Shown in pieces: positions 1 to 54,127 of a stretch of 54,127 nt of DNA. The notes beneath the pieces are model-generated. The model did not search any database, was not told where the DNA came from, and worked only from the letters and a program-made list of their open reading frames with translations. Positions within the stretch are counted from its first letter, which is position 1. Every line of letters begins with the position of its first letter. A program made the position numbers and the translations under genes. The stretch spans positions 98,516 through 152,642 of IMG/VR virus record IMGVR_UViG_3300028327_000833. The stretch is one strand, 5' to 3'. Origin of the DNA: a virus. Lineage: Duplodnaviria; Heunggongvirae; Uroviricota; Caudoviricetes.

Positions 1-384
1 GGGATTCTGGCTTCCGTCCCAACGGCTTACCGTCAAACTCTTCCAAAGTTCGAAAAACCGGAACAGCCTGTAGTCGTGAGGTTCGTAAAACACCATAGAC
101 GTTTGTATCGGCGCGGACGCCCTAGTTTGAATCTGGTGAAAGTGTACGCCGCGGACGTTGCCTTCCACCGTGGAGACGTTTGTGTTAGGCACCGACACCT
201 GCTGGCAAAGGGCTGATATAATCCCCACGCCGTTATTGTACGCGGAGTCGTTAAGCGAGTCGAGAGCGTCGCTCAACTCGGACGGCCAGTCGCTGTCCGC
301 GGTGAGGGACACCGCCCAGTTGTGGGTCATCGCATAGTGACGCCCTTGAATCTGACCTTCGGAAAAATTTATGGGAGAGCTCAT
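1..384 (-). CDS. Tail tube protein paralogue 2 (runs off window edge; absent from ORF track)
   Basis: Manual translation from ATG 384 (SD GGAG): MSSPINFSEGQIQGRHYAMTHNWAVSLT...GNVRGVHFHQ...HDYRLFRFFELWK; aligns with the 403-1020 protein (HYALSHNW, GNVRGIPFHQ, YDYRVFRFFESWK). Confidence 0.75.
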   Translation of the reverse strand, partial: MSSPINFSEGQIQGRHYAMTHNWAVSLTADSDWPSELSDALDSLNDSAYNNGVGIISALCQQVSVPNTNVSTVEGNVRGVHFHQIQTRASAPIQTSMVFYEPHDYRLFRFFELWKSLTVSRWDGSQNP

Positions 385-402
385 AATAAACTCCGCAAGC
401 GG

Positions 403-1020
403 TTATAGGTCTGTCCATGTATACGCGCCGCTGGTTCTTGCCTTATCCATACCGCCGGCGCCTGCAAAAATGTCGAAAAATCCGCACTTTAAAGAGATCT
501 GAACCTTCATAATGTCGGGTTCGGACGACAGCTCGCCGCCGAGATTGCATTTGGTGCAGCAAACGTCGTACAAGTTATAAGTCATCACAACGTTTTGCCT
601 GTCGGAATCCGTCAGTATGATATGGACTCCGCCAGGAATCATAGCGTTAAGATTTTGAGAAAAATCGAATCTGTTTACGGCCATGCTCTTCCAGCTCTCG
701 AAAAACCGGAACACGCGGTAGTCATACCATTCGTTCAGCGACAGATTTATTTCCCGCACCGAGGATTCGCGGCCGCCGGGCTGATGAAACGGAATCCCCC
801 TTACATTCCCGCTTATAATGCCCTCGTTCAAGTTAGAGCTCGGCAGGTTGGACACTTGCGTGCATGACGTGTTGATGATGCCCGCTTCGTTTCCGAAGGC
901 GGGAACCAGCCCCATCAGCTGCTCGGGAAATTGGGTTATCCGCAGATCCCAGTTATGAGACAGCGCGTAATGATAAGCGCTCGTCGTCCGTAAATTGCCG
1001 TAATTAGCTGTAACGGGCAT
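403..1020 (-). CDS. Tail tube protein (gp19-like)
   Basis: Directly downstream of sheath; about 205 aa; tube-like pattern (EWYDYRVFRFFESW...MTYNLYDVCCTKCNLGGELSSE...VQISLK); ATG 1020 with SD GGAG preferred over track start. Confidence 0.8.
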   Translation of the reverse strand: MPVTANYGNLRTTSAYHYALSHNWDLRITQFPEQLMGLVPAFGNEAGIINTSCTQVSNLPSSNLNEGIISGNVRGIPFHQPGGRESSVREINLSLNEWYDYRVFRFFESWKSMAVNRFDFSQNLNAMIPGGVHIILTDSDRQNVVMTYNLYDVCCTKCNLGGELSSEPDIMKVQISLKCGFFDIFAGAGGMDKARTSGAYTWTDL

Positions 1021-1030
1021 AGTCGTCTCC

Positions 1031-2998
1031 TTAGAACGGATTCTCGGCCAAAGACACCGACAACGGCTGGTCGCTTCTGTACGCCGTAACGTCGACAACG
1101 ATCGTCCTTGCGGATTCTTTAAACGTGCAATCCCAATTTATGTAAATCTGATCCGTCCCGTACCGATTGTTGTCGGCGTTGATATTGTACTCGTTGATGA
1201 ACCCCTGCGAACGCCAGCCGTCGGCTTGATTCCGCAGAAGCCCGAGCATCGCGCTCACGGTGTTCTCGTCGTTGTCCTCGAAAATGAAATCGCGCAACCG
1301 CGATTCGATTCCGCGTCTGATGCGCTGCCACGCCCACATGACGTGCAGATTCGACAAGGAACTGTCGATAGCCTGCGCGGTTAATTCGTCCCACAGCGTG
1401 TACCCGGAATCGTCCTGTTTAATAGGATTCCACTTATACTCGACAAGTTTCAAGCGGTCTTCGTTGTCGAAAATCCGCGACAGCCGCTTTACGCCGCGTA
1501 ATACGCCGCGCTTATATCCTGAAGGCGCTTTTGCGGCGTTGCCGTTGACGTCGTTCTGCGCCAGAATCTTCGCGACCCACCCGACAGGGGACGTAAAGAC
1601 GTTCATCGAGGTGTCGCTGTCCCATCCCTCGATCCACTGAGGCCACTTGCAGACGTACGGGGTGTTCATATCGTCGGTATCGAGGTCATCCCAGAAAGAC
1701 GCCGGGACGCCGCTGAACGCGTCGGCGGTTACAGGCCACGGGACTTTACGGCTGTCCTCGACAACCGACGTAAGGCCTTGCGCTCTGTCGTACTTGCCGT
1801 CGCGCGCGTGCCCGAAACGTTTGGCGAAAACGCTGTTCCGAATCTCCGAACCTGCGTTGACGGCGAACCAAGGGTCGCTGCCCTGATCCCAATTACGGAA
1901 TATGAGATTCAGCCCTTCCATGAAGAGGTTGCTTCTGCCGTCGGGATTGACGACCTGTTGATCCTTCGTTTTGGTCGAATCGTTTTCGTCGGGCACCTGA
2001 ATTGTCATTTTAAACGTATCCGCGGCAATCGACCCTGACGTTCCCCCGCGCAACTGCATCGGGAACGCGTAGCGCTCTTTCCCGTCGATCTCTTCGGAAA
2101 ACTTGTCCGGCAGGACATAGAGCTGCAACAGCTCCGGATCGATTTTGGGGTTAGGATTAACCGTCACCTCGACATAGTTAGAAGTCGCCAATACGCTCTT
2201 TATGTAGATCGGCGTCCCGGATTTATTGCGGTCTCTCGGGTTGAACGACACGGCGTCGTACTGCTCGACGATCGTGGATGTTTTGAGGTCTTTGCCGATT
2301 CTAACGTCGATTGAAAAAATACGCCCTCCGTCGCCCTGTTGAAAACGATCTCTAGGCAAAGCGGTAATACTCTTGTAACCTGGTTTCGGGGGATTTAACT
2401 CGTACGCCCAATCGCGCTGGTTGAATACGACCCACACGTTTCCTCCCCACGGGCCTTCGCCTTTGGCGTAAATACGGCAAAACTCGGTTATATCCTGCGA
2501 CTCAGGATCAACATCGGATACGTACACGACGTCCTTATTCGGTTCCCAGACGTCAACCGCGCTAAACTCAATCCCGACGCCTTTTTCGGCGACGTAAGGA
2601 TTGTTGACTACGCAACATACTTCAGAGGCGTCTCCGATTTTTCCTTTATCCAACGCCAAGGAAACATACGCGCACTTATTCTCGCTGTTCAGCCTCCACT
2701 CTTTGCCTTCGCCCGTCCCTGATCCGACCCTGACGACATACGCCGGCCGTCCCCCCTCAAGGTACTTGTCGAGGTCGTACATGGACTTGCTGAAAGTGCG
2801 CCAATTCTTCTTGCCGAAGTACCGCGCCACGTCGCCCTGCGACCGCACGTAATAGATTTGGTGCATAAATCCGCGCTCGGACTCGACAGCGAACGCGGCG
2901 GACATCACGATAGGCGAGGGTTCTGACGGACGCTGGGATTTGTCTATAAATCTTACAAACACTCCCGCGTTGTCGTTGACTTGTATTTTTTGAGGCAT
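1031..2998 (-). CDS. Tail sheath protein (gp18-like)
   Basis: 655 aa; N-terminal GVFVRFIDKS, C-terminal sheath motifs APSGYKRG, NPIKQ, SSLSNLHV, FIFEDND; precedes tube genes. Confidence 0.9.
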   Translation of the reverse strand: MPQKIQVNDNAGVFVRFIDKSQRPSEPSPIVMSAAFAVESERGFMHQIYYVRSQGDVARYFGKKNWRTFSKSMYDLDKYLEGGRPAYVVRVGSGTGEGKEWRLNSENKCAYVSLALDKGKIGDASEVCCVVNNPYVAEKGVGIEFSAVDVWEPNKDVVYVSDVDPESQDITEFCRIYAKGEGPWGGNVWVVFNQRDWAYELNPPKPGYKSITALPRDRFQQGDGGRIFSIDVRIGKDLKTSTIVEQYDAVSFNPRDRNKSGTPIYIKSVLATSNYVEVTVNPNPKIDPELLQLYVLPDKFSEEIDGKERYAFPMQLRGGTSGSIAADTFKMTIQVPDENDSTKTKDQQVVNPDGRSNLFMEGLNLIFRNWDQGSDPWFAVNAGSEIRNSVFAKRFGHARDGKYDRAQGLTSVVEDSRKVPWPVTADAFSGVPASFWDDLDTDDMNTPYVCKWPQWIEGWDSDTSMNVFTSPVGWVAKILAQNDVNGNAAKAPSGYKRGVLRGVKRLSRIFDNEDRLKLVEYKWNPIKQDDSGYTLWDELTAQAIDSSLSNLHVMWAWQRIRRGIESRLRDFIFEDNDENTVSAMLGLLRNQADGWRSQGFINEYNINADNNRYGTDQIYINWDCTFKESARTIVVDVTAYRSDQPLSVSLAENPF

Positions 2999-3050
2999 GG
3001 CTGACGCTCCTTCTTATGTTATTTAAACGCTTCGCGTAATTTCGATAAAC

Positions 3051-3082
3051 TAAAGATAGCGAAAACCGCGGAAATTAACAAA
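3051..3082 (-). promoter_or_regulatory. Late-gene promoter motif TTTG-N20-TATCTTTA
   Basis: Same motif and spacing upstream of several virion genes (see findings). Confidence 0.7.
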
Positions 3083-3137
3083 CGCCGCGTATGCGGAGGT
3101 TTTCGCGCGAAACCGCGCGAGCCTCGGACGGCGCCCG

Positions 3138-3761
3138 TCAGCCGTCCGCATTCAGACCGTCGTGCGTGTTGCCGTAAACGGACGGGTTCGTAAACCGCAG
3201 AATGGTCAGCATCGTAGCTATGTTTTTGTCGATTGTATTCACCTTCTCCTGTAAATTTTCAAATTTTTGCTTCCCTATAGTGTCTTTTTCGATGTTGCCC
3301 ACGCGCACGTTCAACTCCGACAGCGTCTTTTCCAGCGCCCTCGTGTAATCCTTATGCTCGGTGAGGTGGTTTTCGTGCGCCTTGAACAGGGTGTCGGTGG
3401 TCTTTTTCATGTCTTCGATGTGGACGTCCTGCTTGTCCGCGATTTTTCGGTACTCCGTCCGCATGTCAGCCAGTTGCGCGTCTCTGTCTTTTTTACGCAG
3501 TTCCGTATCTTTCTTCTCGATTTCGGCCTGTTTCGCGATCAACTCCCTGCTTTTTTCGTGAAGTTTGGTCATTCTCACGTAAATCAGAAAACCTATGACG
3601 AGGACGACCAACGCCACAATGCTCAGCGGCGTCCACGGCGTTCGGGCGATCATATCGAACGCGCCGCGAGCGGCGTCGGGCACTTTAGGCGGAACATCTT
3701 GGGCGAAAACTTGAAAAACGGACAGCGTTACCACGGCTAAGGGATTTAGCGCGAGTTTCAT
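3138..3761 (-). CDS. Membrane-anchored coiled-coil protein (possible lysis/holin-type)
   Basis: ATG 3761 with SD GGAG; N-terminal signal-like segment, second hydrophobic helix LSIVALVVLVIGFLIYV, long coiled coil; own late-type promoter. Function not established. Confidence 0.45.
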   Translation of the reverse strand: MKLALNPLAVVTLSVFQVFAQDVPPKVPDAARGAFDMIARTPWTPLSIVALVVLVIGFLIYVRMTKLHEKSRELIAKQAEIEKKDTELRKKDRDAQLADMRTEYRKIADKQDVHIEDMKKTTDTLFKAHENHLTEHKDYTRALEKTLSELNVRVGNIEKDTIGKQKFENLQEKVNTIDKNIATMLTILRFTNPSVYGNTHDGLNADG

Positions 3762-3802
3762 ATCGTATCTCTCCGTAGCGATAAGGTGTACTCCCCCATC
3801 GA

Positions 3803-3834
3803 TAAAGATAACGAAAACTGCGGAATTTAACAAA
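3803..3834 (-). promoter_or_regulatory. Late-gene promoter motif TTTG-N20-TATCTTTA
   Basis: Exact repeat of motif architecture at 3051-3082. Confidence 0.7.
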
Positions 3835-3926
3835 CCGGAAAACTTACGGAATTTAAAGCGGACAAAAAAAACGCCCTTGTTTTTGAGCGTTGTCGAGAGG
3901 CTTGGGAGTTGTCGCTTCTTTAACCG

Positions 3927-4658
3927 CTATACCGCGCGGGATTCGGCGATTTTAAAATACTTTTCTTCTTTTTCTATGCCGATAAAATTACGCCCGGCGT
4001 TCATAGCCGCCGCGCACGCCGTTCCGCAGCCCATGCAGCAGTCCAATACGGTTTCGTTTTCATTGGTGTAAGTTCTTATCAGCCACTCGCACATCTCCAC
4101 GCTTTTCTCCGTAGGGTGCCTCGTCGCCGCGGGATGCGGTTTCGAACGGGATATTATCGACACAGGGTATTTCTGCCGCGCGCCTTTCCTGACGTCGGGC
4201 GCGACCCCGAAGTCTCCGTAATTCTGATTTACCGCCGCTTTGTTTTTGTAAGCCGTGCCGCGGCCGTGCAGCGGCTTCCCGAGCGTAAATTGCGGATTGT
4301 ACGTCGGGGCGTTCCTATAGAATACCGCGATTTGCTCGTGCACGCGCAACGGCATCCGTTTGGCGTTCAGAAAGCCCGACGACAAAACCTTGTCCCAAAT
4401 CAGGTCGTACCGGAAATTCTGACGGTTGCTGTTCACCAAATCCACGTAAAACAGCCCCTGCGCGAATAGAGCGGCCGCTCCGTTCGGTTTCAGTATCCGA
4501 TTGAACCGCGCCCATAAGCCGGGCAGCGGAATCGGGATGTCTTCTTTGTTGGCGGTCACGCCGTAAGGCGGATCGGTCAGAATGAAATCGACGGTTACGC
4601 CTTCTTCGATCAGCGAGTCCATGGCTTCGAAGCAGTCGCCGAGAATGAGTCTGTTCAT
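3927..4658 (-). CDS. DNA amino-methyltransferase (beta class)
   Basis: Motif IV DPPY precedes HPTEKSV and motif I LDCCMGCGT...FIGIE. Confidence 0.9.
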   Translation of the reverse strand: MNRLILGDCFEAMDSLIEEGVTVDFILTDPPYGVTANKEDIPIPLPGLWARFNRILKPNGAAALFAQGLFYVDLVNSNRQNFRYDLIWDKVLSSGFLNAKRMPLRVHEQIAVFYRNAPTYNPQFTLGKPLHGRGTAYKNKAAVNQNYGDFGVAPDVRKGARQKYPVSIISRSKPHPAATRHPTEKSVEMCEWLIRTYTNENETVLDCCMGCGTACAAAMNAGRNFIGIEKEEKYFKIAESRAV

Positions 4659-4699
4659 AATAGGTTTCCGGGTTCGACGGAGACGGCGGGGCCGCCCTA

Positions 4700-4778
4700 T
4701 ACTACAGTACGCTTTCGCGCAGCTATGTTTTTTTTTTACGTTTCAATAAATTTCAAATCCCGCAAACGTACTGTAGTA
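4700..4778. promoter_or_regulatory. Divergent pair of CGTACTGTAGTA motifs (early/middle promoter candidate)
   Basis: Minus copy 4700-4711 faces the methylase, plus copy 4767-4778 abuts the SD of 4792; further copies 7401-7412 and 11828-11839. Confidence 0.6.
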
Positions 4779-4791
4779 GGAGGCTGCGGCG

Positions 4792-5679
4792 ATGGCGAAC
4801 AGATATTGCGAAAGCCCGATCGGAAAAAAATTCGGCAGACTTACGGTCGCCGAACGGTACGGCGCGCGGAAAGACGGACTCGGCATCTATTACATCTGCG
4901 TATGCGACTGCGGCAAGACGAAAATCGCGCTCGGCACGAAACTGCGGACGGGCGCGATCCGTTCATGCGGATGCGCCAAAGGAAGACCGGCGGTGCATAA
5001 AGAGGGATCCGTATATAACGGCAAGCGCCTGATCGGGTGCGAAAACGGCGTGTACACGATGCGGTGCGAACTTTGCGGGAAAACGTCGCGGATTAGAAAT
5101 TCGCCAAAAAACGCGCCCGCGTGCGTTTGCAGAAAAGCGCTGAAAACTTACAACGCGCTGTCCGACGACGACGCCGCGCGGATCGAAAACTTGCTGCTGC
5201 AGGGCGGCAATATGTCTGAAGTCGCGAATATGACGGGCGCGAGTTACCACACGATCCGCCGTTACATAAAAGAGCGCGGTTTGCCGTACAGCCCCAAACA
5301 CAGAATGCCGCCGGCCGTGACGGCGGAAGAGTTGGCGCGGCAAGGTTTGAGACTGTCCGACATCGCCGCGCGGTACGGCGTCAGCATCGGCGCGGTGTCA
5401 AGATTTTTGAAAAGGCACGGAATAAAATACCGCCCTTCGGACTGCCGCCCGGGAAGGCCGAAAAAATATCCGGACGTCGTTATAGGGCGCAAATTCGGCA
5501 TGTTGAGAGTATTGGGTTTGGAGCGGATCGGGACGGGCGGTTCAAGGACGGCCGTCTTAAGATGCGAATGCGACTGCGGCAATCTGACTTCCGTTAAAGC
5601 CTATGCGTTGCTTTACGGAGGCAAGACGCATTGCGGATGCCGCCGCAAAAACAAAAAGAAAGAGAGGGCGCATGACTAA
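4792..5679 (+). CDS. DNA-binding protein with two CxCDCG...CGC zinc modules and HTH motifs (homing-endonuclease-associated type)
   Basis: GKKFGRLTV...CVCDCG...SCGC and GRKFGMLRV...CECDCG...HCGC flank two HTH-like segments (MSEVANMTGASYHTIRRY; LSDIAARYGVSIGAVSRFL). Confidence 0.65.
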   Translation: MANRYCESPIGKKFGRLTVAERYGARKDGLGIYYICVCDCGKTKIALGTKLRTGAIRSCGCAKGRPAVHKEGSVYNGKRLIGCENGVYTMRCELCGKTSRIRNSPKNAPACVCRKALKTYNALSDDDAARIENLLLQGGNMSEVANMTGASYHTIRRYIKERGLPYSPKHRMPPAVTAEELARQGLRLSDIAARYGVSIGAVSRFLKRHGIKYRPSDCRPGRPKKYPDVVIGRKFGMLRVLGLERIGTGGSRTAVLRCECDCGNLTSVKAYALLYGGKTHCGCRRKNKKKERAHD

Positions 5680-6034
5680 GAAAAAAGCCGCGGAGCCGGC
5701 TTCGCCGCCGAGCGCGAAGACCGAAACCGCCGAACCGCAGGTTCGCGTAAATCGGAAAAACCTTGCAAGGATTAACTGGCTGGTCGAACAGTCTCGTAAA
5801 ACCGACATGCTTCTCCACGAAAGACTTAACCTCGAATCTTTCGGAGGCGGGGAACGGGAAGAGGCGTACGAAGTTTGTGCGCGTATCCTAACCGGCAATC
5901 TTTACAACCCTTGTTCGATACAGCTTCCGAAGCAAGTTTTAGAAAGCGCGCTCTCGGAATACCTGATAAGCGTCGAGCGCGAACTTTGCGAATTAGGCGT
6001 AAAGCCGGCGACCGGGATCAATTCAGGGTCTTAA
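5672..6034 (+). CDS. Hypothetical protein
   Basis: ATG 5672 overlaps previous gene end; co-oriented. Confidence 0.6.
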   Translation: MTKKKAAEPASPPSAKTETAEPQVRVNRKNLARINWLVEQSRKTDMLLHERLNLESFGGGEREEAYEVCARILTGNLYNPCSIQLPKQVLESALSEYLISVERELCELGVKPATGINSGS

Positions 6035-6154
6035 ATTCTATTCAAATGCATCCGCAAGCCGAAGTAACGGCTTGTAAAGCGGGAATTAAACGTCAAATCG
6101 AACGGCCTGATCAGAATTGATAAGGATTTAGTAGGTTTGAGCAAGTTTTAAGGA

Positions 6155-6523
6155 ATGGCAGTGGAACATATAGAAAAATACGTCGAAATGATTGACGATT
6201 GCGAGCATGAAAAGGAATTCCATCAAATAATCGTCATGGCTATTCAGGATCGATGGCGGGCGGACTTTCCCAGCTACGTCGTCCGCAGCGCCGCCAAAGA
6301 CCGCAAAGCGTACGAAACCGCGCTAATCGGGCCTGGTAAGTTCATATCTCACATCCTGAACGCCGTGGACAGGACTGACTTCACAAGAGGCGGTTATTAC
6401 ATAGAAAACTATCACAAACTCACCAAAGGCGTAGATACCGCCGAAGAGTGCAAACGGCTGATCCACGACATCCTGGCTTGTCCGGATTTGCGGATATGGC
6501 TAATCGAGACGATCGGAGGATAG
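6155..6523 (+). CDS. Hypothetical protein
   Basis: ORF track, ATG with AAGG upstream. Confidence 0.65.
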   Translation: MAVEHIEKYVEMIDDCEHEKEFHQIIVMAIQDRWRADFPSYVVRSAAKDRKAYETALIGPGKFISHILNAVDRTDFTRGGYYIENYHKLTKGVDTAEECKRLIHDILACPDLRIWLIETIGG

Positions 6524-6652
6524 GCAATTATGGACGGAGATACGCCGTGTTGCGAGTGTGTTACGCGGACAGAGTACCGTTGCAGATTCAACTGGTACAG
6601 CTATTGTTTCTGAGCCCTTGTTGCGGTTGAAAAATAAAATATATCTAATTAA

Positions 6653-7135
6653 TTGGAGGGTGTGATGGACGAGCATTTGCGTAAACTAATTGATGAAGAA
6701 AACGCCAAAATGGAATCCGAAGCCTGCGGTCACACAAAAAGATATTCGTTGAAATTTCAATATGACGGATATAACTGCGTAGTGACCAGAACCGTCTACA
6801 CTGACGAAAAAGCGCCTAGACACTTCTTCCTCTGCGGCTATATCCATATCCCGAAGTGGCATAGACTGCACGGCGTAGATATTTACGGAGAGGATACGGC
6901 GGCTGATGTTGATTTGGTGCGCGACCTTGAAGTGCACGGCGGGGTGACTTATACCGGGAGACGTTTTGACGACGGGGAGTGGTACATCGGATTCGACTGC
7001 GCTCATGTCGGAGACCTCTTTATCGACGAAGAGATATTTATGCGGAGTCCTGACAGCCGTTACCGTGATTTAGAATATGTGCAGGAAGAGTGCCGGTGTC
7101 TTGTAAAGCAGTTAAAGGAGCTTGGAGATGCCTGA
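6653..7135 (+). CDS. Conserved phage hypothetical protein (CGY...HGGVTY...GFDCAH family)
   Basis: Motifs LCGYIHIP, VHGGVTYTG, WYIGFDCAHVGD recur in a common phage protein family; real start probably 6659/6665. Confidence 0.7.
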   Translation: MEGVMDEHLRKLIDEENAKMESEACGHTKRYSLKFQYDGYNCVVTRTVYTDEKAPRHFFLCGYIHIPKWHRLHGVDIYGEDTAADVDLVRDLEVHGGVTYTGRRFDDGEWYIGFDCAHVGDLFIDEEIFMRSPDSRYRDLEYVQEECRCLVKQLKELGDA

Positions 7136-7397
7136 CAACCGAGAAGAAGAATTGCGCGAACTGTGCCGTAACTATTTCGAGTTTCACGAAGTAATTAACG
7201 AAATGATCGCGGACGGTGTTACGGCACCGTACAGCTCGTTTAATGATCGAGCGACGGCCATACACAGAGCCATTCTTAATCTGTTAGGGATTGAGCGCGA
7301 GGACTGGCGCTCTAACGTCAATTTGAGTAATTTCAATAACGCGACTGATTTTGAAAATGCGGTTGTCAATACATATTTAAAAAATCTTTCACCTTAA
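7128..7397 (+). CDS. Hypothetical protein
   Basis: ATG 7128 with SD GGAG, overlapping previous stop. Confidence 0.6.
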   Translation: MPDNREEELRELCRNYFEFHEVINEMIADGVTAPYSSFNDRATAIHRAILNLLGIEREDWRSNVNLSNFNNATDFENAVVNTYLKNLSP

Positions 7398-7426
7398 AAG
7401 CGTACTGTAGTAGATAGGAGGCGGTT

Positions 7427-7582
7427 ATGGAAAACGAAATCAGAGGCAGGGCGGTGAACGAGTCGCAGATTAAGACGCAGAACGGGGACGTTATCCAAAG
7501 CCCCGTGCGGGTGTCGGCTGACAAAGTCGGCGAAAACGTCGTGATCCGCGACGGGCAGGTTACGCGCAGACTCGATTCTTAG
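7427..7582 (+). CDS. Small hypothetical protein (51 aa, MENEIRGRAVNESQIK...)
   Basis: Not in track; strong SD GGAGG and upstream CGTACTGTAGTA motif. Confidence 0.65.
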   Translation: MENEIRGRAVNESQIKTQNGDVIQSPVRVSADKVGENVVIRDGQVTRRLDS

Positions 7583-7627
7583 TTTGTTCGAAGGGGACGC
7601 CGGGCGTCAGCCCGGCCGAGCAGAGTA

Positions 7628-7656
7628 CGCGCCGCCGGCGGCGGGACGGCGGCGCG
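7628..7656 (+). other. GC-rich hairpin CGCGCCGCCG/CGGCGGCGCG
   Basis: Perfect 10-bp inverted repeat in intergenic DNA; no U-tract so role unclear. Confidence 0.4.
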
Positions 7657-7746
7657 CCGGAAAGAAAATTCTGCTCAGGGCGTAACGGCGCCGCTATCCG
7701 CTTATCCCCCTTCCGCTTTTAAAAACTTAACTGTGAGGAGAATAAA

Positions 7747-8538
7747 ATGCCTGCGCCGATACACGCGTACACCACCAAAGACGCGGCCGAGATCCTTAAA
7801 ATTAAACCCCGCACTGTTGTGGACTACATCAACGCGGGTTTGATTAAGGCCGTACCGTGGGTCGGCAAGTCGTGGCTCATACAGCCCAAAGAGATAGAAC
7901 GTCTTACGAGAACAGGGATCGACACTAACGGTCTGCGCGCCAAGCTGAACGCAAAGCGCGAACGGAAAAATTCGCCCGTCCGCGAAAAACCGCCGCTTTC
8001 CGCCGAGCGCGAATTAACCGATGCCGCGGTAACGGCGGTTCCCGGCGGCGCGGCGGCGGTTTTGGCGGCGAGAGCGGCGGCAAACAAAGCCAAAGCGGAG
8101 CCTATATCCGCCGCGGAATGCGGAGTTAAACCGTGCGTTCGGCTGAGCGTCGACGACACGCGGTTTAAAACCGCAGCTAAACCGCGCAGACCCGCGCCGT
8201 CGAATATCACGGAAAAACCGGCGGCGGGCACTTATCACGGGAAAATGCTGACTCCCGACGAAATCCGATTTATACGATGGTTGCAGTTATACGCTAAAAA
8301 CTATTACAAACTTTTAAACGAAAAGACGATCGACGGAACAAGCGACCAATGGCACGAACGCTGCAAAGGCATACTCGGAGTAGAAAAAATAAAAAACATA
8401 ATAATGTTTTTGAGGGCTAAGAGATTTTTAACTTGCGACGGTTGCAACACGTCTTACGTCGTGCGCAACTTACATGAGTTTTTCACCTGCGCTCCGGTCG
8501 AAGGAAGCGCTTTGCCGAAAGGTTATAAATATGCCTGA
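7747..8538 (+). CDS. Excisionase/MerR-type HTH protein, possible replication initiator or helicase loader
   Basis: N-terminal YTTKDAAEILKIKPRTVVDYINAGLIKA...WLI; Ala-rich linker; overlaps helicase start. Confidence 0.55.
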   Translation: MPAPIHAYTTKDAAEILKIKPRTVVDYINAGLIKAVPWVGKSWLIQPKEIERLTRTGIDTNGLRAKLNAKRERKNSPVREKPPLSAERELTDAAVTAVPGGAAAVLAARAAANKAKAEPISAAECGVKPCVRLSVDDTRFKTAAKPRRPAPSNITEKPAAGTYHGKMLTPDEIRFIRWLQLYAKNYYKLLNEKTIDGTSDQWHERCKGILGVEKIKNIIMFLRAKRFLTCDGCNTSYVVRNLHEFFTCAPVEGSALPKGYKYA

Positions 8539-9889
8539 GATAAAAAACGAAGTTGGAGTGATCTCGTATCTCGCGAACCCTGCGGTGCGGGGGGTTGTTA
8601 AAAACACCGCGAGACGTTGGAAGTTCGAGGCTCCGCTCGCCGCGCATCTTCAAGAGTATTACACGAACCTGTCTCCGAACTATACGCCGGCCGATGCCGA
8701 GCTTGAGTCTTTCCTCTCGTGCAAAAAATGCCAAGAGGGAGAGATCGCGCTGGCGGTCATGGCCAAACGCGCGCATGAGAGCGTCCCTATAGAGGGCGCG
8801 AAAACTCTGATTAACAGCTTTTTTCATCATTACCGAGACCGGGCTTTCCGCGTCGCTCTCGACGACTATAACTCAAACGTCGACGCCGATCCTGAATTCG
8901 CGATGTCGGAGATGATAAAGATTGTCGCCGACATACATAAAGTCGGCAGCGTCGGTTACGAAGTCGTGAATTACGCCGACATGGATATGGAGAGGTACAT
9001 CGAAGAGGAGATGAACAAGCCGGAAAACGTAATCAAGTCCAAGTTCAGACATATCAACGACTCCTCGCCGTTAGGCGGCTACCAAAAAGGATGGCTTGTG
9101 CAGGTGGCCGCGCCTCCCGGGGTGGCGAAGACGCAGATGATGCTGAACGAAGCCGTGCACATGGCCGAACAAGGCCATAACATCGTATGGATCGCTCTCG
9201 GCGACATGAACAAGAAATCGATGCTGCGCCGTATCATGTGCCTTGTGAACCATGTGAACAAAATGGATCTCGGCTGCTGCAATCTCAAGCGGTATTGGAC
9301 TGACAGATGCAGAGAAATCTCTAAACGCATACGCTTTGTCTACAAGCCCGCTTACGAAGTTCCCGCGAGTTCGATAATCAACATCGTAACTTCCATAGAG
9401 TCTCCAGAATTCCCTGTCGACGTCGTATTCGTTGATTATGACGGGAATTTTAAGACCACGGGCGAGATGATGTACGAGCGGCTTAACTACGCTTACGGGG
9501 AGTTAAGCAACGTGGCGACGGACGGCATCGGGACGCCCGTCGAGAATTTTAAGCTGGTCTTTGTCGGAAGCCAAGTTAAACCCGAGCACTGGGCTAAAGA
9601 AGAATTGCCGGAAGCGTGTTGCGCGGAATCGTCGGGAAAACAGGCCAAGGTCGATTTGATGGTTGCGATTAACTGCAACCAAGTGAATCACGGCATCGGG
9701 ACTATCAATATCCCGAAGAGCCGCGACGGCGATCTCGGCAAGGTTAAGTACCGTCTCGAGAAATGGGGCGGTATGCGGGGTATAAACGTTGAAGAGTATT
9801 ATCAGTTCCTAAACGCGACTACAGAACAGAACAGAGATCGTGAAAACCTCACGATAGTTCCGCCGAAGATTGCCTCGGAAGTCCCGTAG
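8531..9889 (+). CDS. Replicative DNA helicase (DnaB/gp41-like, SF4)
   Basis: Walker A-like AAPPGVAKT, Walker B VVFVDYD, GSQV, AKVDLMVAI, IPKSRDG. Confidence 0.85.
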   Translation: MPEIKNEVGVISYLANPAVRGVVKNTARRWKFEAPLAAHLQEYYTNLSPNYTPADAELESFLSCKKCQEGEIALAVMAKRAHESVPIEGAKTLINSFFHHYRDRAFRVALDDYNSNVDADPEFAMSEMIKIVADIHKVGSVGYEVVNYADMDMERYIEEEMNKPENVIKSKFRHINDSSPLGGYQKGWLVQVAAPPGVAKTQMMLNEAVHMAEQGHNIVWIALGDMNKKSMLRRIMCLVNHVNKMDLGCCNLKRYWTDRCREISKRIRFVYKPAYEVPASSIINIVTSIESPEFPVDVVFVDYDGNFKTTGEMMYERLNYAYGELSNVATDGIGTPVENFKLVFVGSQVKPEHWAKEELPEACCAESSGKQAKVDLMVAINCNQVNHGIGTINIPKSRDGDLGKVKYRLEKWGGMRGINVEEYYQFLNATTEQNRDRENLTIVPPKIASEVP

Positions 9890-9898
9890 GCATAAACT

Positions 9899-9927
9899 GC
9901 GGCCATAAGGCCGCGCACTTTTTATTT
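9899..9927 (+). terminator. Rho-independent terminator candidate
   Basis: GCGGCC-ATAA-GGCCGC followed by T-rich tract after helicase stop. Confidence 0.55.
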
Positions 9928-9942
9928 AACAAAGGAGTAGCT

Positions 9943-10044
9943 ATGGCTACAGCAGTTAAAAAGGCGGTTAAAAAAGCCGTCAAGAAAGCAGTTAAAACGG
10001 CGGCTAAAAAAGCCCCTGCGAAGAAGGTCGCGAAGAAGAAGTAA
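9943..10044 (+). CDS. Histone H1-like Lys/Ala peptide (33 aa)
   Basis: Not in track; SD AAGGAG; MATAVKKAVKKAVKKAVKTAAKKAPAKKVAKKK. Confidence 0.8.
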   Translation: MATAVKKAVKKAVKKAVKTAAKKAPAKKVAKKK

Positions 10045-10073
10045 TCTTCTTCTAAACATCTTCGGAAGCAGTC

Positions 10074-10096
10074 GGGGAGCGTCTAAAGCGTTCCCC
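10074..10096 (+). terminator. Hairpin after H1-like gene
   Basis: GGGGAGCG/CGTTCCCC stem followed by AT-rich tract. Confidence 0.45.
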
Positions 10097-10128
10097 GTTA
10101 ATTAAATTCAAACTCGGAATAAACTCTG

Positions 10129-10467
10129 ATGACAGTTAGAAAGAACTCATGGCTGAAACAGAAGGTTGAAGAGCTGTGGCCTGAAGAACGCCTACGGCGC
10201 GAATATCGCAGGGGTTGCATGTGGAACTGGTGCATTGAACAAGGCATACCCGAAGAGAGGATGGATTTAATGCTTGTGGATCTGATGATAGAGCTTGCGG
10301 ACGAGCTTGAAAAGCGCGGTTTCGAGAGGGAGATCATACCGCAAATTCTAAAACCTGACAATATGCGCAAAGTCTTTGACGTCGCCCACATAGGCGAATG
10401 TTTCTTGAAAACTCACAGAGGCGAGCTGTTGCCGACTTGGGAAGGAAAAACAACTTATTATGAATGA
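10129..10467 (+). CDS. Hypothetical protein
   Basis: ORF track; co-oriented operon. Confidence 0.6.
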   Translation: MTVRKNSWLKQKVEELWPEERLRREYRRGCMWNWCIEQGIPEERMDLMLVDLMIELADELEKRGFEREIIPQILKPDNMRKVFDVAHIGECFLKTHRGELLPTWEGKTTYYE

Positions 10468-10675
10468 CATCCCTATGAACGACATCGTCTGCGGAGACCC
10501 GTTTATGGGAAGCGGCACGACAGCCGCAGTGTGCAAGGAATTAGGACGGGGATATATCGGAATCGACCTGAATCCGAGGTACGTGGAAATTGCGAGAAAG
10601 CGCGTAGACGGAATGGCGATGAACGAGGATTACCAAATGTCGCGCGGAACAATAATGAATCGGAGGGAAGCGTGA
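10460..10675 (+). pseudogene. C-terminal fragment of a beta-class DNA methyltransferase (SAM-binding half only)
   Basis: DPFMGSGTTAAVCKELGRGYIGIDLNPRY present, no DPPY/SPPY motif. Confidence 0.7.
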
Positions 10676-11007
10676 GCGGGGCAGGAGATGTAATCCGCGA
10701 AACGGAAAATCCGCAGAAAACGAAGCGCGGCTCTTTCGACGACGTTATCCGTTGCGTCACGTGCAGACATTTCGGATATAAGCACGTTACGGACAACGAC
10801 GATCCTGACGGGTTCGTCATCGACGAGTCGCCGTACTGTTTCAGACGCGGACTCCATAAACCGGAAAACGAAGAATGCGTTTACAAAGGCATGACGCGCC
10901 GACAGGTCTACGAGCTGGAAGCCTTAGCCGAACATGAGTTAAAAATATTTAAAAAGTTTAAAACGATAGGCGAACTTTATGCCAAATTCAAAGAAATTCA
11001 CCTTTAA
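10672..11007 (+). CDS. Hypothetical Cys-containing protein
   Basis: GTG 10672 overlapping previous TGA with SD GGAGG; CVTC...YC...EC. Confidence 0.55.
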   Translation: MSGAGDVIRETENPQKTKRGSFDDVIRCVTCRHFGYKHVTDNDDPDGFVIDESPYCFRRGLHKPENEECVYKGMTRRQVYELEALAEHELKIFKKFKTIGELYAKFKEIHL

Positions 11008-11024
11008 CACGGAGGAGCGGCATT

Positions 11025-11567
11025 ATGACGGATACAAGAACCGTCGTCATTAACTTCGACAACCCGTTGCAGGGATACGCGGCTTTGCCGGCTCCGCGGA
11101 TTGTCCGCGACGAAGTCTGCCGGCGTCTCGGCATTCGCGAAACGCCGTACAGCAGGGTCGTCTGCTATCTTTGCGGATACCGCTCTTTATCCCCGCAAAC
11201 GCGGTGGCGCATGTTATATAAGTGGAACGACAGCTGGAGGTTCTCGTTTTTGTGGAGAGAGATAGGACGTCTTTGCGACTACGGAGATCTCAACCAGGCT
11301 AAAAGATTCTTTGACTACTGGGATCTTCGCAGAAGATGCAGAACCGTCGAATATACCGACAGCATAGAGCTTGACGCAAATTGTTTCGCCGACTGCGTAA
11401 AAGTTACCGCGGAGGATAATTCCGACGAATTCGTCCGACGCCTGAAAGCGCGGCTCGAACGCGACGTCGACAGCCTCGCAAGGAACTTGGACGAATGCGT
11501 CGGAAGGCTCGCCGAAGAGATAAACTCTCTTAAACAACAGGTAAGAAAACTTGATTCGGCGTCTTAA
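11025..11567 (+). CDS. Hypothetical protein with C-terminal coiled coil
   Basis: SD GGAGG; ORF track. Confidence 0.65.
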   Translation: MTDTRTVVINFDNPLQGYAALPAPRIVRDEVCRRLGIRETPYSRVVCYLCGYRSLSPQTRWRMLYKWNDSWRFSFLWREIGRLCDYGDLNQAKRFFDYWDLRRRCRTVEYTDSIELDANCFADCVKVTAEDNSDEFVRRLKARLERDVDSLARNLDECVGRLAEEINSLKQQVRKLDSAS

Positions 11568-11678
11568 CTTTCGGTCAACCGCCGCAGAATTGCGCCTGCA
11601 AACGCGGACGGCCGGGAAAACGGCCGTAGAGCCCGTTGACCGCCGTACGGCGCCTTCAAAAGACCGGCGGCAGAAGCG

Positions 11679-11810
11679 ATGAAAACCGTCGTCTTCTTGA
11701 GCCTACTGTTCGGCGGCATGTTCGCGTTGTACGACGTCATGCTCGCAAGATATTTCGGCGACGAGAGCGTCTTGGAGACTCTCTGGAAACGGCTCAAAGA
11801 GCGTAAATAA
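11679..11810 (+). CDS. Small membrane protein (43 aa)
   Basis: Not in track; MKTVVFLSLLFGGMFALYDVMLARYFGDESVLETLWKRLKERK. Confidence 0.5.
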   Translation: MKTVVFLSLLFGGMFALYDVMLARYFGDESVLETLWKRLKERK

Positions 11811-11852
11811 ATTTCGACGCCGTAAACCGTACTGTAGTAGGAGGATGTCGCT

Positions 11853-12215
11853 ATGTCATGGGGATTAAATCGTGAAAAAGACCCGGCGTTGGATAACTTT
11901 CCAATCATGCCGATCCGTTTTAAAAACGCGCCGGAGATGTGCTTATATTGCAAAGGCGAACTCGTCTACCCAAGCTGCAACATAAGGCTCTATCTGTGTC
12001 CGGAGTTTAAAGACCCTATGAAGTTTCAGCAACGGTGCACACCGATGTGCGGCGTCGATGAGGATTCGATTAAGACGGTCGAATTCAAAGAACTGTCTAA
12101 AACCGTGAAATTGCACGGTCAAGATATGGACATCGAACAGATCTGCGAGTATCCGAAAAGACCTCGCAAAGTTATCAAGGAGATGCCGCCGAATGAAGCT
12201 GATGTCAGCCTCTAA
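11853..12215 (+). CDS. Hypothetical Cys-rich protein
   Basis: SD GGAGG preceded by CGTACTGTAGTA motif. Confidence 0.65.
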   Translation: MSWGLNREKDPALDNFPIMPIRFKNAPEMCLYCKGELVYPSCNIRLYLCPEFKDPMKFQQRCTPMCGVDEDSIKTVEFKELSKTVKLHGQDMDIEQICEYPKRPRKVIKEMPPNEADVSL

Positions 12216-12756
12216 GCTTGACCCGGGATTTAGAGCGGAATGCGCGCGATTTATCGTGCTAAATCCGGTAATTAAGAAGTGGTCAAATTGCGTAGCATTC
12301 GCTACATTCGACCCTTTCGCGTGCATCCTCAAAGGCGCGATGCGGCGTATTGATGTCGTCCCGCAGATTTTGAAAACCCCCAAAGTCAAAACTCCTAAAG
12401 ATCTGGATATAATGATTTGGTGGGATGATTTAGAACTTGATGACGGATCATACCACTTCGCGCTAATTAACGGGGAGCACTACGAAATGCAGACAGGGTG
12501 CGGCGGCGGGTTCAGAAGAGTCAGCGTCAAAGAGGAACATGAAAAAGTTACGCGGATGTTCCAGCATTGCAAACGGGTTCATAGTTTTTATTTGACGCTT
12601 AAACGCGATTATTCTCGAAGCCGTAGAAACTACGCCGCGGTTAAGCGGATTTATGACGCTTTTTACGGTAAGAAGTTTGATCGGTTACTAACGATCTTTC
12701 AAAGGTGGGATACTATGATTCAAGAAGACCTCAACAAAAAACGGGAGGCTGCATGA
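12193..12756 (+). CDS. Hypothetical protein
   Basis: ORF track, overlapping neighbours. Confidence 0.6.
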   Translation: MKLMSASKLDPGFRAECARFIVLNPVIKKWSNCVAFATFDPFACILKGAMRRIDVVPQILKTPKVKTPKDLDIMIWWDDLELDDGSYHFALINGEHYEMQTGCGGGFRRVSVKEEHEKVTRMFQHCKRVHSFYLTLKRDYSRSRRNYAAVKRIYDAFYGKKFDRLLTIFQRWDTMIQEDLNKKREAA

Positions 12757-12962
12757 TTCCAGAAGAGATTTACGTTGTAGAAGTTACCGGTGGAATACAT
12801 TTTCGCTGCAAAGGAAAGATGAAGCATGCCGAGTTCGACCAACTAAGCCAACGGTTCTACGTCGGATTCGAGTCGGAAACTGATGCTCTGAAACTCGTAG
12901 AAAAAGGCGACGAGGTTCTGGCTTACGTCAATTCGCGGCCGCATTTCATTAAACAGCCGTAA
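12753..12962 (+). CDS. Hypothetical protein
   Basis: ATGA overlap and SD GGAGG. Confidence 0.6.
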   Translation: MIPEEIYVVEVTGGIHFRCKGKMKHAEFDQLSQRFYVGFESETDALKLVEKGDEVLAYVNSRPHFIKQP

Positions 12963-12997
12963 CGAAATCTACGCGCCCGCTTAAAGGAGCCGCTTTG

Positions 12998-13756
12998 ATG
13001 TTCTACGAAGGCAAAGACTTCGTTTGCATGGAGACCGACGCTATCTTCGGGATGTCTTTGCTGCCCGACAACAGCGTCGATCTGATTCTGTGCGACCTAC
13101 CGTACGGGATAACCCAAAATAAGTGGGATACTTGCATCCCGTTCGACAGGCTTTGGGAACAATACCTGCGCGTGATTAAACCGAACGGCGCAGTCGCCTT
13201 AATGTCAGCAGGGGCGTTCACAGCCAAAGTCATTTTAAGCCAAGAACGGCTTTTTAAGTACAAATGGGTCTGGGAAAAATCAAAAGCCACGAACTTCTTA
13301 AACGCTAAAAAACAGCCTTTGCGAAAATACGAAGAAGTCGTTATATTCTACAGTTCGCAACCGACTTACAACCCTCAGATGACGCGAGGCGAGCCGTACG
13401 ACCGAGGGGTTCGGAAAGACGCGCTGACGGGCAGTTACGGAGATTTCAAACCCGTGCGCATCAAGAGCGGCAACGGCGACAGGTATCCGTCCGATGTTTT
13501 GTATTTCAAAACGGCTGAGACCGAGGGCGAAGTTCTGCATCCGACGCAGAAACCCGTCGCCCTTTGCGAGTACATGATTCGGACTTACACTGTTGAAAAC
13601 GAAGTCGTTTTGGACTGTTGTATGGGCGCTGGAACAACCGGCGCGGCTTGCGCAAGGACTAAGCGCAGATTCACAGGATTCGAGATCGACAGCGAGTATG
13701 CGGACATCGCTGTTGAGCGAATTAAAAAGGAGTACGCGATATGCGCGACGGGCTGA
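12998..13756 (+). CDS. DNA amino-methyltransferase (beta class), paralogue of 3927-4658
   Basis: DLPY, WEKSKATNFLNAKKQPLRKYE, HPTQKPV, LDCCMGAGTT. Confidence 0.9.
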   Translation: MFYEGKDFVCMETDAIFGMSLLPDNSVDLILCDLPYGITQNKWDTCIPFDRLWEQYLRVIKPNGAVALMSAGAFTAKVILSQERLFKYKWVWEKSKATNFLNAKKQPLRKYEEVVIFYSSQPTYNPQMTRGEPYDRGVRKDALTGSYGDFKPVRIKSGNGDRYPSDVLYFKTAETEGEVLHPTQKPVALCEYMIRTYTVENEVVLDCCMGAGTTGAACARTKRRFTGFEIDSEYADIAVERIKKEYAICATG

Positions 13757-14187
13757 CTGACTTTTCGGATCGTCGGGAGGACGAACACCGCAGGGCTTAC
13801 GCCGCGCTGTTCGGAGACGGTAGCGAAAACAGACTTCATCTTGAATGGGCCAGATATTGCAGGGAATGCCGATGTTTGCAAACCGTCTCGGCTTTTAACC
13901 TTGACGCAAACTCGGTATCCGAAATGAAAACAGAGCTTGAGGTTCCTAAATGCGCGAAACTCGGCGTCGAGATACCGCGCGAAGAACTCGACCGCAAGGA
14001 GAAGCGGACGGACTGCCCGTTGGGAACCGACGAAAACGCTTTTTACGTCCGCCGCAAAAAAGAAATCGCGGAAGACCGCAAGGAACACGCTTGGCGGATG
14101 TTCGAGAACGAGTTGAACGAGGCGTGGCCCGAGTTTAAGGATCGGATTGCCGCAGCGGTTCGGAAGAAATCGGCGGAAGCCGTGTGA
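13741..14187 (+). CDS. Hypothetical protein with Cys motif
   Basis: CRECRC...C...CPL; SD AGGAG. Confidence 0.6.
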   Translation: MRDGLTDFSDRREDEHRRAYAALFGDGSENRLHLEWARYCRECRCLQTVSAFNLDANSVSEMKTELEVPKCAKLGVEIPREELDRKEKRTDCPLGTDENAFYVRRKKEIAEDRKEHAWRMFENELNEAWPEFKDRIAAAVRKKSAEAV

Positions 14188-14217
14188 TTTTGAATTTTAA
14201 GGAGATTTCGCTATATT

Positions 14218-15138
14218 ATGGCTACGAATATCGTGTACAGCAAAAACGGGCTAATTCTCGCGAACGAAGACTGCTTCGGCTTCATGGAGAAGCTGGCCGA
14301 AAAGAACGTGCGCGTAGACGCTATCATCACGTCGCCGCCTTACAACTCGAACAAAAAGGCGGGCAAACGCAGCACGAACCAAAACACGGCGGTCAACGGC
14401 TATACATATCTGAGATACGACGTGCACGTGGATAATTTCACGTCCGAAGAGTATGTCGAGTGGACTGTGAATCTGTTCAACCACTACGACTCGGTATTGG
14501 CGCCTGACGGAGTCGTGCTGTACAATCTGTCTTTCGGCAGCGAGAACCCTAACGACTGGCTCATGGCGATGAACGGGGCGGTTACGCGGACGAACTTCAC
14601 TCTGGCGGACGTGCTGATTTGGAAAAAGAAGACGGCGTTCCCGATCAGCAGTTCGCCGAACAAAATGACGCGGATCACGGAATTCGTGTTCGTGCTGTGC
14701 AGAAAGCCGGAGATAATAACGTTCCGATCGAACAAGCGTTGCACGTCCGTGCGGGATACGGGTCAGAAGGCTTACGAAAATGTATATAACTTCATCGAAG
14801 CCGCGAACAACGACCGTTTGAACTGCCAATACAATAAGGCGACGTTTTCGACCGAGCTGGTCGAGAAACTGATAGACATGTACGTGCGGCCCGGAAGCAC
14901 GGTTTTCGATTCGTTTTGCGGAACGGGCACGACATTGGCCGCTTGCAGGAATAAAGGATTAAAGGGCATAGGCTGCGAACTGTCGGCGGATCAGTGCAGG
15001 TGGGCGGTGGAGAACAGGTTCGAGAAGAATATCGACGAAGACGAAGAGCCGTACTTCGGGACGCGCATTAAGGAGACGGTTCAGGCGTTTAAAGAAACGT
15101 TCGGCAAAAAAGACTGTAATGCGGAGGCCGTAGCTTAA
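14218..15138 (+). CDS. DNA methyltransferase, likely N4-cytosine type
   Basis: TSPPY motif IV, ATFSTELV, FDSFCGTGTT motif I. Confidence 0.9.
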   Translation: MATNIVYSKNGLILANEDCFGFMEKLAEKNVRVDAIITSPPYNSNKKAGKRSTNQNTAVNGYTYLRYDVHVDNFTSEEYVEWTVNLFNHYDSVLAPDGVVLYNLSFGSENPNDWLMAMNGAVTRTNFTLADVLIWKKKTAFPISSSPNKMTRITEFVFVLCRKPEIITFRSNKRCTSVRDTGQKAYENVYNFIEAANNDRLNCQYNKATFSTELVEKLIDMYVRPGSTVFDSFCGTGTTLAACRNKGLKGIGCELSADQCRWAVENRFEKNIDEDEEPYFGTRIKETVQAFKETFGKKDCNAEAVA

Positions 15139-15207
15139 CCGGCGAAGCGCCGCATGCGCGGAAGACGCCGGTTCAAGGCCGATCGGTCTCCTTTAACGGG
15201 AGGAAGA

Positions 15208-15666
15208 ATGGAAATCGTAAAAGTCCGCATCAAGGACTTGAAACTGTACGACAAAAACGCCAAGGTGCATACCCCCGCGCAGTTGGACGCGATAGCCGAG
15301 AGCATCCGCAGTTTCGGCTTCAACGCGCCTGTCGGCGTCTTCGGCAAAGACAACGCCGTAATCTACGGACACGGCCGAATCGAGGCGTTGAAGAAACTCG
15401 GCGAAAAAGAAGTCGAATGCGTAAGGCTCGACCACATGACGCCGGAACAGGCGAAAGCGTTCAGGCTCGTCGAGAACCAGCTTAACCTTGAAACCGGGTG
15501 GGAAGCGCTGCTCTTGAATTTCGAGCTGGACGACATTGTGAAATTCGACATGAAAGATTTCGGACTTAGCAAGAAGCTGCCTAAATTGGAAGCCGGTACA
15601 AAAATTAAATGCCCTGAGTGCGGGTTGGAGTTTGACGCTCAAGGAGGGCGCGCGGAAGGAGGCTGA
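15208..15666 (+). CDS. ParB N-terminal-domain protein with C-terminal zinc ribbon
   Basis: LKLYDKNAKVH...SIRSFGFNAP...IYGHGRIEALKKLG...AFRLVEN; KCPECG. Confidence 0.85.
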   Translation: MEIVKVRIKDLKLYDKNAKVHTPAQLDAIAESIRSFGFNAPVGVFGKDNAVIYGHGRIEALKKLGEKEVECVRLDHMTPEQAKAFRLVENQLNLETGWEALLLNFELDDIVKFDMKDFGLSKKLPKLEAGTKIKCPECGLEFDAQGGRAEGG

Positions 15667-15668
15667 TT

Positions 15669-15863
15669 ATGACCCCGGACGAGATAGACGAAAAACTGCA
15701 GGCCGCGCGGATCGCGATAGAGCTGAAGAACTGGTCGGACGCGATAGCGTTCTTCGCCAACCTGACGCTGTGGTGCTATAGCGAATTCGCGAAAGAAAAC
15801 CCGATACTGAATTTAAGCGCGGCATACGTCGCAAACACCGAAAGGAGCCGAGATGGCGGATAA
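15669..15863 (+). CDS. Hypothetical protein
   Basis: SD GGAGG. Confidence 0.55.
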   Translation: MTPDEIDEKLQAARIAIELKNWSDAIAFFANLTLWCYSEFAKENPILNLSAAYVANTERSRDGG

Positions 15864-16062
15864 GCTGGAAATTCGCGCGAAAAACGTTCTGAGCCGCCTG
15901 ACGGCGGCCGTCGGCAGGAAAACCTATCCCGCCGCCACGGAGCAGTGCAGGGAACTTCTGATAATATGCGCCGCGTTGTGCGGAGCGTCCAAACAAACCG
16001 CGCGGATCGACTGCCCCGATCCGCACCGCAAGGAGGCGCGCCGTGCACCTGACGGAAAATAA
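15853..16062 (+). CDS. Hypothetical protein
   Basis: SD AGGAG, overlapping neighbours. Confidence 0.5.
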   Translation: MADKLEIRAKNVLSRLTAAVGRKTYPAATEQCRELLIICAALCGASKQTARIDCPDPHRKEARRAPDGK

Positions 16063-17314
16063 ATGGGAATGCGACGTCTGCGGACGCGAAATCGAGTTCT
16101 CCGCGCGGAACAAACGTCTCGGACTGCGCGTAGACGAGCGAGGAATCCTTATACAGGAAAGCCCTAACGGAGACGTCTGCCCCGTCTGCCGCCCGTTCCT
16201 CAAGGAAGAGTTTCTCGGCGTCGCCGAGCGCGTCCGACGGGCTTCGCTGAATATCGAGCCGCCGGAGCCGCCCGTCGCAGTCCCGGACAACATCCCGAAA
16301 TATGTGTTCTATTTCATCGGCGACGGCATGGGTTACGCCCACGTCAAAGCCGCCGAAAACTACTTCGGAATTTCGGCGCCTTTCGGCGGCTTCCCCGCGC
16401 AAGGCTCGGCGACGACATATCCCGCCGACGGACAGGGCTGGGTGACGGACTCGGCGGCGTCGGCCACCGCTTTGGCGTCGGGCGTCAAAACGTTGAACTA
16501 CCGGGTCGGATTGTCGCCGACCGGGGAGCGGCTGTACGGCATAGCCCATAAATACAGGGAGTACGGAGCCAAAATCGGGATCGCCACCTCGGTGAGCGTA
16601 GACCATGCGACGCCCGCGGGATTCTACGCCGGGGCGGAAGACCGCAACATGTACTATGAAATAGGACGGCAGATCGCCGGAACGGGCTTCGACTACTTCG
16701 CGGGATCCGGGCTGCTCGATCCTTCGCGGGAATCTCCCGACGCTTACGCGCTCTTGGCGAACGCCGGATACGCCGTCCTGACTTCGCGCGATTTGTCGGA
16801 AATATCCGCGCTTCCCGAAACCCGCGGCCTGTTTCTGAAACAGGCCGCGCAATTCGACCAGGGAAGCCTCGAATACGCGTACAACAGACAGTTTACCGGA
16901 GATTACGGCTGGGTTTTGGAAGATTTCGTCAGGATTGGAATCGAACGGCTTTACAGCGCGAACCGCAACGGGTTCTTCTTCATGGTCGAAGGCGGGAAAA
17001 TCGATTGGGCGGCTCATGCGAATCAGACCCTTGTCGCGATACACGAAACCGGGGATTTTTTCAAGGCCGTGCTGCCCGCGATAGACTTCTATCGGAACCA
17101 TCGGGACGAAACCTTGATAGTCGTCACCGCAGACCACGAAACAGGAAACACGTCGCTGCCCGATCCCGACGGCTGGGACATCGCGTGGGGGAGCGGAGAC
17201 CATTCGGGGCAAAACGTTCCGGTTTACGCCATAGGGAAAAACAGCGGATTGTTCGGCGGCGATATGGACAACACCGACATTCCGAAACGCATAATGAACG
17301 GAAATTCAATATGA
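16043..17314 (+). CDS. phoA: Alkaline phosphatase (PhoA family) fused to an N-terminal zinc finger, no signal peptide
   Basis: FIGDGMG, VTDSAAS (catalytic Ser), HATPA, MVEGGKIDWAAHAN, VTADHETG, GDHS, DNTDI; N-terminal CDVC...CPVC and Pro linker. Confidence 0.9.
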   Translation: MHLTENKWECDVCGREIEFSARNKRLGLRVDERGILIQESPNGDVCPVCRPFLKEEFLGVAERVRRASLNIEPPEPPVAVPDNIPKYVFYFIGDGMGYAHVKAAENYFGISAPFGGFPAQGSATTYPADGQGWVTDSAASATALASGVKTLNYRVGLSPTGERLYGIAHKYREYGAKIGIATSVSVDHATPAGFYAGAEDRNMYYEIGRQIAGTGFDYFAGSGLLDPSRESPDAYALLANAGYAVLTSRDLSEISALPETRGLFLKQAAQFDQGSLEYAYNRQFTGDYGWVLEDFVRIGIERLYSANRNGFFFMVEGGKIDWAAHANQTLVAIHETGDFFKAVLPAIDFYRNHRDETLIVVTADHETGNTSLPDPDGWDIAWGSGDHSGQNVPVYAIGKNSGLFGGDMDNTDIPKRIMNGNSI

Positions 17315-17919
17315 TGCAGATCGTGCGGCTCAAAACTAACGACATCAAGCCGTATCACAAGAACGCCAAAGTTCATACCGGCGATCAGATACGGCACCTG
17401 ATGAACTCTATCAAAGAGTTCGGCTTCAGCGTCCCCATAGGCGTCGGCGGAAAAGACAACGTCATCGTCTGCGGACACGGACGGTGGCTCGCCGCCAAAA
17501 AACTCGGTATCGAAGAGATTCCCTGCGTTCGTCTCGACCATCTCTCCGAGGAACAGCAGAGGGCCTACCGCCTCGCGGACAACAGCGCTTCGATGATGAC
17601 GGGTTTCGATTTCGGCAGACTGGATTCCGAAATAAACTCCCTGCTGAATTTCGACAAGGAGCTGTTCGGCTTCGGGTTCTCGCCGAAGGATTCTGACGAC
17701 GGCTTCGGATACCCGACCGCCGAAACCAGCCCGAAGGCCGGGGGCAAGGGCGGCGCCGGCTCCGACGGCGAAGGCAGGAAGAAGAACAGCAAGCCCGCGC
17801 AGTACAAATGTCCTGGATGCGGACACGCGTTCAACCCCGGGTATGAGGCCGCCCTCGCGGAATCCGAACCGAGCGCGGGAGACAGCCTTGAAGAAGCGCT
17901 GAAAGAAGCCGACTTTTAA
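17311..17919 (+). CDS. ParB N-terminal-domain protein with zinc ribbon, paralogue of 15208-15666
   Basis: IKPYHKNAKVH...SIKEFGFSVP...VCGHGRWLAAKKLG...AYRLADN; KCPGCG. Confidence 0.85.
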   Translation: MMQIVRLKTNDIKPYHKNAKVHTGDQIRHLMNSIKEFGFSVPIGVGGKDNVIVCGHGRWLAAKKLGIEEIPCVRLDHLSEEQQRAYRLADNSASMMTGFDFGRLDSEINSLLNFDKELFGFGFSPKDSDDGFGYPTAETSPKAGGKGGAGSDGEGRKKNSKPAQYKCPGCGHAFNPGYEAALAESEPSAGDSLEEALKEADF

Positions 17920-17939
17920 TCCGAAAGGAGTCTGAAATT

Positions 17940-18191
17940 ATGAAAAAGCTGATGGACAGCAAACCCGACGTCAAGGCGTTTCTGGGGAACAGTTACGATA
18001 AACTGAAAATTATCGGAATCGACCCCGACAGCATTGCGACATTAAAAGACCTCACCGATCTGCTGATGATTCTGAAAGCCTTGGAAAGCGAAAAAACCGC
18101 CAAAGACTACATTGACGAGCAGTACGACAGAGAAGCTTCGCTGGAGCTTATGAATCAGGCCGTTTCGCCGTCTTCACGCGAACCCGGCTGA
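17940..18191 (+). CDS. Hypothetical protein
   Basis: SD AAGGAG; converges on and overlaps tape measure 3' end. Confidence 0.55.
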   Translation: MKKLMDSKPDVKAFLGNSYDKLKIIGIDPDSIATLKDLTDLLMILKALESEKTAKDYIDEQYDREASLELMNQAVSPSSREPG

Positions 18192-20603
18192 CGGCGCGGA
18201 GTTCATCCCGTTCAGGAACGCCCATAATTCGGCGGGGAAAGCGTTCCCGCCGCCTCCGCCCGAAGACTGCGGGGCGTTGTAGACGTTCGTAGTGCTCCCG
18301 CCGACGACAGTAGTCCCGCCGCCTTTGGATCCGCCGGAGCGCAAATCGTCGGCCGTCGCGAGCGCGGGCATCGGAGCGGGCGTCGGAACCGGCGGCGGGT
18401 CTCCTTGCGAGGACAGCGTCGTTTTGTCGTCTTGAGGAAGAATGTTGAAATGCCCCTTCACTTCCGTATTGCGGTAGCCGTGCAGACCTAACGGTTTCGC
18501 GAGGCGGTTTAAGTTTCGGTATGCCGGGTCGCCCCAAGCCTTGCCGTTAATTTGCAAATCAACCGCTCTTCCTGTTTCGTGCGTCGAATACCCGACCCAG
18601 TTGAGTATCTGATCTTGGCCGGTGCCTGTTTTGCTCGCCGGCCATTTCCAATAGCCCTTAGTTCCGGCGACGGGTTCCCCGTACTTGTAAGTATACTCCC
18701 GATACAGCCTATCGATGTCTTTCGGCGTCCGCAGCCCCGAATTCACGGTGAGATTTTCGCCGGACTGCCGCGCCAATTCTTCTATGCGGGTCTTAAGTCC
18801 AGGCTGCAGTCCGCCCTCGCGGTTATTCCAATTCAGTTGCCCGCCGCCTACGGCTTTGCCCTTAGCCCCGAACAAGTCTCCGAGGCCGCCCCACATTCCG
18901 CCGAACAGCTTCGACAGCCATCCCCCGCCCTCCCCTTGCGTCCCGTCGTTCGGATCCCATTCGTCCACAGTCTCGTACTTCCCGTTTTTCAGGTACGCCT
19001 TTTTTCCGTCGGGCGTGAACGTCCTGAACCCTCGCCAATTCGGGTCGGCTGCCGCTTCGTTGTCGTTTACGCCAATGCCGCTGTTGCCGATACCTGCGGA
19101 TACCGCCTTGTGTAACGCAACTTCCGACATCTGAGCGCGGCGTTCGAGTCTATGAGCATTCGCTGCGGCTTCTTCCCTCTGCATCTTCGCTTTAGACATC
19201 CACATACCGCCGCTAGTCCACCCTTGTTTTCTGGGATCCGTCGGATTCGGGCCCATTGCGACGTCTGTGCTTAAAGCCGCAACGTTTAGCGGGATTCTTT
19301 CGCGGGAAGCCCCCGCGCGATCCACGGCTACGGAGTCGCGGATTCCCTGCGGGACTTTCAGGGAGAATAGGTCGGGCGGCACGTCGCCTTCGTTCGTCAT
19401 GGTTTTAGCCGCGCCTTTAAAACCTCCTACGGCGTTGCCGACCACGCCCTTTACTCCGCCCTTTACGGCACCGCCGATAAGTCCACCTCCCAGATCCGCT
19501 AACACGCCGAGCGAACTAAGCATTTTGTTGACAACGCCTTTGCTGCGTTGCATTCTATCGTCCCCCTTAACGGAGCCGTCCCAAAGTCCGTCAGCCGCGC
19601 CTTTGAACGCGCCCCCTACGGCGGCGAAAGGCATTTTCACGGCAGTTTTAATGCAGCCCCACAGCAGACTCGGGAGTTTTTCTATAGAATTATCGAACAT
19701 TTTCGCCAACCCGGGGCCTACAGACTTGCTCCAAAGATCTGAAGCCCCTTGTTTTACCGTCGGCCATATCTTCTTAGTCCAAAAATCCGTAGCCCATTGT
19801 TTTACCGGCGGCCATATCTTCTTGGCCCACAGATCGGACAGTTTCGGAATCAGCTGATCCCAACTTTTCGGCAGCCAATCCCACACGTTCTTAGCAAAGG
19901 TTTTAACGGTGCTGTACAAATTCGCGATAGGCTTCCCTAAACGGTTATCAATCTTCTTCCCGATTTCCATGAGAGGCTTACCCAACGTCGCGCCGAGAAC
20001 GGCGCCCATCGGCCCGAACAGCGCGCCGCCTATGCCGCCGCCGATCATGCCTCCCGCGCCCTGTCCGAGGAGCGCGCCGAGACCTACGCCGAGTCCGGCC
20101 CCGAGCAGCCCCCCGCCCGCGACGCCTTTCTGACCGCTCCCGCCTCCCGCGTTGCTTGGCGCGCTTGATGCCGCCGCGGCTACCGGAGGCGCGGCGGACG
20201 CTCCGCGGTTCTGACGTTCGGCGACCGCAGCCATCTGCTGATCGAACATGGCTTGCTGGTGCTGAAGTTGCCGCATTTTCTGCGCTTCCTGCCCCATCTG
20301 CGTTTGCATCTTTTGGTATTGCCGCGTACTTGACAGCATCGCTTGCAAAGTTCTGTTTATGGCGTTCACGGCGGTCACGATGGATGCGGTGTTCGCGGAA
20401 ATTCTCGCGGAATGCTTGGCGCCGGTCTGAAGAAGCGGAGTCCATCCCTCGGTGTTTTTGGCGAGGCTGCCCACCATCTCCGACGCGTTCTTGGTCAGGA
20501 TGTTGGTCGCTTTCCGATCTTTGTGCCGAGAGCCGTCTTGGTTTTGGGTGGCGGCGTTAAAATCGCCGCTGCCCGCGACCAAGGTCGCCGTAGGATTCGC
20601 CAT
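18174..20603 (-). CDS. Tape measure protein with C-terminal peptidase M15 (peptidoglycan hydrolase) domain
   Basis: Glycine zipper GLLGAGLGVGLGALLG, Trp-periodic repeats, C-terminal VNSGLRT...STHETGRAVD...EVKGH. Confidence 0.8.
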   Translation of the reverse strand: MANPTATLVAGSGDFNAATQNQDGSRHKDRKATNILTKNASEMVGSLAKNTEGWTPLLQTGAKHSARISANTASIVTAVNAINRTLQAMLSSTRQYQKMQTQMGQEAQKMRQLQHQQAMFDQQMAAVAERQNRGASAAPPVAAAASSAPSNAGGGSGQKGVAGGGLLGAGLGVGLGALLGQGAGGMIGGGIGGALFGPMGAVLGATLGKPLMEIGKKIDNRLGKPIANLYSTVKTFAKNVWDWLPKSWDQLIPKLSDLWAKKIWPPVKQWATDFWTKKIWPTVKQGASDLWSKSVGPGLAKMFDNSIEKLPSLLWGCIKTAVKMPFAAVGGAFKGAADGLWDGSVKGDDRMQRSKGVVNKMLSSLGVLADLGGGLIGGAVKGGVKGVVGNAVGGFKGAAKTMTNEGDVPPDLFSLKVPQGIRDSVAVDRAGASRERIPLNVAALSTDVAMGPNPTDPRKQGWTSGGMWMSKAKMQREEAAANAHRLERRAQMSEVALHKAVSAGIGNSGIGVNDNEAAADPNWRGFRTFTPDGKKAYLKNGKYETVDEWDPNDGTQGEGGGWLSKLFGGMWGGLGDLFGAKGKAVGGGQLNWNNREGGLQPGLKTRIEELARQSGENLTVNSGLRTPKDIDRLYREYTYKYGEPVAGTKGYWKWPASKTGTGQDQILNWVGYSTHETGRAVDLQINGKAWGDPAYRNLNRLAKPLGLHGYRNTEVKGHFNILPQDDKTTLSSQGDPPPVPTPAPMPALATADDLRSGGSKGGGTTVVGGSTTNVYNAPQSSGGGGGNAFPAELWAFLNGMNSAPSAGFA

Positions 20604-20628
20604 TTACATCACCGCCTCGCGTTTAGAT

Positions 20629-20763
20629 TCACGCCGTTATGGAACTCTGAGCTTCGTCAAGCCGCTGTCGGGTTTCGATAAACCAGACTAATTCGTTATA
20701 CGGACGGTTATTCAGATCCATGCCCAGCCCCAAATGTAATTCTAGCATCAAAAGATCCTCCAT
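20629..20763 (-). CDS. Overlapping tail chaperone extension (gpT/gp51-like, 44 aa)
   Basis: Not in track; MEDLLMLELHLGLGMDLNNRPYNELVWFIETRQRLDEAQSSITA in the +1 frame of the upstream gene, ending just before tape measure. Confidence 0.65.
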   Translation of the reverse strand: MEDLLMLELHLGLGMDLNNRPYNELVWFIETRQRLDEAQSSITA

Positions 20764-21598
20764 CTTCACGAAAGGGCTTGATCATGGATACCCCGGATCC
20801 GACCCAGTACTTACCTTCAAATCCGCATTTAGGGCACTTAGCGGTTAAGGGTGCGCTGCCGTGATAGAACAAGCTTTGCAACTTGTTCACCAACGCTATA
20901 TCGTCGATGTCGGTAAGATTTTCGAGAATCTGAAGAGCCGCGCTCGGAAGCATCGCGATCCGCGCCTGGCAAGCCAACGTAATCAGCTCTTCGGAAGAGT
21001 TGGGAAACCGTTTCTGCAGCTCCTTCGCGGTATATATGTCTTTGACGCGCGGAATGTCGAATTTAAATTCAGTCCCGCCCAGTGTTACGACGACGGGCAG
21101 CTCCGGGATATTCAAATCGTCGAAAGTGAACATGCCGTCCCTTGACGTCTTATGGTTAAACACTTCCCCGCATGATCCGCAGGTAACGTCCATAGTCCAC
21201 TCCATGATTTTGGACGTCATAACGTTCACGAATGACCCGATAAACCAAAAATCGAATACGGAGAGTTCCATAATATTTATATTGCGGATTTTGTTTTTAA
21301 ACGCGTCTATGACCTGCAATTCGGTAAGGCCTGACGCCAGGTACTTCAGCTCGCCCAACGTAAACGCGCAAATCTCGATGTAATCGACGCCGCCGTACCC
21401 TTTGAAGCCGGACGGCAGTTCCGTAATCGTGTGGACTTCCCTGTCGCGCGGACGATCCTGCCGCATCGGCGGCGGCGATGCGGACGGCGCGGACGGCGGG
21501 AGTTGCGCGGAGCTTTGCGCGGCGGGATTGACGGACGCGGCGTCGGGAGCCGCGGACGGCGTTTTGACGGGGCGGACTGTCGGTTGTCCTATTGCCAT
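20708..21598 (-). CDS. Tail assembly chaperone / baseplate hub assembly protein (gp26-like)
   Basis: ATG 21598 with SD GAGGAGG; FTLGELKYL, TCGSCG, KCPKCG; position upstream of tape measure. Confidence 0.75.
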   Translation of the reverse strand: MAIGQPTVRPVKTPSAAPDAASVNPAAQSSAQLPPSAPSASPPPMRQDRPRDREVHTITELPSGFKGYGGVDYIEICAFTLGELKYLASGLTELQVIDAFKNKIRNINIMELSVFDFWFIGSFVNVMTSKIMEWTMDVTCGSCGEVFNHKTSRDGMFTFDDLNIPELPVVVTLGGTEFKFDIPRVKDIYTAKELQKRFPNSSEELITLACQARIAMLPSAALQILENLTDIDDIALVNKLQSLFYHGSAPLTAKCPKCGFEGKYWVGSGVSMIKPFREDGGSFDARITFGAGHGSE

Positions 21599-21633
21599 TT
21601 TGAAATCCTCCTCGAAATATGAAAAAGTTTGAA

Positions 21634-22530
21634 TTAACGTCCTATCATCCACGGATAATTCGTATTAGGCGCCGAAACCGTCGCAGCCGCGCCTTCCTCG
21701 CCCGCGAGAGCCTCCATAAGCGTCTCCTTGTCTAAATCCGGATTCGACTTAAGCGCCTGCCGCATCATACCGCGTCTGCGGTCTTCGGCGGTCTGCCTTC
21801 TGTCGGATTCGTCCGCCCCGACGGTCAGCGGATGCCCCCGCTCGAAACCCGCCACGTTGCATATCAGAGAAGCCGTTCTGAAACCCGTCGAGTCGGACGT
21901 CCCTGAATATTTAGGCTCGGCCTGCAGATAGGCGTCGAACGTGTACCACTCCAAAACCGATTCGTTGTACCTGATCTTGTTTCTGTCCAAAGCGTCCGCG
22001 ACGGAACTTCCCGTAGACCCCATGCCGCCTATCGCGCCTTGCCCCGGAACGTCGTACAGCAACCCTAAAAACGCGCGTTTGACTTTGAACGGCGATATTC
22101 TCTGAACGCGGATTCTCTGCACCGGGTTCACGACTTGGTACTTGCATATAGCTTCAGCGTTTAAGTTTATCGGCATCGTGCCGTCGGCCATATACCCGGA
22201 CATGCACCAAATCTGAAGAGCCTGCTCTATCACCATGTGCGCGTCCAAATACAAAGTAAACTGCAGAGACGGAAAGCTCAGGCTCGAGTTGTAGTATCCT
22301 ATCTGCTGATCCTGTTTGTAAGTAACCATTCCCGGAGTGAACTCGCAGCTCTGCGCGAACAGATAGCCGTCGTATAAAATCGTCCCTAACTTTTCGGCGA
22401 TCCGAGCGGCGGCGGGATTGTCGATTCCCATGGCTTTTATCTCAAAATCCAGCGTCTCAAACCGTATGCGCCAGTCCACAGTCCTCTCGAACTGAAACTT
22501 ATTCAGCTTGTCTTGCAGACCCACGCCCAT
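21634..22530 (-). CDS. Tube-fold baseplate/tail-tube initiator protein (gp48/gp54-like)
   Basis: DWRIRF...AQSCEFTPG...SLQFTLYLD...ALQIW pattern and position; weak motif-level support. Confidence 0.45.
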   Translation of the reverse strand: MGVGLQDKLNKFQFERTVDWRIRFETLDFEIKAMGIDNPAAARIAEKLGTILYDGYLFAQSCEFTPGMVTYKQDQQIGYYNSSLSFPSLQFTLYLDAHMVIEQALQIWCMSGYMADGTMPINLNAEAICKYQVVNPVQRIRVQRISPFKVKRAFLGLLYDVPGQGAIGGMGSTGSSVADALDRNKIRYNESVLEWYTFDAYLQAEPKYSGTSDSTGFRTASLICNVAGFERGHPLTVGADESDRRQTAEDRRRGMMRQALKSNPDLDKETLMEALAGEEGAAATVSAPNTNYPWMIGR

Positions 22531-22736
22531 GACGCACCCGTCCTCTCGGAGATTATTCTATAGAATATAATCAAAACGGCGGAAAAAAACCAACCGCCGC
22601 ACGGCGTTTCGAGGCTCGGCAAGGAGCTTACGCGGTTGAAACCGCGATCCGCGCCATTAAAGGGCGTAAGCCGGCGTCCGGGGTGACTCCGTTATATTCG
22701 ACCCGCAACCGTTTCACTTTTCATGGAGGACTCGAC

Positions 22737-23708
22737 ATGGCCCGTAAAAAACCGAAACGCAGGGTCGAGGTGCTCTCGACCTACGACCTGATGCGCCTGT
22801 TTCCGGACGAAGAGTCGGCGGCGACGTACCTGACGCGCATCTTATGGCCTGACGGCCCCGTCTGCCCGTTCTGCGGGAGCTACCGCCATACCGGGTACAA
22901 AACCGTCAAAAAGCGAGGCATGTTCTTCTGCGGGGACTGCCGCAAGGATTACAGCCTCCGCACGAACACGATCTTTCACAGGTCGCACATCCCGCTGAAC
23001 AAGTGGCTGTACGCGATGTATCTGATCGTTACGGCGAGGAAAGGGATCTCTTCGCTTCAGCTTTCCAAGGAGATCGGCGTGACGCAGAAGTCGGCGTGGT
23101 ACATGGGGCACCGAATCAGGGCGGCGTGCGGAAATCAGGCGCGGCGTCCGCTGTCGGGGACGGTTCAGGCGGACGAGACGTATTTGGGCGGCAAAGAGGG
23201 CAACAAGCACGCCAACCGAAAAATGTACGCGGGACGCGGGGCGGTCGGAAAGGTTCCGGTCTTCGGGGCGGTGGACTCCGCCGGGCGCGTCGTCCTGCGG
23301 CAAGTCCCCAAGACCGACGGCGAGACGCTGCGGGAGACGCTTTTGGAATGTCTCAAAGCGAACGCCGTGCTGGTTACGGACGAGTCGAGGGCTTACGACG
23401 TCATGGACGAACATTTCGAGCACTTGACCGTTAATCACTCCGCGAAGCGATACGTGGACGGGAAAGCGACCACGAACTCGATCGAAAGCGTGTTCGCGAC
23501 GCTGAAAAGAGGTTTTTACGGGACGTTCCACTCCTTCACGACGCGCTATACGCAGCTGTATCTCGACGAGTTCGCGTTCCGTCTGAATCAAGGGAACGTG
23601 CGCCGCGACACCGTAGACAGACTCAGATCGCTGATTCTGGGCGGCCAAAACAAGCGTGTGACGTATGCGGAGATCTCGCAAAGACGCGCGCCGGGACTTG
23701 AAAAATAA
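22737..23708 (+). mobile_element. IS1595-family DDE transposase
   Basis: Zn ribbon CPFCG/CGDC, VQADETYLGG, LVTDESRAY, HLTVNHS, NSIESVFATLKRG, YLDEFAFRLN; terminal inverted repeats and TSD not found. Confidence 0.9.
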
Positions 23709-23808
23709 CCCCGCGCATCCGGGGTGACTGTATTATATTGATTTTGAAGGCCGCGGGCGGTAGGAGACCGCCCGTAAACGCAGGTTCACATACACATGGA
23801 GGTTTAGC

Positions 23809-24066
23809 ATGAAAGACAGCAGTAAGACAGACGACATCGACGAGGTGTTGGACGAGGCTTTGGACAACGATTTCCGCTCGGTTTTCGAGCCGGACATGAA
23901 AGACTTGTGCAGGGCGGTGTTTTTATTCGTGGAGATGCGGTTTAAGCTGAAACATCATAACTTGATGACAAAGGACGAGGACTGCGACCTGAATACGGCT
24001 TTCGGAGTGATCGCGGAGCACTTGGAAGCCGCATATCCGGGGTTCAGGAAGGCGCTGATGGGCTAG
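23809..24066 (+). CDS. Hypothetical moron protein
   Basis: SD GGAGG; preceded by CCGGGGTGAC-N5-TATATT; followed by CCGGAGGC/GCCTCCGG hairpin. Confidence 0.65.
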   Translation: MKDSSKTDDIDEVLDEALDNDFRSVFEPDMKDLCRAVFLFVEMRFKLKHHNLMTKDEDCDLNTAFGVIAEHLEAAYPGFRKALMG

Positions 24067-24355
24067 GACGGCGGGAACGGCCGGAGGCTTCGCGGCGGCG
24101 GGGCCTCCGGAATATTTGACTTTATCGGAGGCGGACGGCTATTTTAACTTAAACGCGGATTCGGCTAAGGCGCCGAATCCTATAAAAGAGAGGCCGCCGT
24201 TCGACGGCCTCCCCGCGCTGTAACGGTACTCAACGTCGCGCGGTTTGCGCGATATAGACAAGATAATATTTCGCGGGGCGGAAGCGCAGGTTTTTTTTAT
24301 TTTTTTTTGATTTAGGCTTGACAAATCGCTTACACCGTTGAACTCGCCCTAATCC

Positions 24356-24916
24356 TCATGCATGAAACAGCTCCTCTGGAACCCGTTCCCACTCTGACGG
24401 AGGCGAATTAATAGACTCTGTAATGGATTCCATCATTCCTGGAATCGAGTTCAAGTAGTCCGTGTCATTATCATAGTCAATGAGCTGAGTTTTGAAGTAA
24501 GTTTTCATCTCGTCGCAAGCGATCTCGGAAGGATTTCTTGCGCAAGCCTTTACCCGAGGAACATCCTCATGTGTGAGATCTCGGAGTTCCCGTGCAGAAA
24601 ACTGTCCGTAATTCATGTGCACCAAATCTAAAACTTCGTTAGTTCCGTCATTAAAAACGCCATGCGCGTCTGTATCGCAAGGTATCGGAATTGCGTCGGA
24701 ACCGCACGACTTATATTTGTGATAGAGCGGAACGCACACAGGGCCGTGCTCCCAAGCCTCTATAGGCTCGTTGAATAATGGCGAGTTCTCCATTGCCAGA
24801 TGAAAACCTTGTGCATAATAGACGAGTTTCTGCAGTTTTAAATTAGACATCAGATCCCCAGCGTCAGGATCCTGCCGCTTGAGGAAGTAATTGGCGACAT
24901 CAAAGCATGTCTTCAT
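24356..24916 (-). CDS. socA: Panacea/SocA-family antitoxin (DUF4065)
   Basis: MSNLKLQKLVYYAQG, LFNEPIEAWEHGPVC, SARELRDLTH. Confidence 0.9.
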   Translation of the reverse strand: MKTCFDVANYFLKRQDPDAGDLMSNLKLQKLVYYAQGFHLAMENSPLFNEPIEAWEHGPVCVPLYHKYKSCGSDAIPIPCDTDAHGVFNDGTNEVLDLVHMNYGQFSARELRDLTHEDVPRVKACARNPSEIACDEMKTYFKTQLIDYDNDTDYLNSIPGMMESITESINSPPSEWERVPEELFHA

Positions 24917-24939
24917 TTTCAGCCTCCTTCCCTTTTAAT

Positions 24940-24969
24940 AATATACTATATTTACGCTATTTAGGTCAA
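24940..24969 (-). promoter_or_regulatory. Sigma70-like promoter of the antitoxin gene
   Basis: TTGACC-N18-TATATT then SD GGAGG. Confidence 0.55.
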
Positions 24970-25062
24970 GACATTTTTTGACTTTTTTTAAACCGTCCGT
25001 CTGGAGCCTCCAGAACTCCCCCGAAATCCGCCAGGATCCCCGCCCGAAGCCGTCCAAACTCG

Positions 25063-25272
25063 TCAAAAACCGCGTTTAGATGTCAATTTGGGCGTTTTGA
25101 CCGTCTTTTGGGGGCGTCCGGGGCCGGGCCGTCGGGCGCATTCGAGAGTGACGGCATCCGTAACGGCGCCGTCTTTCGACATGTTCCGCGCCTGACCTGC
25201 GTCGTCCTCGTCGGTCTCGGCATTCTCATACAGCTTCAGAATCCGTTGTACAAGCGCGTCCAACTCGCCCAT
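25063..25272 (-). CDS. Short protein with shared M[DG]ELDAxVxRILKLYE leader
   Basis: SD GAGGGG; leader shared with 41833-42393 and 43341-43691; C-terminus runs into a dispersed repeat. Confidence 0.6.
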   Translation of the reverse strand: MGELDALVQRILKLYENAETDEDDAGQARNMSKDGAVTDAVTLECARRPGPGRPQKTVKTPKLTSKRGF

Positions 25273-25287
25273 AACACAGCCCCTCCC

Positions 25288-26121
25288 TTAATTTTGGTTT
25301 TGAGACATCCTCTGAAGTATTTTCTGCGCGTACAGCAGTTGCCCGTTAAGCTCGGCCTTGTACAGCGTCAGACGTTCGACCTCTTTCTGTTTGTCCGCTA
25401 TAAGGCCGTCTATGCCGGACATTTCGTTCTGAATGCGCCCGAAATCATTCGTGACCGAAGCCGCGCTCACGTCGCCGCTCATGGGGTTGAACTCGACCAA
25501 ATGCTTCACCTTGCAGTCGCAGTCCACGAAAACCTCAAACCCGGCATCGGCGGCCTTTGTGAAGAACGTTATGTCGTCGGACGTGTAACATGCCTGTTTC
25601 ACGCCCTGATCGTCGGTAAACTTCACAACGCTCTCCTGATACCACGGGTAGTCCACCGCCTCGAAGACCTCCCGCTTTATTAGGACGAACCCGCTTCCCG
25701 CCCAATCGACTTTTTTGATCCCGGTCTCAGTCCAGTCCAAATACGTGCCGTGCTCGCAGATCCCGTATTTGTTCAGAGTCCCCGCCACCATTTTATTGGC
25801 GTCGCAACGGTACTGATACGCCCCGCTTATAATGTCTTTGCCCGCCGACAGCAGTTTGAGGGCGTCCTCCGCCTTGAACCCGATGTCCCCGTCGAGCGAA
25901 AGGTAGTAGTCCCAGTCCCACCCGCCCTGCCTGACGGCGGAACTCGCCCCCATATTGACCCCGGCGTTCCGTCCGAGCCCGATGCTCGTGGTTTGGACGC
26001 GTTGAACGCTGATTTCAAGCGAATCGACCTTCAACAACTCGTCGATCCCTTTGAGCGTTTCGTCTGAAATCCTGCCGTGATTGGGGTACGGAACGCAGAC
26101 TCTGAGCCGTGTTTTGGCCAT
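25288..26121 (-). CDS. GT-A fold glycosyltransferase (GT2-like) with C-terminal coiled coil
   Basis: GRNAGV, YYLSLDGDI (DxD), VDWAGSGFVLIKREVF, SDDITFF, VFVDCDCKVKH; late-type promoter at 26174-26205. Confidence 0.85.
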   Translation of the reverse strand: MAKTRLRVCVPYPNHGRISDETLKGIDELLKVDSLEISVQRVQTTSIGLGRNAGVNMGASSAVRQGGWDWDYYLSLDGDIGFKAEDALKLLSAGKDIISGAYQYRCDANKMVAGTLNKYGICEHGTYLDWTETGIKKVDWAGSGFVLIKREVFEAVDYPWYQESVVKFTDDQGVKQACYTSDDITFFTKAADAGFEVFVDCDCKVKHLVEFNPMSGDVSAASVTNDFGRIQNEMSGIDGLIADKQKEVERLTLYKAELNGQLLYAQKILQRMSQNQN

Positions 26122-26333
26122 CGGCAACCTCCAAATAAAGGAAAGGGTGTATAAATTTGATCGAAAGACCCTTTAAAGATAAGGAAAACCGCAAGAAATA
26201 GCAAATCGTGGACTTACGCAATTTAAAAAAAATATTTGACTTTCGGGTCGGCGGGTAAGTATTTTGGTGGATAAGGACGGTTTCTGGGCTTTTTCGCCCG
26301 ATTAAACTCTTAACGGCGGTGAGCGGGGGATTT

Positions 26334-28040
26334 ATGGGATTCTTCGGCGGACGGACATTGGGGCGGGCGGCGGTTTTGGCGGCCGCGATGACGGCGATGA
26401 CGGCGGCTACTGCCGTAAAAGCGCAAGGGCAGGGGCCGTGGGACTGTGGAGAGATTCCGGGAACGGTTACGGCGGCGTTGAGCGAAGGGACGCTTACCGT
26501 CAGCGGGAACGGGAAGATGAAAGATTACGGGGCTTATGAAACTCCGTGGTTTCAATTCGCCGGTTACGACAATATCATTCGGGCGGTTGTTGAGGACGGC
26601 ATAACATCCGTAGGCAAAAACTCCTTTTCTGATTTACATGACTTAATGACGGTCACTCTGAATAATAGTGTAACCGCTATCGGGCAGAGTGCATTTATCC
26701 GTTGCAATAGACTATCGTTAGTGCTTATCGGTAATCAGGTAAATTCTATAGCTTCTTGGGCGTTTGGGGATTGTGACAAATTAGCTTTTATTATCCTGCT
26801 AAACCCCGCTCCGCCGTCCGCCGCCGTCACCGCATTCGATAATACAGACAAAAACAACGTTTGCATATATGTTCCAGGAAATAAAATCGGAGCGTATATC
26901 GCAGCGGACGGTTGGAGCGGCTTCTCCTGCATCAAAGACGCCGATAAGTTTTCCGCTGTGATATTCGACTCCCGCGGAGGCGGAGACACCGATCCGCAGA
27001 TGGCGGAACGCAACGGCAAACTATTGAGACCCGTCGACCCGTCCCCGCCCGTCGCGCTCTCCGACCGAGTTTTCGCGGGCTGGTACAAAGACCCTGCATA
27101 TTCGGCCGAATGGGATTTTAACGACGGCGTAACCGCGAATATGACGCTTTACGCCAAATGGATAAAGGGCTATACCGTCACATGGAATGCTTACGGCGGA
27201 GCCCCCGCCCCTACGCAAACGTCGGTCGTCGACGGAGGCGTCATAACGGCCCCCGCCGCCGTGACGAAAGCGGGATATACATTCGGCGGGTGGTACGGCG
27301 ACGCCTCTTTTACGGCGGCCGTAACATTCCCGGTTACGGACGTAAAAGAATCCAAAACCTTTTACGCCAAGTGGTCAGGAGCCGCCGTAACGGAGATTAC
27401 GGACGTTCCAAGCGCGGTCGAGATTAGAAAGCAGGTCGTTTTAAACGCGACAGTGCTCCCGTATAACGCCACAAACACGGCGATTGTATGGAGCGTGGTA
27501 GACGCCGGAACCACAGACGCCGAAATCTACAACGGCAACAGGCTTGTTGCGATGTCCGACGGAGTCATAAAACTAAAGGCGACCGTCGCCGGCGGTAAGG
27601 CCGACGGAACGGACTACGAACAATTCTTCACTGTTGTCGCGGGCTCCTCCGATGCGGTGGCATCCACCGGCCGCGCAATACCGCGGCTCAATGCGGCGGA
27701 GACGGCATCGATAGTCCCGATAACCGCGCCGACGGCCGAATTTACGGCAGGGCCGAATCCCGCGGGTAAATTGTCGGGCGGAGCGAGTCTCTTTTGGCGG
27801 GGAGCACGTATAACCTCCGCGACGCTGTCTGTTTATGACGCTTCGGGTAATGTAGTCAAGGCAGTGGTTATCAGAGACAACGCCGCAGTCGGCGACAACG
27901 GCAGGCGTGCGGTGGGTTCGTGGGACTTAAAAGACCGCAGCGGACGTTCCGCGTCCGAGGGGGTGTATCTGATCAAAGGTTCGATAAAAACCGTCGACGG
28001 CAAACGGACGGCGGTTGCGACTGTTGTCGGAATCAGGTAA
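26334..28040 (+). CDS. Host-type secreted surface protein: signal peptide, BspA-like LRR, two Listeria/Bacteroides (InlB-B) repeats, Ig-like domain, Chitinispirillia-type C-terminal domain
   Basis: GTLTVSGNGKMKDY, VTSIG-type LRR units, FAGWYKD...MTLYAKW and FGGWY...FYAKW, VLNATVLPYNATNTAIVWS, AGPNP...YDASGNVV...SWDLKD...GVYLIKG; alternative GTG start 26319. Confidence 0.85.
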   Translation: MGFFGGRTLGRAAVLAAAMTAMTAATAVKAQGQGPWDCGEIPGTVTAALSEGTLTVSGNGKMKDYGAYETPWFQFAGYDNIIRAVVEDGITSVGKNSFSDLHDLMTVTLNNSVTAIGQSAFIRCNRLSLVLIGNQVNSIASWAFGDCDKLAFIILLNPAPPSAAVTAFDNTDKNNVCIYVPGNKIGAYIAADGWSGFSCIKDADKFSAVIFDSRGGGDTDPQMAERNGKLLRPVDPSPPVALSDRVFAGWYKDPAYSAEWDFNDGVTANMTLYAKWIKGYTVTWNAYGGAPAPTQTSVVDGGVITAPAAVTKAGYTFGGWYGDASFTAAVTFPVTDVKESKTFYAKWSGAAVTEITDVPSAVEIRKQVVLNATVLPYNATNTAIVWSVVDAGTTDAEIYNGNRLVAMSDGVIKLKATVAGGKADGTDYEQFFTVVAGSSDAVASTGRAIPRLNAAETASIVPITAPTAEFTAGPNPAGKLSGGASLFWRGARITSATLSVYDASGNVVKAVVIRDNAAVGDNGRRAVGSWDLKDRSGRSASEGVYLIKGSIKTVDGKRTAVATVVGIR

Positions 28041-28066
28041 TTAAGCATTACCCGGGCAAATCCTGT

Positions 28067-31000
28067 TTACGGGTTTGCAGTAATCCACGCGCTCCCGGTC
28101 GCATAGGGCAGCCTCGCACGTCTAGCCCAGGTTGGATTTGGCGAGCCCGGACTTGCGGTGCACACCTCTAGCAATAAACTTGAAGCAGTGCCTGTCCCGT
28201 CAACGATCAACCGCCACGCCCCTATACCAGGAGTGTTCCAGTCGCCGGTGCCTCCCTGGCACACCATGATTCCGTTGCGGTCTATGCGTAACGACCTGGT
28301 TCCGCCAGACTCGCGATATAAAGAAGAGTCGTAATCATGCTGCGCGGTTCTAGTGGCGCTGTTGACATCATAACAGCTGATCGGCCTGTTCGCGCGGATA
28401 AAACCTGCGGTTCCCGCCACCAACTGGATGTTTTGCGCAGAAGCGGAGGACGCGTTTATCTCCAAGGTTCCGCTCGTTTTGGCGATATTGCCCGTCAAGC
28501 TGATGTTTCCGGTCACGTTGAGCGACGGACTGACGCTTACAGTTCCTCCCGTAGCGGCCGTTATGGCGATTTGCTGGTTAGCTGCAGTGTTGGTTATCGT
28601 CAGCGAACCGGTATTTTTCGTGATGTTAGCGAGCGCGGAACCGAAAGTCAATGTTCCGGTCATGGTGTCTCCGCTTTTCAGTACGCAGTTTAAGTCGTTT
28701 CGCATACCCGTGACATTCTGCCAGGTCGGAGCGGCCGTCCCGCTGGCCATGAGATAACCCGCAGTGGAGGCGTTGTTGACGGTAGACGTTATCGACGTCC
28801 CGTTGACGGCGTACATAACGCCGCCCGTCGACAAACCGTTGAACGACGGCGTGGCGGTAGGAGCCGACCAACCGGGGGCTCCGCCTGACTGTATCGTCAG
28901 CACCTGCCCTATCGCCCCGTTCGCCAAAATGCTCACAGCCGTCTGGGTTCCTGCAGCCTTAGAGAGCAAACCTCCGTTACTACGGTTAAGGAATAAGTCG
29001 TCCGTATATACGCTGTTGGGCGTCGGATAACTGCTGTTGCCGAAATTCATAGCCGTCATGCAAGAACTGGAGTTGTCATAGTAACCGCCGACAGACCTTC
29101 CGAAATAGATCCTATCAGAGCAAAAGTATATATATTTGTCGGCATTTGGACTGTACATTCCTGCAACAAGACTTAAATGTTTACCGTGGGCCTCTATGGT
29201 TGCGTCTACATTGCTTCGGTATGCTCTCAGCGACAGCGGCGAAGCGTAACTGCTGCCAACGTCGCTCGAAGCCCCTATAAATACCGTACCCGCGATGTCA
29301 TCGCCGTTACCTCCTGCGGAACTGCCAATCACCAATTTCGTCCGCCCTGACGTTTGCGCCCAAGGCGACCACGAGCTTCCGTTATAACCCCGTTGATACA
29401 CCTTATCACCGCTTGATGCGATCTGCAGAACATTCGTGCTGTTCGGGGCGGATACCAGAAGATTCCAATAACCCCCGCCTCCGATGAAAGGAGCATTAGA
29501 CGCCGCGGTGGTCGTCCCGGACATTAAATACACCCCGGATTCCATTATAGCGTTCCAATTTGAAGTTGCGTTGGCGTATGTTGTAATAAGATCCCTCACA
29601 AATCCGGTTCCTGAGACGTTAGCCGCGGTAATCGACGACCACGCCGGAGCTCCCGAGTTATTCTGAGCCAATACCCTGAACCCGCTTGAATTCGTTCCCG
29701 CCGTCGCGGGCGCGGGCACGAGGCCTTGACCCGTCGTAGAGTTCGCGGCGACAGGTATCGTAATAGTGCCCGCAGAACTCGCGTTCACGTTGAACGACCC
29801 GAACTCTCGCACCGTAGTTCCGCTGCCTTGAATAGTTATAGTTGCATCGTTGGCGGCGGCCCAAGGCACGTCGACACCTAACTGCCCGTCGCTGTTTGCG
29901 CGCACGGGATAAGTTCTGTTAGGCGTATTGGAGTTAGTCGAAGTAAAAGCTCCGGTTAAAGTGGCAGTCGACCCTAACGGCGCATTCTCCAGTAATTGCC
30001 ATGCTGTGCCGTCGTATTGAAAAAACAGCAGTCTGTTGGCAGGCAATAAGTATGCGGCGTTAGCAGTGCTTAGAGCGGATCCTTTATATTGAACAGCGGT
30101 CGCGGTTGCCCCGCTTACAGCTAACGTGATGTTTGACGTGGCGGTGTTGGCAACGGTAAACGTAACTCCGATAACTGCGCCCTTAACAAGCGTATACCCG
30201 GTCGGGACGGAACTGAGAGTAACGACTTTAGCAGCTGCAGCTGCAGCTGTCGGACTCGTTCCGTACAGTATTGCAGGATTCAAGGGCGTTCCGAGAGACC
30301 CCGAAGTCCCGGAATAAGTATATATGTTACCGGTTGTTCCCGCCGGAAACAAATTTTGTTTCACATCCGCGTTCAGTTTCACGTTAGTGATAGCGCCGTC
30401 CGTTATCCCGCCAGTCGCGATTTGACCGAACGCGAGAGACGTGCCGCTTCTGCGGAGCACGTAATTGTCGCTTGCAGTCGCCGAAATCTCGGAAATAGCC
30501 GCGGTGGTACTAGACGTGTTGCCTAAAACCGACAGACTGCCGGCTCTCTGCATTTTGGCGTAAGTAACGCCGTTCGCAGCGCTAGTGCTGTCGGGTAGTT
30601 TAACGGTGGTCACCGCACCTGTATCGAGCTTAGCGGTTGTTACGGCGGAGTCAGCGATTTTGACGGAGGTAACTTTGCCGCTGCCGATTGTGAGTTCCTC
30701 GGATCCTGTCACATCGCCGGTATGCGCGGTGTGACTTACCGTGAATTGGTTGCCCGTTCGAACGACGGTGATCCCAGCCCCATTAACCACGGTTGTCAAT
30801 CCCGCGCTGCAAAACTGCGTAAACGTCAACGCGGTTGTGCCTAACGTTATGTTATTATCTGTTACCAGCACCCATCCGGTGTCTGCGTTAGCCGTGCCTT
30901 CCTCGACAAACGTAAACGCCCCAGCCGTTACGTTGGCCGCAGAGTTAAAATCGGGCGCGCGTGTCCATGCGTTTGCAGCAACAACGTATATGCCGTTGTT

Positions 31001-31873
31001 CGCAGCCGCCGACTGGTTTTTTACCAATACCCTATTTCCCGCCGACAACCCGATGCCGTCCACGGTTAGCAACCCTGACAGCGATGAGAGGTTTACCGTG
31101 GTGGCAACGCGGACGCTTGCTTTGATGTCGAGACCCTGGATCAGGCCGTCAACGTATTGTTTTGTCGCGGCGTGGAGGTTATTGGTAGGGTCGGCGTTTA
31201 AAGTCAACGCGCCCGTCATAGCGCCGCCCGCCAAGTTCAACTTTCCGGTTAACTGAGCCTGTACGCTTCCTGTGGCGTCTAAATATGCGAGCGCTGTACT
31301 GGTAACGCTTGACGTAGAAATCTTTCCCGAACCGTTCGATATTAGCGCGCGATCTGCGGTCAAATCATTTATAAGAACAGTGGATACGGCGCCGCTTGCG
31401 GCTGTCCACCCGCCCGAAGCATTGCCGACTTGATAATTCGCAGTAGCCTTCGGCTGCTTTGCATCCGCCAAGTCATACGCCGCCTTCACTGCCGCGGGCG
31501 TAGCCGCTAATGTGGAGCTAGTGCTGTTTGTCGAGTTGGACAGTTGCACCACGCCCGTTGCCGATGTCGTAGCGTTCACGCCTTTAACATTTTGAACTGT
31601 GCCGCTTTTAGCGTCAACTGTTATGCCGTTAGACCCGGTAACGGACTGCAAAGCGGTATCCGCCTTAGCCCCTTGCGCCGCCGTAGCGAAAGAGCTCACA
31701 GCCGACGTCCCAGGCTGTCCGCCCGGCGAATCCGGCGCGGTAAGCAGGTTTGACGCCCCAGTGGCGGCGATGCAATCCTGTTTTCCGCCAAGCTTCGCAT
31801 CCACGGCTTCGACGTTGTAGACTTGTTCGTTCAAAGACAGATTTTCAAGCGTTTTCGGGGAATTTACAGCCAT
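28067..31873 (-). CDS. Long tail fibre protein
   Basis: ATTSATGVVQLSNSTNSTSSTLAATPAAVKAAYD fibre repeat, ADPTNNLHAATKQYVD, SVRVATT...RVLVKNQ...NGIYV, knob-like WNAIMESGVY; late promoter 31913-31944. Confidence 0.9.
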   Translation of the reverse strand: MAVNSPKTLENLSLNEQVYNVEAVDAKLGGKQDCIAATGASNLLTAPDSPGGQPGTSAVSSFATAAQGAKADTALQSVTGSNGITVDAKSGTVQNVKGVNATTSATGVVQLSNSTNSTSSTLAATPAAVKAAYDLADAKQPKATANYQVGNASGGWTAASGAVSTVLINDLTADRALISNGSGKISTSSVTSTALAYLDATGSVQAQLTGKLNLAGGAMTGALTLNADPTNNLHAATKQYVDGLIQGLDIKASVRVATTVNLSSLSGLLTVDGIGLSAGNRVLVKNQSAAANNGIYVVAANAWTRAPDFNSAANVTAGAFTFVEEGTANADTGWVLVTDNNITLGTTALTFTQFCSAGLTTVVNGAGITVVRTGNQFTVSHTAHTGDVTGSEELTIGSGKVTSVKIADSAVTTAKLDTGAVTTVKLPDSTSAANGVTYAKMQRAGSLSVLGNTSSTTAAISEISATASDNYVLRRSGTSLAFGQIATGGITDGAITNVKLNADVKQNLFPAGTTGNIYTYSGTSGSLGTPLNPAILYGTSPTAAAAAAKVVTLSSVPTGYTLVKGAVIGVTFTVANTATSNITLAVSGATATAVQYKGSALSTANAAYLLPANRLLFFQYDGTAWQLLENAPLGSTATLTGAFTSTNSNTPNRTYPVRANSDGQLGVDVPWAAANDATITIQGSGTTVREFGSFNVNASSAGTITIPVAANSTTGQGLVPAPATAGTNSSGFRVLAQNNSGAPAWSSITAANVSGTGFVRDLITTYANATSNWNAIMESGVYLMSGTTTAASNAPFIGGGGYWNLLVSAPNSTNVLQIASSGDKVYQRGYNGSSWSPWAQTSGRTKLVIGSSAGGNGDDIAGTVFIGASSDVGSSYASPLSLRAYRSNVDATIEAHGKHLSLVAGMYSPNADKYIYFCSDRIYFGRSVGGYYDNSSSCMTAMNFGNSSYPTPNSVYTDDLFLNRSNGGLLSKAAGTQTAVSILANGAIGQVLTIQSGGAPGWSAPTATPSFNGLSTGGVMYAVNGTSITSTVNNASTAGYLMASGTAAPTWQNVTGMRNDLNCVLKSGDTMTGTLTFGSALANITKNTGSLTITNTAANQQIAITAATGGTVSVSPSLNVTGNISLTGNIAKTSGTLEINASSASAQNIQLVAGTAGFIRANRPISCYDVNSATRTAQHDYDSSLYRESGGTRSLRIDRNGIMVCQGGTGDWNTPGIGAWRLIVDGTGTASSLLLEVCTASPGSPNPTWARRARLPYATGSAWITANP

Positions 31874-32016
31874 AGCTAAACCTCATGTTAAGGGTTATGC
31901 TTCTATACACCCTAAAGATAGCGAATTTCCGCGAAATTAGCAAATCCGCGAGGCCGTCCAGGACGTTCTGGACGGCTCGGCGGAATTCGGGAGTCCGGCA
32001 CGGCGGCTCCTACGGG

Positions 32017-34044
32017 TTAGGGGGTCAATGAATGCGAGACCCACCTGTCGCCGGGAATAGACACAATATCGGCTGTAACCGCGTATGCGGACTGGCCTGC
32101 GGACGAGACCTCCGTGATACGGTAAAGATACTTTTTAACCGTACCGTAAATAATATCCCCTACCCGCGGAGGCGCGGGCACGCCGTTAATCACTAGGCTG
32201 ACCTCGTCCCCGATCTCAGTCTCTGTAACATCGGTGTCGTCAGCTTCAAAACTAATCGTGCGGTCAAGCAGAGCGTCTGTCGCCGGATCGACAGAAACGA
32301 TCTTACCGCCGGCGTTGACGCCTAAAAGCCGTGTTTTGGTGTATCTCAGCGAAGACAAGTATATGTTCTCGGCCACTAAACCAGACGTAACGGTATCGCC
32401 ATCGTAAGTGAAGTTACCGGTGGAGCCTCCCGAATTCTCCATATCGATGAGGTTAGCGCGGATAGGCGCGCCGTTCTGAAAACGGTAGCCTTTACTCAGC
32501 CCCCCGCCGGTGCAGAACCAGAAACCTTCCTCCCCGTAAAGCCTGACCGATACGTTAGAGGCGCCTGAAACGCCGCCCGTCGCGTGCAAGTTAAAGCCGC
32601 TACCGCTTGCGGTTAGACCGTTGTAGTCGGTGCACGTGTTAAGCCGCATACTCACTGCACTTCCGGCATAGGTCGTATCGCTCGACGCCGAGAGAATTGT
32701 TATATTGTCCATTACGGCCACAGTGGCGTCGACAGCGGTTTTAACGGTGACGCGGCACGTGTTACCGGGCATGGCGCTAACAACTATTGTGTTCGGCTGA
32801 GTCACATGCAGGCCTGTACCCACATCGAGACTAAATTTATACCCGTCTATCAGCGAGCCGCGGTCTGAACTTAAGTCTGTGCCGTTGTAATAGATTGTCA
32901 CCTCGCCATTGGAAGAGGGAGTCTCAAACGTAATGCTCCGATTCGGGTATAGCGTAAAACGCGAATTTTCGCCGATTACGCTCCCCGCCCCAAGCATAGT
33001 TACCCCGATAGGTTTTGGCGAAAATACGATACCGCCGTTTTCAGCGCCGTACCGCCCCTTCATCTCAAGCGCTCCGGTCATAACGTCGCCCGATTTCCGT
33101 ACAAAACCGTCAAGATCGGTCTGCGTGACATCCCCGCCTGAAGCGGAAATGATGCTGCCGTCTAACAGCCAAACCCCAGTGTCGCCTGAAATAACATAAG
33201 CTGCCTCGCTAACTCTGCCTATTAGACCCGTCGGAGCGCCTCCGGAGTCTGTATCTACCAAAAGGTCTCCCGCTTTAGGCGCCAAATTCGGATCCGTCAG
33301 GCCAGAATTATACGCGCTAAATTGCGCTCCGACATGATCGCACAGTCCGCCCGAATCAGCTGACCACCCGCTCAAACCGCGTACAAAGTGGCTCGCTTGC
33401 CCAACGTCAGTCTTTAAGACTATATCGTCCACACTTATTGGGCTGTAGGCTACCTCCGCGTCTTTGTTAGCCACCGTCACGACGATGTTGCCGTTGGCTA
33501 ACGGCGTTGCGTCGAACTTGTTCATCTTGTCGGCAACGGCGGCCTCGTCCCAAGAGTAGGTGACGTCGTACTCCCAAGTAATAACGCCCTGTTTATTGAC
33601 ACCCCTAACCACAAAACGCACTGGATGATTCTCGGATTCAGGTTCAATGGGAGAGGCGCCGTCAGGCTTATTCGCGTTGTAGTACGCTAAATCTGCAGGT
33701 TTAAGTTTTCGTACGGTAATAAAGTCGTTTACGGTAACTGGCCTGCCTTTAAAGTCACTCTTACTCAAAGGGGTATTCGGAGGTTCTTTTAGAAAACTGT
33801 CGAACGCCCCCAAATAAGACCCGATCTCGTCGAGAGAGGTAACTCTGCCGTTCAGCTCCTCGAAGATGCTGTTGATCGCGGGGACGTTGTAGACCTCTTT
33901 CGCGCCGCGAGCTTCCAGACCCGCAACACCTAAGTCGCTCTCACCTGCGATGTTGCTGTCTACCGTTATCTTCACGTTCTCGTTTTCCAGCGCGCGCGAT
34001 CCGGCTCGCCAATTCAACTCGCTGATGTAATTACTGTCGGCCAT
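32017..34044 (-). CDS. Tail fibre / baseplate-attached protein
   Basis: FVRKSGDVMTGAL fibre motif; TVNDF module shared with 46892-47374; between baseplate and fibre genes. Confidence 0.65.
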   Translation of the reverse strand: MADSNYISELNWRAGSRALENENVKITVDSNIAGESDLGVAGLEARGAKEVYNVPAINSIFEELNGRVTSLDEIGSYLGAFDSFLKEPPNTPLSKSDFKGRPVTVNDFITVRKLKPADLAYYNANKPDGASPIEPESENHPVRFVVRGVNKQGVITWEYDVTYSWDEAAVADKMNKFDATPLANGNIVVTVANKDAEVAYSPISVDDIVLKTDVGQASHFVRGLSGWSADSGGLCDHVGAQFSAYNSGLTDPNLAPKAGDLLVDTDSGGAPTGLIGRVSEAAYVISGDTGVWLLDGSIISASGGDVTQTDLDGFVRKSGDVMTGALEMKGRYGAENGGIVFSPKPIGVTMLGAGSVIGENSRFTLYPNRSITFETPSSNGEVTIYYNGTDLSSDRGSLIDGYKFSLDVGTGLHVTQPNTIVVSAMPGNTCRVTVKTAVDATVAVMDNITILSASSDTTYAGSAVSMRLNTCTDYNGLTASGSGFNLHATGGVSGASNVSVRLYGEEGFWFCTGGGLSKGYRFQNGAPIRANLIDMENSGGSTGNFTYDGDTVTSGLVAENIYLSSLRYTKTRLLGVNAGGKIVSVDPATDALLDRTISFEADDTDVTETEIGDEVSLVINGVPAPPRVGDIIYGTVKKYLYRITEVSSAGQSAYAVTADIVSIPGDRWVSHSLTP

Positions 34045-34055
34045 GATAAGCCTCC

Positions 34056-34370
34056 TTATTTCTTTATAGGTAAAGTTTTAGGTTTCCAAGTTTCGACATA
34101 ATTTATAATCCGTATATCGCCGTCCTTAACCACTTCTATATGGCCGCCGCCGACAATGTCCAAACTCGTCCCGACTCCGCCCTCTATCGCGGCGGAAATC
34201 TCCCCCACTTTTTCGTCCAGCTTTTCAAAGTTGTAATTAAAATGGCCCACGTCGTAGCCGCACTTCCGGTCGGGCAGAAACAAGTCGATGTTCTCGGTAA
34301 ATTCCCCGATGACCGGCATATCGGGAGGCGGCGGAGGCGGATTTGTAATCGCTGGTTTAGGGAATTTCAT
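34056..34370 (-). CDS. Small tail/baseplate protein
   Basis: ATG 34370 with SD GAGG; FNYNFEKLDEKV resembles fibre N-terminal motif. Confidence 0.55.
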   Translation of the reverse strand: MKFPKPAITNPPPPPPDMPVIGEFTENIDLFLPDRKCGYDVGHFNYNFEKLDEKVGEISAAIEGGVGTSLDIVGGGHIEVVKDGDIRIINYVETWKPKTLPIKK

Positions 34371-34449
34371 AATCGCCTCGCAGACTCTAATAACGTTAGT
34401 TGAAATATACGCGAAAAGCCGCAATTTTCCAAATCGCCGCTTACGCCGT

Positions 34450-35667
34450 TTAAGGAACCGCGCCCGTCGGGAGCGCGTCGGTATAGCGTTTGCGCTGCAG
34501 ACGTTCGTAAGACAGCTGCGCCAAAATAGCGTGTATATACGGCTGCAAGTCGATATGCCTGTTGCGTCCGTCGAAGACCGCGCCGTCCATTCCGTAGTTA
34601 TACTTAAATATGTAACCCTGCGCGTCAACAAGCGGGCGTATGTCGAATATTATGTCTCCGTCCGCTTCATCGGCGTTTATGCCTCTGTCTGTTCCGCTTA
34701 CGGCTTTGTCCAAAACAAACTCGAACGTTCTTCTGCCGTTCCTGTACTTATATTGGGCGAGGCGTATCTTGCAAGCCAAAACCCAATACGGCCTGCCGCG
34801 CTCATCGACGTCTCCCGCGCCTGGAATTATAAGATTCGTTTTAGACAATTTATCGGCGTTAATCTTATGCGGCACGTTGCAGATATAATCTTTGTCTAAA
34901 TACACGACATAGTCGCCGCGCTCGTACGACGAACCCGACGGCCCGTCGCCGACGGCCCGCCCCGACTGAGACCACGCGCGCTTCTTGCCGTCCGGCATAA
35001 CCTGAAGCACGGCTAACTCCGTGAAATCGAATTCCGCGCCGTTGTAAGCCGCCGAAGGGTCGATAACGGCGACGGTCTGTCCGGCTTTGAAATTGTATCC
35101 GGTAACGGTGTACCACATGCCGCTTTCGTCGAATTCGATTATTCTGCCTACGGGCATCATAAAATCGCTTGTATGCCGCTCGCAAGGCAGCATTCGGTTC
35201 TCTAAGCCGAGCCGCACCCAATCCGCGCGGTAGTTCAGCTCCCAATAAATCTCGGAATACCTCTCGATCGTCTGCCTGACAATCGGAAACCACTGATAAT
35301 GCGGCGGAGTGACGGATTCCAGCCAGTTCGGCTCGCAAACTTCCACAGTCCTTTTTATGACGTCCGCGCCGTCTCCGCCGCCGTAATTTTTTATAAACTT
35401 AGGCGTGACCCCGCCGTCGCCTATCGGATAGTTCTCAAACTTATATTCTAAATTATAAACGCCTTTCTTGGCGGAATTCACGCTTCCGTACCTGCGGCAG
35501 TGCATCGACACGTCTTTGATCGGCCTCCAGTACCCCGCGGTTTCGTCCCAAACCGCCAGCTCGCAGTACACGCCGTTGTCAGTCCAAGCGGATCTGAGCG
35601 GGATTTGCTCGACGTAGCCGTCCCTCTCTACCCACGACGGTACGTAACGTATTCCATAGTGCGCCAT
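34450..35667 (-). CDS. Baseplate wedge-associated protein with Ig-like and CBM-like inserts
   Basis: Follows gp6-like gene; GSVNSAKKGVYNLEY...VIKRTVEV (DUF5011-like), YERGDYVVYLDKDYIC (CBM5/12-like). Confidence 0.5.
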   Translation of the reverse strand: MAHYGIRYVPSWVERDGYVEQIPLRSAWTDNGVYCELAVWDETAGYWRPIKDVSMHCRRYGSVNSAKKGVYNLEYKFENYPIGDGGVTPKFIKNYGGGDGADVIKRTVEVCEPNWLESVTPPHYQWFPIVRQTIERYSEIYWELNYRADWVRLGLENRMLPCERHTSDFMMPVGRIIEFDESGMWYTVTGYNFKAGQTVAVIDPSAAYNGAEFDFTELAVLQVMPDGKKRAWSQSGRAVGDGPSGSSYERGDYVVYLDKDYICNVPHKINADKLSKTNLIIPGAGDVDERGRPYWVLACKIRLAQYKYRNGRRTFEFVLDKAVSGTDRGINADEADGDIIFDIRPLVDAQGYIFKYNYGMDGAVFDGRNRHIDLQPYIHAILAQLSYERLQRKRYTDALPTGAVP

Positions 35668-35703
35668 GTGAGATCCGCTCCCGGCTTGATAACAGTAGAT
35701 CGA

Positions 35704-37689
35704 TCACTTTCCGAATCTCGCCGCTTTAACAGTGTCGGTTGCATAAGTAATATTGACAGTCGGCTTGATATACTGACAATAAGACAGCTGACGGTTCTTT
35801 ACCGGAGTTCTCAGATAGCATTTCTTCACTCCGCTGATTTCATTAATCCGGCAAACCAACTCCCCTACGTCAAGAAACGCGCCTAGCGTCCAGCAATAGC
35901 CGAATATAATCCTGCGAATTTCGTCGTTAATCTCCGACGGCGTCAAATTGCCTTTAACATACGGCGACAGCTGAACGTCTAAGTCAAATTCGCCGTCCCA
36001 AAAGTCCGTCACTTTGCCGGAGCCGTCTTTTTCCTCATAGCGGTAGCGTTCGGGCGGCGTCACCATAACCCGCATGAAGCCGAGCAGTTTGTCAAAATTG
36101 TACTGCTGATGGAAATTCAAATCCCACTCTATCTGAGTCAGCGCCTGATATTCGGGAGCTTCGTCGACGGTTGCCGGCTTCCACCCGTAATCGGTCAAGT
36201 CGACTTCCGACTCCGTCTTAACCGCCCAATCGTTCCGCGCGTTCCAGAACGACTCTCTAAAATCAGTCCCGCCGTCTTTTTTAGGCAGGCGGTACAGCTT
36301 GCCGTTGTGAATGACGACGTCGTCTTCCGCGTACCTAAGATTTTCAATATCGCTCCATCGGGCGAGAAACCCCCTAACCGCGTCCAGGCGGGCTTTCCGG
36401 TCTCTGTCGGATTCGTTGTTCCGTCCGACGGGAAAAGATTCGCCGGTTTTAAACGACTGCGCGGCCGTCCACGGAAAAACCGCGCGAAGCGTCAGACCGC
36501 TCAGCATAAACGTCGCCGTAGGCACCAGTTCGCTTACCGCGCCGGGTTCGTCGGGCTCGAGGTGTCTCGGCATAGAGTACGCCGACTTTACGTTCGGGAT
36601 TCTTTGCACCCTCGCGATAAAGTCGTCGTTCGTCATTATCCTTTGATTCGCCATCGCCGCGTAAGGCGACAGCGTCTTTATCTGCTGCGGAGTTTCCGCG
36701 TTTATTCCGTTGGCGACTTTTAAACTGCATCTCGGCGTAAAATCGCGCGGGCCTTCGTCGGTTTCGACGGCGTCGTCGGCTATGAAACCGCTGTCCCACG
36801 TAACCTTGTCCAAGTCGAATTTGAAATTCGGTATGAATCCCGGCGTCGACAGATAAAACACCGTAAATTCGTTAGTTTTGCTTACTTTGCTGGGCTCGAC
36901 GTACAAAGCGTTTCCGAAGATGATTCCGTCTCCGAAATTAATGTCCAGTCCGCCGAAAAAACTGTTCTTGACCAAAACCACGTCGCGCTTCTCGTCGTCT
37001 CTGTACAGCATTACGTCCGCCAAGTTGTCGACCGCCCGAAGAAACCTCTCCGACTCGTTGTCCCTGAAGCTGACCGCCACCGTCCCCGAATCGTCGATGG
37101 AATCTCTATCGTCCTCCACCCTGAAATTAAAGTAGGGCGTTTTGTAATTCATAATCGTATCGAGATCGAACGTCTTGGACTTCCAAGTCCCTATGCAAAT
37201 CCGGCCGCGATACATGGTGCGCTGCATCTGCCTATGGCTGTTGGCGGCGTCCATGTAGTTCACGGTTTTTATCGGAGCGTAACCGTTCAAGAAAGAGATC
37301 GGATACGAAGTTCCGTCGATCTCGATATTGCCGACGACGCCTCTGGGATCCAGCGCCGCGTTATCGTCGGGTTTATAAAACTCGACATACTCCCCGTTAG
37401 GGTGCTGCGGCGCGATCCTGCGCTTCGGATTGTACGACAGCTGCGACATCGCGAGGTAGCGTATGGACTCAGGCCGTATGGCCGAATCCATGATGGATTC
37501 CTTGCGGATGTTATTCAGCTGCGCGTATATCTGGTCGCAGATCGCCGCCAATCCGTCCGAAAAGCGTCTCAGCGTGGACGACGCGTTAAAGTCCGCAGGG
37601 TCTATCTCCCCGCTCAGCGTCAGAAAGTTCTCGACGTCGCGGCGGATGTCGTCGAAAGAAAGCGAGTCGTATTTTACAATATCAGACAC
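35704..37689 (-). CDS. Baseplate wedge subunit (T4 gp6 / baseplate J-like)
   Basis: SLSFDDIR, DFNAS, ESIMDSA...SI, SYNPKR, INFGDG, VFYLST, GINAET...IK...P...QRIMTNDDF. Confidence 0.9.
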   Translation of the reverse strand: MSDIVKYDSLSFDDIRRDVENFLTLSGEIDPADFNASSTLRRFSDGLAAICDQIYAQLNNIRKESIMDSAIRPESIRYLAMSQLSYNPKRRIAPQHPNGEYVEFYKPDDNAALDPRGVVGNIEIDGTSYPISFLNGYAPIKTVNYMDAANSHRQMQRTMYRGRICIGTWKSKTFDLDTIMNYKTPYFNFRVEDDRDSIDDSGTVAVSFRDNESERFLRAVDNLADVMLYRDDEKRDVVLVKNSFFGGLDINFGDGIIFGNALYVEPSKVSKTNEFTVFYLSTPGFIPNFKFDLDKVTWDSGFIADDAVETDEGPRDFTPRCSLKVANGINAETPQQIKTLSPYAAMANQRIMTNDDFIARVQRIPNVKSAYSMPRHLEPDEPGAVSELVPTATFMLSGLTLRAVFPWTAAQSFKTGESFPVGRNNESDRDRKARLDAVRGFLARWSDIENLRYAEDDVVIHNGKLYRLPKKDGGTDFRESFWNARNDWAVKTESEVDLTDYGWKPATVDEAPEYQALTQIEWDLNFHQQYNFDKLLGFMRVMVTPPERYRYEEKDGSGKVTDFWDGEFDLDVQLSPYVKGNLTPSEINDEIRRIIFGYCWTLGAFLDVGELVCRINEISGVKKCYLRTPVKNRQLSYCQYIKPTVNITYATDTVKAARFGK

Positions 37690-38035
37690 GTTCCACCGCC
37701 TGATTGATGTGTAACGTCGGGCCGTACTGACACTGAATAACCAGATTTAACCGGCACTGGTCTCCGACGTTGTTTATCGAGCTCTGATTTTCAATCAGAG
37801 TAAGCCGCCGGTCGAAATCTTTTATCGCGACCGCCAAATCGCGCATTGACATGATGCTTGCGTCGTTGAACTCGAACAAATACCGCGACAATCCGATTTC
37901 GTTGCGCCGGCCCCAATAAATATCGTCCCTGTCGAAGAACAAGGCGTTCGTAACCGCCTGTCTTAGACATTGGTCGTTATGGAGCAGAACCTTGTCGCGG
38001 TTGCTCTCCCAAGCGCAATTTATGTCCGTGGCCAT
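37682..38035 (-). CDS. Baseplate wedge protein gp25-like
   Basis: CLRQAVTNAL...IGLSRYLFE...AIKDFDRRL; adjacent to gp6. Confidence 0.8.
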   Translation of the reverse strand: MATDINCAWESNRDKVLLHNDQCLRQAVTNALFFDRDDIYWGRRNEIGLSRYLFEFNDASIMSMRDLAVAIKDFDRRLTLIENQSSINNVGDQCRLNLVIQCQYGPTLHINQAVERV

Positions 38036-38075
38036 TTCCAGAAGATAACGAAAAACGCGGATTTTCGCAAACGTC

Positions 38076-38624
38076 TCAGGTTACGACCGGCCCTGCGGCG
38101 GCTCCGTAGTAGACTCCGCCGTGACTTCCAGACGCAGGCGTCCGGCTCCACACCGCAGGGTTCAAAACGCTCGCCACGATCTGACGGGCGAACTCGTCCA
38201 TGACCGCCTCCCAGTCGCCGCCCAGCGCTCCGAGCGCCCCCTGGTTCAGCATAGACCCTCCGATAACGGACGGAAGCAGAAAAGGCGCGGGAGTCAGCGC
38301 GAATCCTGCGGGAGGTTTGAAGAGCGCGGTACTCAGCATGGTTTCGAATTGCAGCTTAAACAGCGTAAACGCGCTATCTCCCGCGCGTTCGAGCGGAAAC
38401 TGCGTCAGCGTTCCTGGAATTGTAATTTCGGCTTTGAACGTAACGACGGGGTCGGGAGATCCGTTCCCCGACACAGCCGCCCATACGTATGTAAGCACGG
38501 TGTTCTCGGTTAGGTAAGTTTTTAATACTTTGGTAAACGTATCGAACGCTTTCCGCGGATTATCAATGCCGCGCATTTCGCTCTTTAACTTATCGGCAAG
38601 ACGCGTGTGGGGCGTTAAAGGCAT
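38076..38624 (-). CDS. Hypothetical baseplate-region protein
   Basis: Between gp5-like and gp25-like genes. Confidence 0.6.
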   Translation of the reverse strand: MPLTPHTRLADKLKSEMRGIDNPRKAFDTFTKVLKTYLTENTVLTYVWAAVSGNGSPDPVVTFKAEITIPGTLTQFPLERAGDSAFTLFKLQFETMLSTALFKPPAGFALTPAPFLLPSVIGGSMLNQGALGALGGDWEAVMDEFARQIVASVLNPAVWSRTPASGSHGGVYYGAAAGPVVT

Positions 38625-38628
38625 AGTG

Positions 38629-39309
38629 CTATCCTAAAGCGGTGTCGCTTCTGTGCGGAGCGCCTGTGAAAAGACAGTTCGGAACCGCGCATAACGCCCC
38701 GTTCGGCGACGGCACGCCCGTTCCGGTATGCTCTAACACAACTTTGCCGTTTCCATGAATGTTGACAGTGCCTTTAGCGTTCACTTTAATATCATTATCG
38801 CCGGTTATGTCTAAATTGCCTTTGCCGTCCATCTTAATCTTGGACTTGCCTTTGTTTACGTTAATCTCGAACTCGCAACCGTCTTTCTTGCCGTCCGCGC
38901 AAACATCGAGCTCGAATTTGCTCCCGTCGTACTTCCCTTTGATAAAGCTGTTATGGAAGTTCAGCACGAACTCTTTGCCGAGGTCGGCGTCGAAAACCTT
39001 GCTTTTGGCGCTGACCGTATGCCCGACGTAAAAGCCCTCATAGACGCTCCCCTGGAAGACGACGGTCACGAAGTCGTCTTTCTGCGGGCGCGCGTACAAT
39101 CCGCACGACGGCATCATCATCAGCTTCGGCAAATCTGCGTCGGGGATACCTGTTTTGGCGTCGCCGAAGAGGGCTTCGATGCGCGCGGTGATTCGCCCTT
39201 GGGCGTCTTTTTCGCCGTCGTCCACGACTTTGCCGACCCAGAAGCCCTTGAGGGCGTCCCCGTTTTCGAGGACGGCGAGACGATCTATTCCGAGAAGATT
39301 TGGATTCAC
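38629..39309 (-). CDS. Baseplate central spike (gp5/gpV OB-fold) with C-terminal metal-binding tip
   Basis: WVGKVVDD...QGRITARI...PQKDDFVTVVF...FYVG; beta-helix-like repeats; CAVPNCLFTGAPH; GTG start with SD GGAG. Confidence 0.85.
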   Translation of the reverse strand: MNPNLLGIDRLAVLENGDALKGFWVGKVVDDGEKDAQGRITARIEALFGDAKTGIPDADLPKLMMMPSCGLYARPQKDDFVTVVFQGSVYEGFYVGHTVSAKSKVFDADLGKEFVLNFHNSFIKGKYDGSKFELDVCADGKKDGCEFEINVNKGKSKIKMDGKGNLDITGDNDIKVNAKGTVNIHGNGKVVLEHTGTGVPSPNGALCAVPNCLFTGAPHRSDTALG

Positions 39310-39356
39310 GGTAGGGTCTCCGAACCGTTAAGTTTGAGTTTCAACCTCAAAATAGG

Positions 39357-40636
39357 ATAGTTACCTCTTTTGTTATCAAATCTTGCAAGCGTAATAACCT
39401 GCATGTTTTTTAACAAAATCGGTTTTGAACCCGGAACCATATTTTCCGAGGGAGAAACGGCCAAGGGTGTTCAAGGCGCCGACCATATCGGCTTTGCCTG
39501 CATAGCCACAAGACAGACACCTGAACGCCTCTTGACTTAACCGGTTCCCCTTCTCGACGTGACCGCAGACCGGACAAGTAGTAGAGTTGTAGAAAGCAGG
39601 TACCCGCCGTAAGGAAACACCGTTTTCTTCAGCAAGCATTTCTACCCTGCTGTCCAACAACCCGCTTGTCCAGCCGTCGAGAACTGAACGCATACTTTTA
39701 GTTAAGCGTCCTTTAACTTTGCTGTTCCTTTTAATATCCTTGTTATTTTCAATACAGATTAATTTAGTTTCTTTAAAAGGCAACTCTTTACATGTTTTAG
39801 AAATGTAATATTTAATCTCTTTTTTACATTTCTTCCACGACCTTGAGTTGCGTTTTTTCCGTTTCAGTTTCTGTAAAAGCGGCTTTATCCGGTCGCCGTA
39901 AACAACACCCTCGTCAGAGGTTAAAAGGTTCGTGGCTCCGGGGTCTAACCCTATAATATCACCTTCCGTTTTCTTAGGGACGTCAGCTTCAAAAGAAAAC
40001 TGGATATATTTATCTGTTAAAATAACGGAACTTGAAAGTTTGCCTTTAGAGTTCCATTTTTCAAAACAACGGTTCTTTTTCAAAGGTATCGCTATTTTAA
40101 CCGCCCGTTGTCTGCTATCGAAACATTTTAACTCTACTAGAAGATCGAAGTCTTCTAAATCAGGGTTAAGGTTTACAGATACCAGCTGACTCGACAAAAC
40201 GGCTTTTGTTTTGCAATGTTTAGGTTTCGTATACGGCTGTTTTAACTCTTTGCAACTTTTAATCTGGCCGTCTACCATACCGTAGGTTTCAGCTAAAACG
40301 ACTTGTTTAGCTCTGGCCGTCAGCCACGTTTCCGGTACTTTGTAATTTTTATGGACATCGAACTTAGAGTCGCCGTCTTCTATACGGTTTTTTATACCGT
40401 CTATAGCGGAAGACGCGACAGCGTCATACTCAGACAGCAAGTCTTTTATACGGCCGGACTTGCTTCCGGTTATCCACTTCGAGAAGTGGCATTTGACGCT
40501 TCTGTTGAACTTCATTTTTCAAGTTCCTTTAAGAGAGTCTAAAAATTTTAGCCTGACTATATAGTTTCATAACTCAAAGCTAACATGTTTGACAATAAAA
40601 AACAATATTTGATAATAAAACCTATAAATGTATTAA
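39357..40636 (-). mobile_element. TnpA-less tnpB element, copy 1 (1280 bp)
   Basis: Boundaries from identity with copy 2: follows ATGTAT, ends GGTAACTAT (3-nt TAT ambiguity); left-end hairpin ATGTATT-T-AATACAT. Confidence 0.85.
39376..40515 (-). CDS. tnpB: TnpB RNA-guided nuclease
   Basis: RuvC I GLDPG, RuvC II CIENN, Zn finger CPVCG...CLSCG, RuvC III ADMVGALN. Confidence 0.95.
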   Translation of the reverse strand: MKFNRSVKCHFSKWITGSKSGRIKDLLSEYDAVASSAIDGIKNRIEDGDSKFDVHKNYKVPETWLTARAKQVVLAETYGMVDGQIKSCKELKQPYTKPKHCKTKAVLSSQLVSVNLNPDLEDFDLLVELKCFDSRQRAVKIAIPLKKNRCFEKWNSKGKLSSSVILTDKYIQFSFEADVPKKTEGDIIGLDPGATNLLTSDEGVVYGDRIKPLLQKLKRKKRNSRSWKKCKKEIKYYISKTCKELPFKETKLICIENNKDIKRNSKVKGRLTKSMRSVLDGWTSGLLDSRVEMLAEENGVSLRRVPAFYNSTTCPVCGHVEKGNRLSQEAFRCLSCGYAGKADMVGALNTLGRFSLGKYGSGFKTDFVKKHAGYYACKI

Positions 40637-40666
40637 ATACATAGGCTTTGTAGTCGTCGAGCTCTA

Positions 40667-40855
40667 TCATTTGAGCTGTTTCTCCGAATCGATTTTCTTT
40701 TTTAGCGCCACAATCTCCGCTTCGGTCAAATCGGCTATCGAAACGGCGTCCTTTTTTATGTCAACGATGACGTATTGCAAAGCATCGTAGTCCCAGCAAA
40801 GCAGTTTTCCGTCAGGGCGTTTAACGCAACTTTTTAGAAAATCGTTTAAACTCAT
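40667..40855 (-). CDS. Small hypothetical protein (paralogue of 40852-41088)
   Basis: CVKRPDGKLLCWDYDALQY; SD GGAGG. Confidence 0.7.
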   Translation of the reverse strand: MSLNDFLKSCVKRPDGKLLCWDYDALQYVIVDIKKDAVSIADLTEAEIVALKKKIDSEKQLK

Positions 40856-41088
40856 ATAACCTCCGGTGTCTGATTGGACGGCTTCTTGACCATCCTATCC
40901 AACAATTTCTTCGCCTCTTCGGGCGTCACCTTGTCAGGGCTTATCGGTTCAGCTTGAAACCGAACTAAACGATAGTCCTTAGCTTCATCGTCCCAGCAAA
41001 TCGCCGTCCCGTCCGGGCGGGACACGCAGTTAGCGAGCAACTTGTCAATCCCCACAACAAACCCCCGACATAAAAGTTTAAAAAACAA
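40852..41088 (-). CDS. Small hypothetical protein (paralogue of 40667-40855)
   Basis: CVSRPDGTAICWDDEAKDY; start may be GTG 41055. Confidence 0.65.
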   Translation of the reverse strand: MFFKLLCRGFVVGIDKLLANCVSRPDGTAICWDDEAKDYRLVRFQAEPISPDKVTPEEAKKLLDRMVKKPSNQTPEVI

Positions 41089-41245
41089 TGTGCCTATAAC
41101 CTAAAGATAGCTAAATTTAGGCAAAAAACCAACTCCAAGAAGCGGGTTTAATCCATAAAACCCTCAAATTCTACTCGAAAAAGCATTTTTTGCAGATTTT
41201 TCGTTTTTTTTTGTTTTAGGTCTTGACAAAAAACTTACGCTATTT

Positions 41246-41383
41246 AACTCGCCCTAATCCTCGCCCGAATATGCCCCGAATTCCTCGAAAAACCGCGTTT
41301 CGAGGCCGTTCGAGGGGGTCAGGGGCCGGGCCGTCGGGCGCGTCCGAGGGCGACGGCGGTCTCCGGGGTGACTTGCGTATATT
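41246..41383 (+). repeat. Dispersed GC-rich intergenic repeat, copy A
   Basis: Near-identical to 42488-42633; pieces at 24341-24357, 25065-25139 and 22604-22698. Confidence 0.9.
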
Positions 41384-41501
41384 GGATCTGATGCTGTTCA
41401 GGGCAGGAAGACAGGAGACTTCGTTTTATCCGGGGTGACGGCATTATATTGGTTTTGATAGTCGGCGGATGATTTTAAACAATTTCAACAAGGAGGTTAT
41501 T

Positions 41502-41849
41502 ATGGACAAGTTCGAGTTCGTATCGTACAACGAAGAAGACCGCGACGACGCGCTCTGTTTCGGGAGGATGGTATTCAAGTACAACGGACGGCCGTGCAAA
41601 ACCGGGACAGGTTTCCTATGTCCGCACAATACCTTTGAGGTATGTCGCGTCAAGACTTGGACAACGCAGGATATTGATTGGAAATCTATTCACGCAAATA
41701 TCTCAGAAGATGAGAAACCGCTATTCGTAAAATTGGTGGTAGATCACGTGATACCGCTAATCTCGAATTGTGATTGTTGCAGCAAACCGCATGACGGTTA
41801 TATAGACGGCGTAAACTTATCAAATAAGCACATTAAGGTGCTTGACTAG
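41502..41849 (+). CDS. Hypothetical moron protein
   Basis: ATG 41502 with SD AGGAGG; two CCGGGGTGAC-N5-TATATT motifs upstream. Confidence 0.7.
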   Translation: MDKFEFVSYNEEDRDDALCFGRMVFKYNGRPCKTGTGFLCPHNTFEVCRVKTWTTQDIDWKSIHANISEDEKPLFVKLVVDHVIPLISNCDCCSKPHDGYIDGVNLSNKHIKVLD

Positions 41850-42393
41850 ACAAAGATCCGTTGAAATCACTGTAATCGCCACGAAATTTACGCAACAGCG
41901 GCTTATATTCACTACTAGCATCCCGTGAGAGGTAAGCCCCTTTTATGGGATGAAATCTTATCGCGCCCGGATTGTCGTCTGCGAACTTTTTAGCAACGGC
42001 AATCGCTTTCTGCGGCGCATTTTTTATTCGCAACAAGCGCTGATCCAATTCCTTTTTAGTGACGGCGTCAGCATTTGCACGATCGACTTTAAATTTTTTC
42101 TGTGCATTTCTAAACCTCATTTTTGTATTCGCTATCTTGGTCTGATCTTCGACATCCTGTATCTCTTTGTCGAGATCGGGATCGTTTCTATGCCGATTTT
42201 TGAAAGACTGTAAAACCGCAAGCTGATCGCTCGGATGCCCGCTGACGTTCCTTGCAAGACTAGTGGCGGCGGCATCAACGCACCTTCTAAAGGAAACCTC
42301 GTCAACCCGTCTGCCGTCCGCATCGCGAGCGTCAATATTCACGTGTTCGTATAGCTTCAAAATCCGTCCTACCGCCGCGTCGAGTTCATCCAT
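41833..42393 (-). CDS. Basic protein with shared MDELDAxVGRILKLYE leader
   Basis: Leader shared with two other ORFs; unrelated C-terminus. Confidence 0.7.
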   Translation of the reverse strand: MDELDAAVGRILKLYEHVNIDARDADGRRVDEVSFRRCVDAAATSLARNVSGHPSDQLAVLQSFKNRHRNDPDLDKEIQDVEDQTKIANTKMRFRNAQKKFKVDRANADAVTKKELDQRLLRIKNAPQKAIAVAKKFADDNPGAIRFHPIKGAYLSRDASSEYKPLLRKFRGDYSDFNGSLSSQAP

Positions 42394-42487
42394 AGAAAGG
42401 TTCCCTTCAGGCTATAATATAGTCACGAAACAACGTTTTTGCTTAAAAAATCTAATTTTTTTTCAAGGTCGGCTCTGGAACCCATAA

Positions 42488-42633
42488 AACTCGCCCTAAT
42501 CCTCGCCCGAATATGCCCCGAATTCCTCGAAAAACCGCGTTTCGAGGCAGTCCGAGGGGTTCGGGGGCGGGCCGTCGGGCGCATCCGAGGGCGACGGCGG
42601 TCGCGGCGGTCTCCGGGGTGACTGTATTATATT
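42488..42633 (+). repeat. Dispersed GC-rich intergenic repeat, copy B
   Basis: Near-identical to 41246-41383; bracketed by imperfect inverted repeat TATAATATAGTCAC (42413-42426) / GTGACTGTATTATA. Confidence 0.9.
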
Positions 42634-42682
42634 TGACTTTGGAGGGCGGCAGATAATATTTTAATCTAAAAAGGAGGCGGTT

Positions 42683-43306
42683 ATGACGGATTCATTAAAG
42701 GCGGCGGCGGACACGGTTGCGGAAGTTGCGCGGCAGGTCGACGGAGACCCGTATAGCATTAAAGTGGTCGGATGGCTTGTTTTAACGCTTACTGCGATAT
42801 TTGCTTTTAAATTTGCCGCAGAATGTATCATTAAGAAAAAATTTGTTCTTGGTGCAGGTACTTCACTTTACGCCCATGACTACAGGCCTATTTTAGAAGT
42901 ATTGTGGGCGTTGACCGCTATCACTACCGGAATTATTATTCGAGTGCTAATCGCAGACGGGACAAATGATAAAGCCGCACATATACTATTTGTCGGTATA
43001 GGGCTGTTGTCGGCGGCATCAGTCGGCTTTTTTGTATCCGAATATCTAACCGTAGTATACAAAGGGTCTTTAAATAAACCGCTATACTATATTAACAAAA
43101 CTATCGCGGAATGGACTTGGGTGTGCTGGCTGGTTTATAGCGGCGGCAGTTTTATCTCAAACTTTGTTAATTTAGGTGACGAATTTGAACCGCTTACCTG
43201 GAAAGATTGCTTTACTTTTACGTTTATATTACCTATCGCGGTATTTATACTTAAAGTTAGTTTAATCGCTATTAAATATCGTAGTTTAAAATCGCACAAC
43301 CGTTAA
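42683..43306 (+). CDS. Polytopic membrane protein (about 5 TM), moron
   Basis: Five hydrophobic stretches; AT-rich; SD AAGGAGG; own promoter motif and terminator. Confidence 0.75.
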   Translation: MTDSLKAAADTVAEVARQVDGDPYSIKVVGWLVLTLTAIFAFKFAAECIIKKKFVLGAGTSLYAHDYRPILEVLWALTAITTGIIIRVLIADGTNDKAAHILFVGIGLLSAASVGFFVSEYLTVVYKGSLNKPLYYINKTIAEWTWVCWLVYSGGSFISNFVNLGDEFEPLTWKDCFTFTFILPIAVFILKVSLIAIKYRSLKSHNR

Positions 43307-43319
43307 TGGTTGTGCGATT
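43290..43319. terminator. Hairpin between convergent genes (bidirectional terminator candidate)
   Basis: Perfect 12-bp stem AATCGCACAACC/GGTTGTGCGATT. Confidence 0.65.
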
Positions 43320-43340
43320 AGTGTTATTTATTCTTAGCTA

Positions 43341-43691
43341 CTAGTGTCTAGGACGTTTTGCGCCGTGTATAAAATCATCCAAAAAACCTTTACCGGATAT
43401 TGCGGGTTTAGGTTTAAATTGCTGGTTACTGTCAGCAGGCTCAACTGTTCCTGAGTACGGTTTAATGCTAGTTTTGCCGGGCGGGGTTGTGGAATTGCCC
43501 ATAGCGTCATCCCTAATTTGATTGTCTCGCATTACTGGTTGCGAAGATACTCGATTGCTAATAGGAGAACTCTGAGTAGAATCCGTCTGCTCAGGCTGAC
43601 TGCTCACCGTTCCGAGCGCGGCTTCCTCGTCCACCTCGACATGCTCGTACAGCTTCAGAATCCTGCCGACGATTGCGTCTAACTCGTCCAT
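43341..43691 (-). CDS. Ser/Pro-rich protein with shared MDELDAxVGRILKLYE leader
   Basis: ATG 43691 with SD GAGG; leader shared. Confidence 0.7.
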   Translation of the reverse strand: MDELDAIVGRILKLYEHVEVDEEAALGTVSSQPEQTDSTQSSPISNRVSSQPVMRDNQIRDDAMGNSTTPPGKTSIKPYSGTVEPADSNQQFKPKPAISGKGFLDDFIHGAKRPRH

Positions 43692-43772
43692 AACGGCCTC
43701 GCGTTTATGAGATTTTATAAAATTTGGCAAGAAAACCGTTCCTTAAAACTCACTCAAACCTACTAAATCCTT

Positions 43773-43922
43773 ACAGTCGGCGCTTTAAACGTCCTTGGCC
43801 GCTTCTCCCTCGGAAAATATGGTTCCGGGTTCAAAACCGATTTTGTTAAAAAACATGCAGGTTATTACGCCTGCAAGATTTGATAACAAAATCGGTAACT
43901 ATCACCGTTAGTCTTTTACCAA
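43773..43922 (+). ncRNA. Stand-alone omega-RNA-like copy of the tnpB 3' end / right end, plus putative guide (43903-43922)
   Basis: About 130 bp homologous to the last part of both tnpB elements, opposite strand; 13-bp stem 43836-43848/43884-43896 and TGCAGG/CCTGCA inner stem; no tnpB ORF or left end. Confidence 0.7.
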
Positions 43923-46679
43923 CCGAACGTTGAACATATTGTCTTTTGACGTATTAAGGTTAGACGTATTCATGCCCGGATTGAACCTTATCATATAACC
44001 ATCTGTCGTTGGCGCACTCGGATATGGTGTAGACGTCCAGAATTTTGCATACGCGCCAATACTCGAATAGAAGTTATTCGATGACGGAGGAGTAACAGAA
44101 GTCGTGTCGCCTCCCGGTAAGACACAAAACCCATATCTATCTATTCCGTTATTGTTATTTGACCACCCGATGGTAGACATAAGGGATTTTGATACTTGCG
44201 TATTCCCGTTGGCTAACGTATCTCCATCTCCTATTATAGCTACTCGAAGATTAAACCACTCTGCATTAGTGGCTACGTGCCAGCCCGGAATACAAGCCTG
44301 TAGTGCTCCATCAAACGTGTATAACAGTCCATAATGACCGTAGTTTATCCGACTCCTGTCATACCACACTGCCTTTGTAGTGTCGTTTAGGTTATACTCC
44401 AAATTCTGCGCTAACCAAATGTTCCCGTCAGGCATACGTACTGTTCTGTATACCTTATTATCACGCGAGTCTTTTATGTACCCGAATATATCGCCCGTTA
44501 TTGACGGAGAGCCACCACCTCCAGACTGCGCAGGTGCGACGAACAGGCCGCCATCACTTCCTGTAGTTATTTGGTTATTCGCGTCGGTTGATACGGATGT
44601 CGCGCCCTCTATCCTTGCGAGGGTCTCGGTGACTATGCCACCGGAGTAGTTCATTCGCATTACCCTATATGTGCCGCTGGTCGCCACCGCAACTAATACT
44701 CTGTTGCTGTAGGCGACACTTAGCCAACTATTATTTTCCGTCGCCGCGACCGCTGTCCACGTTTGCCCGTTATCGGTGGAACGCATTACTCTGTTTGCGC
44801 CGGTACTCGCCACCGCTACAAATACCCCATTGCCGTAGGTGACACCGAACCACTGATTATTTGCAGCAGCCGCGACCGCTGTCCACGTTTGCCCATTGTC
44901 AACGGAGCGCATTACCCGATTTGTACCGTCATACGACACCGCGACGAATGTCCCGTTGCCGTAGGTGACACTGTACCAACTATTATTTGCAGCAGCCGCG
45001 ACCGCTGTCCACGTTTGCCCATTGTCAACGGAGCGCATTACCTGATTTGTACCGTCACCCGCCACCGCTACGAATGTCCCGTTGCCGTAGGTGACACTGT
45101 ACCAACTATTATTTTCCGTCGCCGCGACCGCTGTCCACGTTTGCCCATTGTTAACGGAGCGCATTACCCGATTTGTACCGTCATTCGACACCGCTACAAA
45201 CACCCCATTGCCGTAGGCGACATTGCGCCACTGATTATTTCCAGTCGCCGCAACCGCTGCCCACGTCGCCCCGTTATCGGTGGAACGCATTACCCGATTT
45301 GTACCGCTATTCGCCACCGCTACAAACACCCCATTGCCGTAGGCGACACTGCGCCAACCATTATTTTCAGCCGCCGTAACAGCCGTCCATGTTTGCCCGT
45401 TGTCAACGGAACGCATTACCCTATTTGTGCCGTCGGTCGCTACCGCGACAAACACCCCATTGCCGTAGGCGACACTGACCCACTGATTATTTTCAGCCGC
45501 CGCGACCGCCGTGTTGTTTAACACTATCTCCTCCACCCTCTTGACCAACGCCAAATACCCATTTGTCGTCATTGCGGTCGAAAGTATCAAGTCTCCAACT
45601 TGAACTTCCCGCCCTGCCGGAGGTGTAATTTCTACCATATCTTTCTCGCCGCCGATGGCAGTATTCAGCGCGGTGGGCGTAGTGTAGACGGAATACCCGT
45701 CCCTGCCGTCTTCGACATGCGTTTGGTCAGGCAGCGTATACTGGCCGCACACGTCAAGTTTAGTGTATCCGTAGTAAGTATTCGCACTGCCGTGCCACAG
45801 CATAAAGTATATCGTATAGGCTTTAAACATAACATCGCCGGGATTGACTTCGCCGTCGTTAATCATATCCAGCACGCGCTTGCCGTTTATCCAGAAGTGG
45901 GCGTTTGAGCTAATCGTCATCTCGACTTCATTAGTCTCGAAGAGGACGTCGCAATCAAACTGTACCGGAACTATCAGAGGCCGTCCCACTATCGGCGGCA
46001 GAAACTCCGCTTGGTTATTGTTGCCCGCTTTCACAAGCCCTTCGGAGACATATAAACGATCCCACGGCAGTGAATTTATCCACGAGTGCGGATAATACCT
46101 CGAAGCTACTGGACGCCATTGCCCGTCGGACGTCAGAAACGCCGAACCGTCCGCGCGATTCATCTGCGTATCCGCCTTAACGCCCGTATCCTCGCCGTTG
46201 ATTATCAGCCTGCGCTCGTACAACTCACTGGGCGCGTGGTCGTCAAGACTGAGTGAGGCTTCGGGCGAGGCTGACCCCCAAAACCAAATTAAAGCCATCT
46301 GAACGTCTTCCCACACTTCAACCGCGTTCTCGCCGTCGCCCTCGACCCGCCGCACCGCCGTTACCGCGACGAACCCGTCGCCGTAACGGCTCGGATCGAC
46401 GCCCGTGATCTCGCCGTACTCGTTGTAGCTGGCCCCCCACTCGACGGCTTTTTCGCGGGTGTAGAACCAATCTTTGGGAGACACCTTGCCCCACAAGTCC
46501 CCGTTGCCGATGTCGAAAGTGCGGTTCTCCGTTACCGCGGGAGCCCACATGACTTTGACGTCTACGGCCGCCGCCGAACCGCCGCCGTTCTGACCGACGA
46601 GGGCGTCGACGGCGTCTTTATTGTACCACTCTTGCTCTAATTTACGGCTTTTGATTAAACCAGGAACCGGTGCGTTCAT
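43908..46679 (-). CDS. Tail fibre / receptor-binding protein: seven 42-aa beta-propeller repeats and C-terminal FISUMP (Fib_succ_major) domain
   Basis: Repeats WxSVxYGNGxFVAV...RVMRSxDNGQTW; DSRDNKVYRTV...WLAQNL...YGLLY...GWHV...FWTST...NVRLVKD; ATG 46679 with SD GAGG. Confidence 0.85.
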   Translation of the reverse strand: MNAPVPGLIKSRKLEQEWYNKDAVDALVGQNGGGSAAAVDVKVMWAPAVTENRTFDIGNGDLWGKVSPKDWFYTREKAVEWGASYNEYGEITGVDPSRYGDGFVAVTAVRRVEGDGENAVEVWEDVQMALIWFWGSASPEASLSLDDHAPSELYERRLIINGEDTGVKADTQMNRADGSAFLTSDGQWRPVASRYYPHSWINSLPWDRLYVSEGLVKAGNNNQAEFLPPIVGRPLIVPVQFDCDVLFETNEVEMTISSNAHFWINGKRVLDMINDGEVNPGDVMFKAYTIYFMLWHGSANTYYGYTKLDVCGQYTLPDQTHVEDGRDGYSVYTTPTALNTAIGGEKDMVEITPPAGREVQVGDLILSTAMTTNGYLALVKRVEEIVLNNTAVAAAENNQWVSVAYGNGVFVAVATDGTNRVMRSVDNGQTWTAVTAAENNGWRSVAYGNGVFVAVANSGTNRVMRSTDNGATWAAVAATGNNQWRNVAYGNGVFVAVSNDGTNRVMRSVNNGQTWTAVAATENNSWYSVTYGNGTFVAVAGDGTNQVMRSVDNGQTWTAVAAAANNSWYSVTYGNGTFVAVSYDGTNRVMRSVDNGQTWTAVAAAANNQWFGVTYGNGVFVAVASTGANRVMRSTDNGQTWTAVAATENNSWLSVAYSNRVLVAVATSGTYRVMRMNYSGGIVTETLARIEGATSVSTDANNQITTGSDGGLFVAPAQSGGGGSPSITGDIFGYIKDSRDNKVYRTVRMPDGNIWLAQNLEYNLNDTTKAVWYDRSRINYGHYGLLYTFDGALQACIPGWHVATNAEWFNLRVAIIGDGDTLANGNTQVSKSLMSTIGWSNNNNGIDRYGFCVLPGGDTTSVTPPSSNNFYSSIGAYAKFWTSTPYPSAPTTDGYMIRFNPGMNTSNLNTSKDNMFNVRLVKD
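44655..45515 (-). repeat. Intragenic 126-bp tandem repeats (7 units)
   Basis: GTCCAC anchors at 44755, 44881, 45007 (period 126). Confidence 0.9.
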
Positions 46680-46728
46680 AAGCGCCTCTCTTACGGAAAA
46701 AGTTTCAGAAGTCAATCAAGTCTAAAGT

Positions 46729-46869
46729 TTACTCCGGTTTCTCCGGCCAAACAATGTTGTACGGATAATCGGGATGCTTCTCCGGGTGATGGCCGTCGGT
46801 ATCCCGCAGGTCGCTGCGATACTTCGCCCAAGCCGCCCGCTGTTGCGCGGAAATCGGCGCGTCATCCAA
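46729..46869 (-). pseudogene. C-terminal half of a tail-fibre assembly chaperone
   Basis: Not in track; DAPISAQQRAAWAKYRSDLRD...YPYNIVWPEKPE matches the WxxYRxxLRD...WPxxP signature; N-terminal half missing, only a TTG start. Confidence 0.6.
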
Positions 46870-46891
46870 ACGTGGAACGGCGCGAAAAAAC

Positions 46892-47374
46892 TTAAGTTAT
46901 CGGCTCGAAAACCAAGTCGCCCCATATATCGTCTTTTAAAGCGTCGATCGTTACCCCGGAAGACGTCAACCCGCCTCCCGCGGTAATTACAGGGATTTCG
47001 TCTCCGTGAGAAGAGCCGAGCTTATCGATTTTATTGGAAAGATCGACCTTCTCGAACACGTGGAACAGCGCCCAAGCAAGCGCGCCGGTCTCCTCGTTGA
47101 TTCCGGTGATCTGATAAATCGCCGCGTCGCCTCCATTAGTCTCGTCCGCCCGCACCCAAGTGAAATCGTTGACGGTCGGCGCGACGGTGAAACCTGATTT
47201 ATTGGTCGGCAAGACGGCCTTGGTCGCTACCGACGCGGGAACGGTTTTGCTTCCGAGATCGGTCAGATTTTGAATCCTCGCGCGCAGGTCAGCAGTCAAC
47301 TGATCCACATACGCGTCGTTGTACCACGACTGCTCTAACTTGGTGCTGCTGATTTTACCTATAACTGTAGCCAT
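46892..47374 (-). CDS. Tail-associated protein
   Basis: KLEQSWYND motif shared with 46679 fibre; TVNDFTWVR module shared with 32017-34044; SD AGGAGG. Confidence 0.65.
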   Translation of the reverse strand: MATVIGKISSTKLEQSWYNDAYVDQLTADLRARIQNLTDLGSKTVPASVATKAVLPTNKSGFTVAPTVNDFTWVRADETNGGDAAIYQITGINEETGALAWALFHVFEKVDLSNKIDKLGSSHGDEIPVITAGGGLTSSGVTIDALKDDIWGDLVFEPIT

Positions 47375-47405
47375 AACCTACCTCCTTATTATAGTTTAAG
47401 AATTT

Positions 47406-47684
47406 TTAGGTTAATTCCTCGAAAACTAAATCGTCGCCGCCGCCTCCGCCTCCCGAACCGACAGCGGGATCGGGAATGAAGTTATCGCGCGCAATCCCGC
47501 CCACAAAGCGGTAATACCGCTGTTCGGATTTAATGTAGATCTGGAGACCGTCATACCGGCGGGCGTTCGATACGCCGCCCTGAGCCGCAGGCAGAAAAAC
47601 CGCGTCCACGGTTTCGTACAGCAGCCTGTCATCCACCGGCTCGCCGTTGCCTATCTTAAGCCCCCCGCCCAAAGAAATCGCCAT
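47406..47684 (-). CDS. Small tail-associated protein
   Basis: PVDDR...RYDGLQIYI...YY pattern; ends DLVFE like 46892-47374. Confidence 0.55.
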   Translation of the reverse strand: MAISLGGGLKIGNGEPVDDRLLYETVDAVFLPAAQGGVSNARRYDGLQIYIKSEQRYYRFVGGIARDNFIPDPAVGSGGGGGGDDLVFEELT

Positions 47685-47698
47685 AAAAACCTCCTATT

Positions 47699-48589
47699 TT
47701 AGAACACTGCTTTAAGCGTGACTCCGGTCGTCGGGCCGGCAGTCCACAGATAGCCCGTCAGACTCTGACCGCCGACTGTTACGGAATTAACCTGCGAGAA
47801 ACTGCTTAACGTGGTGGCGGTTAAACCCATGTCAAGAATGTCGGACGGTTTCTGAGTCAGGAAATAGAACGGACGGCCGCCTTCGTCTTCGTCAAGATGC
47901 GGCGTCACAAGCCAAGAAGACTGCGCCTGAGTTTTCGTAACCGCTTCGATGAAATCGAATATCGCGTCGCTTGTCTCAAAGGTTCCGCCCTCAACCGCCG
48001 ACAACTGGCGCGAGTGGTTAATCACCCCGTGATAACCGAACATTCCGGCGGGAGGCGTTACGACGACGGGTCTGTCTATAACCGCGCCGTAACTGACGAC
48101 GATCGTCATCACGGCCACGTTGCCGTCTTCGTTATTTCCGTCGACCGACGAACTGGAAACCGCGCCGCCGCTTCCGCCGGAGCCCGACACGGAAACCGTC
48201 GGAGGATTCTCCGGGTCGAAGTAATACCTGCCGGAGGGCGTAAGCGTAAACGTCGCCGTATAAGACGTTCCTTTGACGGCGGCCGCGTCCGCGGGGCTCC
48301 AAACCACGTCGGCGCGCCACCCGCTTCCGCCCGCCGCGCCTTTTAACGCGCCTCCCGTATACGGGGCGGCGGGGAGCGTGACCGAGCGTACCGCCCTCGG
48401 TTTGCTTGACGGGTCGTCGAGAAGCTGGTTGCCCTTTTCGCCCCACCAATACAGCCCGTCATAGTCTACGTTCTTCGGGACGCACGACAAAAAACTCTGC
48501 GCGCACAAAGACGCGTCAGGCCCCCAGTTCGGGTTCTCGAAAGTATCGGCGCGTTCCGCCTCAAATCCCCAAGGATCGATTCCGCTCAT
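47699..48589 (-). CDS. Putative virion surface protein with Ig-like domain
   Basis: GTSYTATFTLTP...YYF beta-rich domain; SD AGGAG; start 48589. Confidence 0.5.
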   Translation of the reverse strand: MSGIDPWGFEAERADTFENPNWGPDASLCAQSFLSCVPKNVDYDGLYWWGEKGNQLLDDPSSKPRAVRSVTLPAAPYTGGALKGAAGGSGWRADVVWSPADAAAVKGTSYTATFTLTPSGRYYFDPENPPTVSVSGSGGSGGAVSSSSVDGNNEDGNVAVMTIVVSYGAVIDRPVVVTPPAGMFGYHGVINHSRQLSAVEGGTFETSDAIFDFIEAVTKTQAQSSWLVTPHLDEDEGGRPFYFLTQKPSDILDMGLTATTLSSFSQVNSVTVGGQSLTGYLWTAGPTTGVTLKAVF

Positions 48590-48621
48590 GTCTGACTCCT
48601 TTTTATTGAACAAATTTTAAG

Positions 48622-48810
48622 TTACGCGTCCATCCACGGCAGCACGTTGGTGCCGCTCCACTCGTCGGCTTCGGCGGCGTTGTAGAACTCGGTCTGCGCC
48701 TCGGTGACGGCCGGGCCGCAGGTGATAGGATTAAGCCGGCAGTATGAATTGTCCATCGTCAAAGCGTCGACGGACGGAGTCTGCCCAGGTTCGGTAATTA
48801 TATCTTCCAT
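48622..48810 (-). CDS. Small acidic protein
   Basis: ATG 48810 with SD GGAG; late promoter motif 48854-48885. Confidence 0.6.
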   Translation of the reverse strand: MEDIITEPGQTPSVDALTMDNSYCRLNPITCGPAVTEAQTEFYNAAEADEWSGTNVLPWMDA

Positions 48811-48908
48811 AATCGGCTCCTTCAACAGTGTAAGACGGTTTTGCGTTATGTTCTTAAGATAACGAAATATGCGAAAATTAACAAATCCGCGCTTACGCGC
48901 CGCCCGCC

Positions 48909-49658
48909 TCAATATTCGTCTCTCATGTCCGACTGCATATCTATAAGTCTGTCCAATCCAGGGTTAGTCGTGACGCCGCGCCACAATTTAGCGAGATGCT
49001 TGCATAAGGCGGGCGTTTCGCGGCCGTTTCGAATCCTGCCGGGGCCCGGATCCGCGCGCGTCGTCGCGGCGTATTCCACCGACCCGGCAATGCGGCGCTG
49101 GCTTACGTTAAAATTTCTAAGAGCTTTCACGGCATGGTTCGGATACGCCAAGTTATATTTAAACGCTTCGCAGTCGCAGTAAACCTTGCCTTTCATATCC
49201 GGCCGCCAGCCGTCCTTTACCGTCGTTCTGTACACGGCGATTTCCGGGCGATGCTCGGTGCCCTTCGCGGTATTCACCACACGGCCGGTTATAACCAGCC
49301 CCGTTTTGTCGTCGACCAGCTCCGCCTTAACCCCCTCAAGCCGCAAAACTTCCAAATTCGACACGGGAACCTGTCTGCCGTGCGCAAACACGGGCTTCCC
49401 GTTTTTGTCTTTTTTCCAAGCGTTAGGAAAAACCCGCCGAAAAGACAAATCCATGTCGGAGACGTCGGTTCCGATGGAATCGACGCGGCGTTCCCGCTTC
49501 GACCTGGCTATCGACGGGGCTACGGAGGATTCGGCGACCGCAGACGGCTCAGGCGCGGCAGACCGCGCGACGCCGGCATAGCTCTGCCCGTACAGCCCGG
49601 ATCGCGCGGAAACGTCGGGCGTATAGTTACCTCTTTTATTATCAAACATTGCAGGCAT
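48909..49658 (-). CDS. SWIM-type zinc-finger protein; start codon lies inside tnpB element copy 2
   Basis: VYCDCEAFKY...N...ALCKHL; GGAGG-CTATT-ATG at 49668-49656. Confidence 0.75.
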   Translation of the reverse strand: MPAMFDNKRGNYTPDVSARSGLYGQSYAGVARSAAPEPSAVAESSVAPSIARSKRERRVDSIGTDVSDMDLSFRRVFPNAWKKDKNGKPVFAHGRQVPVSNLEVLRLEGVKAELVDDKTGLVITGRVVNTAKGTEHRPEIAVYRTTVKDGWRPDMKGKVYCDCEAFKYNLAYPNHAVKALRNFNVSQRRIAGSVEYAATTRADPGPGRIRNGRETPALCKHLAKLWRGVTTNPGLDRLIDMQSDMRDEY

Positions 49659-50902
49659 AATAGCCTCCATGTTTTTTAACAAAATCGGTTTTGAACCCGG
49701 AACCATATTTTCCGAGGGAGAAACGACCAAGGGTATTCAAGGCGCCGACCGTATCGGCTTTGTCTGCATAGTCACAAGACAGACACCTGAACGCCTCTTG
49801 ACTTAACCGGTTCCCCTTCTCGACGTGACCACAGACCGGACAAGTAGTGGAGTTGTGGAAAGCAGGCACCCGTCTGAGGGAAACACCGTTTTCCTCCGAG
49901 AGCATTTCTACCCTGCTGTCCAGCAACCCGCTTGTCCAGCCGTCGAGAACTGAACGCATATTTTTAGTTAAGCGTCCTTTAACTTTGCTGTTCCGTTTAA
50001 TATCCTTGTTATTTTCAATACAGATTAATTTAGTCTCCTTAAAAGGCAACTCTTTACATGTTTTAGAGACGTAATATTTAATTTCTTTTTTACACTTTTT
50101 CCACGACCTTGAGTTGCGTTTTTTCCGTTTCAGTTTCTGTAAAAGCGGCTTTATCCGGTCGCCGTAAATAACGCCCTCGTCTGAAGTTAAAAGGTTCGTG
50201 GCTCCGGGATCTAAACCTATAATACTGCCTTCCGTTTTCTTAGGGACGTCAGCTTCAAAAGAAAACTGGATGTATTTGTCTGTTAAAATAACGGAACTTG
50301 AAAGTTTGCCTTTAGAGTTCCACTTTTCAAAACAGCGGTTCTTTTTCAAGGGTATCGCTATTTTAACCGCTTTCCTTCTGCTATCGAAACATCTTAACTC
50401 AACTAAAAGATCGAACGCTTCTAATTGAGGGTTAAGGTTTACAGATGCTAAATTGCAAGACAAAACGGCTTTTGTTTTGCAATGTTTAGGTTTCGTATAC
50501 GGCTGTTTTAACTCTTTGCAACTTTTAATCTGGCCGTCTACCATACCATAGGTTTCGGCTAGAGCGACTTGTTTCGCTCTGGCCGTCAGCCACGTTTCCG
50601 GTACTTTGTAATTTTTAAAGACGTCGAATTTAGAGTCGCCGTCTTCTATACGGCTTTTTACAACGTCAATAGCTGAAGTCGCTACGGCGTCATATTCAGA
50701 AAGCAAGTCTTTTATACGGTCAGACTTGCTTCCGGTTATCCACTTCGAGAAGTGGCATTTGACGCTTCTGTTGAACTTCATTTTTCAAGTTCCTTTAAGA
50801 GAGTCTAAAAATTTTAGCCTGACTGTATAGTTTCATAACTCAAAGCTAACACATTTGATAACAAAAAACAATATTTGATAATAAAACCTATAAATGCATT
50901 AA
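49623..50902 (-). mobile_element. TnpA-less tnpB element, copy 2 (1280 bp)
   Basis: Same length and ends as copy 1. Confidence 0.85.
49642..50781 (-). CDS. tnpB: TnpB RNA-guided nuclease, copy 2
   Basis: GLDPG, CIENN, CPVCG...CLSCD, ADTVGALN; roughly 93-94% aa identity to copy 1 by manual comparison. Confidence 0.95.
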   Translation of the reverse strand: MKFNRSVKCHFSKWITGSKSDRIKDLLSEYDAVATSAIDVVKSRIEDGDSKFDVFKNYKVPETWLTARAKQVALAETYGMVDGQIKSCKELKQPYTKPKHCKTKAVLSCNLASVNLNPQLEAFDLLVELRCFDSRRKAVKIAIPLKKNRCFEKWNSKGKLSSSVILTDKYIQFSFEADVPKKTEGSIIGLDPGATNLLTSDEGVIYGDRIKPLLQKLKRKKRNSRSWKKCKKEIKYYVSKTCKELPFKETKLICIENNKDIKRNSKVKGRLTKNMRSVLDGWTSGLLDSRVEMLSEENGVSLRRVPAFHNSTTCPVCGHVEKGNRLSQEAFRCLSCDYADKADTVGALNTLGRFSLGKYGSGFKTDFVKKHGGYYACNV

Positions 50903-50907
50903 ATACA

Positions 50908-52338
50908 TTATTGGCCTCGATAGCCTTGCATGAACGACTGCATTATGCCGCGGTTGCCGTAACCGCCGCCTGACTGCTGATTCGCTTTTTTAAGCATCTT
51001 CAGCCTGTATGCCGGATTGGCCATCTTCGTCATGTTTTTGTACATGGCGCGGTTGTAATTCAGTTCGTCGCGCTCAAGTCCGCGCTGTCCTTTTTCCATC
51101 GCGCGGGCGTGTCTGTTCGCCGCGCTGTGCTTGTCTAAAAATCCGGCGAAACCCGTTTTTATCGCGCCGCTCGCGATGCCTTGCACTCTCTGCTGATGCG
51201 CGGCGTCGGCGGCTTGCTGTTTGGCGGCCTTAATGTCGCGCCCCTGCTGCACTTTCCTGAATCTGTCGGGATTCCGCGCCTGCATCAGCGTATCCTGCGC
51301 CTGTTGCCGCTGGTTCTTCATATCGGCGGTCTGATTGGCGATCTCGGTGTCGCGCTGCATCGCGTTCATCGCGTACTGCTGTTTGTTCTGCGCCGTCCAC
51401 AGCTTGTTGTACGCCCGCGCGCCAGCCAGCTTCTGCTTCGCGGCCGCGGCTCCGGCGTAATTCGCCCGTTTATCGTTCTCGCGGTTTAATTCGACGCCTG
51501 CTTGATTAGTCCTCGTGATATTGCGGGCGTCCTGGTTGACCAAAGTTTTGGCGGCCATGCCGATGCCGCGTCCGATGCCGCCTCCCGCAGCCCTGCGCCC
51601 TTGATTGAAAGCGTGGAACGCCGTCCGCAAGCCCTCGTCCGCTCCGCCCTCGAACAGCTGCACGCCGGCGTAATGGCGGTTTTTCACCGCCAAAGCGTCA
51701 GCTCTGCGTGAATCTCTTTCGGCTTTTCTATGAGTCCGCCGGATCGCGTCTTCGGCGCGCGCGTTGTCGCGGGCTTCTTTGGCCGCCGTCTCGCGTTCCA
51801 GTCGATCCGCCTTATTTTGCTGATGCCGCGCGTACGCTTTGTAAATCGGTTTTCCGACCGCGACGCCCGCTTTACAAAAGACTTTATAAGCGGCGTCTCC
51901 GGCCTTTTTCTTTAACTCGGGCGCTTTTTTACGGATGTACTCCCGCGCCTTTTCGTCGCCCTTTATGATTGTGTCCTGAAGTTTTCCGAAACCGTAAAAC
52001 GCTTTGCGTCCGAGACTTTTTAAACCGCCGTGCTTTTCGGGACGGCTTTCAGGTTCGGGCTCCGGTCGATTTTTATACTGTTTCTGCAGCTCTACGGCTT
52101 TCCCGCGCATATACCGCGCAATTTTAGCGCTCGCGCGACTCTTTTCCCCGTCTTTCCAAGCCTGACGCTTGTCTTTGCGCCCTTGCGCGACTTCCGTGCG
52201 CCACGCGTCGCGGGACATTTTGCGTCCGCTGGGCAGAATTACAGAGTCCCCGCGGTAGACCGGAGCGCCTCCGAAGTCGACGCCGCGTTCGTATACCGCG
52301 CAGCCGTACTGCTCGTTGAATTCGCTGATAAGAGACAT
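50908..52338 (-). CDS. Large basic Ala/Gln/Lys/Arg-rich protein, putative internal virion protein
   Basis: Low-complexity helical composition, AVYE and LFEG motifs; function inferred only. Confidence 0.5.
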   Translation of the reverse strand: MSLISEFNEQYGCAVYERGVDFGGAPVYRGDSVILPSGRKMSRDAWRTEVAQGRKDKRQAWKDGEKSRASAKIARYMRGKAVELQKQYKNRPEPEPESRPEKHGGLKSLGRKAFYGFGKLQDTIIKGDEKAREYIRKKAPELKKKAGDAAYKVFCKAGVAVGKPIYKAYARHQQNKADRLERETAAKEARDNARAEDAIRRTHRKAERDSRRADALAVKNRHYAGVQLFEGGADEGLRTAFHAFNQGRRAAGGGIGRGIGMAAKTLVNQDARNITRTNQAGVELNRENDKRANYAGAAAAKQKLAGARAYNKLWTAQNKQQYAMNAMQRDTEIANQTADMKNQRQQAQDTLMQARNPDRFRKVQQGRDIKAAKQQAADAAHQQRVQGIASGAIKTGFAGFLDKHSAANRHARAMEKGQRGLERDELNYNRAMYKNMTKMANPAYRLKMLKKANQQSGGGYGNRGIMQSFMQGYRGQ

Positions 52339-52348
52339 TTTCGCTCTC

Positions 52349-54127
52349 CTAAATCCGATGTTTGTCTTGAGTCGGAACCTTGCGCATGTCGCCGCACGTA
52401 AACTTGTCGGCGACTCCTTTGCGCATGCTGTAAAGAACCTTTTTAGCTTCTTTAGGCTTCATATACTGCACGGAGTCCTGCACGTCTTTCTCTTTCAGCC
52501 CCATGTCGGTGTAAAAGTCCTTGTTCAGATCATGCTGCATAAACCCTATGCGTCTTTTCGTTCTGCGGAGCCGGCTGCCGCTTCCGCGCTCGTCTATTCC
52601 GCAAATCTCGCGCAATTTGCCGAAGTTCGTGTTCTGTATGTCTTTTCTTACCACGCGGTAGCCGCGGCCTACGAGATCTTTCTCGTGCCGGTTCACCACG
52701 GAGTCGGGCATGTTGGGCGGTATCGCCCTGAAATGGAAGTTCGTGCTGTCGGGATGGCTGTGCTGGAAACCCAGATACCTCTGCGTTACGGCGGGTCTGC
52801 CCTGCGCGGCGGGCGCGTTGTCGCCGACGTCCGCTTTCGCCTTGCCCGCCCCGAGAGCCGACAGCCCCATCAGCGCGGCCATAGCGGCGGTGCGGAGACG
52901 CTTGCCCTCGTCCACGCCGCAGGCTTCACGACACCTAAACTCTCTGGCCGCTTTCAGATTGTCTTTAATCTCTGATCTAAAACGCTGTTTTATACTCGCT
53001 CGGATGCGCGGTTTACTGCGCGAATGCGGATCCAGCAAAGCAAGCTGACGCAGCCCGTTTTGCGCGATTTGACCGCCCCCGCGGCAAGCCGACCGCTTCT
53101 TGTCGGTTGAAGTGTGCGTATACCCTTCGTCCGCGCCGTACCCTGCGACCGCGTACTCCTCCAGTAACTTTTGCGACTCGTTCGGTTCCCCGTCCGTACG
53201 GAACCTGACGTTCGGCGGAAGCGCGCTTGCGGACGCTCCGGCTTTGTCGAGCACTTTGGCTAAGGCGTGATTGGTCATCTCGGCGCGCGAATCGTTATAA
53301 CGTCTGTCGAAATTCTTTCCGGCTTTATCGTAGTGCTTCCAGAAGTCGGAAACGGCGTCCTCGTTTTTACTGCCGCCGTCGGCATCCGCGCGCGCGGCCA
53401 TACGCTCGATATAGTCGACGGCTTCTTTTTCCGCGACTTTGGCGGCTTGCAGCGCGAACAGCTTCTGTTTGGCGGGAGGCCACTTGTCGCGTTCGGCCTG
53501 CCGCAACGCCCTGCGGTACGCCTTGTCCCGTTTATGCTGGATATACGCTCTGGCCGCGTCGTCCGAAATTCCGCCTTCCACGATCTTCACGCCGGGACGG
53601 CGGTGGAATTGATTGTACAGTCCGACAAGGCCGTAAGAGTTCTGCGTGTTGACGACCGTCGGCAAGGCTCCGCCGTAAAGTTCGGTATAGCGGCGGGATT
53701 CGTTCAAGACGGCCTCATGCCGCTCGTTATTAAGGCTCTGCATAAATTTAGCGTGCGCCGCGGCTTGTTTAACGCTCATTTTGCGTCTATGCCATCCGTC
53801 GTCGTCTTTTCTGCCGATACCTGCGTCTTTCCGTGCTTCTTTTTCTTTTAACGGATCATAACTGCCGCTGTACGCTCCGCGGCCGGCCCGCCTTTGAGCG
53901 CGTTTAATCTCGACGGCTTCCGCGTCCTGTTTAGAGAGCGGAATGGACTTCGCCGCGCCGCTCCTCGCGACCATCCTGAACTTATCGGGATTTCTCGTTC
54001 CGTTGATGTCGCCGGCAAACCTCGCCTCATGTACGTCGCGCGGCGTTTCGTTCAAACCGCCGCCGAAATGCTTCACGGCTAAGTATTCGCAAAAGTTGCG
54101 CGGCGCGTCTTCGTTATATAGCGTCAT
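52349..54127 (-). CDS. Large charged protein with repeated hydrophobic-x-E sites, putative internal virion protein (start may lie outside window)
   Basis: LNE, VHE, VLNES, IVEG, LLEE, VDEG, IDER; internal repeat REACGVDEGKRLR / REICGIDERGSGSRLR. Confidence 0.5.
   Translation of the reverse strand: MTLYNEDAPRNFCEYLAVKHFGGGLNETPRDVHEARFAGDINGTRNPDKFRMVARSGAAKSIPLSKQDAEAVEIKRAQRRAGRGAYSGSYDPLKEKEARKDAGIGRKDDDGWHRRKMSVKQAAAHAKFMQSLNNERHEAVLNESRRYTELYGGALPTVVNTQNSYGLVGLYNQFHRRPGVKIVEGGISDDAARAYIQHKRDKAYRRALRQAERDKWPPAKQKLFALQAAKVAEKEAVDYIERMAARADADGGSKNEDAVSDFWKHYDKAGKNFDRRYNDSRAEMTNHALAKVLDKAGASASALPPNVRFRTDGEPNESQKLLEEYAVAGYGADEGYTHTSTDKKRSACRGGGQIAQNGLRQLALLDPHSRSKPRIRASIKQRFRSEIKDNLKAAREFRCREACGVDEGKRLRTAAMAALMGLSALGAGKAKADVGDNAPAAQGRPAVTQRYLGFQHSHPDSTNFHFRAIPPNMPDSVVNRHEKDLVGRGYRVVRKDIQNTNFGKLREICGIDERGSGSRLRRTKRRIGFMQHDLNKDFYTDMGLKEKDVQDSVQYMKPKEAKKVLYSMRKGVADKFTCGDMRKVPTQDKHRI

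Follow-up and report, generated by a model that had tools for sequence, protein, structure and literature searches.

An IS607-family element with diverged, tnpA-deleted copies in the genome of a termite-gut phage

The two tnpB repeats in the analysed stretch of phage DNA (54,127 nucleotides, hereafter the window) belong to an IS607-family insertion sequence, which comprises a serine-recombinase TnpA, TnpB and a putative omega-RNA. The element resides in the phage; it belongs to a known family and is not a weapon of a new kind. The repeats are, with good probability, its non-autonomous copies, mobilised in trans, which have retained TnpB and the omega-RNA.

Results

Two tnpA-deleted copies in the window

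The two tnpB repeats of 1280 bp that the sequence-only reading had described are real and lie on the minus strand (Table 1). Their constant block, from GTATTTAAT to GGTAACTAT in each, measures 1284 bp, or 1280 bp when the target-derived GTAT is counted once. Copies A and B are 92.5% identical, with 96 differences over 1284 positions, and their boundaries are sharp because the flanks of the two copies are mutually unrelated. The many substitutions had been said to cause no disruption, and indeed both tnpB ORFs are open throughout, with neither a stop nor a frameshift. Each 379-aa ORF is preceded by 125 nt, close to the 120 bp estimated before, and these hold a tnpA remnant of 13 codons (40529-40570 in copy A and 50795-50836 in copy B). 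No full transposase was found inside copy A, copy B or the window.

Table 1. Coordinates of the element copies and their parts in the window.
Feature	Position	Strand	Remarks
Copy A (c5), non-autonomous IS607-family element, tnpA deleted	39357..40640	-	1284-bp constant block GTATTTAAT...GGTAACTAT
tnpB of copy A (P0001)	39376..40515	-	379 aa, intact
Left end, copy A	40516..40640	-	motif TTATCAAAT and a variant; the tnpA remnant ends at the common deletion junction
Putative omega-RNA scaffold, copy A	39357..39491	-	final 135 nt; overlaps the 3' end of tnpB
Predicted guide template, copy A	39337..39356	-	3' flank, within the leader (47 nt) of the gp5-like hub gene at 38629-39309
Solo right-end / omega-RNA-like remnant	43776..43902	+	element positions 1160-1286; its 3' flank and the end of the 935-aa fibre gene overlap
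Copy B (c6), second non-autonomous IS607-family element	49623..50906	-	inserted within codon 2 of the SWIM-like gene that follows downstream; 1 nt past the stop of the 476-aa gene
tnpB of copy B (P0002)	49642..50781	-	379 aa, intact
Putative omega-RNA scaffold, copy B	49623..49757	-	also GGAGG and an ATG that is in frame with the decapitated gene downstream
Predicted guide template, copy B	49603..49622	-	codons 3-9 of the SWIM-like gene

TnpB has an intact catalytic core

The RuvC triad (D191, E256, D343) and the zinc-finger cysteines (C314, C317, C333, C336) had been reported as intact. All seven residues are present in both copies and invariant in the family alignment A2, which contains 42 sequences with 32-93% identity. 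The C-terminal part of the protein aligns to Cas12f and TnpB chains. In a Foldseek search, the AlphaFold model of TnpB (pLDDT 91.3) resembled AsCas12f (E 3e-17), the IS607-type ISFba1 TnpB (7e-13), the ISDra2 TnpB (5e-12) and also mimivirus Fanzor2, and thus has the TnpB/Cas12f fold. PF07282 scored 49.5 bits, above its cut-off of 26.3; the NCBIfam model guided_TnpB reached 82 bits, under its cut-off of 100, and the IS607_TnpB exception model only 15 bits.

A full-length copy in the same genome keeps the transposase

In the phage record of 152 kb, there are six full copies (c1 to c6) and one right-end remnant of 127 bp. Four of the copies sit in other parts of the genome, so the residence of copies A and B in the virion module, which had been pointed out before, is nothing special. 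The full-length copy c4, at genome positions 63793-65574 and 74 kb from the window copies, keeps an intact IS607-type serine TnpA. The earlier statement that the elements lack a transposase is thus correct for the copies and the window but not for the genome. The c4 TnpA (P0003), a 185-aa ORF, scored 161 bits against NF033518 (IS607 transposase; cut-off 110 bits) and matched Resolvase PF00239 at 4e-15; it is a serine recombinase with an N-terminal HTH. Its gene lies on the same strand as tnpB, which follows directly downstream, and the tnpA stop overlaps the tnpB start (ATGA). Many viral relatives have the same tnpA-tnpB arrangement, and about 40% of 79 carry an IS607 TnpA just upstream. No Y1 TnpA was found.

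A single internal tnpA deletion junction is common to all five short copies, each of which keeps the 13-codon remnant. The window copies are therefore non-autonomous derivatives of one deleted element. The left end contains the motif TTATCAAAT one or two times and the right end once, in inverted orientation; this motif is a candidate subterminal repeat for TnpA binding.

Copy A had no blastn match in the phage collection, and searches of IMG/VR with single proteins (TnpB, the 476-aa protein and the gp5-like protein) did not find close relatives. Genome contigs were searched with one peptide pattern only; the four weak matches obtained are therefore uninformative about whether the clade is virus-specific.

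The copies are old, mosaic and under purifying selection

Across the six tnpB copies, dN/dS was 0.09-0.16 in all 15 pairs. The comparison between copies A and B, which had been proposed as a check, gave 0.14 and thus purifying selection. The six copies have 174 variable sites without a stop or frameshift. The dS among copies is 0.19-0.30, and 58% of site pairs failed the four-gamete test. TnpB is under purifying selection, and the copies are old and mosaic; because of this, selection may, by way of gene conversion, have the family pool as its target instead of each single copy. The search for a Y1 or serine TnpA, also proposed before, revealed a cognate serine TnpA. A cognate TnpA nearby with recent random copies had been named as evidence against the earlier reading, and this applies by half, as the copies are not recent at these dS values.

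The insertion target appears to have a TA core

All six copies have GTA next to the left end, and the 5' flanks beyond it are not conserved. The ends read G-TA-T...AAC-TA-T in this phage and in the relative L021, whereas those of the family read G-GG-T...AAC-GG-T. Both junctions share TAT here and GGT in the relatives, which is the same logic with a TA core in place of GG. From these junctions, the insertion target appears to be G-TA-T, with TA replacing the usual core of the family. The empty site B of a distant relative, L093, which has ATGTAC at this place, agrees with the comparison of ends across the family. When GTAT was added back, sensible gene ends were obtained at c1, c2, c4 and c6. 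The distance to a gene boundary is about 30 nt or less for all six copies, compared with 11% of all GTAT sites.

The guides predicted earlier, CCTATTTTGAGGTTGAAACT and ACGCCCGACGTTTCCGCGCG, are the true 3' flanks of the two copies. The target proposed for them, ATGTAT followed by the guide, is the likely empty-site sequence for copies A and B, but only GTA(T) is general. ATGTAT was rejected as a six-base TAM since its first two bases differ in four of the six copies (GA, AA, AA, CG); the AT in copies A and B is coincidental. We predict a TAM of about NGTA, followed by T and the flank. The guides match their own insertion sites only, and the phage's own genome holds no secondary guide target with the GTA motif. 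In the SWIM-like gene downstream of copy B, a CxC...CxH motif is visible; Pfam at E<=0.01 did not recognise this gene as SWIM.

The right end has a conserved RNA structure

A covariance model built on the final 135 nt found matches at the 3' end of tnpB in 30 IMG/VR loci. Across these, 79% of cells pair, compared with 31-50% when the partner is slid, and both sides have changed in 138 cells; because the model itself guided the RNA alignment, the pairing counts lean towards it. The 3' end thus has an RNA structure with covariation across viral relatives, as would be expected of an omega-RNA. In the last 60 codons of tnpB, dS is halved, and this is the sole remaining sign of special constraint within the genome at the 3' end. 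A long invariant run in the same region was considered as a special constraint within the genome and dismissed, since other parts of the ORF have invariant runs of equal length. A search of positions 39000-51200 against Rfam at E<=1 gave two chance-level matches only; the putative omega-RNA matched no Rfam family, RAGATH-18 included. Promoter and terminator consensus searches gave counts not above those of shuffled sequence.

Discussion

How the copies may have spread

We propose that about 500 bp of tnpA were deleted from a full ancestral element. The shortened form would then have reached at least five sites in the genome of this termite-gut phage, with TnpA probably supplied in trans by a full copy such as that at 63793-65574. 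Insertion would take place at G-TA-T, and the insertions to survive would be only those at gene boundaries and along the direction of transcription. Each copy would keep TnpB and the structured 3' RNA, which would take its guide from the 3' flank. As in IS607 and IS605 elements that have been characterised, the TnpB-omega-RNA complex would cut the resealed empty site next to the NGTA-like TAM, and repair of the break from an occupied sister genome would keep the element in place despite its excision by TnpA. The same cutting could convert element-free alleles during co-infection.

A bolder version is conceivable, though doubtful. A phage-adapted, TA-core IS607 lineage might act as RNA-guided gene drives at many loci, cutting the element-free alleles of co-infecting relatives and dragging structural genes along (marker exclusion). 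The ribosome-binding site and start codon at the right end would re-start decapitated genes, so that insertions into the starts of essential genes would be tolerable.

Homing without a transposase

Phage co-infection offers plentiful recombination templates, and both TnpB and the 3' RNA are intact and constrained. These points would suit elements that persist and spread independently of a transposase, purely as RNA-guided homing elements or phage-versus-phage weapons. Restorative homing by an IS607 TnpB and drive-like spread of IS605 elements have also been published (PMC10690162, PMC13565253). Empty sites exist too, for both insertion sites, in more distant relatives (L093, L094-L096), but they were found only at 53-65% amino-acid identity. 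In L093, the genes that flank copy B abut as TAA-A-ATGTAC, where this phage minus the element would read TAATGTAT. Compared with guide B, this sole empty relative agrees in only about 7 positions out of 16 (counted by hand from printed sequences) and therefore would not be cut.

No element-free close relative was found in the Logan contigs of four termite-gut DNA runs or in JGI metagenome contigs. In near-identical populations, the sites are occupied in all. The Logan contigs, compared with positions 36500-43700, bridge both junctions of copy A in the occupied form only and no contig skips the element; such contigs drop rare variants, and rare excision would not show in them. They revealed only the already known copies. 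The exact empty-site strings of sites A and B were absent from the JGI contigs. Two ENA contigs (L008 and L009) were discarded as independent relatives because they are the same phage at 99.4-99.8% identity; their joins switch between copies inside the element and are either assembly chimeras or real recombinants.

Spread by homing only is contradicted by the presence of one deletion derivative at five unrelated sites, which is possible by transposition and impossible by homing. Moreover, a cognate, intact TnpA is encoded in the same genome, and that genome offers the guides no secondary target with the GTA motif. We consider transposase-independent persistence and spread improbable.

Domestication and decay

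TnpB relatives can be domesticated in phages, as exemplified by TldR (10.1101/2023.11.30.569447). On such a reading, the TnpB copies and the orphan right-end RNA would serve the phage in RNA-guided regulation or defence, or provide translation starts for interrupted genes. The solo right-end remnant adjoins the fibre gene and its stem is improved. Furthermore, GGAGG and an ATG that is in frame with the flank are present in the right ends of c2, c3 and c6, two of which (c2 and c6) decapitate genes. However, this haplotype is also found in c3, which has no need of it, and the link to decapitated genes (2/2 vs 1/4) is therefore not significant. The RuvC triad is intact, unlike that of TldR, the guides match nothing other than their own insertion sites, and a working transposon context with TnpA and conserved ends is present. 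Domestication is thus very unlikely.

That the copies are inert relics, functionless insertions awaiting decay, is hardly credible: they are old (dS 0.19-0.30), their sites are fixed in every sample examined and one copy has decayed to 127 bp, but 174 variable sites without a stop or frameshift, dN/dS near 0.1 and the conserved ends and RNA structure contradict it.

Comparison with known systems

Insertion sequences are usually scarce in phage genomes. One phage with at least six diverged and selectively maintained copies of a TnpB element, together with a transposase, is unusually prolific. Its compact TnpB of 379 aa has a predicted TAM that is short and AT-containing (GTA), not G-rich. The clean set of junctions, along with one empty site in a relative, yields a testable target rule, G-TA-T, in which the canonical GG core appears to be abandoned.

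The element shares many features with H. pylori IS607, the Clostridium botulinum IStron (PMC10690162) and ISFba1 (PDB 8iaz). These include the serine TnpA with its N-terminal HTH and a stop that overlaps the tnpB start, the lack of inverted repeats at the termini, a short sequence common to both junctions and the TnpB fold. G at position -3 of the left flank is likewise set against C at -3 of the right end (GTA/CTA here, TGGG/TCGG in the IStron), and a structured RNA, here putative, extends over the tnpB 3' end with a guide derived from the flank. On the other hand, the core is TA here and usually GG there, the group I intron is absent and the putative omega-RNA is not recognised by Rfam (no RAGATH-18). 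Our element is also phage-borne, in at least six diverged copies of which five are the same tnpA-deleted derivative.

With IS200/IS605 elements (ISDra2; G. stearothermophilus, Meers et al., PMC10055086), it would share the RNA-guided cutting of the empty donor site by a RuvC nuclease, and it shares the many tnpB-only copies per genome that lack tnpA. Those elements rely on a Y1 HUH transposase and single-stranded DNA hairpin ends, whereas here no Y1 TnpA exists and the partner is a serine recombinase, which by analogy would move a double-stranded DNA circle.

The homing endonuclease genes of T-even phages, free-standing or intron-borne (Seg, Mob, I-TevI), are also selfish nuclease genes between conserved phage genes. 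Their spread in co-infection, with the empty allele cut and the occupied one copied, is what would be expected here. In our case, recognition would depend on a guide RNA and a short TAM instead of a protein, the element has an additional transposase route to new sites, and no presence/absence polymorphism was found among close relatives. The phage is a natural system in which one could ask whether transposon RNA-guided nucleases act in phage crosses as the T-even protein endonucleases do.

TnpB-family nucleases are carried by other viruses as well, namely cyanophage A-1(L) (10.64898/2026.02.14.705889), the Thermus Lalka phages (PMC11437467) and giant viruses with Fanzor2/IS607 (PMC3627910). 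Their genes are single or identical to those of the host, while here a diverged multi-copy family and its own TnpA are combined in one phage. None of these differences changes the type of the system, which is an IS607-family transposon.

The repeats belong to a phage-resident IS607 family

The phage record spans 152,642 bp, of which the window is the final 54 kb (window position = genome position minus 98,515). The phage occurs in sequencing runs of termite-gut metagenomes, which come from six studies. The sequence-only reading had described two intact tnpB repeats, and we recovered both as constant blocks running from GTATTTAAT to GGTAACTAT (copy A, c5; copy B, c6). The two differ at 96 positions (92.5% identity), have sharp boundaries and lie in flanks unrelated to each other. 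The record contains six full-length copies, and the elements have 40% G+C compared with 52% for the genome. The 204,996-bp source contig encodes a further 105-aa TnpB C-terminal fragment, ending in ...ACNV (P0106), that the record lacks. The complete phage genome is therefore probably larger than the trimmed 'provirus' record, with at least one further copy.

Coordinates of the element copies and of neighbouring features
Feature	Position	Strand	Remarks
Copy A constant block	window 39357-40640	-	1284 bp; 125 nt ahead of ATG
tnpB of copy A	window 39376-40515	-	379-aa ORF
Copy B constant block	window 49623-50906	-	1284 bp; 125 nt ahead of ATG
tnpB of copy B	window 49642-50781	-	379-aa ORF
Plus-strand full-length copies	genome 8341, 39057, 42415, 63793	+	
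Minus-strand full-length copies	genome 137872, 148138	-	
Right-end remnant	window 43776-43902	+	127 bp; 43776-43922 including flank
Right end of copy B	window 49623-49668		
Right end of c2	L004:2600-2660		
Sigma-70-like sites at left ends	window 40589-40616, 50855-50882	+	
Repeat pair	window 41246-41386 / 42488-42636		~150 bp; 87% identical; oppositely oriented
Contig joints and loose ends	window 41357, 42598, 43622		
Fibre-like gene	window 43908-46715	-	935 aa
Internal repeats of fibre-like gene	window 44656-45512		~126-bp period
SWIM-like gene	window 48909-49625	-	

The copy at genome 63793-65574 (c4) is 498 bp longer than the others. It carries a 185-aa ORF with the serine-recombinase motif YSRVSS, which scores 161 bits against the NCBIfam IS607 transposase model (cut-off 110) and whose stop overlaps the tnpB ATG. 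The search for TnpA suggested by the sequence-only reading thus found a serine enzyme, and no Y1 transposase in the phage record. The earlier statement that there is no transposase holds within the window but not genome-wide, where this intact IS607-type TnpA is present. The five short copies, A and B among them, retain the first 13 tnpA codons and share an identical deletion junction, and so derive from a single tnpA-deleted element that has reached five or more unrelated sites. Such spread requires transposition, and TnpA acting in trans is most simply its source. We class both repeats as non-autonomous members of an IS607 family resident in the phage. The sequence-only observation stands, and its interpretation has partial support.

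TnpB is complete and under constraint

On the 379-aa protein, Pfam found only a Cas12f1-like TNB domain, the NCBIfam guided_TnpB model gave 82 bits (under its cut-off of 100) and PHROGs annotated it as a transposase. D191, E256, D343 and four zinc-finger cysteines were invariant in a 42-member family alignment (32-93% identity). The AlphaFold model built from this alignment (pLDDT 91.3) matched AsCas12f (E 3e-17), ISFba1 TnpB (7e-13), ISDra2 TnpB (5e-12) and mimivirus Fanzor2. The protein is a divergent yet complete TnpB.

We then took up the dN/dS comparison proposed earlier. The ratio was 0.14 for copy A against copy B (dS 0.274, dN 0.038), and all 15 pairwise comparisons of copies fell within 0.09-0.16 at dS 0.19-0.30. 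Among 174 variable sites, 100 were common to two or three copies, and the partners changed from block to block; the four-gamete test failed for 58% of informative site pairs. The copies do not form a simple star tree and are mosaics from gene conversion or inter-element recombination, so constraint may act on the element pool as well as on single copies.

The 3' end is predicted to form a conserved RNA structure

The final ~130 nt of the element fold into two hairpins, a small one within the ORF and a long terminal one that stops 6 nt short of the boundary. Within-genome variation was too low for a structure test, and related loci were used instead. When a covariance model built on the last 135 nt was run on 83 related loci, 30 of them had a counterpart in the correct orientation at the 3' end of tnpB. 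In the 30-locus alignment, 79% of cells were paired, against 31-50% when the partners were slid, and changes on both sides occurred in 138 cells, whereas no slid control had more than 65. None of 500 shuffles reached the observed covariation score. Fitting of the alignment to the model biases these figures towards the structure; the margin is large nonetheless. The dS of the last 60 codons was about half that of the remaining ORF. Rfam families, RAGATH-18 included, gave no match to the element 3' RNA. This putative RNA looks as would be expected of an omega-RNA scaffold.

The remnant is a solo right end on the strand opposite to its neighbours, and its 3' flank spans the stop and final codons of the fibre gene. 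Two changes in it, GA to TC, remove the tandem G.A mismatch and make the long terminal stem a perfect 13-bp helix. It could be an orphan guide RNA using TnpB in trans, or a mere deletion relic.

Insertions lie at gene boundaries

All six copies point in the same direction as the neighbouring genes on an approximate greedy ORF map, and none is more than about 30 nt away from the start or stop of a gene, as read from the flanks. Only 11% of the ~960 GTAT sites in the genome are equally near an ORF boundary, so the surviving insertions have been strongly filtered. The gp5-like hub gene begins 47 nt downstream of copy A. Two copies cut a gene from its start, c2 after codon 3 of a 288-codon gene and copy B inside codon 2 of the SWIM-like gene. 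Neighbours of the window copies include baseplate wedge and hub homologues and the 935-aa fibre; the 'virion module' placement proposed earlier fits copies A and B, but the four other copies are elsewhere.

The right ends of c2, c3 and c6 read GGAGGCTAyTATG, a Shine-Dalgarno site together with an ATG that shares the frame of the terminal TAT codon, where c1, c4, c5 and the remnant have GCAGGTTATTACG. Copy B alone has a second in-frame ATG, from K378N/I379V at the TnpB C-terminus. The SWIM-like gene downstream of copy B encodes a CxC...CxH pattern (CDC...CKH) resembling a SWIM zinc finger, and Pfam gave no family at E<=0.01. At the left ends of copies A and B lies a near-consensus sigma-70-like site (TTGACA or TTGATA, 16 nt, GATAAT), on the strand opposite to tnpB and directed outward into the upstream gene; such sites are no more numerous than in shuffled sequence.

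In the fibre-like protein, repeats of the BNR/Sortilin type occur together with a Fibrobacter succinogenes major domain at the C-terminus. The number of its internal DNA repeats differs in an ENA contig (923 aa). The contig joints and loose ends, seen in several termite-gut runs, and the ~150-bp repeat suggest that another small segment, mobile or variable, separates the fibre gene from copy A.

Relatives and homing

Two ENA contigs (L008, L009) are the same phage at 99.4-99.8% identity and carry elements at identical sites. In L008 (ERZ27257309, 9876-11159) and L009 (ERZ27257311, 9274-10557), a c6 or c5 left flank is joined to the c2 right flank, and the elements switch internally from c6- or c5-like to c2-like sequence. 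Since c2 is inverted relative to c5 and c6, real recombination would invert ~100 kb; the joins could be real recombination or, equally, chimeras assembled across shared k-mers.

Logan contigs from four runs bridging both copy A junctions gave no new site and no empty allele, and the exact empty-site strings were absent from JGI metagenome contigs. Distant relatives (gp5-like protein 42-65% identical) are element-free upstream of the gp5-like gene. In L093, a relative with an unoccupied site B, about 7 of 16 positions are identical to guide B (counted from printed sequences). The presence/absence survey proposed earlier thus found occupied sites in same-phage contigs and element-free sites only in distant relatives; no present-day element-free competitor was found in the contigs and relatives examined.

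For the TnpB proteins of IS607 and IS605, both homing and restorative cutting are established (PMC10690162, PMC10055086, review PMC13565253). They would most likely be the reason for TnpB retention here, all the more so as the genome also encodes a putatively excision-competent TnpA. The proposed role as a phage-versus-phage weapon is speculation. By profile search, 79 IMG/VR loci carry the clade to which this TnpB belongs, and several are multi-copy; ~40% have an IS607 TnpA directly upstream. Phages with a single tnpB gene are known from earlier publications (10.64898/2026.02.14.705889, PMC11437467). The phage-resident family offers a natural setting in which to test RNA-guided homing between phages.

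Target site and predicted TAM

In relatives the right end closes AAC-GG-T and the left end opens G-GG-T, as in L014 and L015 (two copies on one viral contig), L016 and L060. In the phage element, and also in L021, whose TnpA resembles the phage enzyme most closely, TA replaces GG at both ends (G-TA-T...AAC-TA-T). This matched change fits a serine recombinase, because such enzymes need identical core dinucleotides at both ends (PMC10690162), and TA is the probable core of the phage-resident family.

In L093 (JGI 3300073944), homologues of the 476-aa protein (56% identity) and the SWIM-like protein (53%) abut at an element-free TAA-A-ATGTAC junction, and the second gene opens Met-Tyr. Site B of the phage, rebuilt as left flank + GTAT + right flank, is TAATGTATACG, where a stop overlaps an ATG-TAT start that leads in frame into the downstream gene. 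Restoring GTAT at c4 ends the upstream gene three codons on, in a TAATG overlap with the next gene; at c1 a stop follows nine codons on, and at c2 ATG-GCG-AAG-TAT begins a 288-codon frame. The L093 empty site and these sensible gene ends point to G-TA-T as the target, the empty site being flank + GTAT + flank.

The two bases ahead of GTATTT are AT in both window copies, a coincidence since they are GA, AA, AA and CG in the others. 'ATGTAT + guide', put forward by the sequence-only reading, is the correct test substrate for the window copies, but the part that applies to every copy is GTA(T) alone. The guides had no other match beside a GTA in the phage genome. We predict NGTA as the TAM, with self/non-self discrimination at position -3 through the right end's own CTA. 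The model for this prediction is the Cbo IStron, where a TGGG TAM is set against a TCGG right end.

What the first reader, a model, noticed from the sequence alone, without database searches (positions are those of the whole stretch)
43773..43922. Stand-alone omega-RNA-like locus whose guide reads into the tip of the receptor-binding fibre gene
About 130 bp matching only the 3' end of the tnpB elements lies on the opposite strand, with no ORF and no left end. Its structure is conserved or improved: ACCGATTTTGTTA/TAACAAAATCGGT is a perfect 13-bp stem (the full elements have a tandem GA/AG mismatch), and the inner TGCAGG/CCTGCA stem is intact. It ends at the same GGTAACTAT, and the next 20 nt (CACCGTTAGTCTTTTACCAA) span the stop codon of the FISUMP fibre gene (seen). 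Omega-RNA derives from exactly this region (knowledge). Inference: a third, trans-acting guide for the two TnpBs, a minimal multi-guide system directing cuts or recombination at the host-range gene of competing alleles.
Basis: partly seen in the sequence, partly recalled or inferred. Interest (0 to 1): 0.85.

Follow-up and report, generated by a model that had tools for sequence, protein, structure and literature searches.

The report
Truncated IS607 end behind fibre gene
A 127-base leftover of the right end of an IS607-type jumping gene, the part that encodes the guide RNA of its TnpB nuclease, sits five bases past the stop codon of a phage fibre-like gene; it is real and well preserved, but it lacks the front third of the family's guide-RNA fold and nothing here shows that it works as a guide on its own.

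Summary
Window 43776-43902 (+) is a 127-nt copy (88-97% identity) of the last 127 nt of a 1286-bp tnpB element. It ends at the same ...GGTAACTAT, and the next 20 nt run across the stop codon of the BNR/Fib_succ_major gene.

- The 152.6-kb phage record holds six full copies, not two.
- One copy still carries a serine-recombinase tnpA, so the family is IS607.
- Six left-end flanks share GTAT, not ATGTAT.

An alignment of 36 family members shows a covarying RNA fold of at least 194 nt. The solo copy has only the 3' arms of three of its helices (25 pairs lost). Hairpin H4, the terminal stem and the tail are intact.

Its one private change, GA>TC, perfects a 13-bp stem. Relatives carry either state at that position.

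The "guide" is simply the insertion flank. I found no left end, no tnpB remnant, no convincing + strand promoter and no target allele.

My reading: a 5'-truncated IS607 right-end relic (0.55). Rivals are an orphan trans-acting guide (0.2) and reuse as the fibre mRNA's 3' hairpin (0.15). Earlier notes of this scan describe stranded IS607/IS605 ends on other DNA.

The parts
43776..43902 (+). Solo right-end fragment, equal to positions 1160-1286 of the 1286-bp IS607-type element. It holds the 3' two thirds of the omega-RNA scaffold plus the transposon end.
   Evidence: The nhmmer right-end profile gives E = 1.4e-25, as good as the full copies, and there is no hit to the upstream profile.
43776..43808 (+). 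Orphaned 3' arms of family helices H3 (43776-43781), H2 (43784-43792) and H1 (43797-43808). Their 5' partners are absent.
   Evidence: RNAalifold on A3, pair counts with slid controls, and the fold of the solo in its own context.
43809..43829 (+). Hairpin H4 (CTCGG...CCGGG), intact.
   Evidence: 100% paired in 36 sequences, with two pairs showing changes on both sides.
43836..43896 (+). Terminal stem-loop: outer 13-bp stem 43836-43848 / 43884-43896 and inner stem 43856-43861 / 43870-43875.
   Evidence: The basal stem covaries across the family.
43892..43893 (+). TC dinucleotide, the only private change of the solo copy (GA in all six full copies). It turns a tandem G.A/A.G mismatch into G-C and A-U pairs.
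   Evidence: Both states occur among relatives.
43897..43902 (+). Tail AACTAT, the end of the scaffold and of the transposon. The resident site reads CTAT where a target would need GTAT.
   Evidence: The analogy to the CboIStron pair UCGG/TGGG comes from PMC10690162.
43903..43922 (+). Would-be guide, which is the insertion flank. It is complementary to the last four codons, the stop and 5 nt of 3' UTR of the fibre-like gene.
   Evidence: It has no second match in the genome.
43908..46715 (-). Fibre-like gene (BNR/Asp-box repeats, six 126-nt tandem repeats, C-terminal Fib_succ_major domain). A receptor-binding role is inferred, not shown.
43341..43691 (-). 116-aa ORF of no known family, downstream of the fibre-like gene on the same strand. 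It was called as a gene in the second assembly.
43738..43773 (-). 36-nt motif abutting the left edge of the solo copy. It recurs at window 6119-6156 (+) just before a 122-aa ORF.
39357..40642 (-). Full tnpB-only IS607 copy E1 (tnpB 39376-40515).
49623..50908 (-). Full tnpB-only IS607 copy E2 (tnpB 49642-50781).

Best explanation
The 127 nt are a stranded, 5'-truncated right end of an IS607-family element.

An element of the family that is present in six full copies in this phage once inserted, convergent with the fibre-like gene, at a GTAT site 5 bp past that gene's stop codon (inferred). A later deletion or illegitimate recombination removed the left end, tnpB and the first 67 nt of the omega-RNA region. 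It joined the remainder to the leader of the 116-aa gene (inferred).

The remnant keeps hairpin H4, the terminal stem and the transposon end. Either the event is recent or the copies exchange sequence by gene conversion.

Its single private change, GA>TC, is what one template switch within a quasi-palindrome produces: the 5' arm is copied into the 3' arm, which perfects the inverted repeat without any selection (inferred).

The 'guide into the fibre gene' is the flank that any right end of this family abuts. The relic has no demonstrated activity of its own.
For: - Six full 1286-bp copies plus this one fragment are in the genome. The fragment equals element positions 1160-1286 exactly, up to the shared end.
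- The family is IS607. Copy D carries a 185-aa TnpA with a resolvase catalytic domain at residues 52-178. The other five copies carry a 499-bp tnpA deletion.
- There is no left end and no tnpB trace within 9 kb, so this is not a protein-less mini-element.
- The family-wide fold spans at least 194 nt. Helices H1, H2 and H3 are 96-99% paired in 36 sequences, with 10 pairs changed on both sides, against 8-57% paired in slid controls. The solo copy starts inside the loop of H3 and cannot rebuild the 100-nt 5' domain.
- The + strand context is poor for expression. The upstream + strand gene ends in a 13-bp terminator-like hairpin, only one 9/12 promoter-like match follows, and the left neighbour is a - strand gene leader.
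- Shared polymorphisms among copies are mosaic, which fits gene conversion keeping copies alike.
- The guide matches only its own flank.
Against: - The remnant shows no random decay. It has one private event in 127 nt, and that event improves pairing, whereas full copy E2 has four private changes in the same stretch.
- The 94-nt 3' core (H4, terminal stem, tail) is complete and scores as well as the functional copies.
- In ISDra2 the 5' region of the omega-RNA (-231 to -117) can be deleted without loss of activity (review PMC13639567). Truncation alone therefore does not prove inactivity.
- Six intact TnpB genes could load the RNA in trans.
- No relative with a full element or an empty site at this locus was found, so the insertion-then-deletion history is inferred, not seen.
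Confidence: 0.55

Rival explanations
1. Orphan trans-acting guide. The fragment is transcribed on the + strand and its 3' core is loaded by one of the six resident TnpBs. The complex then cuts alleles of related, co-infecting phages that carry GTAT next to CACCGTTAGTC... at the end of the fibre-like gene. Repair from this genome would copy the fragment and the linked fibre allele into the rival, which is homing or marker exclusion without the fragment's own nuclease.
For: - The 3' core is intact and undecayed, and the only private change strengthens the terminal stem.
- Six catalytically intact TnpBs are present in trans.
- The resident site is protected by CTAT in place of GTAT, as at all six full copies. 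This matches the UCGG/TGGG logic shown for the CboIStron (PMC10690162).
- ISDra2 tolerates loss of its 5' omega-RNA region (PMC13639567).
- Protein-less elements whose omega-RNAs must be served in trans are already discussed for PATEs (PMC10055086).
Against: - It lacks the 5' arms of three strongly covarying helices, 25 pairs in all.
- I found no convincing + strand promoter, and there is a terminator-like hairpin upstream.
- No target allele was found in the genome or in viral contigs.
- The aim at the fibre gene is automatic for any right end inserted there.
Confidence: 0.2
2. Reuse on the other strand. Read on the - strand, the remnant forms the 3' hairpin of the fibre-gene transcript, acting as an intrinsic terminator, an attenuator or an RNA-stabilising end. 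The GA>TC change was kept because it closes that hairpin.
For: - On the - strand a -31.7 kcal/mol hairpin (z = -5.3) starts 10 nt after the stop codon and is followed by UUUUG. The antisense of the full copies folds at only -18.6 and -21.7 kcal/mol, because G.A/A.G becomes C.U/U.C there.
- The inner hairpin followed by TGTTTTTT is flagged as terminator-like.
- The next gene on that strand has its own leader motif, which recurs before another gene.
Against: - The U tract after the outer stem is short (four U).
- The stem is A/U-rich.
- Any palindromic remnant placed after a gene would look like this.
- There are no transcript data.
Confidence: 0.15

Closest known systems
IS607-family insertion sequences with TnpB and omega-RNA (H. 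pylori IS607; the C. botulinum CboIStron, PMC10690162; ISXfa1 with RAGATH-18-derived RNA, PMC11061315)
   Same: Serine-recombinase TnpA with an N-terminal DNA-binding part. A TnpB with a D/E/D triad and a zinc finger. A guide-RNA scaffold that overlaps the 3' end of tnpB and ends at the transposon boundary. The scaffold end (CTAT) differs by one base from the flank motif at the left end (GTAT), like UCGG/TGGG in the CboIStron.
   Different: The TnpB is only distantly related to solved or studied ones; PDB hits cover just the zinc-ribbon region at E about 1e-10. The RNA does not match RAGATH-18 or any Rfam family. The item in question is a fragment of such an element, not an element.
Stranded or solo ends of insertion sequences (IS scars)
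   Same: One intact terminus, an internal breakpoint, and no partner end or transposase. Earlier notes of this scan describe such relics of IS607/IS605 elements in other genomes; I did not check those notes.
   Different: This one retains a complete 94-nt RNA core, sits in a genome with six intact nuclease genes, and carries a pair-restoring double change.
PATEs and other protein-less IS200/IS605 derivatives that carry an omega-RNA (Meers et al., PMC10055086)
   Same: A guide-RNA module without its own nuclease, which would depend on TnpB supplied in trans.
   Different: PATEs keep both a left and a right end and are mobile. This fragment has no left end and cannot be excised or transposed by TnpA.
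ISDra2 omega-RNA 'Trim1' truncation (described in PMC13639567)
   Same: A 5'-shortened scaffold of about 116-127 nt.
   Different: In ISDra2 the removed part is disordered and self-contained. Here the cut splits three covarying helices and leaves their 3' arms unpaired.
Quasi-palindrome template-switch mutation (established knowledge from E. coli and phage T4 mutagenesis studies)
   Same: Adjacent substitutions arise in one step and convert an imperfect inverted repeat into a perfect one.
   Different: The mechanism is inferred from the outcome only.

Membership tests
IS607 family (the parent element) | Serine-recombinase TnpA with the catalytic domain C-terminal to a small DNA-binding domain | tested here: met
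   Copy D has a 185-aa ORF whose PF00239 resolvase domain lies at residues 52-178 (E = 4e-15). Its stop overlaps the tnpB start.
IS607 family (the parent element) | TnpB with a RuvC D/E/D triad and a CxxC...CxxC zinc finger | tested here: met
   PF07282 hit. D191, E256, D343 and four cysteines are invariant in 32 relatives and present in all six copies.
IS607 family (the parent element) | No terminal inverted repeats, and a shared core at both junctions | tested here: met
   The left-end flank reads GTAT and the right end reads CTAT in six of six copies, and the flanks are otherwise unrelated.
IS607 family (the parent element) | Structured guide RNA encoded at the 3' end of tnpB, running to the right end | tested here: met
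   Covarying helices H1-H4 plus the terminal stem in 36 sequences. RNA expression was not tested.
Functional stand-alone omega-RNA gene | Complete scaffold as conserved in the family | tested here: not met
   Only 127 of at least 194 nt are present, and the 5' arms of H1, H2 and H3 are missing.
Functional stand-alone omega-RNA gene | Own promoter or a carrying transcript on the + strand | tested here: inconclusive
   One 9/12 sigma-70-like match at 43555-43582, and a terminator-like hairpin at 43290-43319 after the upstream + strand gene. The host's promoter type is unknown.
Functional stand-alone omega-RNA gene | The RNA is made and bound by TnpB | not testable with these tools
Functional stand-alone omega-RNA gene | A cognate nuclease available in trans | tested here: met
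   Six intact 379-aa tnpB genes.
Functional stand-alone omega-RNA gene | A TAM-adjacent target exists somewhere | tested here: inconclusive
   None in this genome and none in viral contigs.
PATE-like protein-less mini-element | Both a left end and a right end | tested here: not met
   No left-end similarity within 40650-49600, even at word size 7.

The most novel reading that the evidence does not exclude
The fragment is a nuclease-less homing module. A 127-bp guide-RNA gene borrows the phage's resident TnpBs to cut the unoccupied GTAT-CACCG... allele at the end of the fibre-like gene in co-infecting relatives. It then spreads by recombinational repair and drags the linked fibre allele with it. 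This would be RNA-guided marker exclusion at a likely host-range gene.
Probability: 0.15. Interest if true: 0.75.

Novelty: new member of a known kind. Interest (0 to 1): 0.35.

Why it matters
If it is a relic, it is ordinary, but it still documents three things:
- an active IS607 population in a large termite-gut phage: six intact tnpB copies, one with tnpA, and signs of gene conversion among copies;
- a 194-nt covarying guide-RNA fold for a TnpB lineage that has no Rfam model and no close solved structure;
- a clean example of how such elements decay.

If the orphan-guide reading were true, a guide-RNA gene alone could act as a selfish homing unit between phages at a fibre gene. That would extend the known TnpB homing logic from transposon retention to phage-phage competition.

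Tried and rejected
**Searches that found nothing**
- Rfam, at gathering thresholds over the whole window and at E <= 10 over 43600-44000: no family. The only hits were hairpin-shaped chance matches on the - strand, and RAGATH-18 was not among them.
- Relatives of the locus: no match in the phage collection by distant blastn. No relatives in viral contigs for the right-end 29-mer, TnpB, the small ORF, the fibre C-terminus or the target 18-mer.
- Genome contigs: no match for a degenerate right-end pattern or for the TnpB alignment.
- The representative of the window's own TnpB cluster was not on record for a contig look-up.

**Ideas tested and dropped**
- Mini-element (a left end somewhere upstream): rejected, no left end or tnpB trace.
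- Assembly artefact: rejected. A second assembly is identical across the junction, although I could not establish that its reads are independent.
- Base rate of solo ends in this family: in 46 metagenome loci every right-end hit has its upstream part. Those loci were seeded with TnpB, so this says little.
- Decay test: the solo copy is no more diverged than the full copies. The time of truncation is unknown and the copies recombine, so the test has little power.
- TAM check in the L010/L012 subgroup: only two informative flanks, left inconclusive.

- The genome search does not draw relatives for a virus record and does not hold the metagenome records behind my loci.

Full report
**1. What is there**

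Window 43776-43902 (+) is an inverted copy of the 3' end of the two tnpB elements in the window. It is 94% identical to 39357-39483 and 88% to 49623-49749. All copies end at ...GGTAACTAT and are unrelated beyond it.

The next 20 nt, CACCGTTAGTCTTTTACCAA (43903-43922), cross the TAA stop (43908-43910, - strand) of the 935-aa ORF 43908-46715. That ORF has BNR/Asp-box repeats, six 126-nt tandem repeats and a C-terminal Fib_succ_major domain. I call it fibre-like; a receptor-binding role is inferred.

A second assembly (ENA ERZ27257309, locus L064) is collinear with window 39908-49968 and identical over this junction. Its only eight differences lie inside element E2.

**2. The wider picture changes the premise**

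The window is part of a 152,642-bp IMG/VR record. The record holds six full copies of the 1286-bp element, 92.5-94.6% identical to copy E1, plus this one fragment, which equals element positions 1160-1286.

- All six tnpB ORFs are intact at 379 aa, with the invariant D191/E256/D343 triad and four zinc-finger cysteines.
- Copy D carries an extra 499 bp that complete a 185-aa ORF. This ORF has a resolvase catalytic domain at residues 52-178, and its stop overlaps the tnpB start.
- This domain order and gene pair identify the family as IS607. The other five copies are tnpA-deleted derivatives.
- Six left-end flanks share only GTAT before the element's TTAAT..., while the right end reads CTAT.
- In the C. 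botulinum IS607 IStron the TAM is TGGG and the scaffold ends UCGG. One base there tells target from self (PMC10690162).
- By analogy I predict a GTAT TAM here (inference).

**3. The RNA**

I collected 55 metagenome loci that encode relatives of this TnpB, at roughly 30-64% identity and mostly near 50%. I aligned the last 230 nt up to the right end for 36 distinct sequences (A3).

RNAalifold and my own pair counts give four helices within the coding sequence:

| Helix | A3 columns | % paired | Pairs changed on both sides |
|---|---|---|---|
| H1 | 37-48 / 125-136 | 98.9 | 4 |
| H2 | 59-67 / 112-120 | 96.3 | 6 of 9 |
| H3 | 95-100 / 104-109 | 99.1 | 0 |
| H4 | 137-141 / 153-157 | 100 | 2 |

Partners slid by 1-3 columns pair at only 8-57%.

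Downstream of H4 every member has a terminal stem-loop. Its six-pair base covaries freely and is followed by a 6-nt tail, AACGGT or AACTAT.

- The conserved fold therefore spans at least 194 nt.
- Copy E1 folds into it at -71.5 kcal/mol (z = -5.1), with a closed 100-nt 5' domain.
- The solo copy starts inside the loop of H3.
- It keeps only the 3' arms of H3, H2 and H1 (43776-43808), and its own left flank cannot replace the lost arms.
- H4 (43809-43829), the terminal stem (43836-43896) and the tail are whole.

**4. The 'improved' stem**

The solo copy has one private event, GA>TC at 43892-43893. All other variable sites are shared with one or another full copy, in a mosaic pattern that implies exchange among copies.

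The change turns the tandem G.A/A.G of all six full copies into G-C and A-U. At the same two positions of the basal stem, relatives carry either Watson-Crick pairs (the ...TTTTCAGG type) or non-standard pairs (the ...TTTAAAGG and ...TTGAAGG types). Either state is therefore compatible with the family's RNA.

A single template switch within a quasi-palindrome would produce exactly this double change (established mutational mechanism; inferred here).

The change matters more on the other strand. The - strand hairpin starts 10 nt after the fibre stop and is followed by UUUUG. It folds at -31.7 kcal/mol, against -18.6 and -21.7 for the antisense of the full copies. The inner hairpin plus TGTTTTTT is also flagged as terminator-like.

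**5. Context**

- Nothing resembling a left end or tnpB lies within 40650-49600, so this is not a protein-less mini-element.
- Immediately to the left of the fragment, on the - strand, lies a 36-nt motif that recurs before a 122-aa ORF at window 6155. The 116-aa ORF 43341-43691 follows it.
- On the + strand, the upstream gene (42683-43306) ends in a 13-bp terminator-like hairpin. Only one 9/12 promoter-like match lies between that hairpin and the fragment.
- Each of the seven right-end flanks matches only itself in the genome.
- The 18-mer of the fibre end was not found elsewhere in viral contigs.

**6. Reading**

The simplest account is an IS607 copy that inserted 5 bp past the stop of the fibre-like gene and later lost everything left of position 1160. 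The guide aimed at the fibre tip is then a by-product of where that copy landed.

Points against a plain relic:
- There is no random decay.
- The 94-nt core is complete and scores like the functional copies.
- ISDra2 tolerates loss of its 5' RNA region (PMC13639567).

Guide-RNA modules served in trans are already discussed for PATEs (PMC10055086), so even the functional reading would be a variant of a known idea.

My odds are relic 0.55, orphan guide 0.20, and 3' hairpin of the fibre mRNA 0.15, with the remaining 0.10 unassigned.

**7. Limits**

- I found no relative of this phage locus, so the history is inferred.
- Earlier notes of this scan report stranded IS607/IS605 ends on other DNA, most judged to be scars and a few judged to be possible orphan guides. 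I used them only as leads.

Noticed in passing
genome G000:C1:63793-65574 (outside the window; locus L065 163-720 for tnpA): Only one of the six IS607 copies keeps tnpA (185 aa, resolvase domain). The five tnpB-only copies share the same 499-bp internal deletion, which leaves the first codons of tnpA in place. They probably descend from one deleted progenitor and would depend on copy D for mobility.
   Followed up: partly
window 6119-6156 (+) and 43738-43773 (-): A 36-nt motif, TAAGGATTTAGTAGGTTTGAG..AGTTTTAAGGAA, occurs twice in the genome. One copy ends in the ATG of a 122-aa ORF. The other abuts the solo right end and reads ACG at that place. It may be a shared gene leader or a trace of the recombination that truncated the element.
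   Followed up: partly
window 41246-41369 and 42488-42610: Two copies of a GC-rich direct repeat of about 120 nt (87-94% identical), 1242 bp apart, bracket the 186-aa ORF 41833-42393. A shorter third partial copy lies at 41421-41453. Their function is unknown.
   Followed up: no
window 44656-45585 (-): The fibre-like gene contains six tandem 126-nt (42-aa) repeats, 70-82% identical to the first. They overlap the BNR/Sortilin-like propeller region.
   Followed up: no
A3 columns 69-92 (window 39495-39518 in copy E1): A further hairpin inside the zinc-finger codons covaries across the family (GTCTG/CAGAC, GTCAG/CTGAC, GTAGG/CCTAC, GTGAA/TTCAC). Its register differs by 1 nt between subgroups, so RNAalifold did not call it.
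   Followed up: partly
TnpB family (P0002-P0092; loci L009-L063): This TnpB lineage has 95 relatives in metagenome protein sets, several of them on contigs of 100-365 kb. The pattern-seeded scan found none in the 185,579 species genomes. The lineage may be largely phage-borne or confined to uncultured hosts.
   Followed up: partly
left end of the element (window 40590-40625 in E1) and right end (43878-43888 in the solo): The motif TTATCAAAT occurs twice as a direct repeat in the left end in five of the six copies (in E1 the second copy reads TTGTCAAAC) and once inverted in the right end (ATTTGATAA). These are candidate TnpA binding sites. The solo copy keeps its one, so TnpA from copy D could in principle pair it with a foreign left end and cause rearrangements.
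   Followed up: no

Follow-up and report, generated by a model that had tools for sequence, protein, structure and literature searches.

Organisation of the locus

The window, a stretch of 54,127 nucleotides from a Caudoviricetes genome (IMG/VR record IMGVR_UViG_3300028327_000833, positions 98,516 to 152,642), contains a tnpB-only transposable element, termed copy 2, which lies between an upstream phage gene encoding a 476-aa protein and a gene for a protein with a CxC...CxH arrangement of cysteine and histidine residues (Table 1). The 476-aa protein gave no match in Pfam or PHROG, while TnpB of copy 2 was matched by the Cas12f1-like TNB family of Pfam (1.3e-10) and by a transposase family of PHROG (2e-22).

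At the left junction, a GAGG is found 6 nt upstream of the native ATG of the interrupted gene (GAGG-CCAATA-ATG/TAT, with the slash marking the junction), and this ATG (50908-50906) is overlapped by the TAA stop codon (50910-50908) of the 476-aa gene. What these signals head at present is a mini-ORF closed by a TAG inside the left end of the element; copies 39063 and 42421 likewise end the ORFs they sever with the same Y-L-[MI]-H-L-stop tail. The sequence across the left junction is ..GAGGCCAATAATG/TAT.., that across the right one ..AACTAT/ACGCCCGAC. In silico removal of copy 2 yields CAATAATGTATACG, in which the upstream stop overlaps an in-frame ATG with its own GAGG (TAATG-TAT-ACG), just as had been reconstructed in the preliminary description of this locus. 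The reconstruction ATG TAT ACG CCC follows from the core logic of IS607 elements (PMC6188088), and because TAT comprises three bases, the frame argument is valid under either assignment of TAT. The joint to be expected at an element-free site would be CAATAATGTATACGCCC.

Table 1 Features of the locus and of related element copies in the window (SD, Shine-Dalgarno sequence; a slash marks a junction)
Feature	Position	Strand	Basis or remark
Upstream phage gene, 476 aa	50908..52338	minus	ORF list and sequence
Native start of interrupted gene: GAGG 50918-50915, ATG 50908-50906, TAT 50905-50903	50903..50918	minus	sequence
GTAT, putative insertion core	50906-50903	minus	six left junctions G/TAT, all right ends ..AACTAT/
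Mini-ORF, six codons (M Y L M H L stop), headed by native SD and ATG	50888..50908	minus	sequence
Copy 2 of the element, 1283 bp counting both TAT, tnpB-only	49623..50905	minus	92-94% identity to five other copies
Left-end subterminal direct repeats, TTATCAAA (twice) and TTATGAAA (once), candidate TnpA binding motifs	50831..50881	minus	motif scan
tnpB, 379 aa, intact; stop TGA 49644-49642	49642..50781	minus	Pfam and PHROG
Right-end terminal hairpin, presumed omega-RNA 3' stem	49629..49689	minus	folds of all copies; consensus fold of seven sequences
Right-end repeats flanking the hairpin, TTTGTTAA and TTTGATAA	49683-49676 and 49646-49639	minus	motif scan
Element-borne start: GGAGG 49668-49664, 5-nt spacer, ATG 49658-49656	49656..49668	minus	sequence
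Second in-frame ATG (CAATGTTT), 2 nt before tnpB stop	49647..49649	minus	AGA to ATG, outward frame
Fused gene, 249 aa: 11-12 element residues and 237-residue CxC...CxH protein	48909..49658	minus	native part 48909-49622
Predicted omega-RNA guide of copy 2, first 20 nt of right flank	49603..49622	minus	known TnpB/omega-RNA layout (PMC13565253)
Copy 1, tnpB-only, intergenic, 51 nt before GTG start of baseplate-like gene	39357..40639	minus	right end GCAGG..ACG, no SD, no ATG
Solo right-end remnant, 131 nt, GCAGG..ACG form, opposite orientation	43772..43902	plus	

At the right end, a GGAGG with a properly spaced ATG is located within the 3' part of tnpB, in its +1 frame. The resulting reading frame MPAMFDNKRGNY crosses the element tip ..GGTAACTAT and continues with TPDVSARS..., giving 249 codons in total; the FDN residues of the element-derived tag are encoded by the right-end repeat TTTGATAA. 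SD, ATG and frame are thus as initially described. The tnpB stop codon follows 11 nt past the first ATG and 2 nt past the second one, the latter being found only in copy 2 and in the copy of a second phage (L009, see below).

The element and its copies

The virus record of 152,642 bp holds six near-full copies of the element, 92-95% identical among themselves, together with a right-end fragment and a left-end fragment. The left-end piece is the left end of a tnpA-bearing copy (genome 63804-65574), in which a 185-aa ORF with a Resolvase domain (Pfam 4e-15) is situated between left end and tnpB and overlaps the tnpB start. The other five copies, copy 2 included, are devoid of tnpA. With a serine-recombinase tnpA in a sibling copy, the element is a member of the IS607 family and not of the IS605 type. 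The IS605 reading with TnpA hairpins was consequently dropped, as a Y1 (HUH) TnpA (PF01797) is absent from the 152-kb record (74% complete) and a serine recombinase is present.

All six copies have TAT at either end, with a G before it in every left flank, and the right ends all stop at ..AACTAT, with the tip ..GTAACTAT. In IS607, strands are exchanged over a 2-bp core common to the ends and the target (PMC6188088). By analogy with this logic of serine recombinases, GTAT would be the target of the present element, of which one copy would be left behind. The right-end hairpin is presumed to act as omega-RNA by analogy with known TnpB systems; a search of positions 49400-51000 gave no Rfam match at E <= 1, RAGATH-18-type guide RNAs included, and no group I intron family scored above chance in the same region.

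An intact tnpB is present in 6/6 copies, with pairwise dS values of 0.19-0.30 and dN/dS ratios of 0.09-0.16, and the copies are old ones maintained under selection. Site patterns among them are strongly reticulate, which indicates that the copies recombine.

The interrupted gene and its native start

A homolog search across 5.8 billion proteins yielded five homologs of the CxC...CxH protein with 56-58% identity. Four of these five derive from element-free loci and begin with M-[APV]-D-[IT]-L-G behind their own SD, and in alignment A2 their starts fall within two codons of the native M-Y-T-P-D predicted here. This supports the earlier proposal that the insertion separated the gene from its native start. 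The literal string TAATGTATACG, which had been anticipated in relatives lacking the element, is absent from them because their upstream context differs.

Empty-site alleles, suggested before as a check, were sought in relatives and none was found: the exact empty-site sequence did not occur in any relative or contig examined. The viral contig collection contained no relatives of the CxC...CxH and 476-aa proteins, and every contig encoding the exact flank proteins either includes the element or terminates within it. Metagenome contigs scanned with TnpB patterns and a right-end 20-mer yielded nothing, and neither the right-end pattern in viral contigs nor a right-end 21-mer in genome contigs gave a match.

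Between the element tip and position 49454, no in-frame ATG, GTG or TTG is present. The start codon at 49454 has no SD and its use would remove the SKRERRV..IG block, which is invariant in six out of six proteins. A full-length product would therefore have to start inside the element, at whose end the one in-frame start is found that has an SD and leaves this block in place. The 237 native codons are intact in the copy-2 phage as well as in L009 despite a dS of ~1.9, and gene calling gave the identical 249-aa product on six independent contigs. Termite-gut samples containing this phage are JGI 3300002119 and 3300002308 as well as ENA ERZ27257306, ERZ27257309 and ERZ27257311.

As regards protein identity, neither the CxC...CxH protein nor its five close homologs matched any Pfam or PHROG family. 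The designation as a SWIM gene, as used previously, holds insofar as C161-D-C163 and C219-K-H221 are invariant in alignment A2. The two motifs are ~55 residues apart, while the usual CxC-to-CxH spacing of SWIM domains is much shorter, and PF04434 was not detected in the protein and its five close homologs (one distant relative gave E = 0.089, below the cut-off). Hence, 'SWIM-like' is a motif label only. The AlphaFold model of the interrupted protein (mean pLDDT 43) was too poor for a fold search, and its low confidence over residues 1-69 is no proof of disorder.

Properties of the candidate element-borne start

Outside the elements, GGAGG-N4-8-ATG sites head an ORF of at least 50 aa in 68 of 82 cases (83%), and several of the remaining sites head plausible small genes; by this count the GGAGG..ATG motif is the normal start signal of the phage. 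The signal and its ATG lie inside the tnpB codons for H-G-G-Y-Y-A. Copy 1 differs at this position, as reported earlier, and carries GCAGGTTATTACG; four differences between copies 2 and 1 are clustered within 13 nt here, compared with an overall divergence of ~7%, and three of the four are synonymous.

The terminal hairpin folds in every copy, in line with its proposed retention, with only two compensated pairs in the predicted structured 3' region. Creation of the GGAGG by the change from GCA to GGA costs the hairpin one C-G pair, now a G-G mismatch, and the change from GGT to GGC adds a pair. On account of the broken C-G pair, the SD was not a by-product of keeping the stem. With -24.9 kcal/mol, copy 2 folds more stably around its start than ordinary starts do on average (-15.5 +/- 5.1), and its unpaired probability over SD..ATG is 0.39 versus 0.47 +/- 0.13 for 68 ordinary starts, 19 of which show lower values. 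The hairpin as a strong SD mask was rejected, as this accessibility is within the range of ordinary phage starts, and the suggested translational control by the hairpin is not supported by the folds.

Terminator-like sites were not found on the minus strand of the element. Judging from the position of the tnpB stop codon, translation of the gene is probably coupled to that of tnpB, which would be the simplest mechanism; in analogy to IStrons (PMC10690162), binding of TnpB to the right-end RNA could block the start.

Distribution of the start signal and further candidate restarted genes

The GGAGG..ATG form, GGAGGCTAYTATG, is present in three of the seven right ends of the record (copy 2, copy 42421 and copy 39063), while copy 1, copy 8347, the tnpA-bearing copy and the solo remnant share the GCAGG..ACG form. 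As the signal also occurs in the L009 copy, its assignment to copy 2 alone did not hold, and the second ATG is all that is special to the locus. L029, the closest relative outside the record and used as outgroup, encodes a TnpB of 62% identity and its own Resolvase gene and ends with the tip GAGTAACTAT; at the signal position it reads CCT GAC TAT TTT TGT, without SD and without ATG. Hence, the GGAGG is derived within this lineage, yet older than copy 2. TnpB relatives of ~50% identity from IMG/VR (L022-L028) have another tip (TTTGAACGGT) without SD plus ATG, and the start signal is thus not a general trait at this distance.

The three signal-free full copies are all located where a restart is unnecessary, two being intergenic and one lying 7 codons before a stop. 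Copy 42421, at the 3' tip of a small ORF and 5 codons before its stop, does carry the signal, although a restart is not needed there; its outward ORF comprises 17 codons, and the stop overlaps the following ATG as ATGA. All insertions that need a restart have the signal (2/2, or 3/3 including L009), an association which is not significant (Fisher P ~0.2 and ~0.1, respectively). Gene-associated insertions are in phase xxG/TAT in four out of four cases, and since this is also the commonest GTAT phase in the genes of the phage (204/438, 47%), the chance of such a result is ~0.05.

Copy 39063 displays the identical SD and ATG, continuing in frame into an ORF of 284 codons. The left end of this copy is preceded by an ORF of 30 codons that has GGAGG-N5-GTG as its start, runs into the tail ..AK-YLIHL and stops inside the element, so that the gene at this site reads as one cut after about codon 25 and then restarted. 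The search returned no homologs of the restarted gene besides itself; for this reason, the upstream GGAGG-N5-GTG is the sole indication of its native N-terminus.

A further case is provided by L009, a different phage from a different metagenome. Here, the homolog P0003 (56% identical) starts with MRAMFDNKIGNY-QPEAS, and its DNA reveals that the same element ends at the homologous codon, with GGAGG, ATG and second ATG. A possible internal start (GGAG-N6-GTG) also exists in L009 upstream of the conserved block. Between the copy-2 phage and L009, dS amounts to ~1.9 for the gene and ~0.55 for the 3' part of tnpB. Vertical co-descent of element and gene was considered; the dS gap suggests a younger element or homogenisation instead, a comparison which is not decisive, with dS saturated and the guide-RNA region constrained. 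Judged by these sequences, either the same tolerated site was entered twice or later homogenisation took place.

Interpretation and alternative explanations

Our preferred reading, to which we assign a probability of about 60%, is that one right-end haplotype serves as a portable start which enables the element to survive at the 5' ends of genes, translation being probably coupled to tnpB. In this scenario, a tnpB-only member of the IS607 family, having multiplied in a termite-gut phage, would have landed on the GTAT formed by the ATG and the second codon (TAT) of the CxC...CxH gene and would thereby have separated this gene from its own GAGG and from the stop-start overlap TAATG. A start of the phage type, consisting of GGAGG, a 5-nt spacer and ATG, would then be supplied by the terminal 46 nt of the element, and from it the +1 frame of the tnpB 3' end, which is uninterrupted up to the element tip, would join the gene in frame. 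In the predicted protein product, MPAMFDNKRGN replaces the first Met, and coupling to tnpB would take the place of that to the 476-aa gene, which was lost. The haplotype, derived within the element lineage and common to other copies and to a second phage, would allow insertions in the 5' parts of genes to be tolerated. While the anatomy of the locus, the reading frame, the occurrence of the signal in several copies and the position of the native start are established from sequence, initiation of ribosomes at the element ATG, coupling to tnpB and selection keeping the haplotype are inferred. Points against this reading are that drift plus gene conversion could have produced the haplotype differences, three of the four being synonymous, that copy 42421 has the signal without needing it, that the association between need and signal is not significant, that the start region is more structured than average and that L009 has a possible internal start. 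The idea of host-gene rescue by the element, as raised in the preliminary description, is therewith plausible and now has two more cases in copy 39063 and L009.

Coincidence is an unlikely explanation of the same features. The SD-like run and the ATG would then be incidental to tnpB coding, to the structure of the guide RNA and to repeats bound by TnpA, and the downstream gene would be dispensable, silent or internally started. Such a view would fit the location of the motif in a stable hairpin, the purposeless signal of copy 42421, an insertion phase that is the commonest one anyway, and an interrupted gene matching no known family. It is difficult to reconcile, however, with 237 native codons left intact in both phages at a dS of ~1.9, with both severed genes of the genome as well as the L009 gene being in frame with the element ATG, and with a motif that predicts real starts in 83% of the other cases, while the sole internal start is without SD and removes the invariant block.

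Quite improbable is the original version of the rescue, according to which copy 2 acquired SD and ATG by mutation after its insertion under selection for this gene. The haplotype is found in two other copies, one of them without need for it, and in a second phage, and is hence not private to copy 2; moreover, the gene would have been without any start while several changes accumulated. It would have taken three or four changes to revive the severed gene; provided that this gene matters, the element must therefore have carried the signal when it inserted. In favour of an origin at this locus, the GGAGG is derived relative to L029 (62%), the two-base change from AGA to ATG, private to copy 2 and L009, places a second start beside the tnpB stop, and four differences from copy 1 within 13 nt are to be compared with ~7% overall. 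If the insertion at this gene was the oldest, the other copies, which are recombinant, could also have inherited the signal by transposition or gene conversion, but the tnpA-bearing copy cannot descend from one that has tnpB only.

An assembly artefact, in which the 1.3-kb repeat misjoined the flanks and the 476-aa and CxC...CxH genes do not truly border one element, can practically be dismissed. Most short-read contigs do end within the element, and on one public contig (L018) the 476-aa gene is linked to a tnpB and to the 296-aa protein encoded at copy 39063. The right junction, with the tip specific to copy 2, nevertheless recurs in six contigs drawn from several samples, five contigs contain the left junction (four of them shown), and the joined flanks form a perfect operon junction with SD, TAATG and correct frame.

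Phage genomes are nearly all coding, so that they offer few safe landing sites for transposons. A portable start, if true, would account for the persistence of TnpB elements within phage genes in the absence of an intron. It would also mean that gene callers silently annotate element-tagged proteins, with three such products encountered here, and it would afford a test bed for the competition of guide-RNA formation and translation on one transcript.

Comparison with known systems

Insertion sequences with outward expression signals are well established, examples being IS10 with its pOUT promoter, ISEcp1, ISAba1 and elements of the Bacteroides IS1186 type. As in the present case, an element end drives the neighbouring gene. 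While these elements contribute promoters or hybrid promoters in front of an intact gene, the right end of copy 2 would provide a ribosome-binding site, a start codon and 11 codons to a gene deprived of its start. In the literature searched, no description of a start supplied by the right end of a transposon was found.

With the IS607 family (types IS607 of H. pylori, IS1535, ISXfa1 and ISFba1), the element shares a serine-recombinase tnpA overlapping tnpB in the autonomous copy, a TnpB (RuvC plus zinc-finger nuclease) encoded downstream of tnpA, subterminal repeats of short length in the left and the right end, an apparent lack of inverted repeats, a putative short core common to the two ends and a guide-RNA region expected at the tnpB 3' end, i.e., the right end. 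In contrast to the GG termini and the G-rich target or TAM (AGGAG/GAGGG) of that family (PMC6188088, PMC13565253), its ends are TAT and its putative core and target is GTAT. It further deviates in having no RAGATH-18 match, in five of six copies being without tnpA and in one right-end haplotype carrying an outward SD, ATG and open frame.

IStrons, in which IS607 or IS605 elements are fused to group I introns (PMC10690162), resemble the present element in that a TnpB transposon lowers the cost of its intragenic position and in that the RNA segment which lowers this cost overlaps the guide-RNA scaffold, so that both uses may compete. Repair is achieved by splicing in IStrons, whereas here it would be translational, by a restart and a tag, and no intron family was matched. 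It may tentatively be proposed that this phage-borne IS607 lineage evolved a portable right-end start which lowers the cost of insertion as a translational counterpart of IStron splicing. In a genome with hardly any non-coding DNA, the element could then colonise the 5' ends of genes, while the same RNA would act either as TnpB-bound scaffold or as ribosome-binding site and expression of the host gene would follow the TnpB level.

Reading frames at the element ends

At the left end of the element, phase-0 upstream open reading frames are closed within at most five codons, and this is found alike at copies 2, 39063 and 42421. In case of copy 39063, a 30-codon ORF enters the element and terminates inside it with the tail YLIHL. 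At copy 42421, the terminal TGA of the ORF leading outward from the element overlaps the following ATG (ATATGA), which re-creates the stop-start overlap once held by the truncated upstream 41-codon gene.

Features described in this section
Feature	Location	Strand
Solo right-end remnant of the element, 131 nt	window 43772-43902	+
935-aa gene	window 43908-46715	-
Repeated intergenic block (T-run, TTGACAAA.., AACTCGCCCTAATCCTC..)	window 24292-24357, 41197-41329, 42488-42571	
30-codon ORF with GGAGG-N5-GTG	L003:1421-1513 (genome 38983-39075)	
Outward ORF of copy 42421, 17 codons	L002 (genome 43663-43720)	
Contig L018 (ENA ERZ27257309), 59 kb	region 3001-6571	
Relative with 62% identical TnpB, carrying tnpA	L029:300-400 and 2100-2180	

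Remnants and repeats

A solo right end lies in opposite orientation, 5 nt past the stop codon that closes the 935-aa gene, and probably remains from an element copy lost by deletion. The 935-aa gene itself contains six 126-nt (42-codon) tandem repeats (window 44656-45585), which share 70-82% identity with the first repeat copy. The intergenic block found at three sites may represent a repeated promoter or leader preceding small paralogous genes; related 77-nt repeats occur in coding sequence at window 25199, 42320 and 43618.

Element history

Between the window phage and the second phage carrying the element in a homologous gene (L009), element DNA is 85% identical (L009:1-414 versus window 49623-50036), while the flanking gene reaches only 59%, with dS values of 0.55 and 1.9, respectively. 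The element appears to be more recent than the divergence of the two phages, and yet it is inserted at the same codon in both. The public contig L018 carries the 476-aa gene together with a tnpB and with the restarted 296-aa protein found at copy 39063; this join is either a chimera that the assembly made across the repeat or the product of genuine recombination between two element copies. In the tnpA-carrying relative (L029), too, the element is preceded by GTG|TAT, which is in phase with a short ORF upstream, and the element ends in ..GAGTAACTAT; the GTAT core seems to be conserved across the branch uniting this relative with the phage element.
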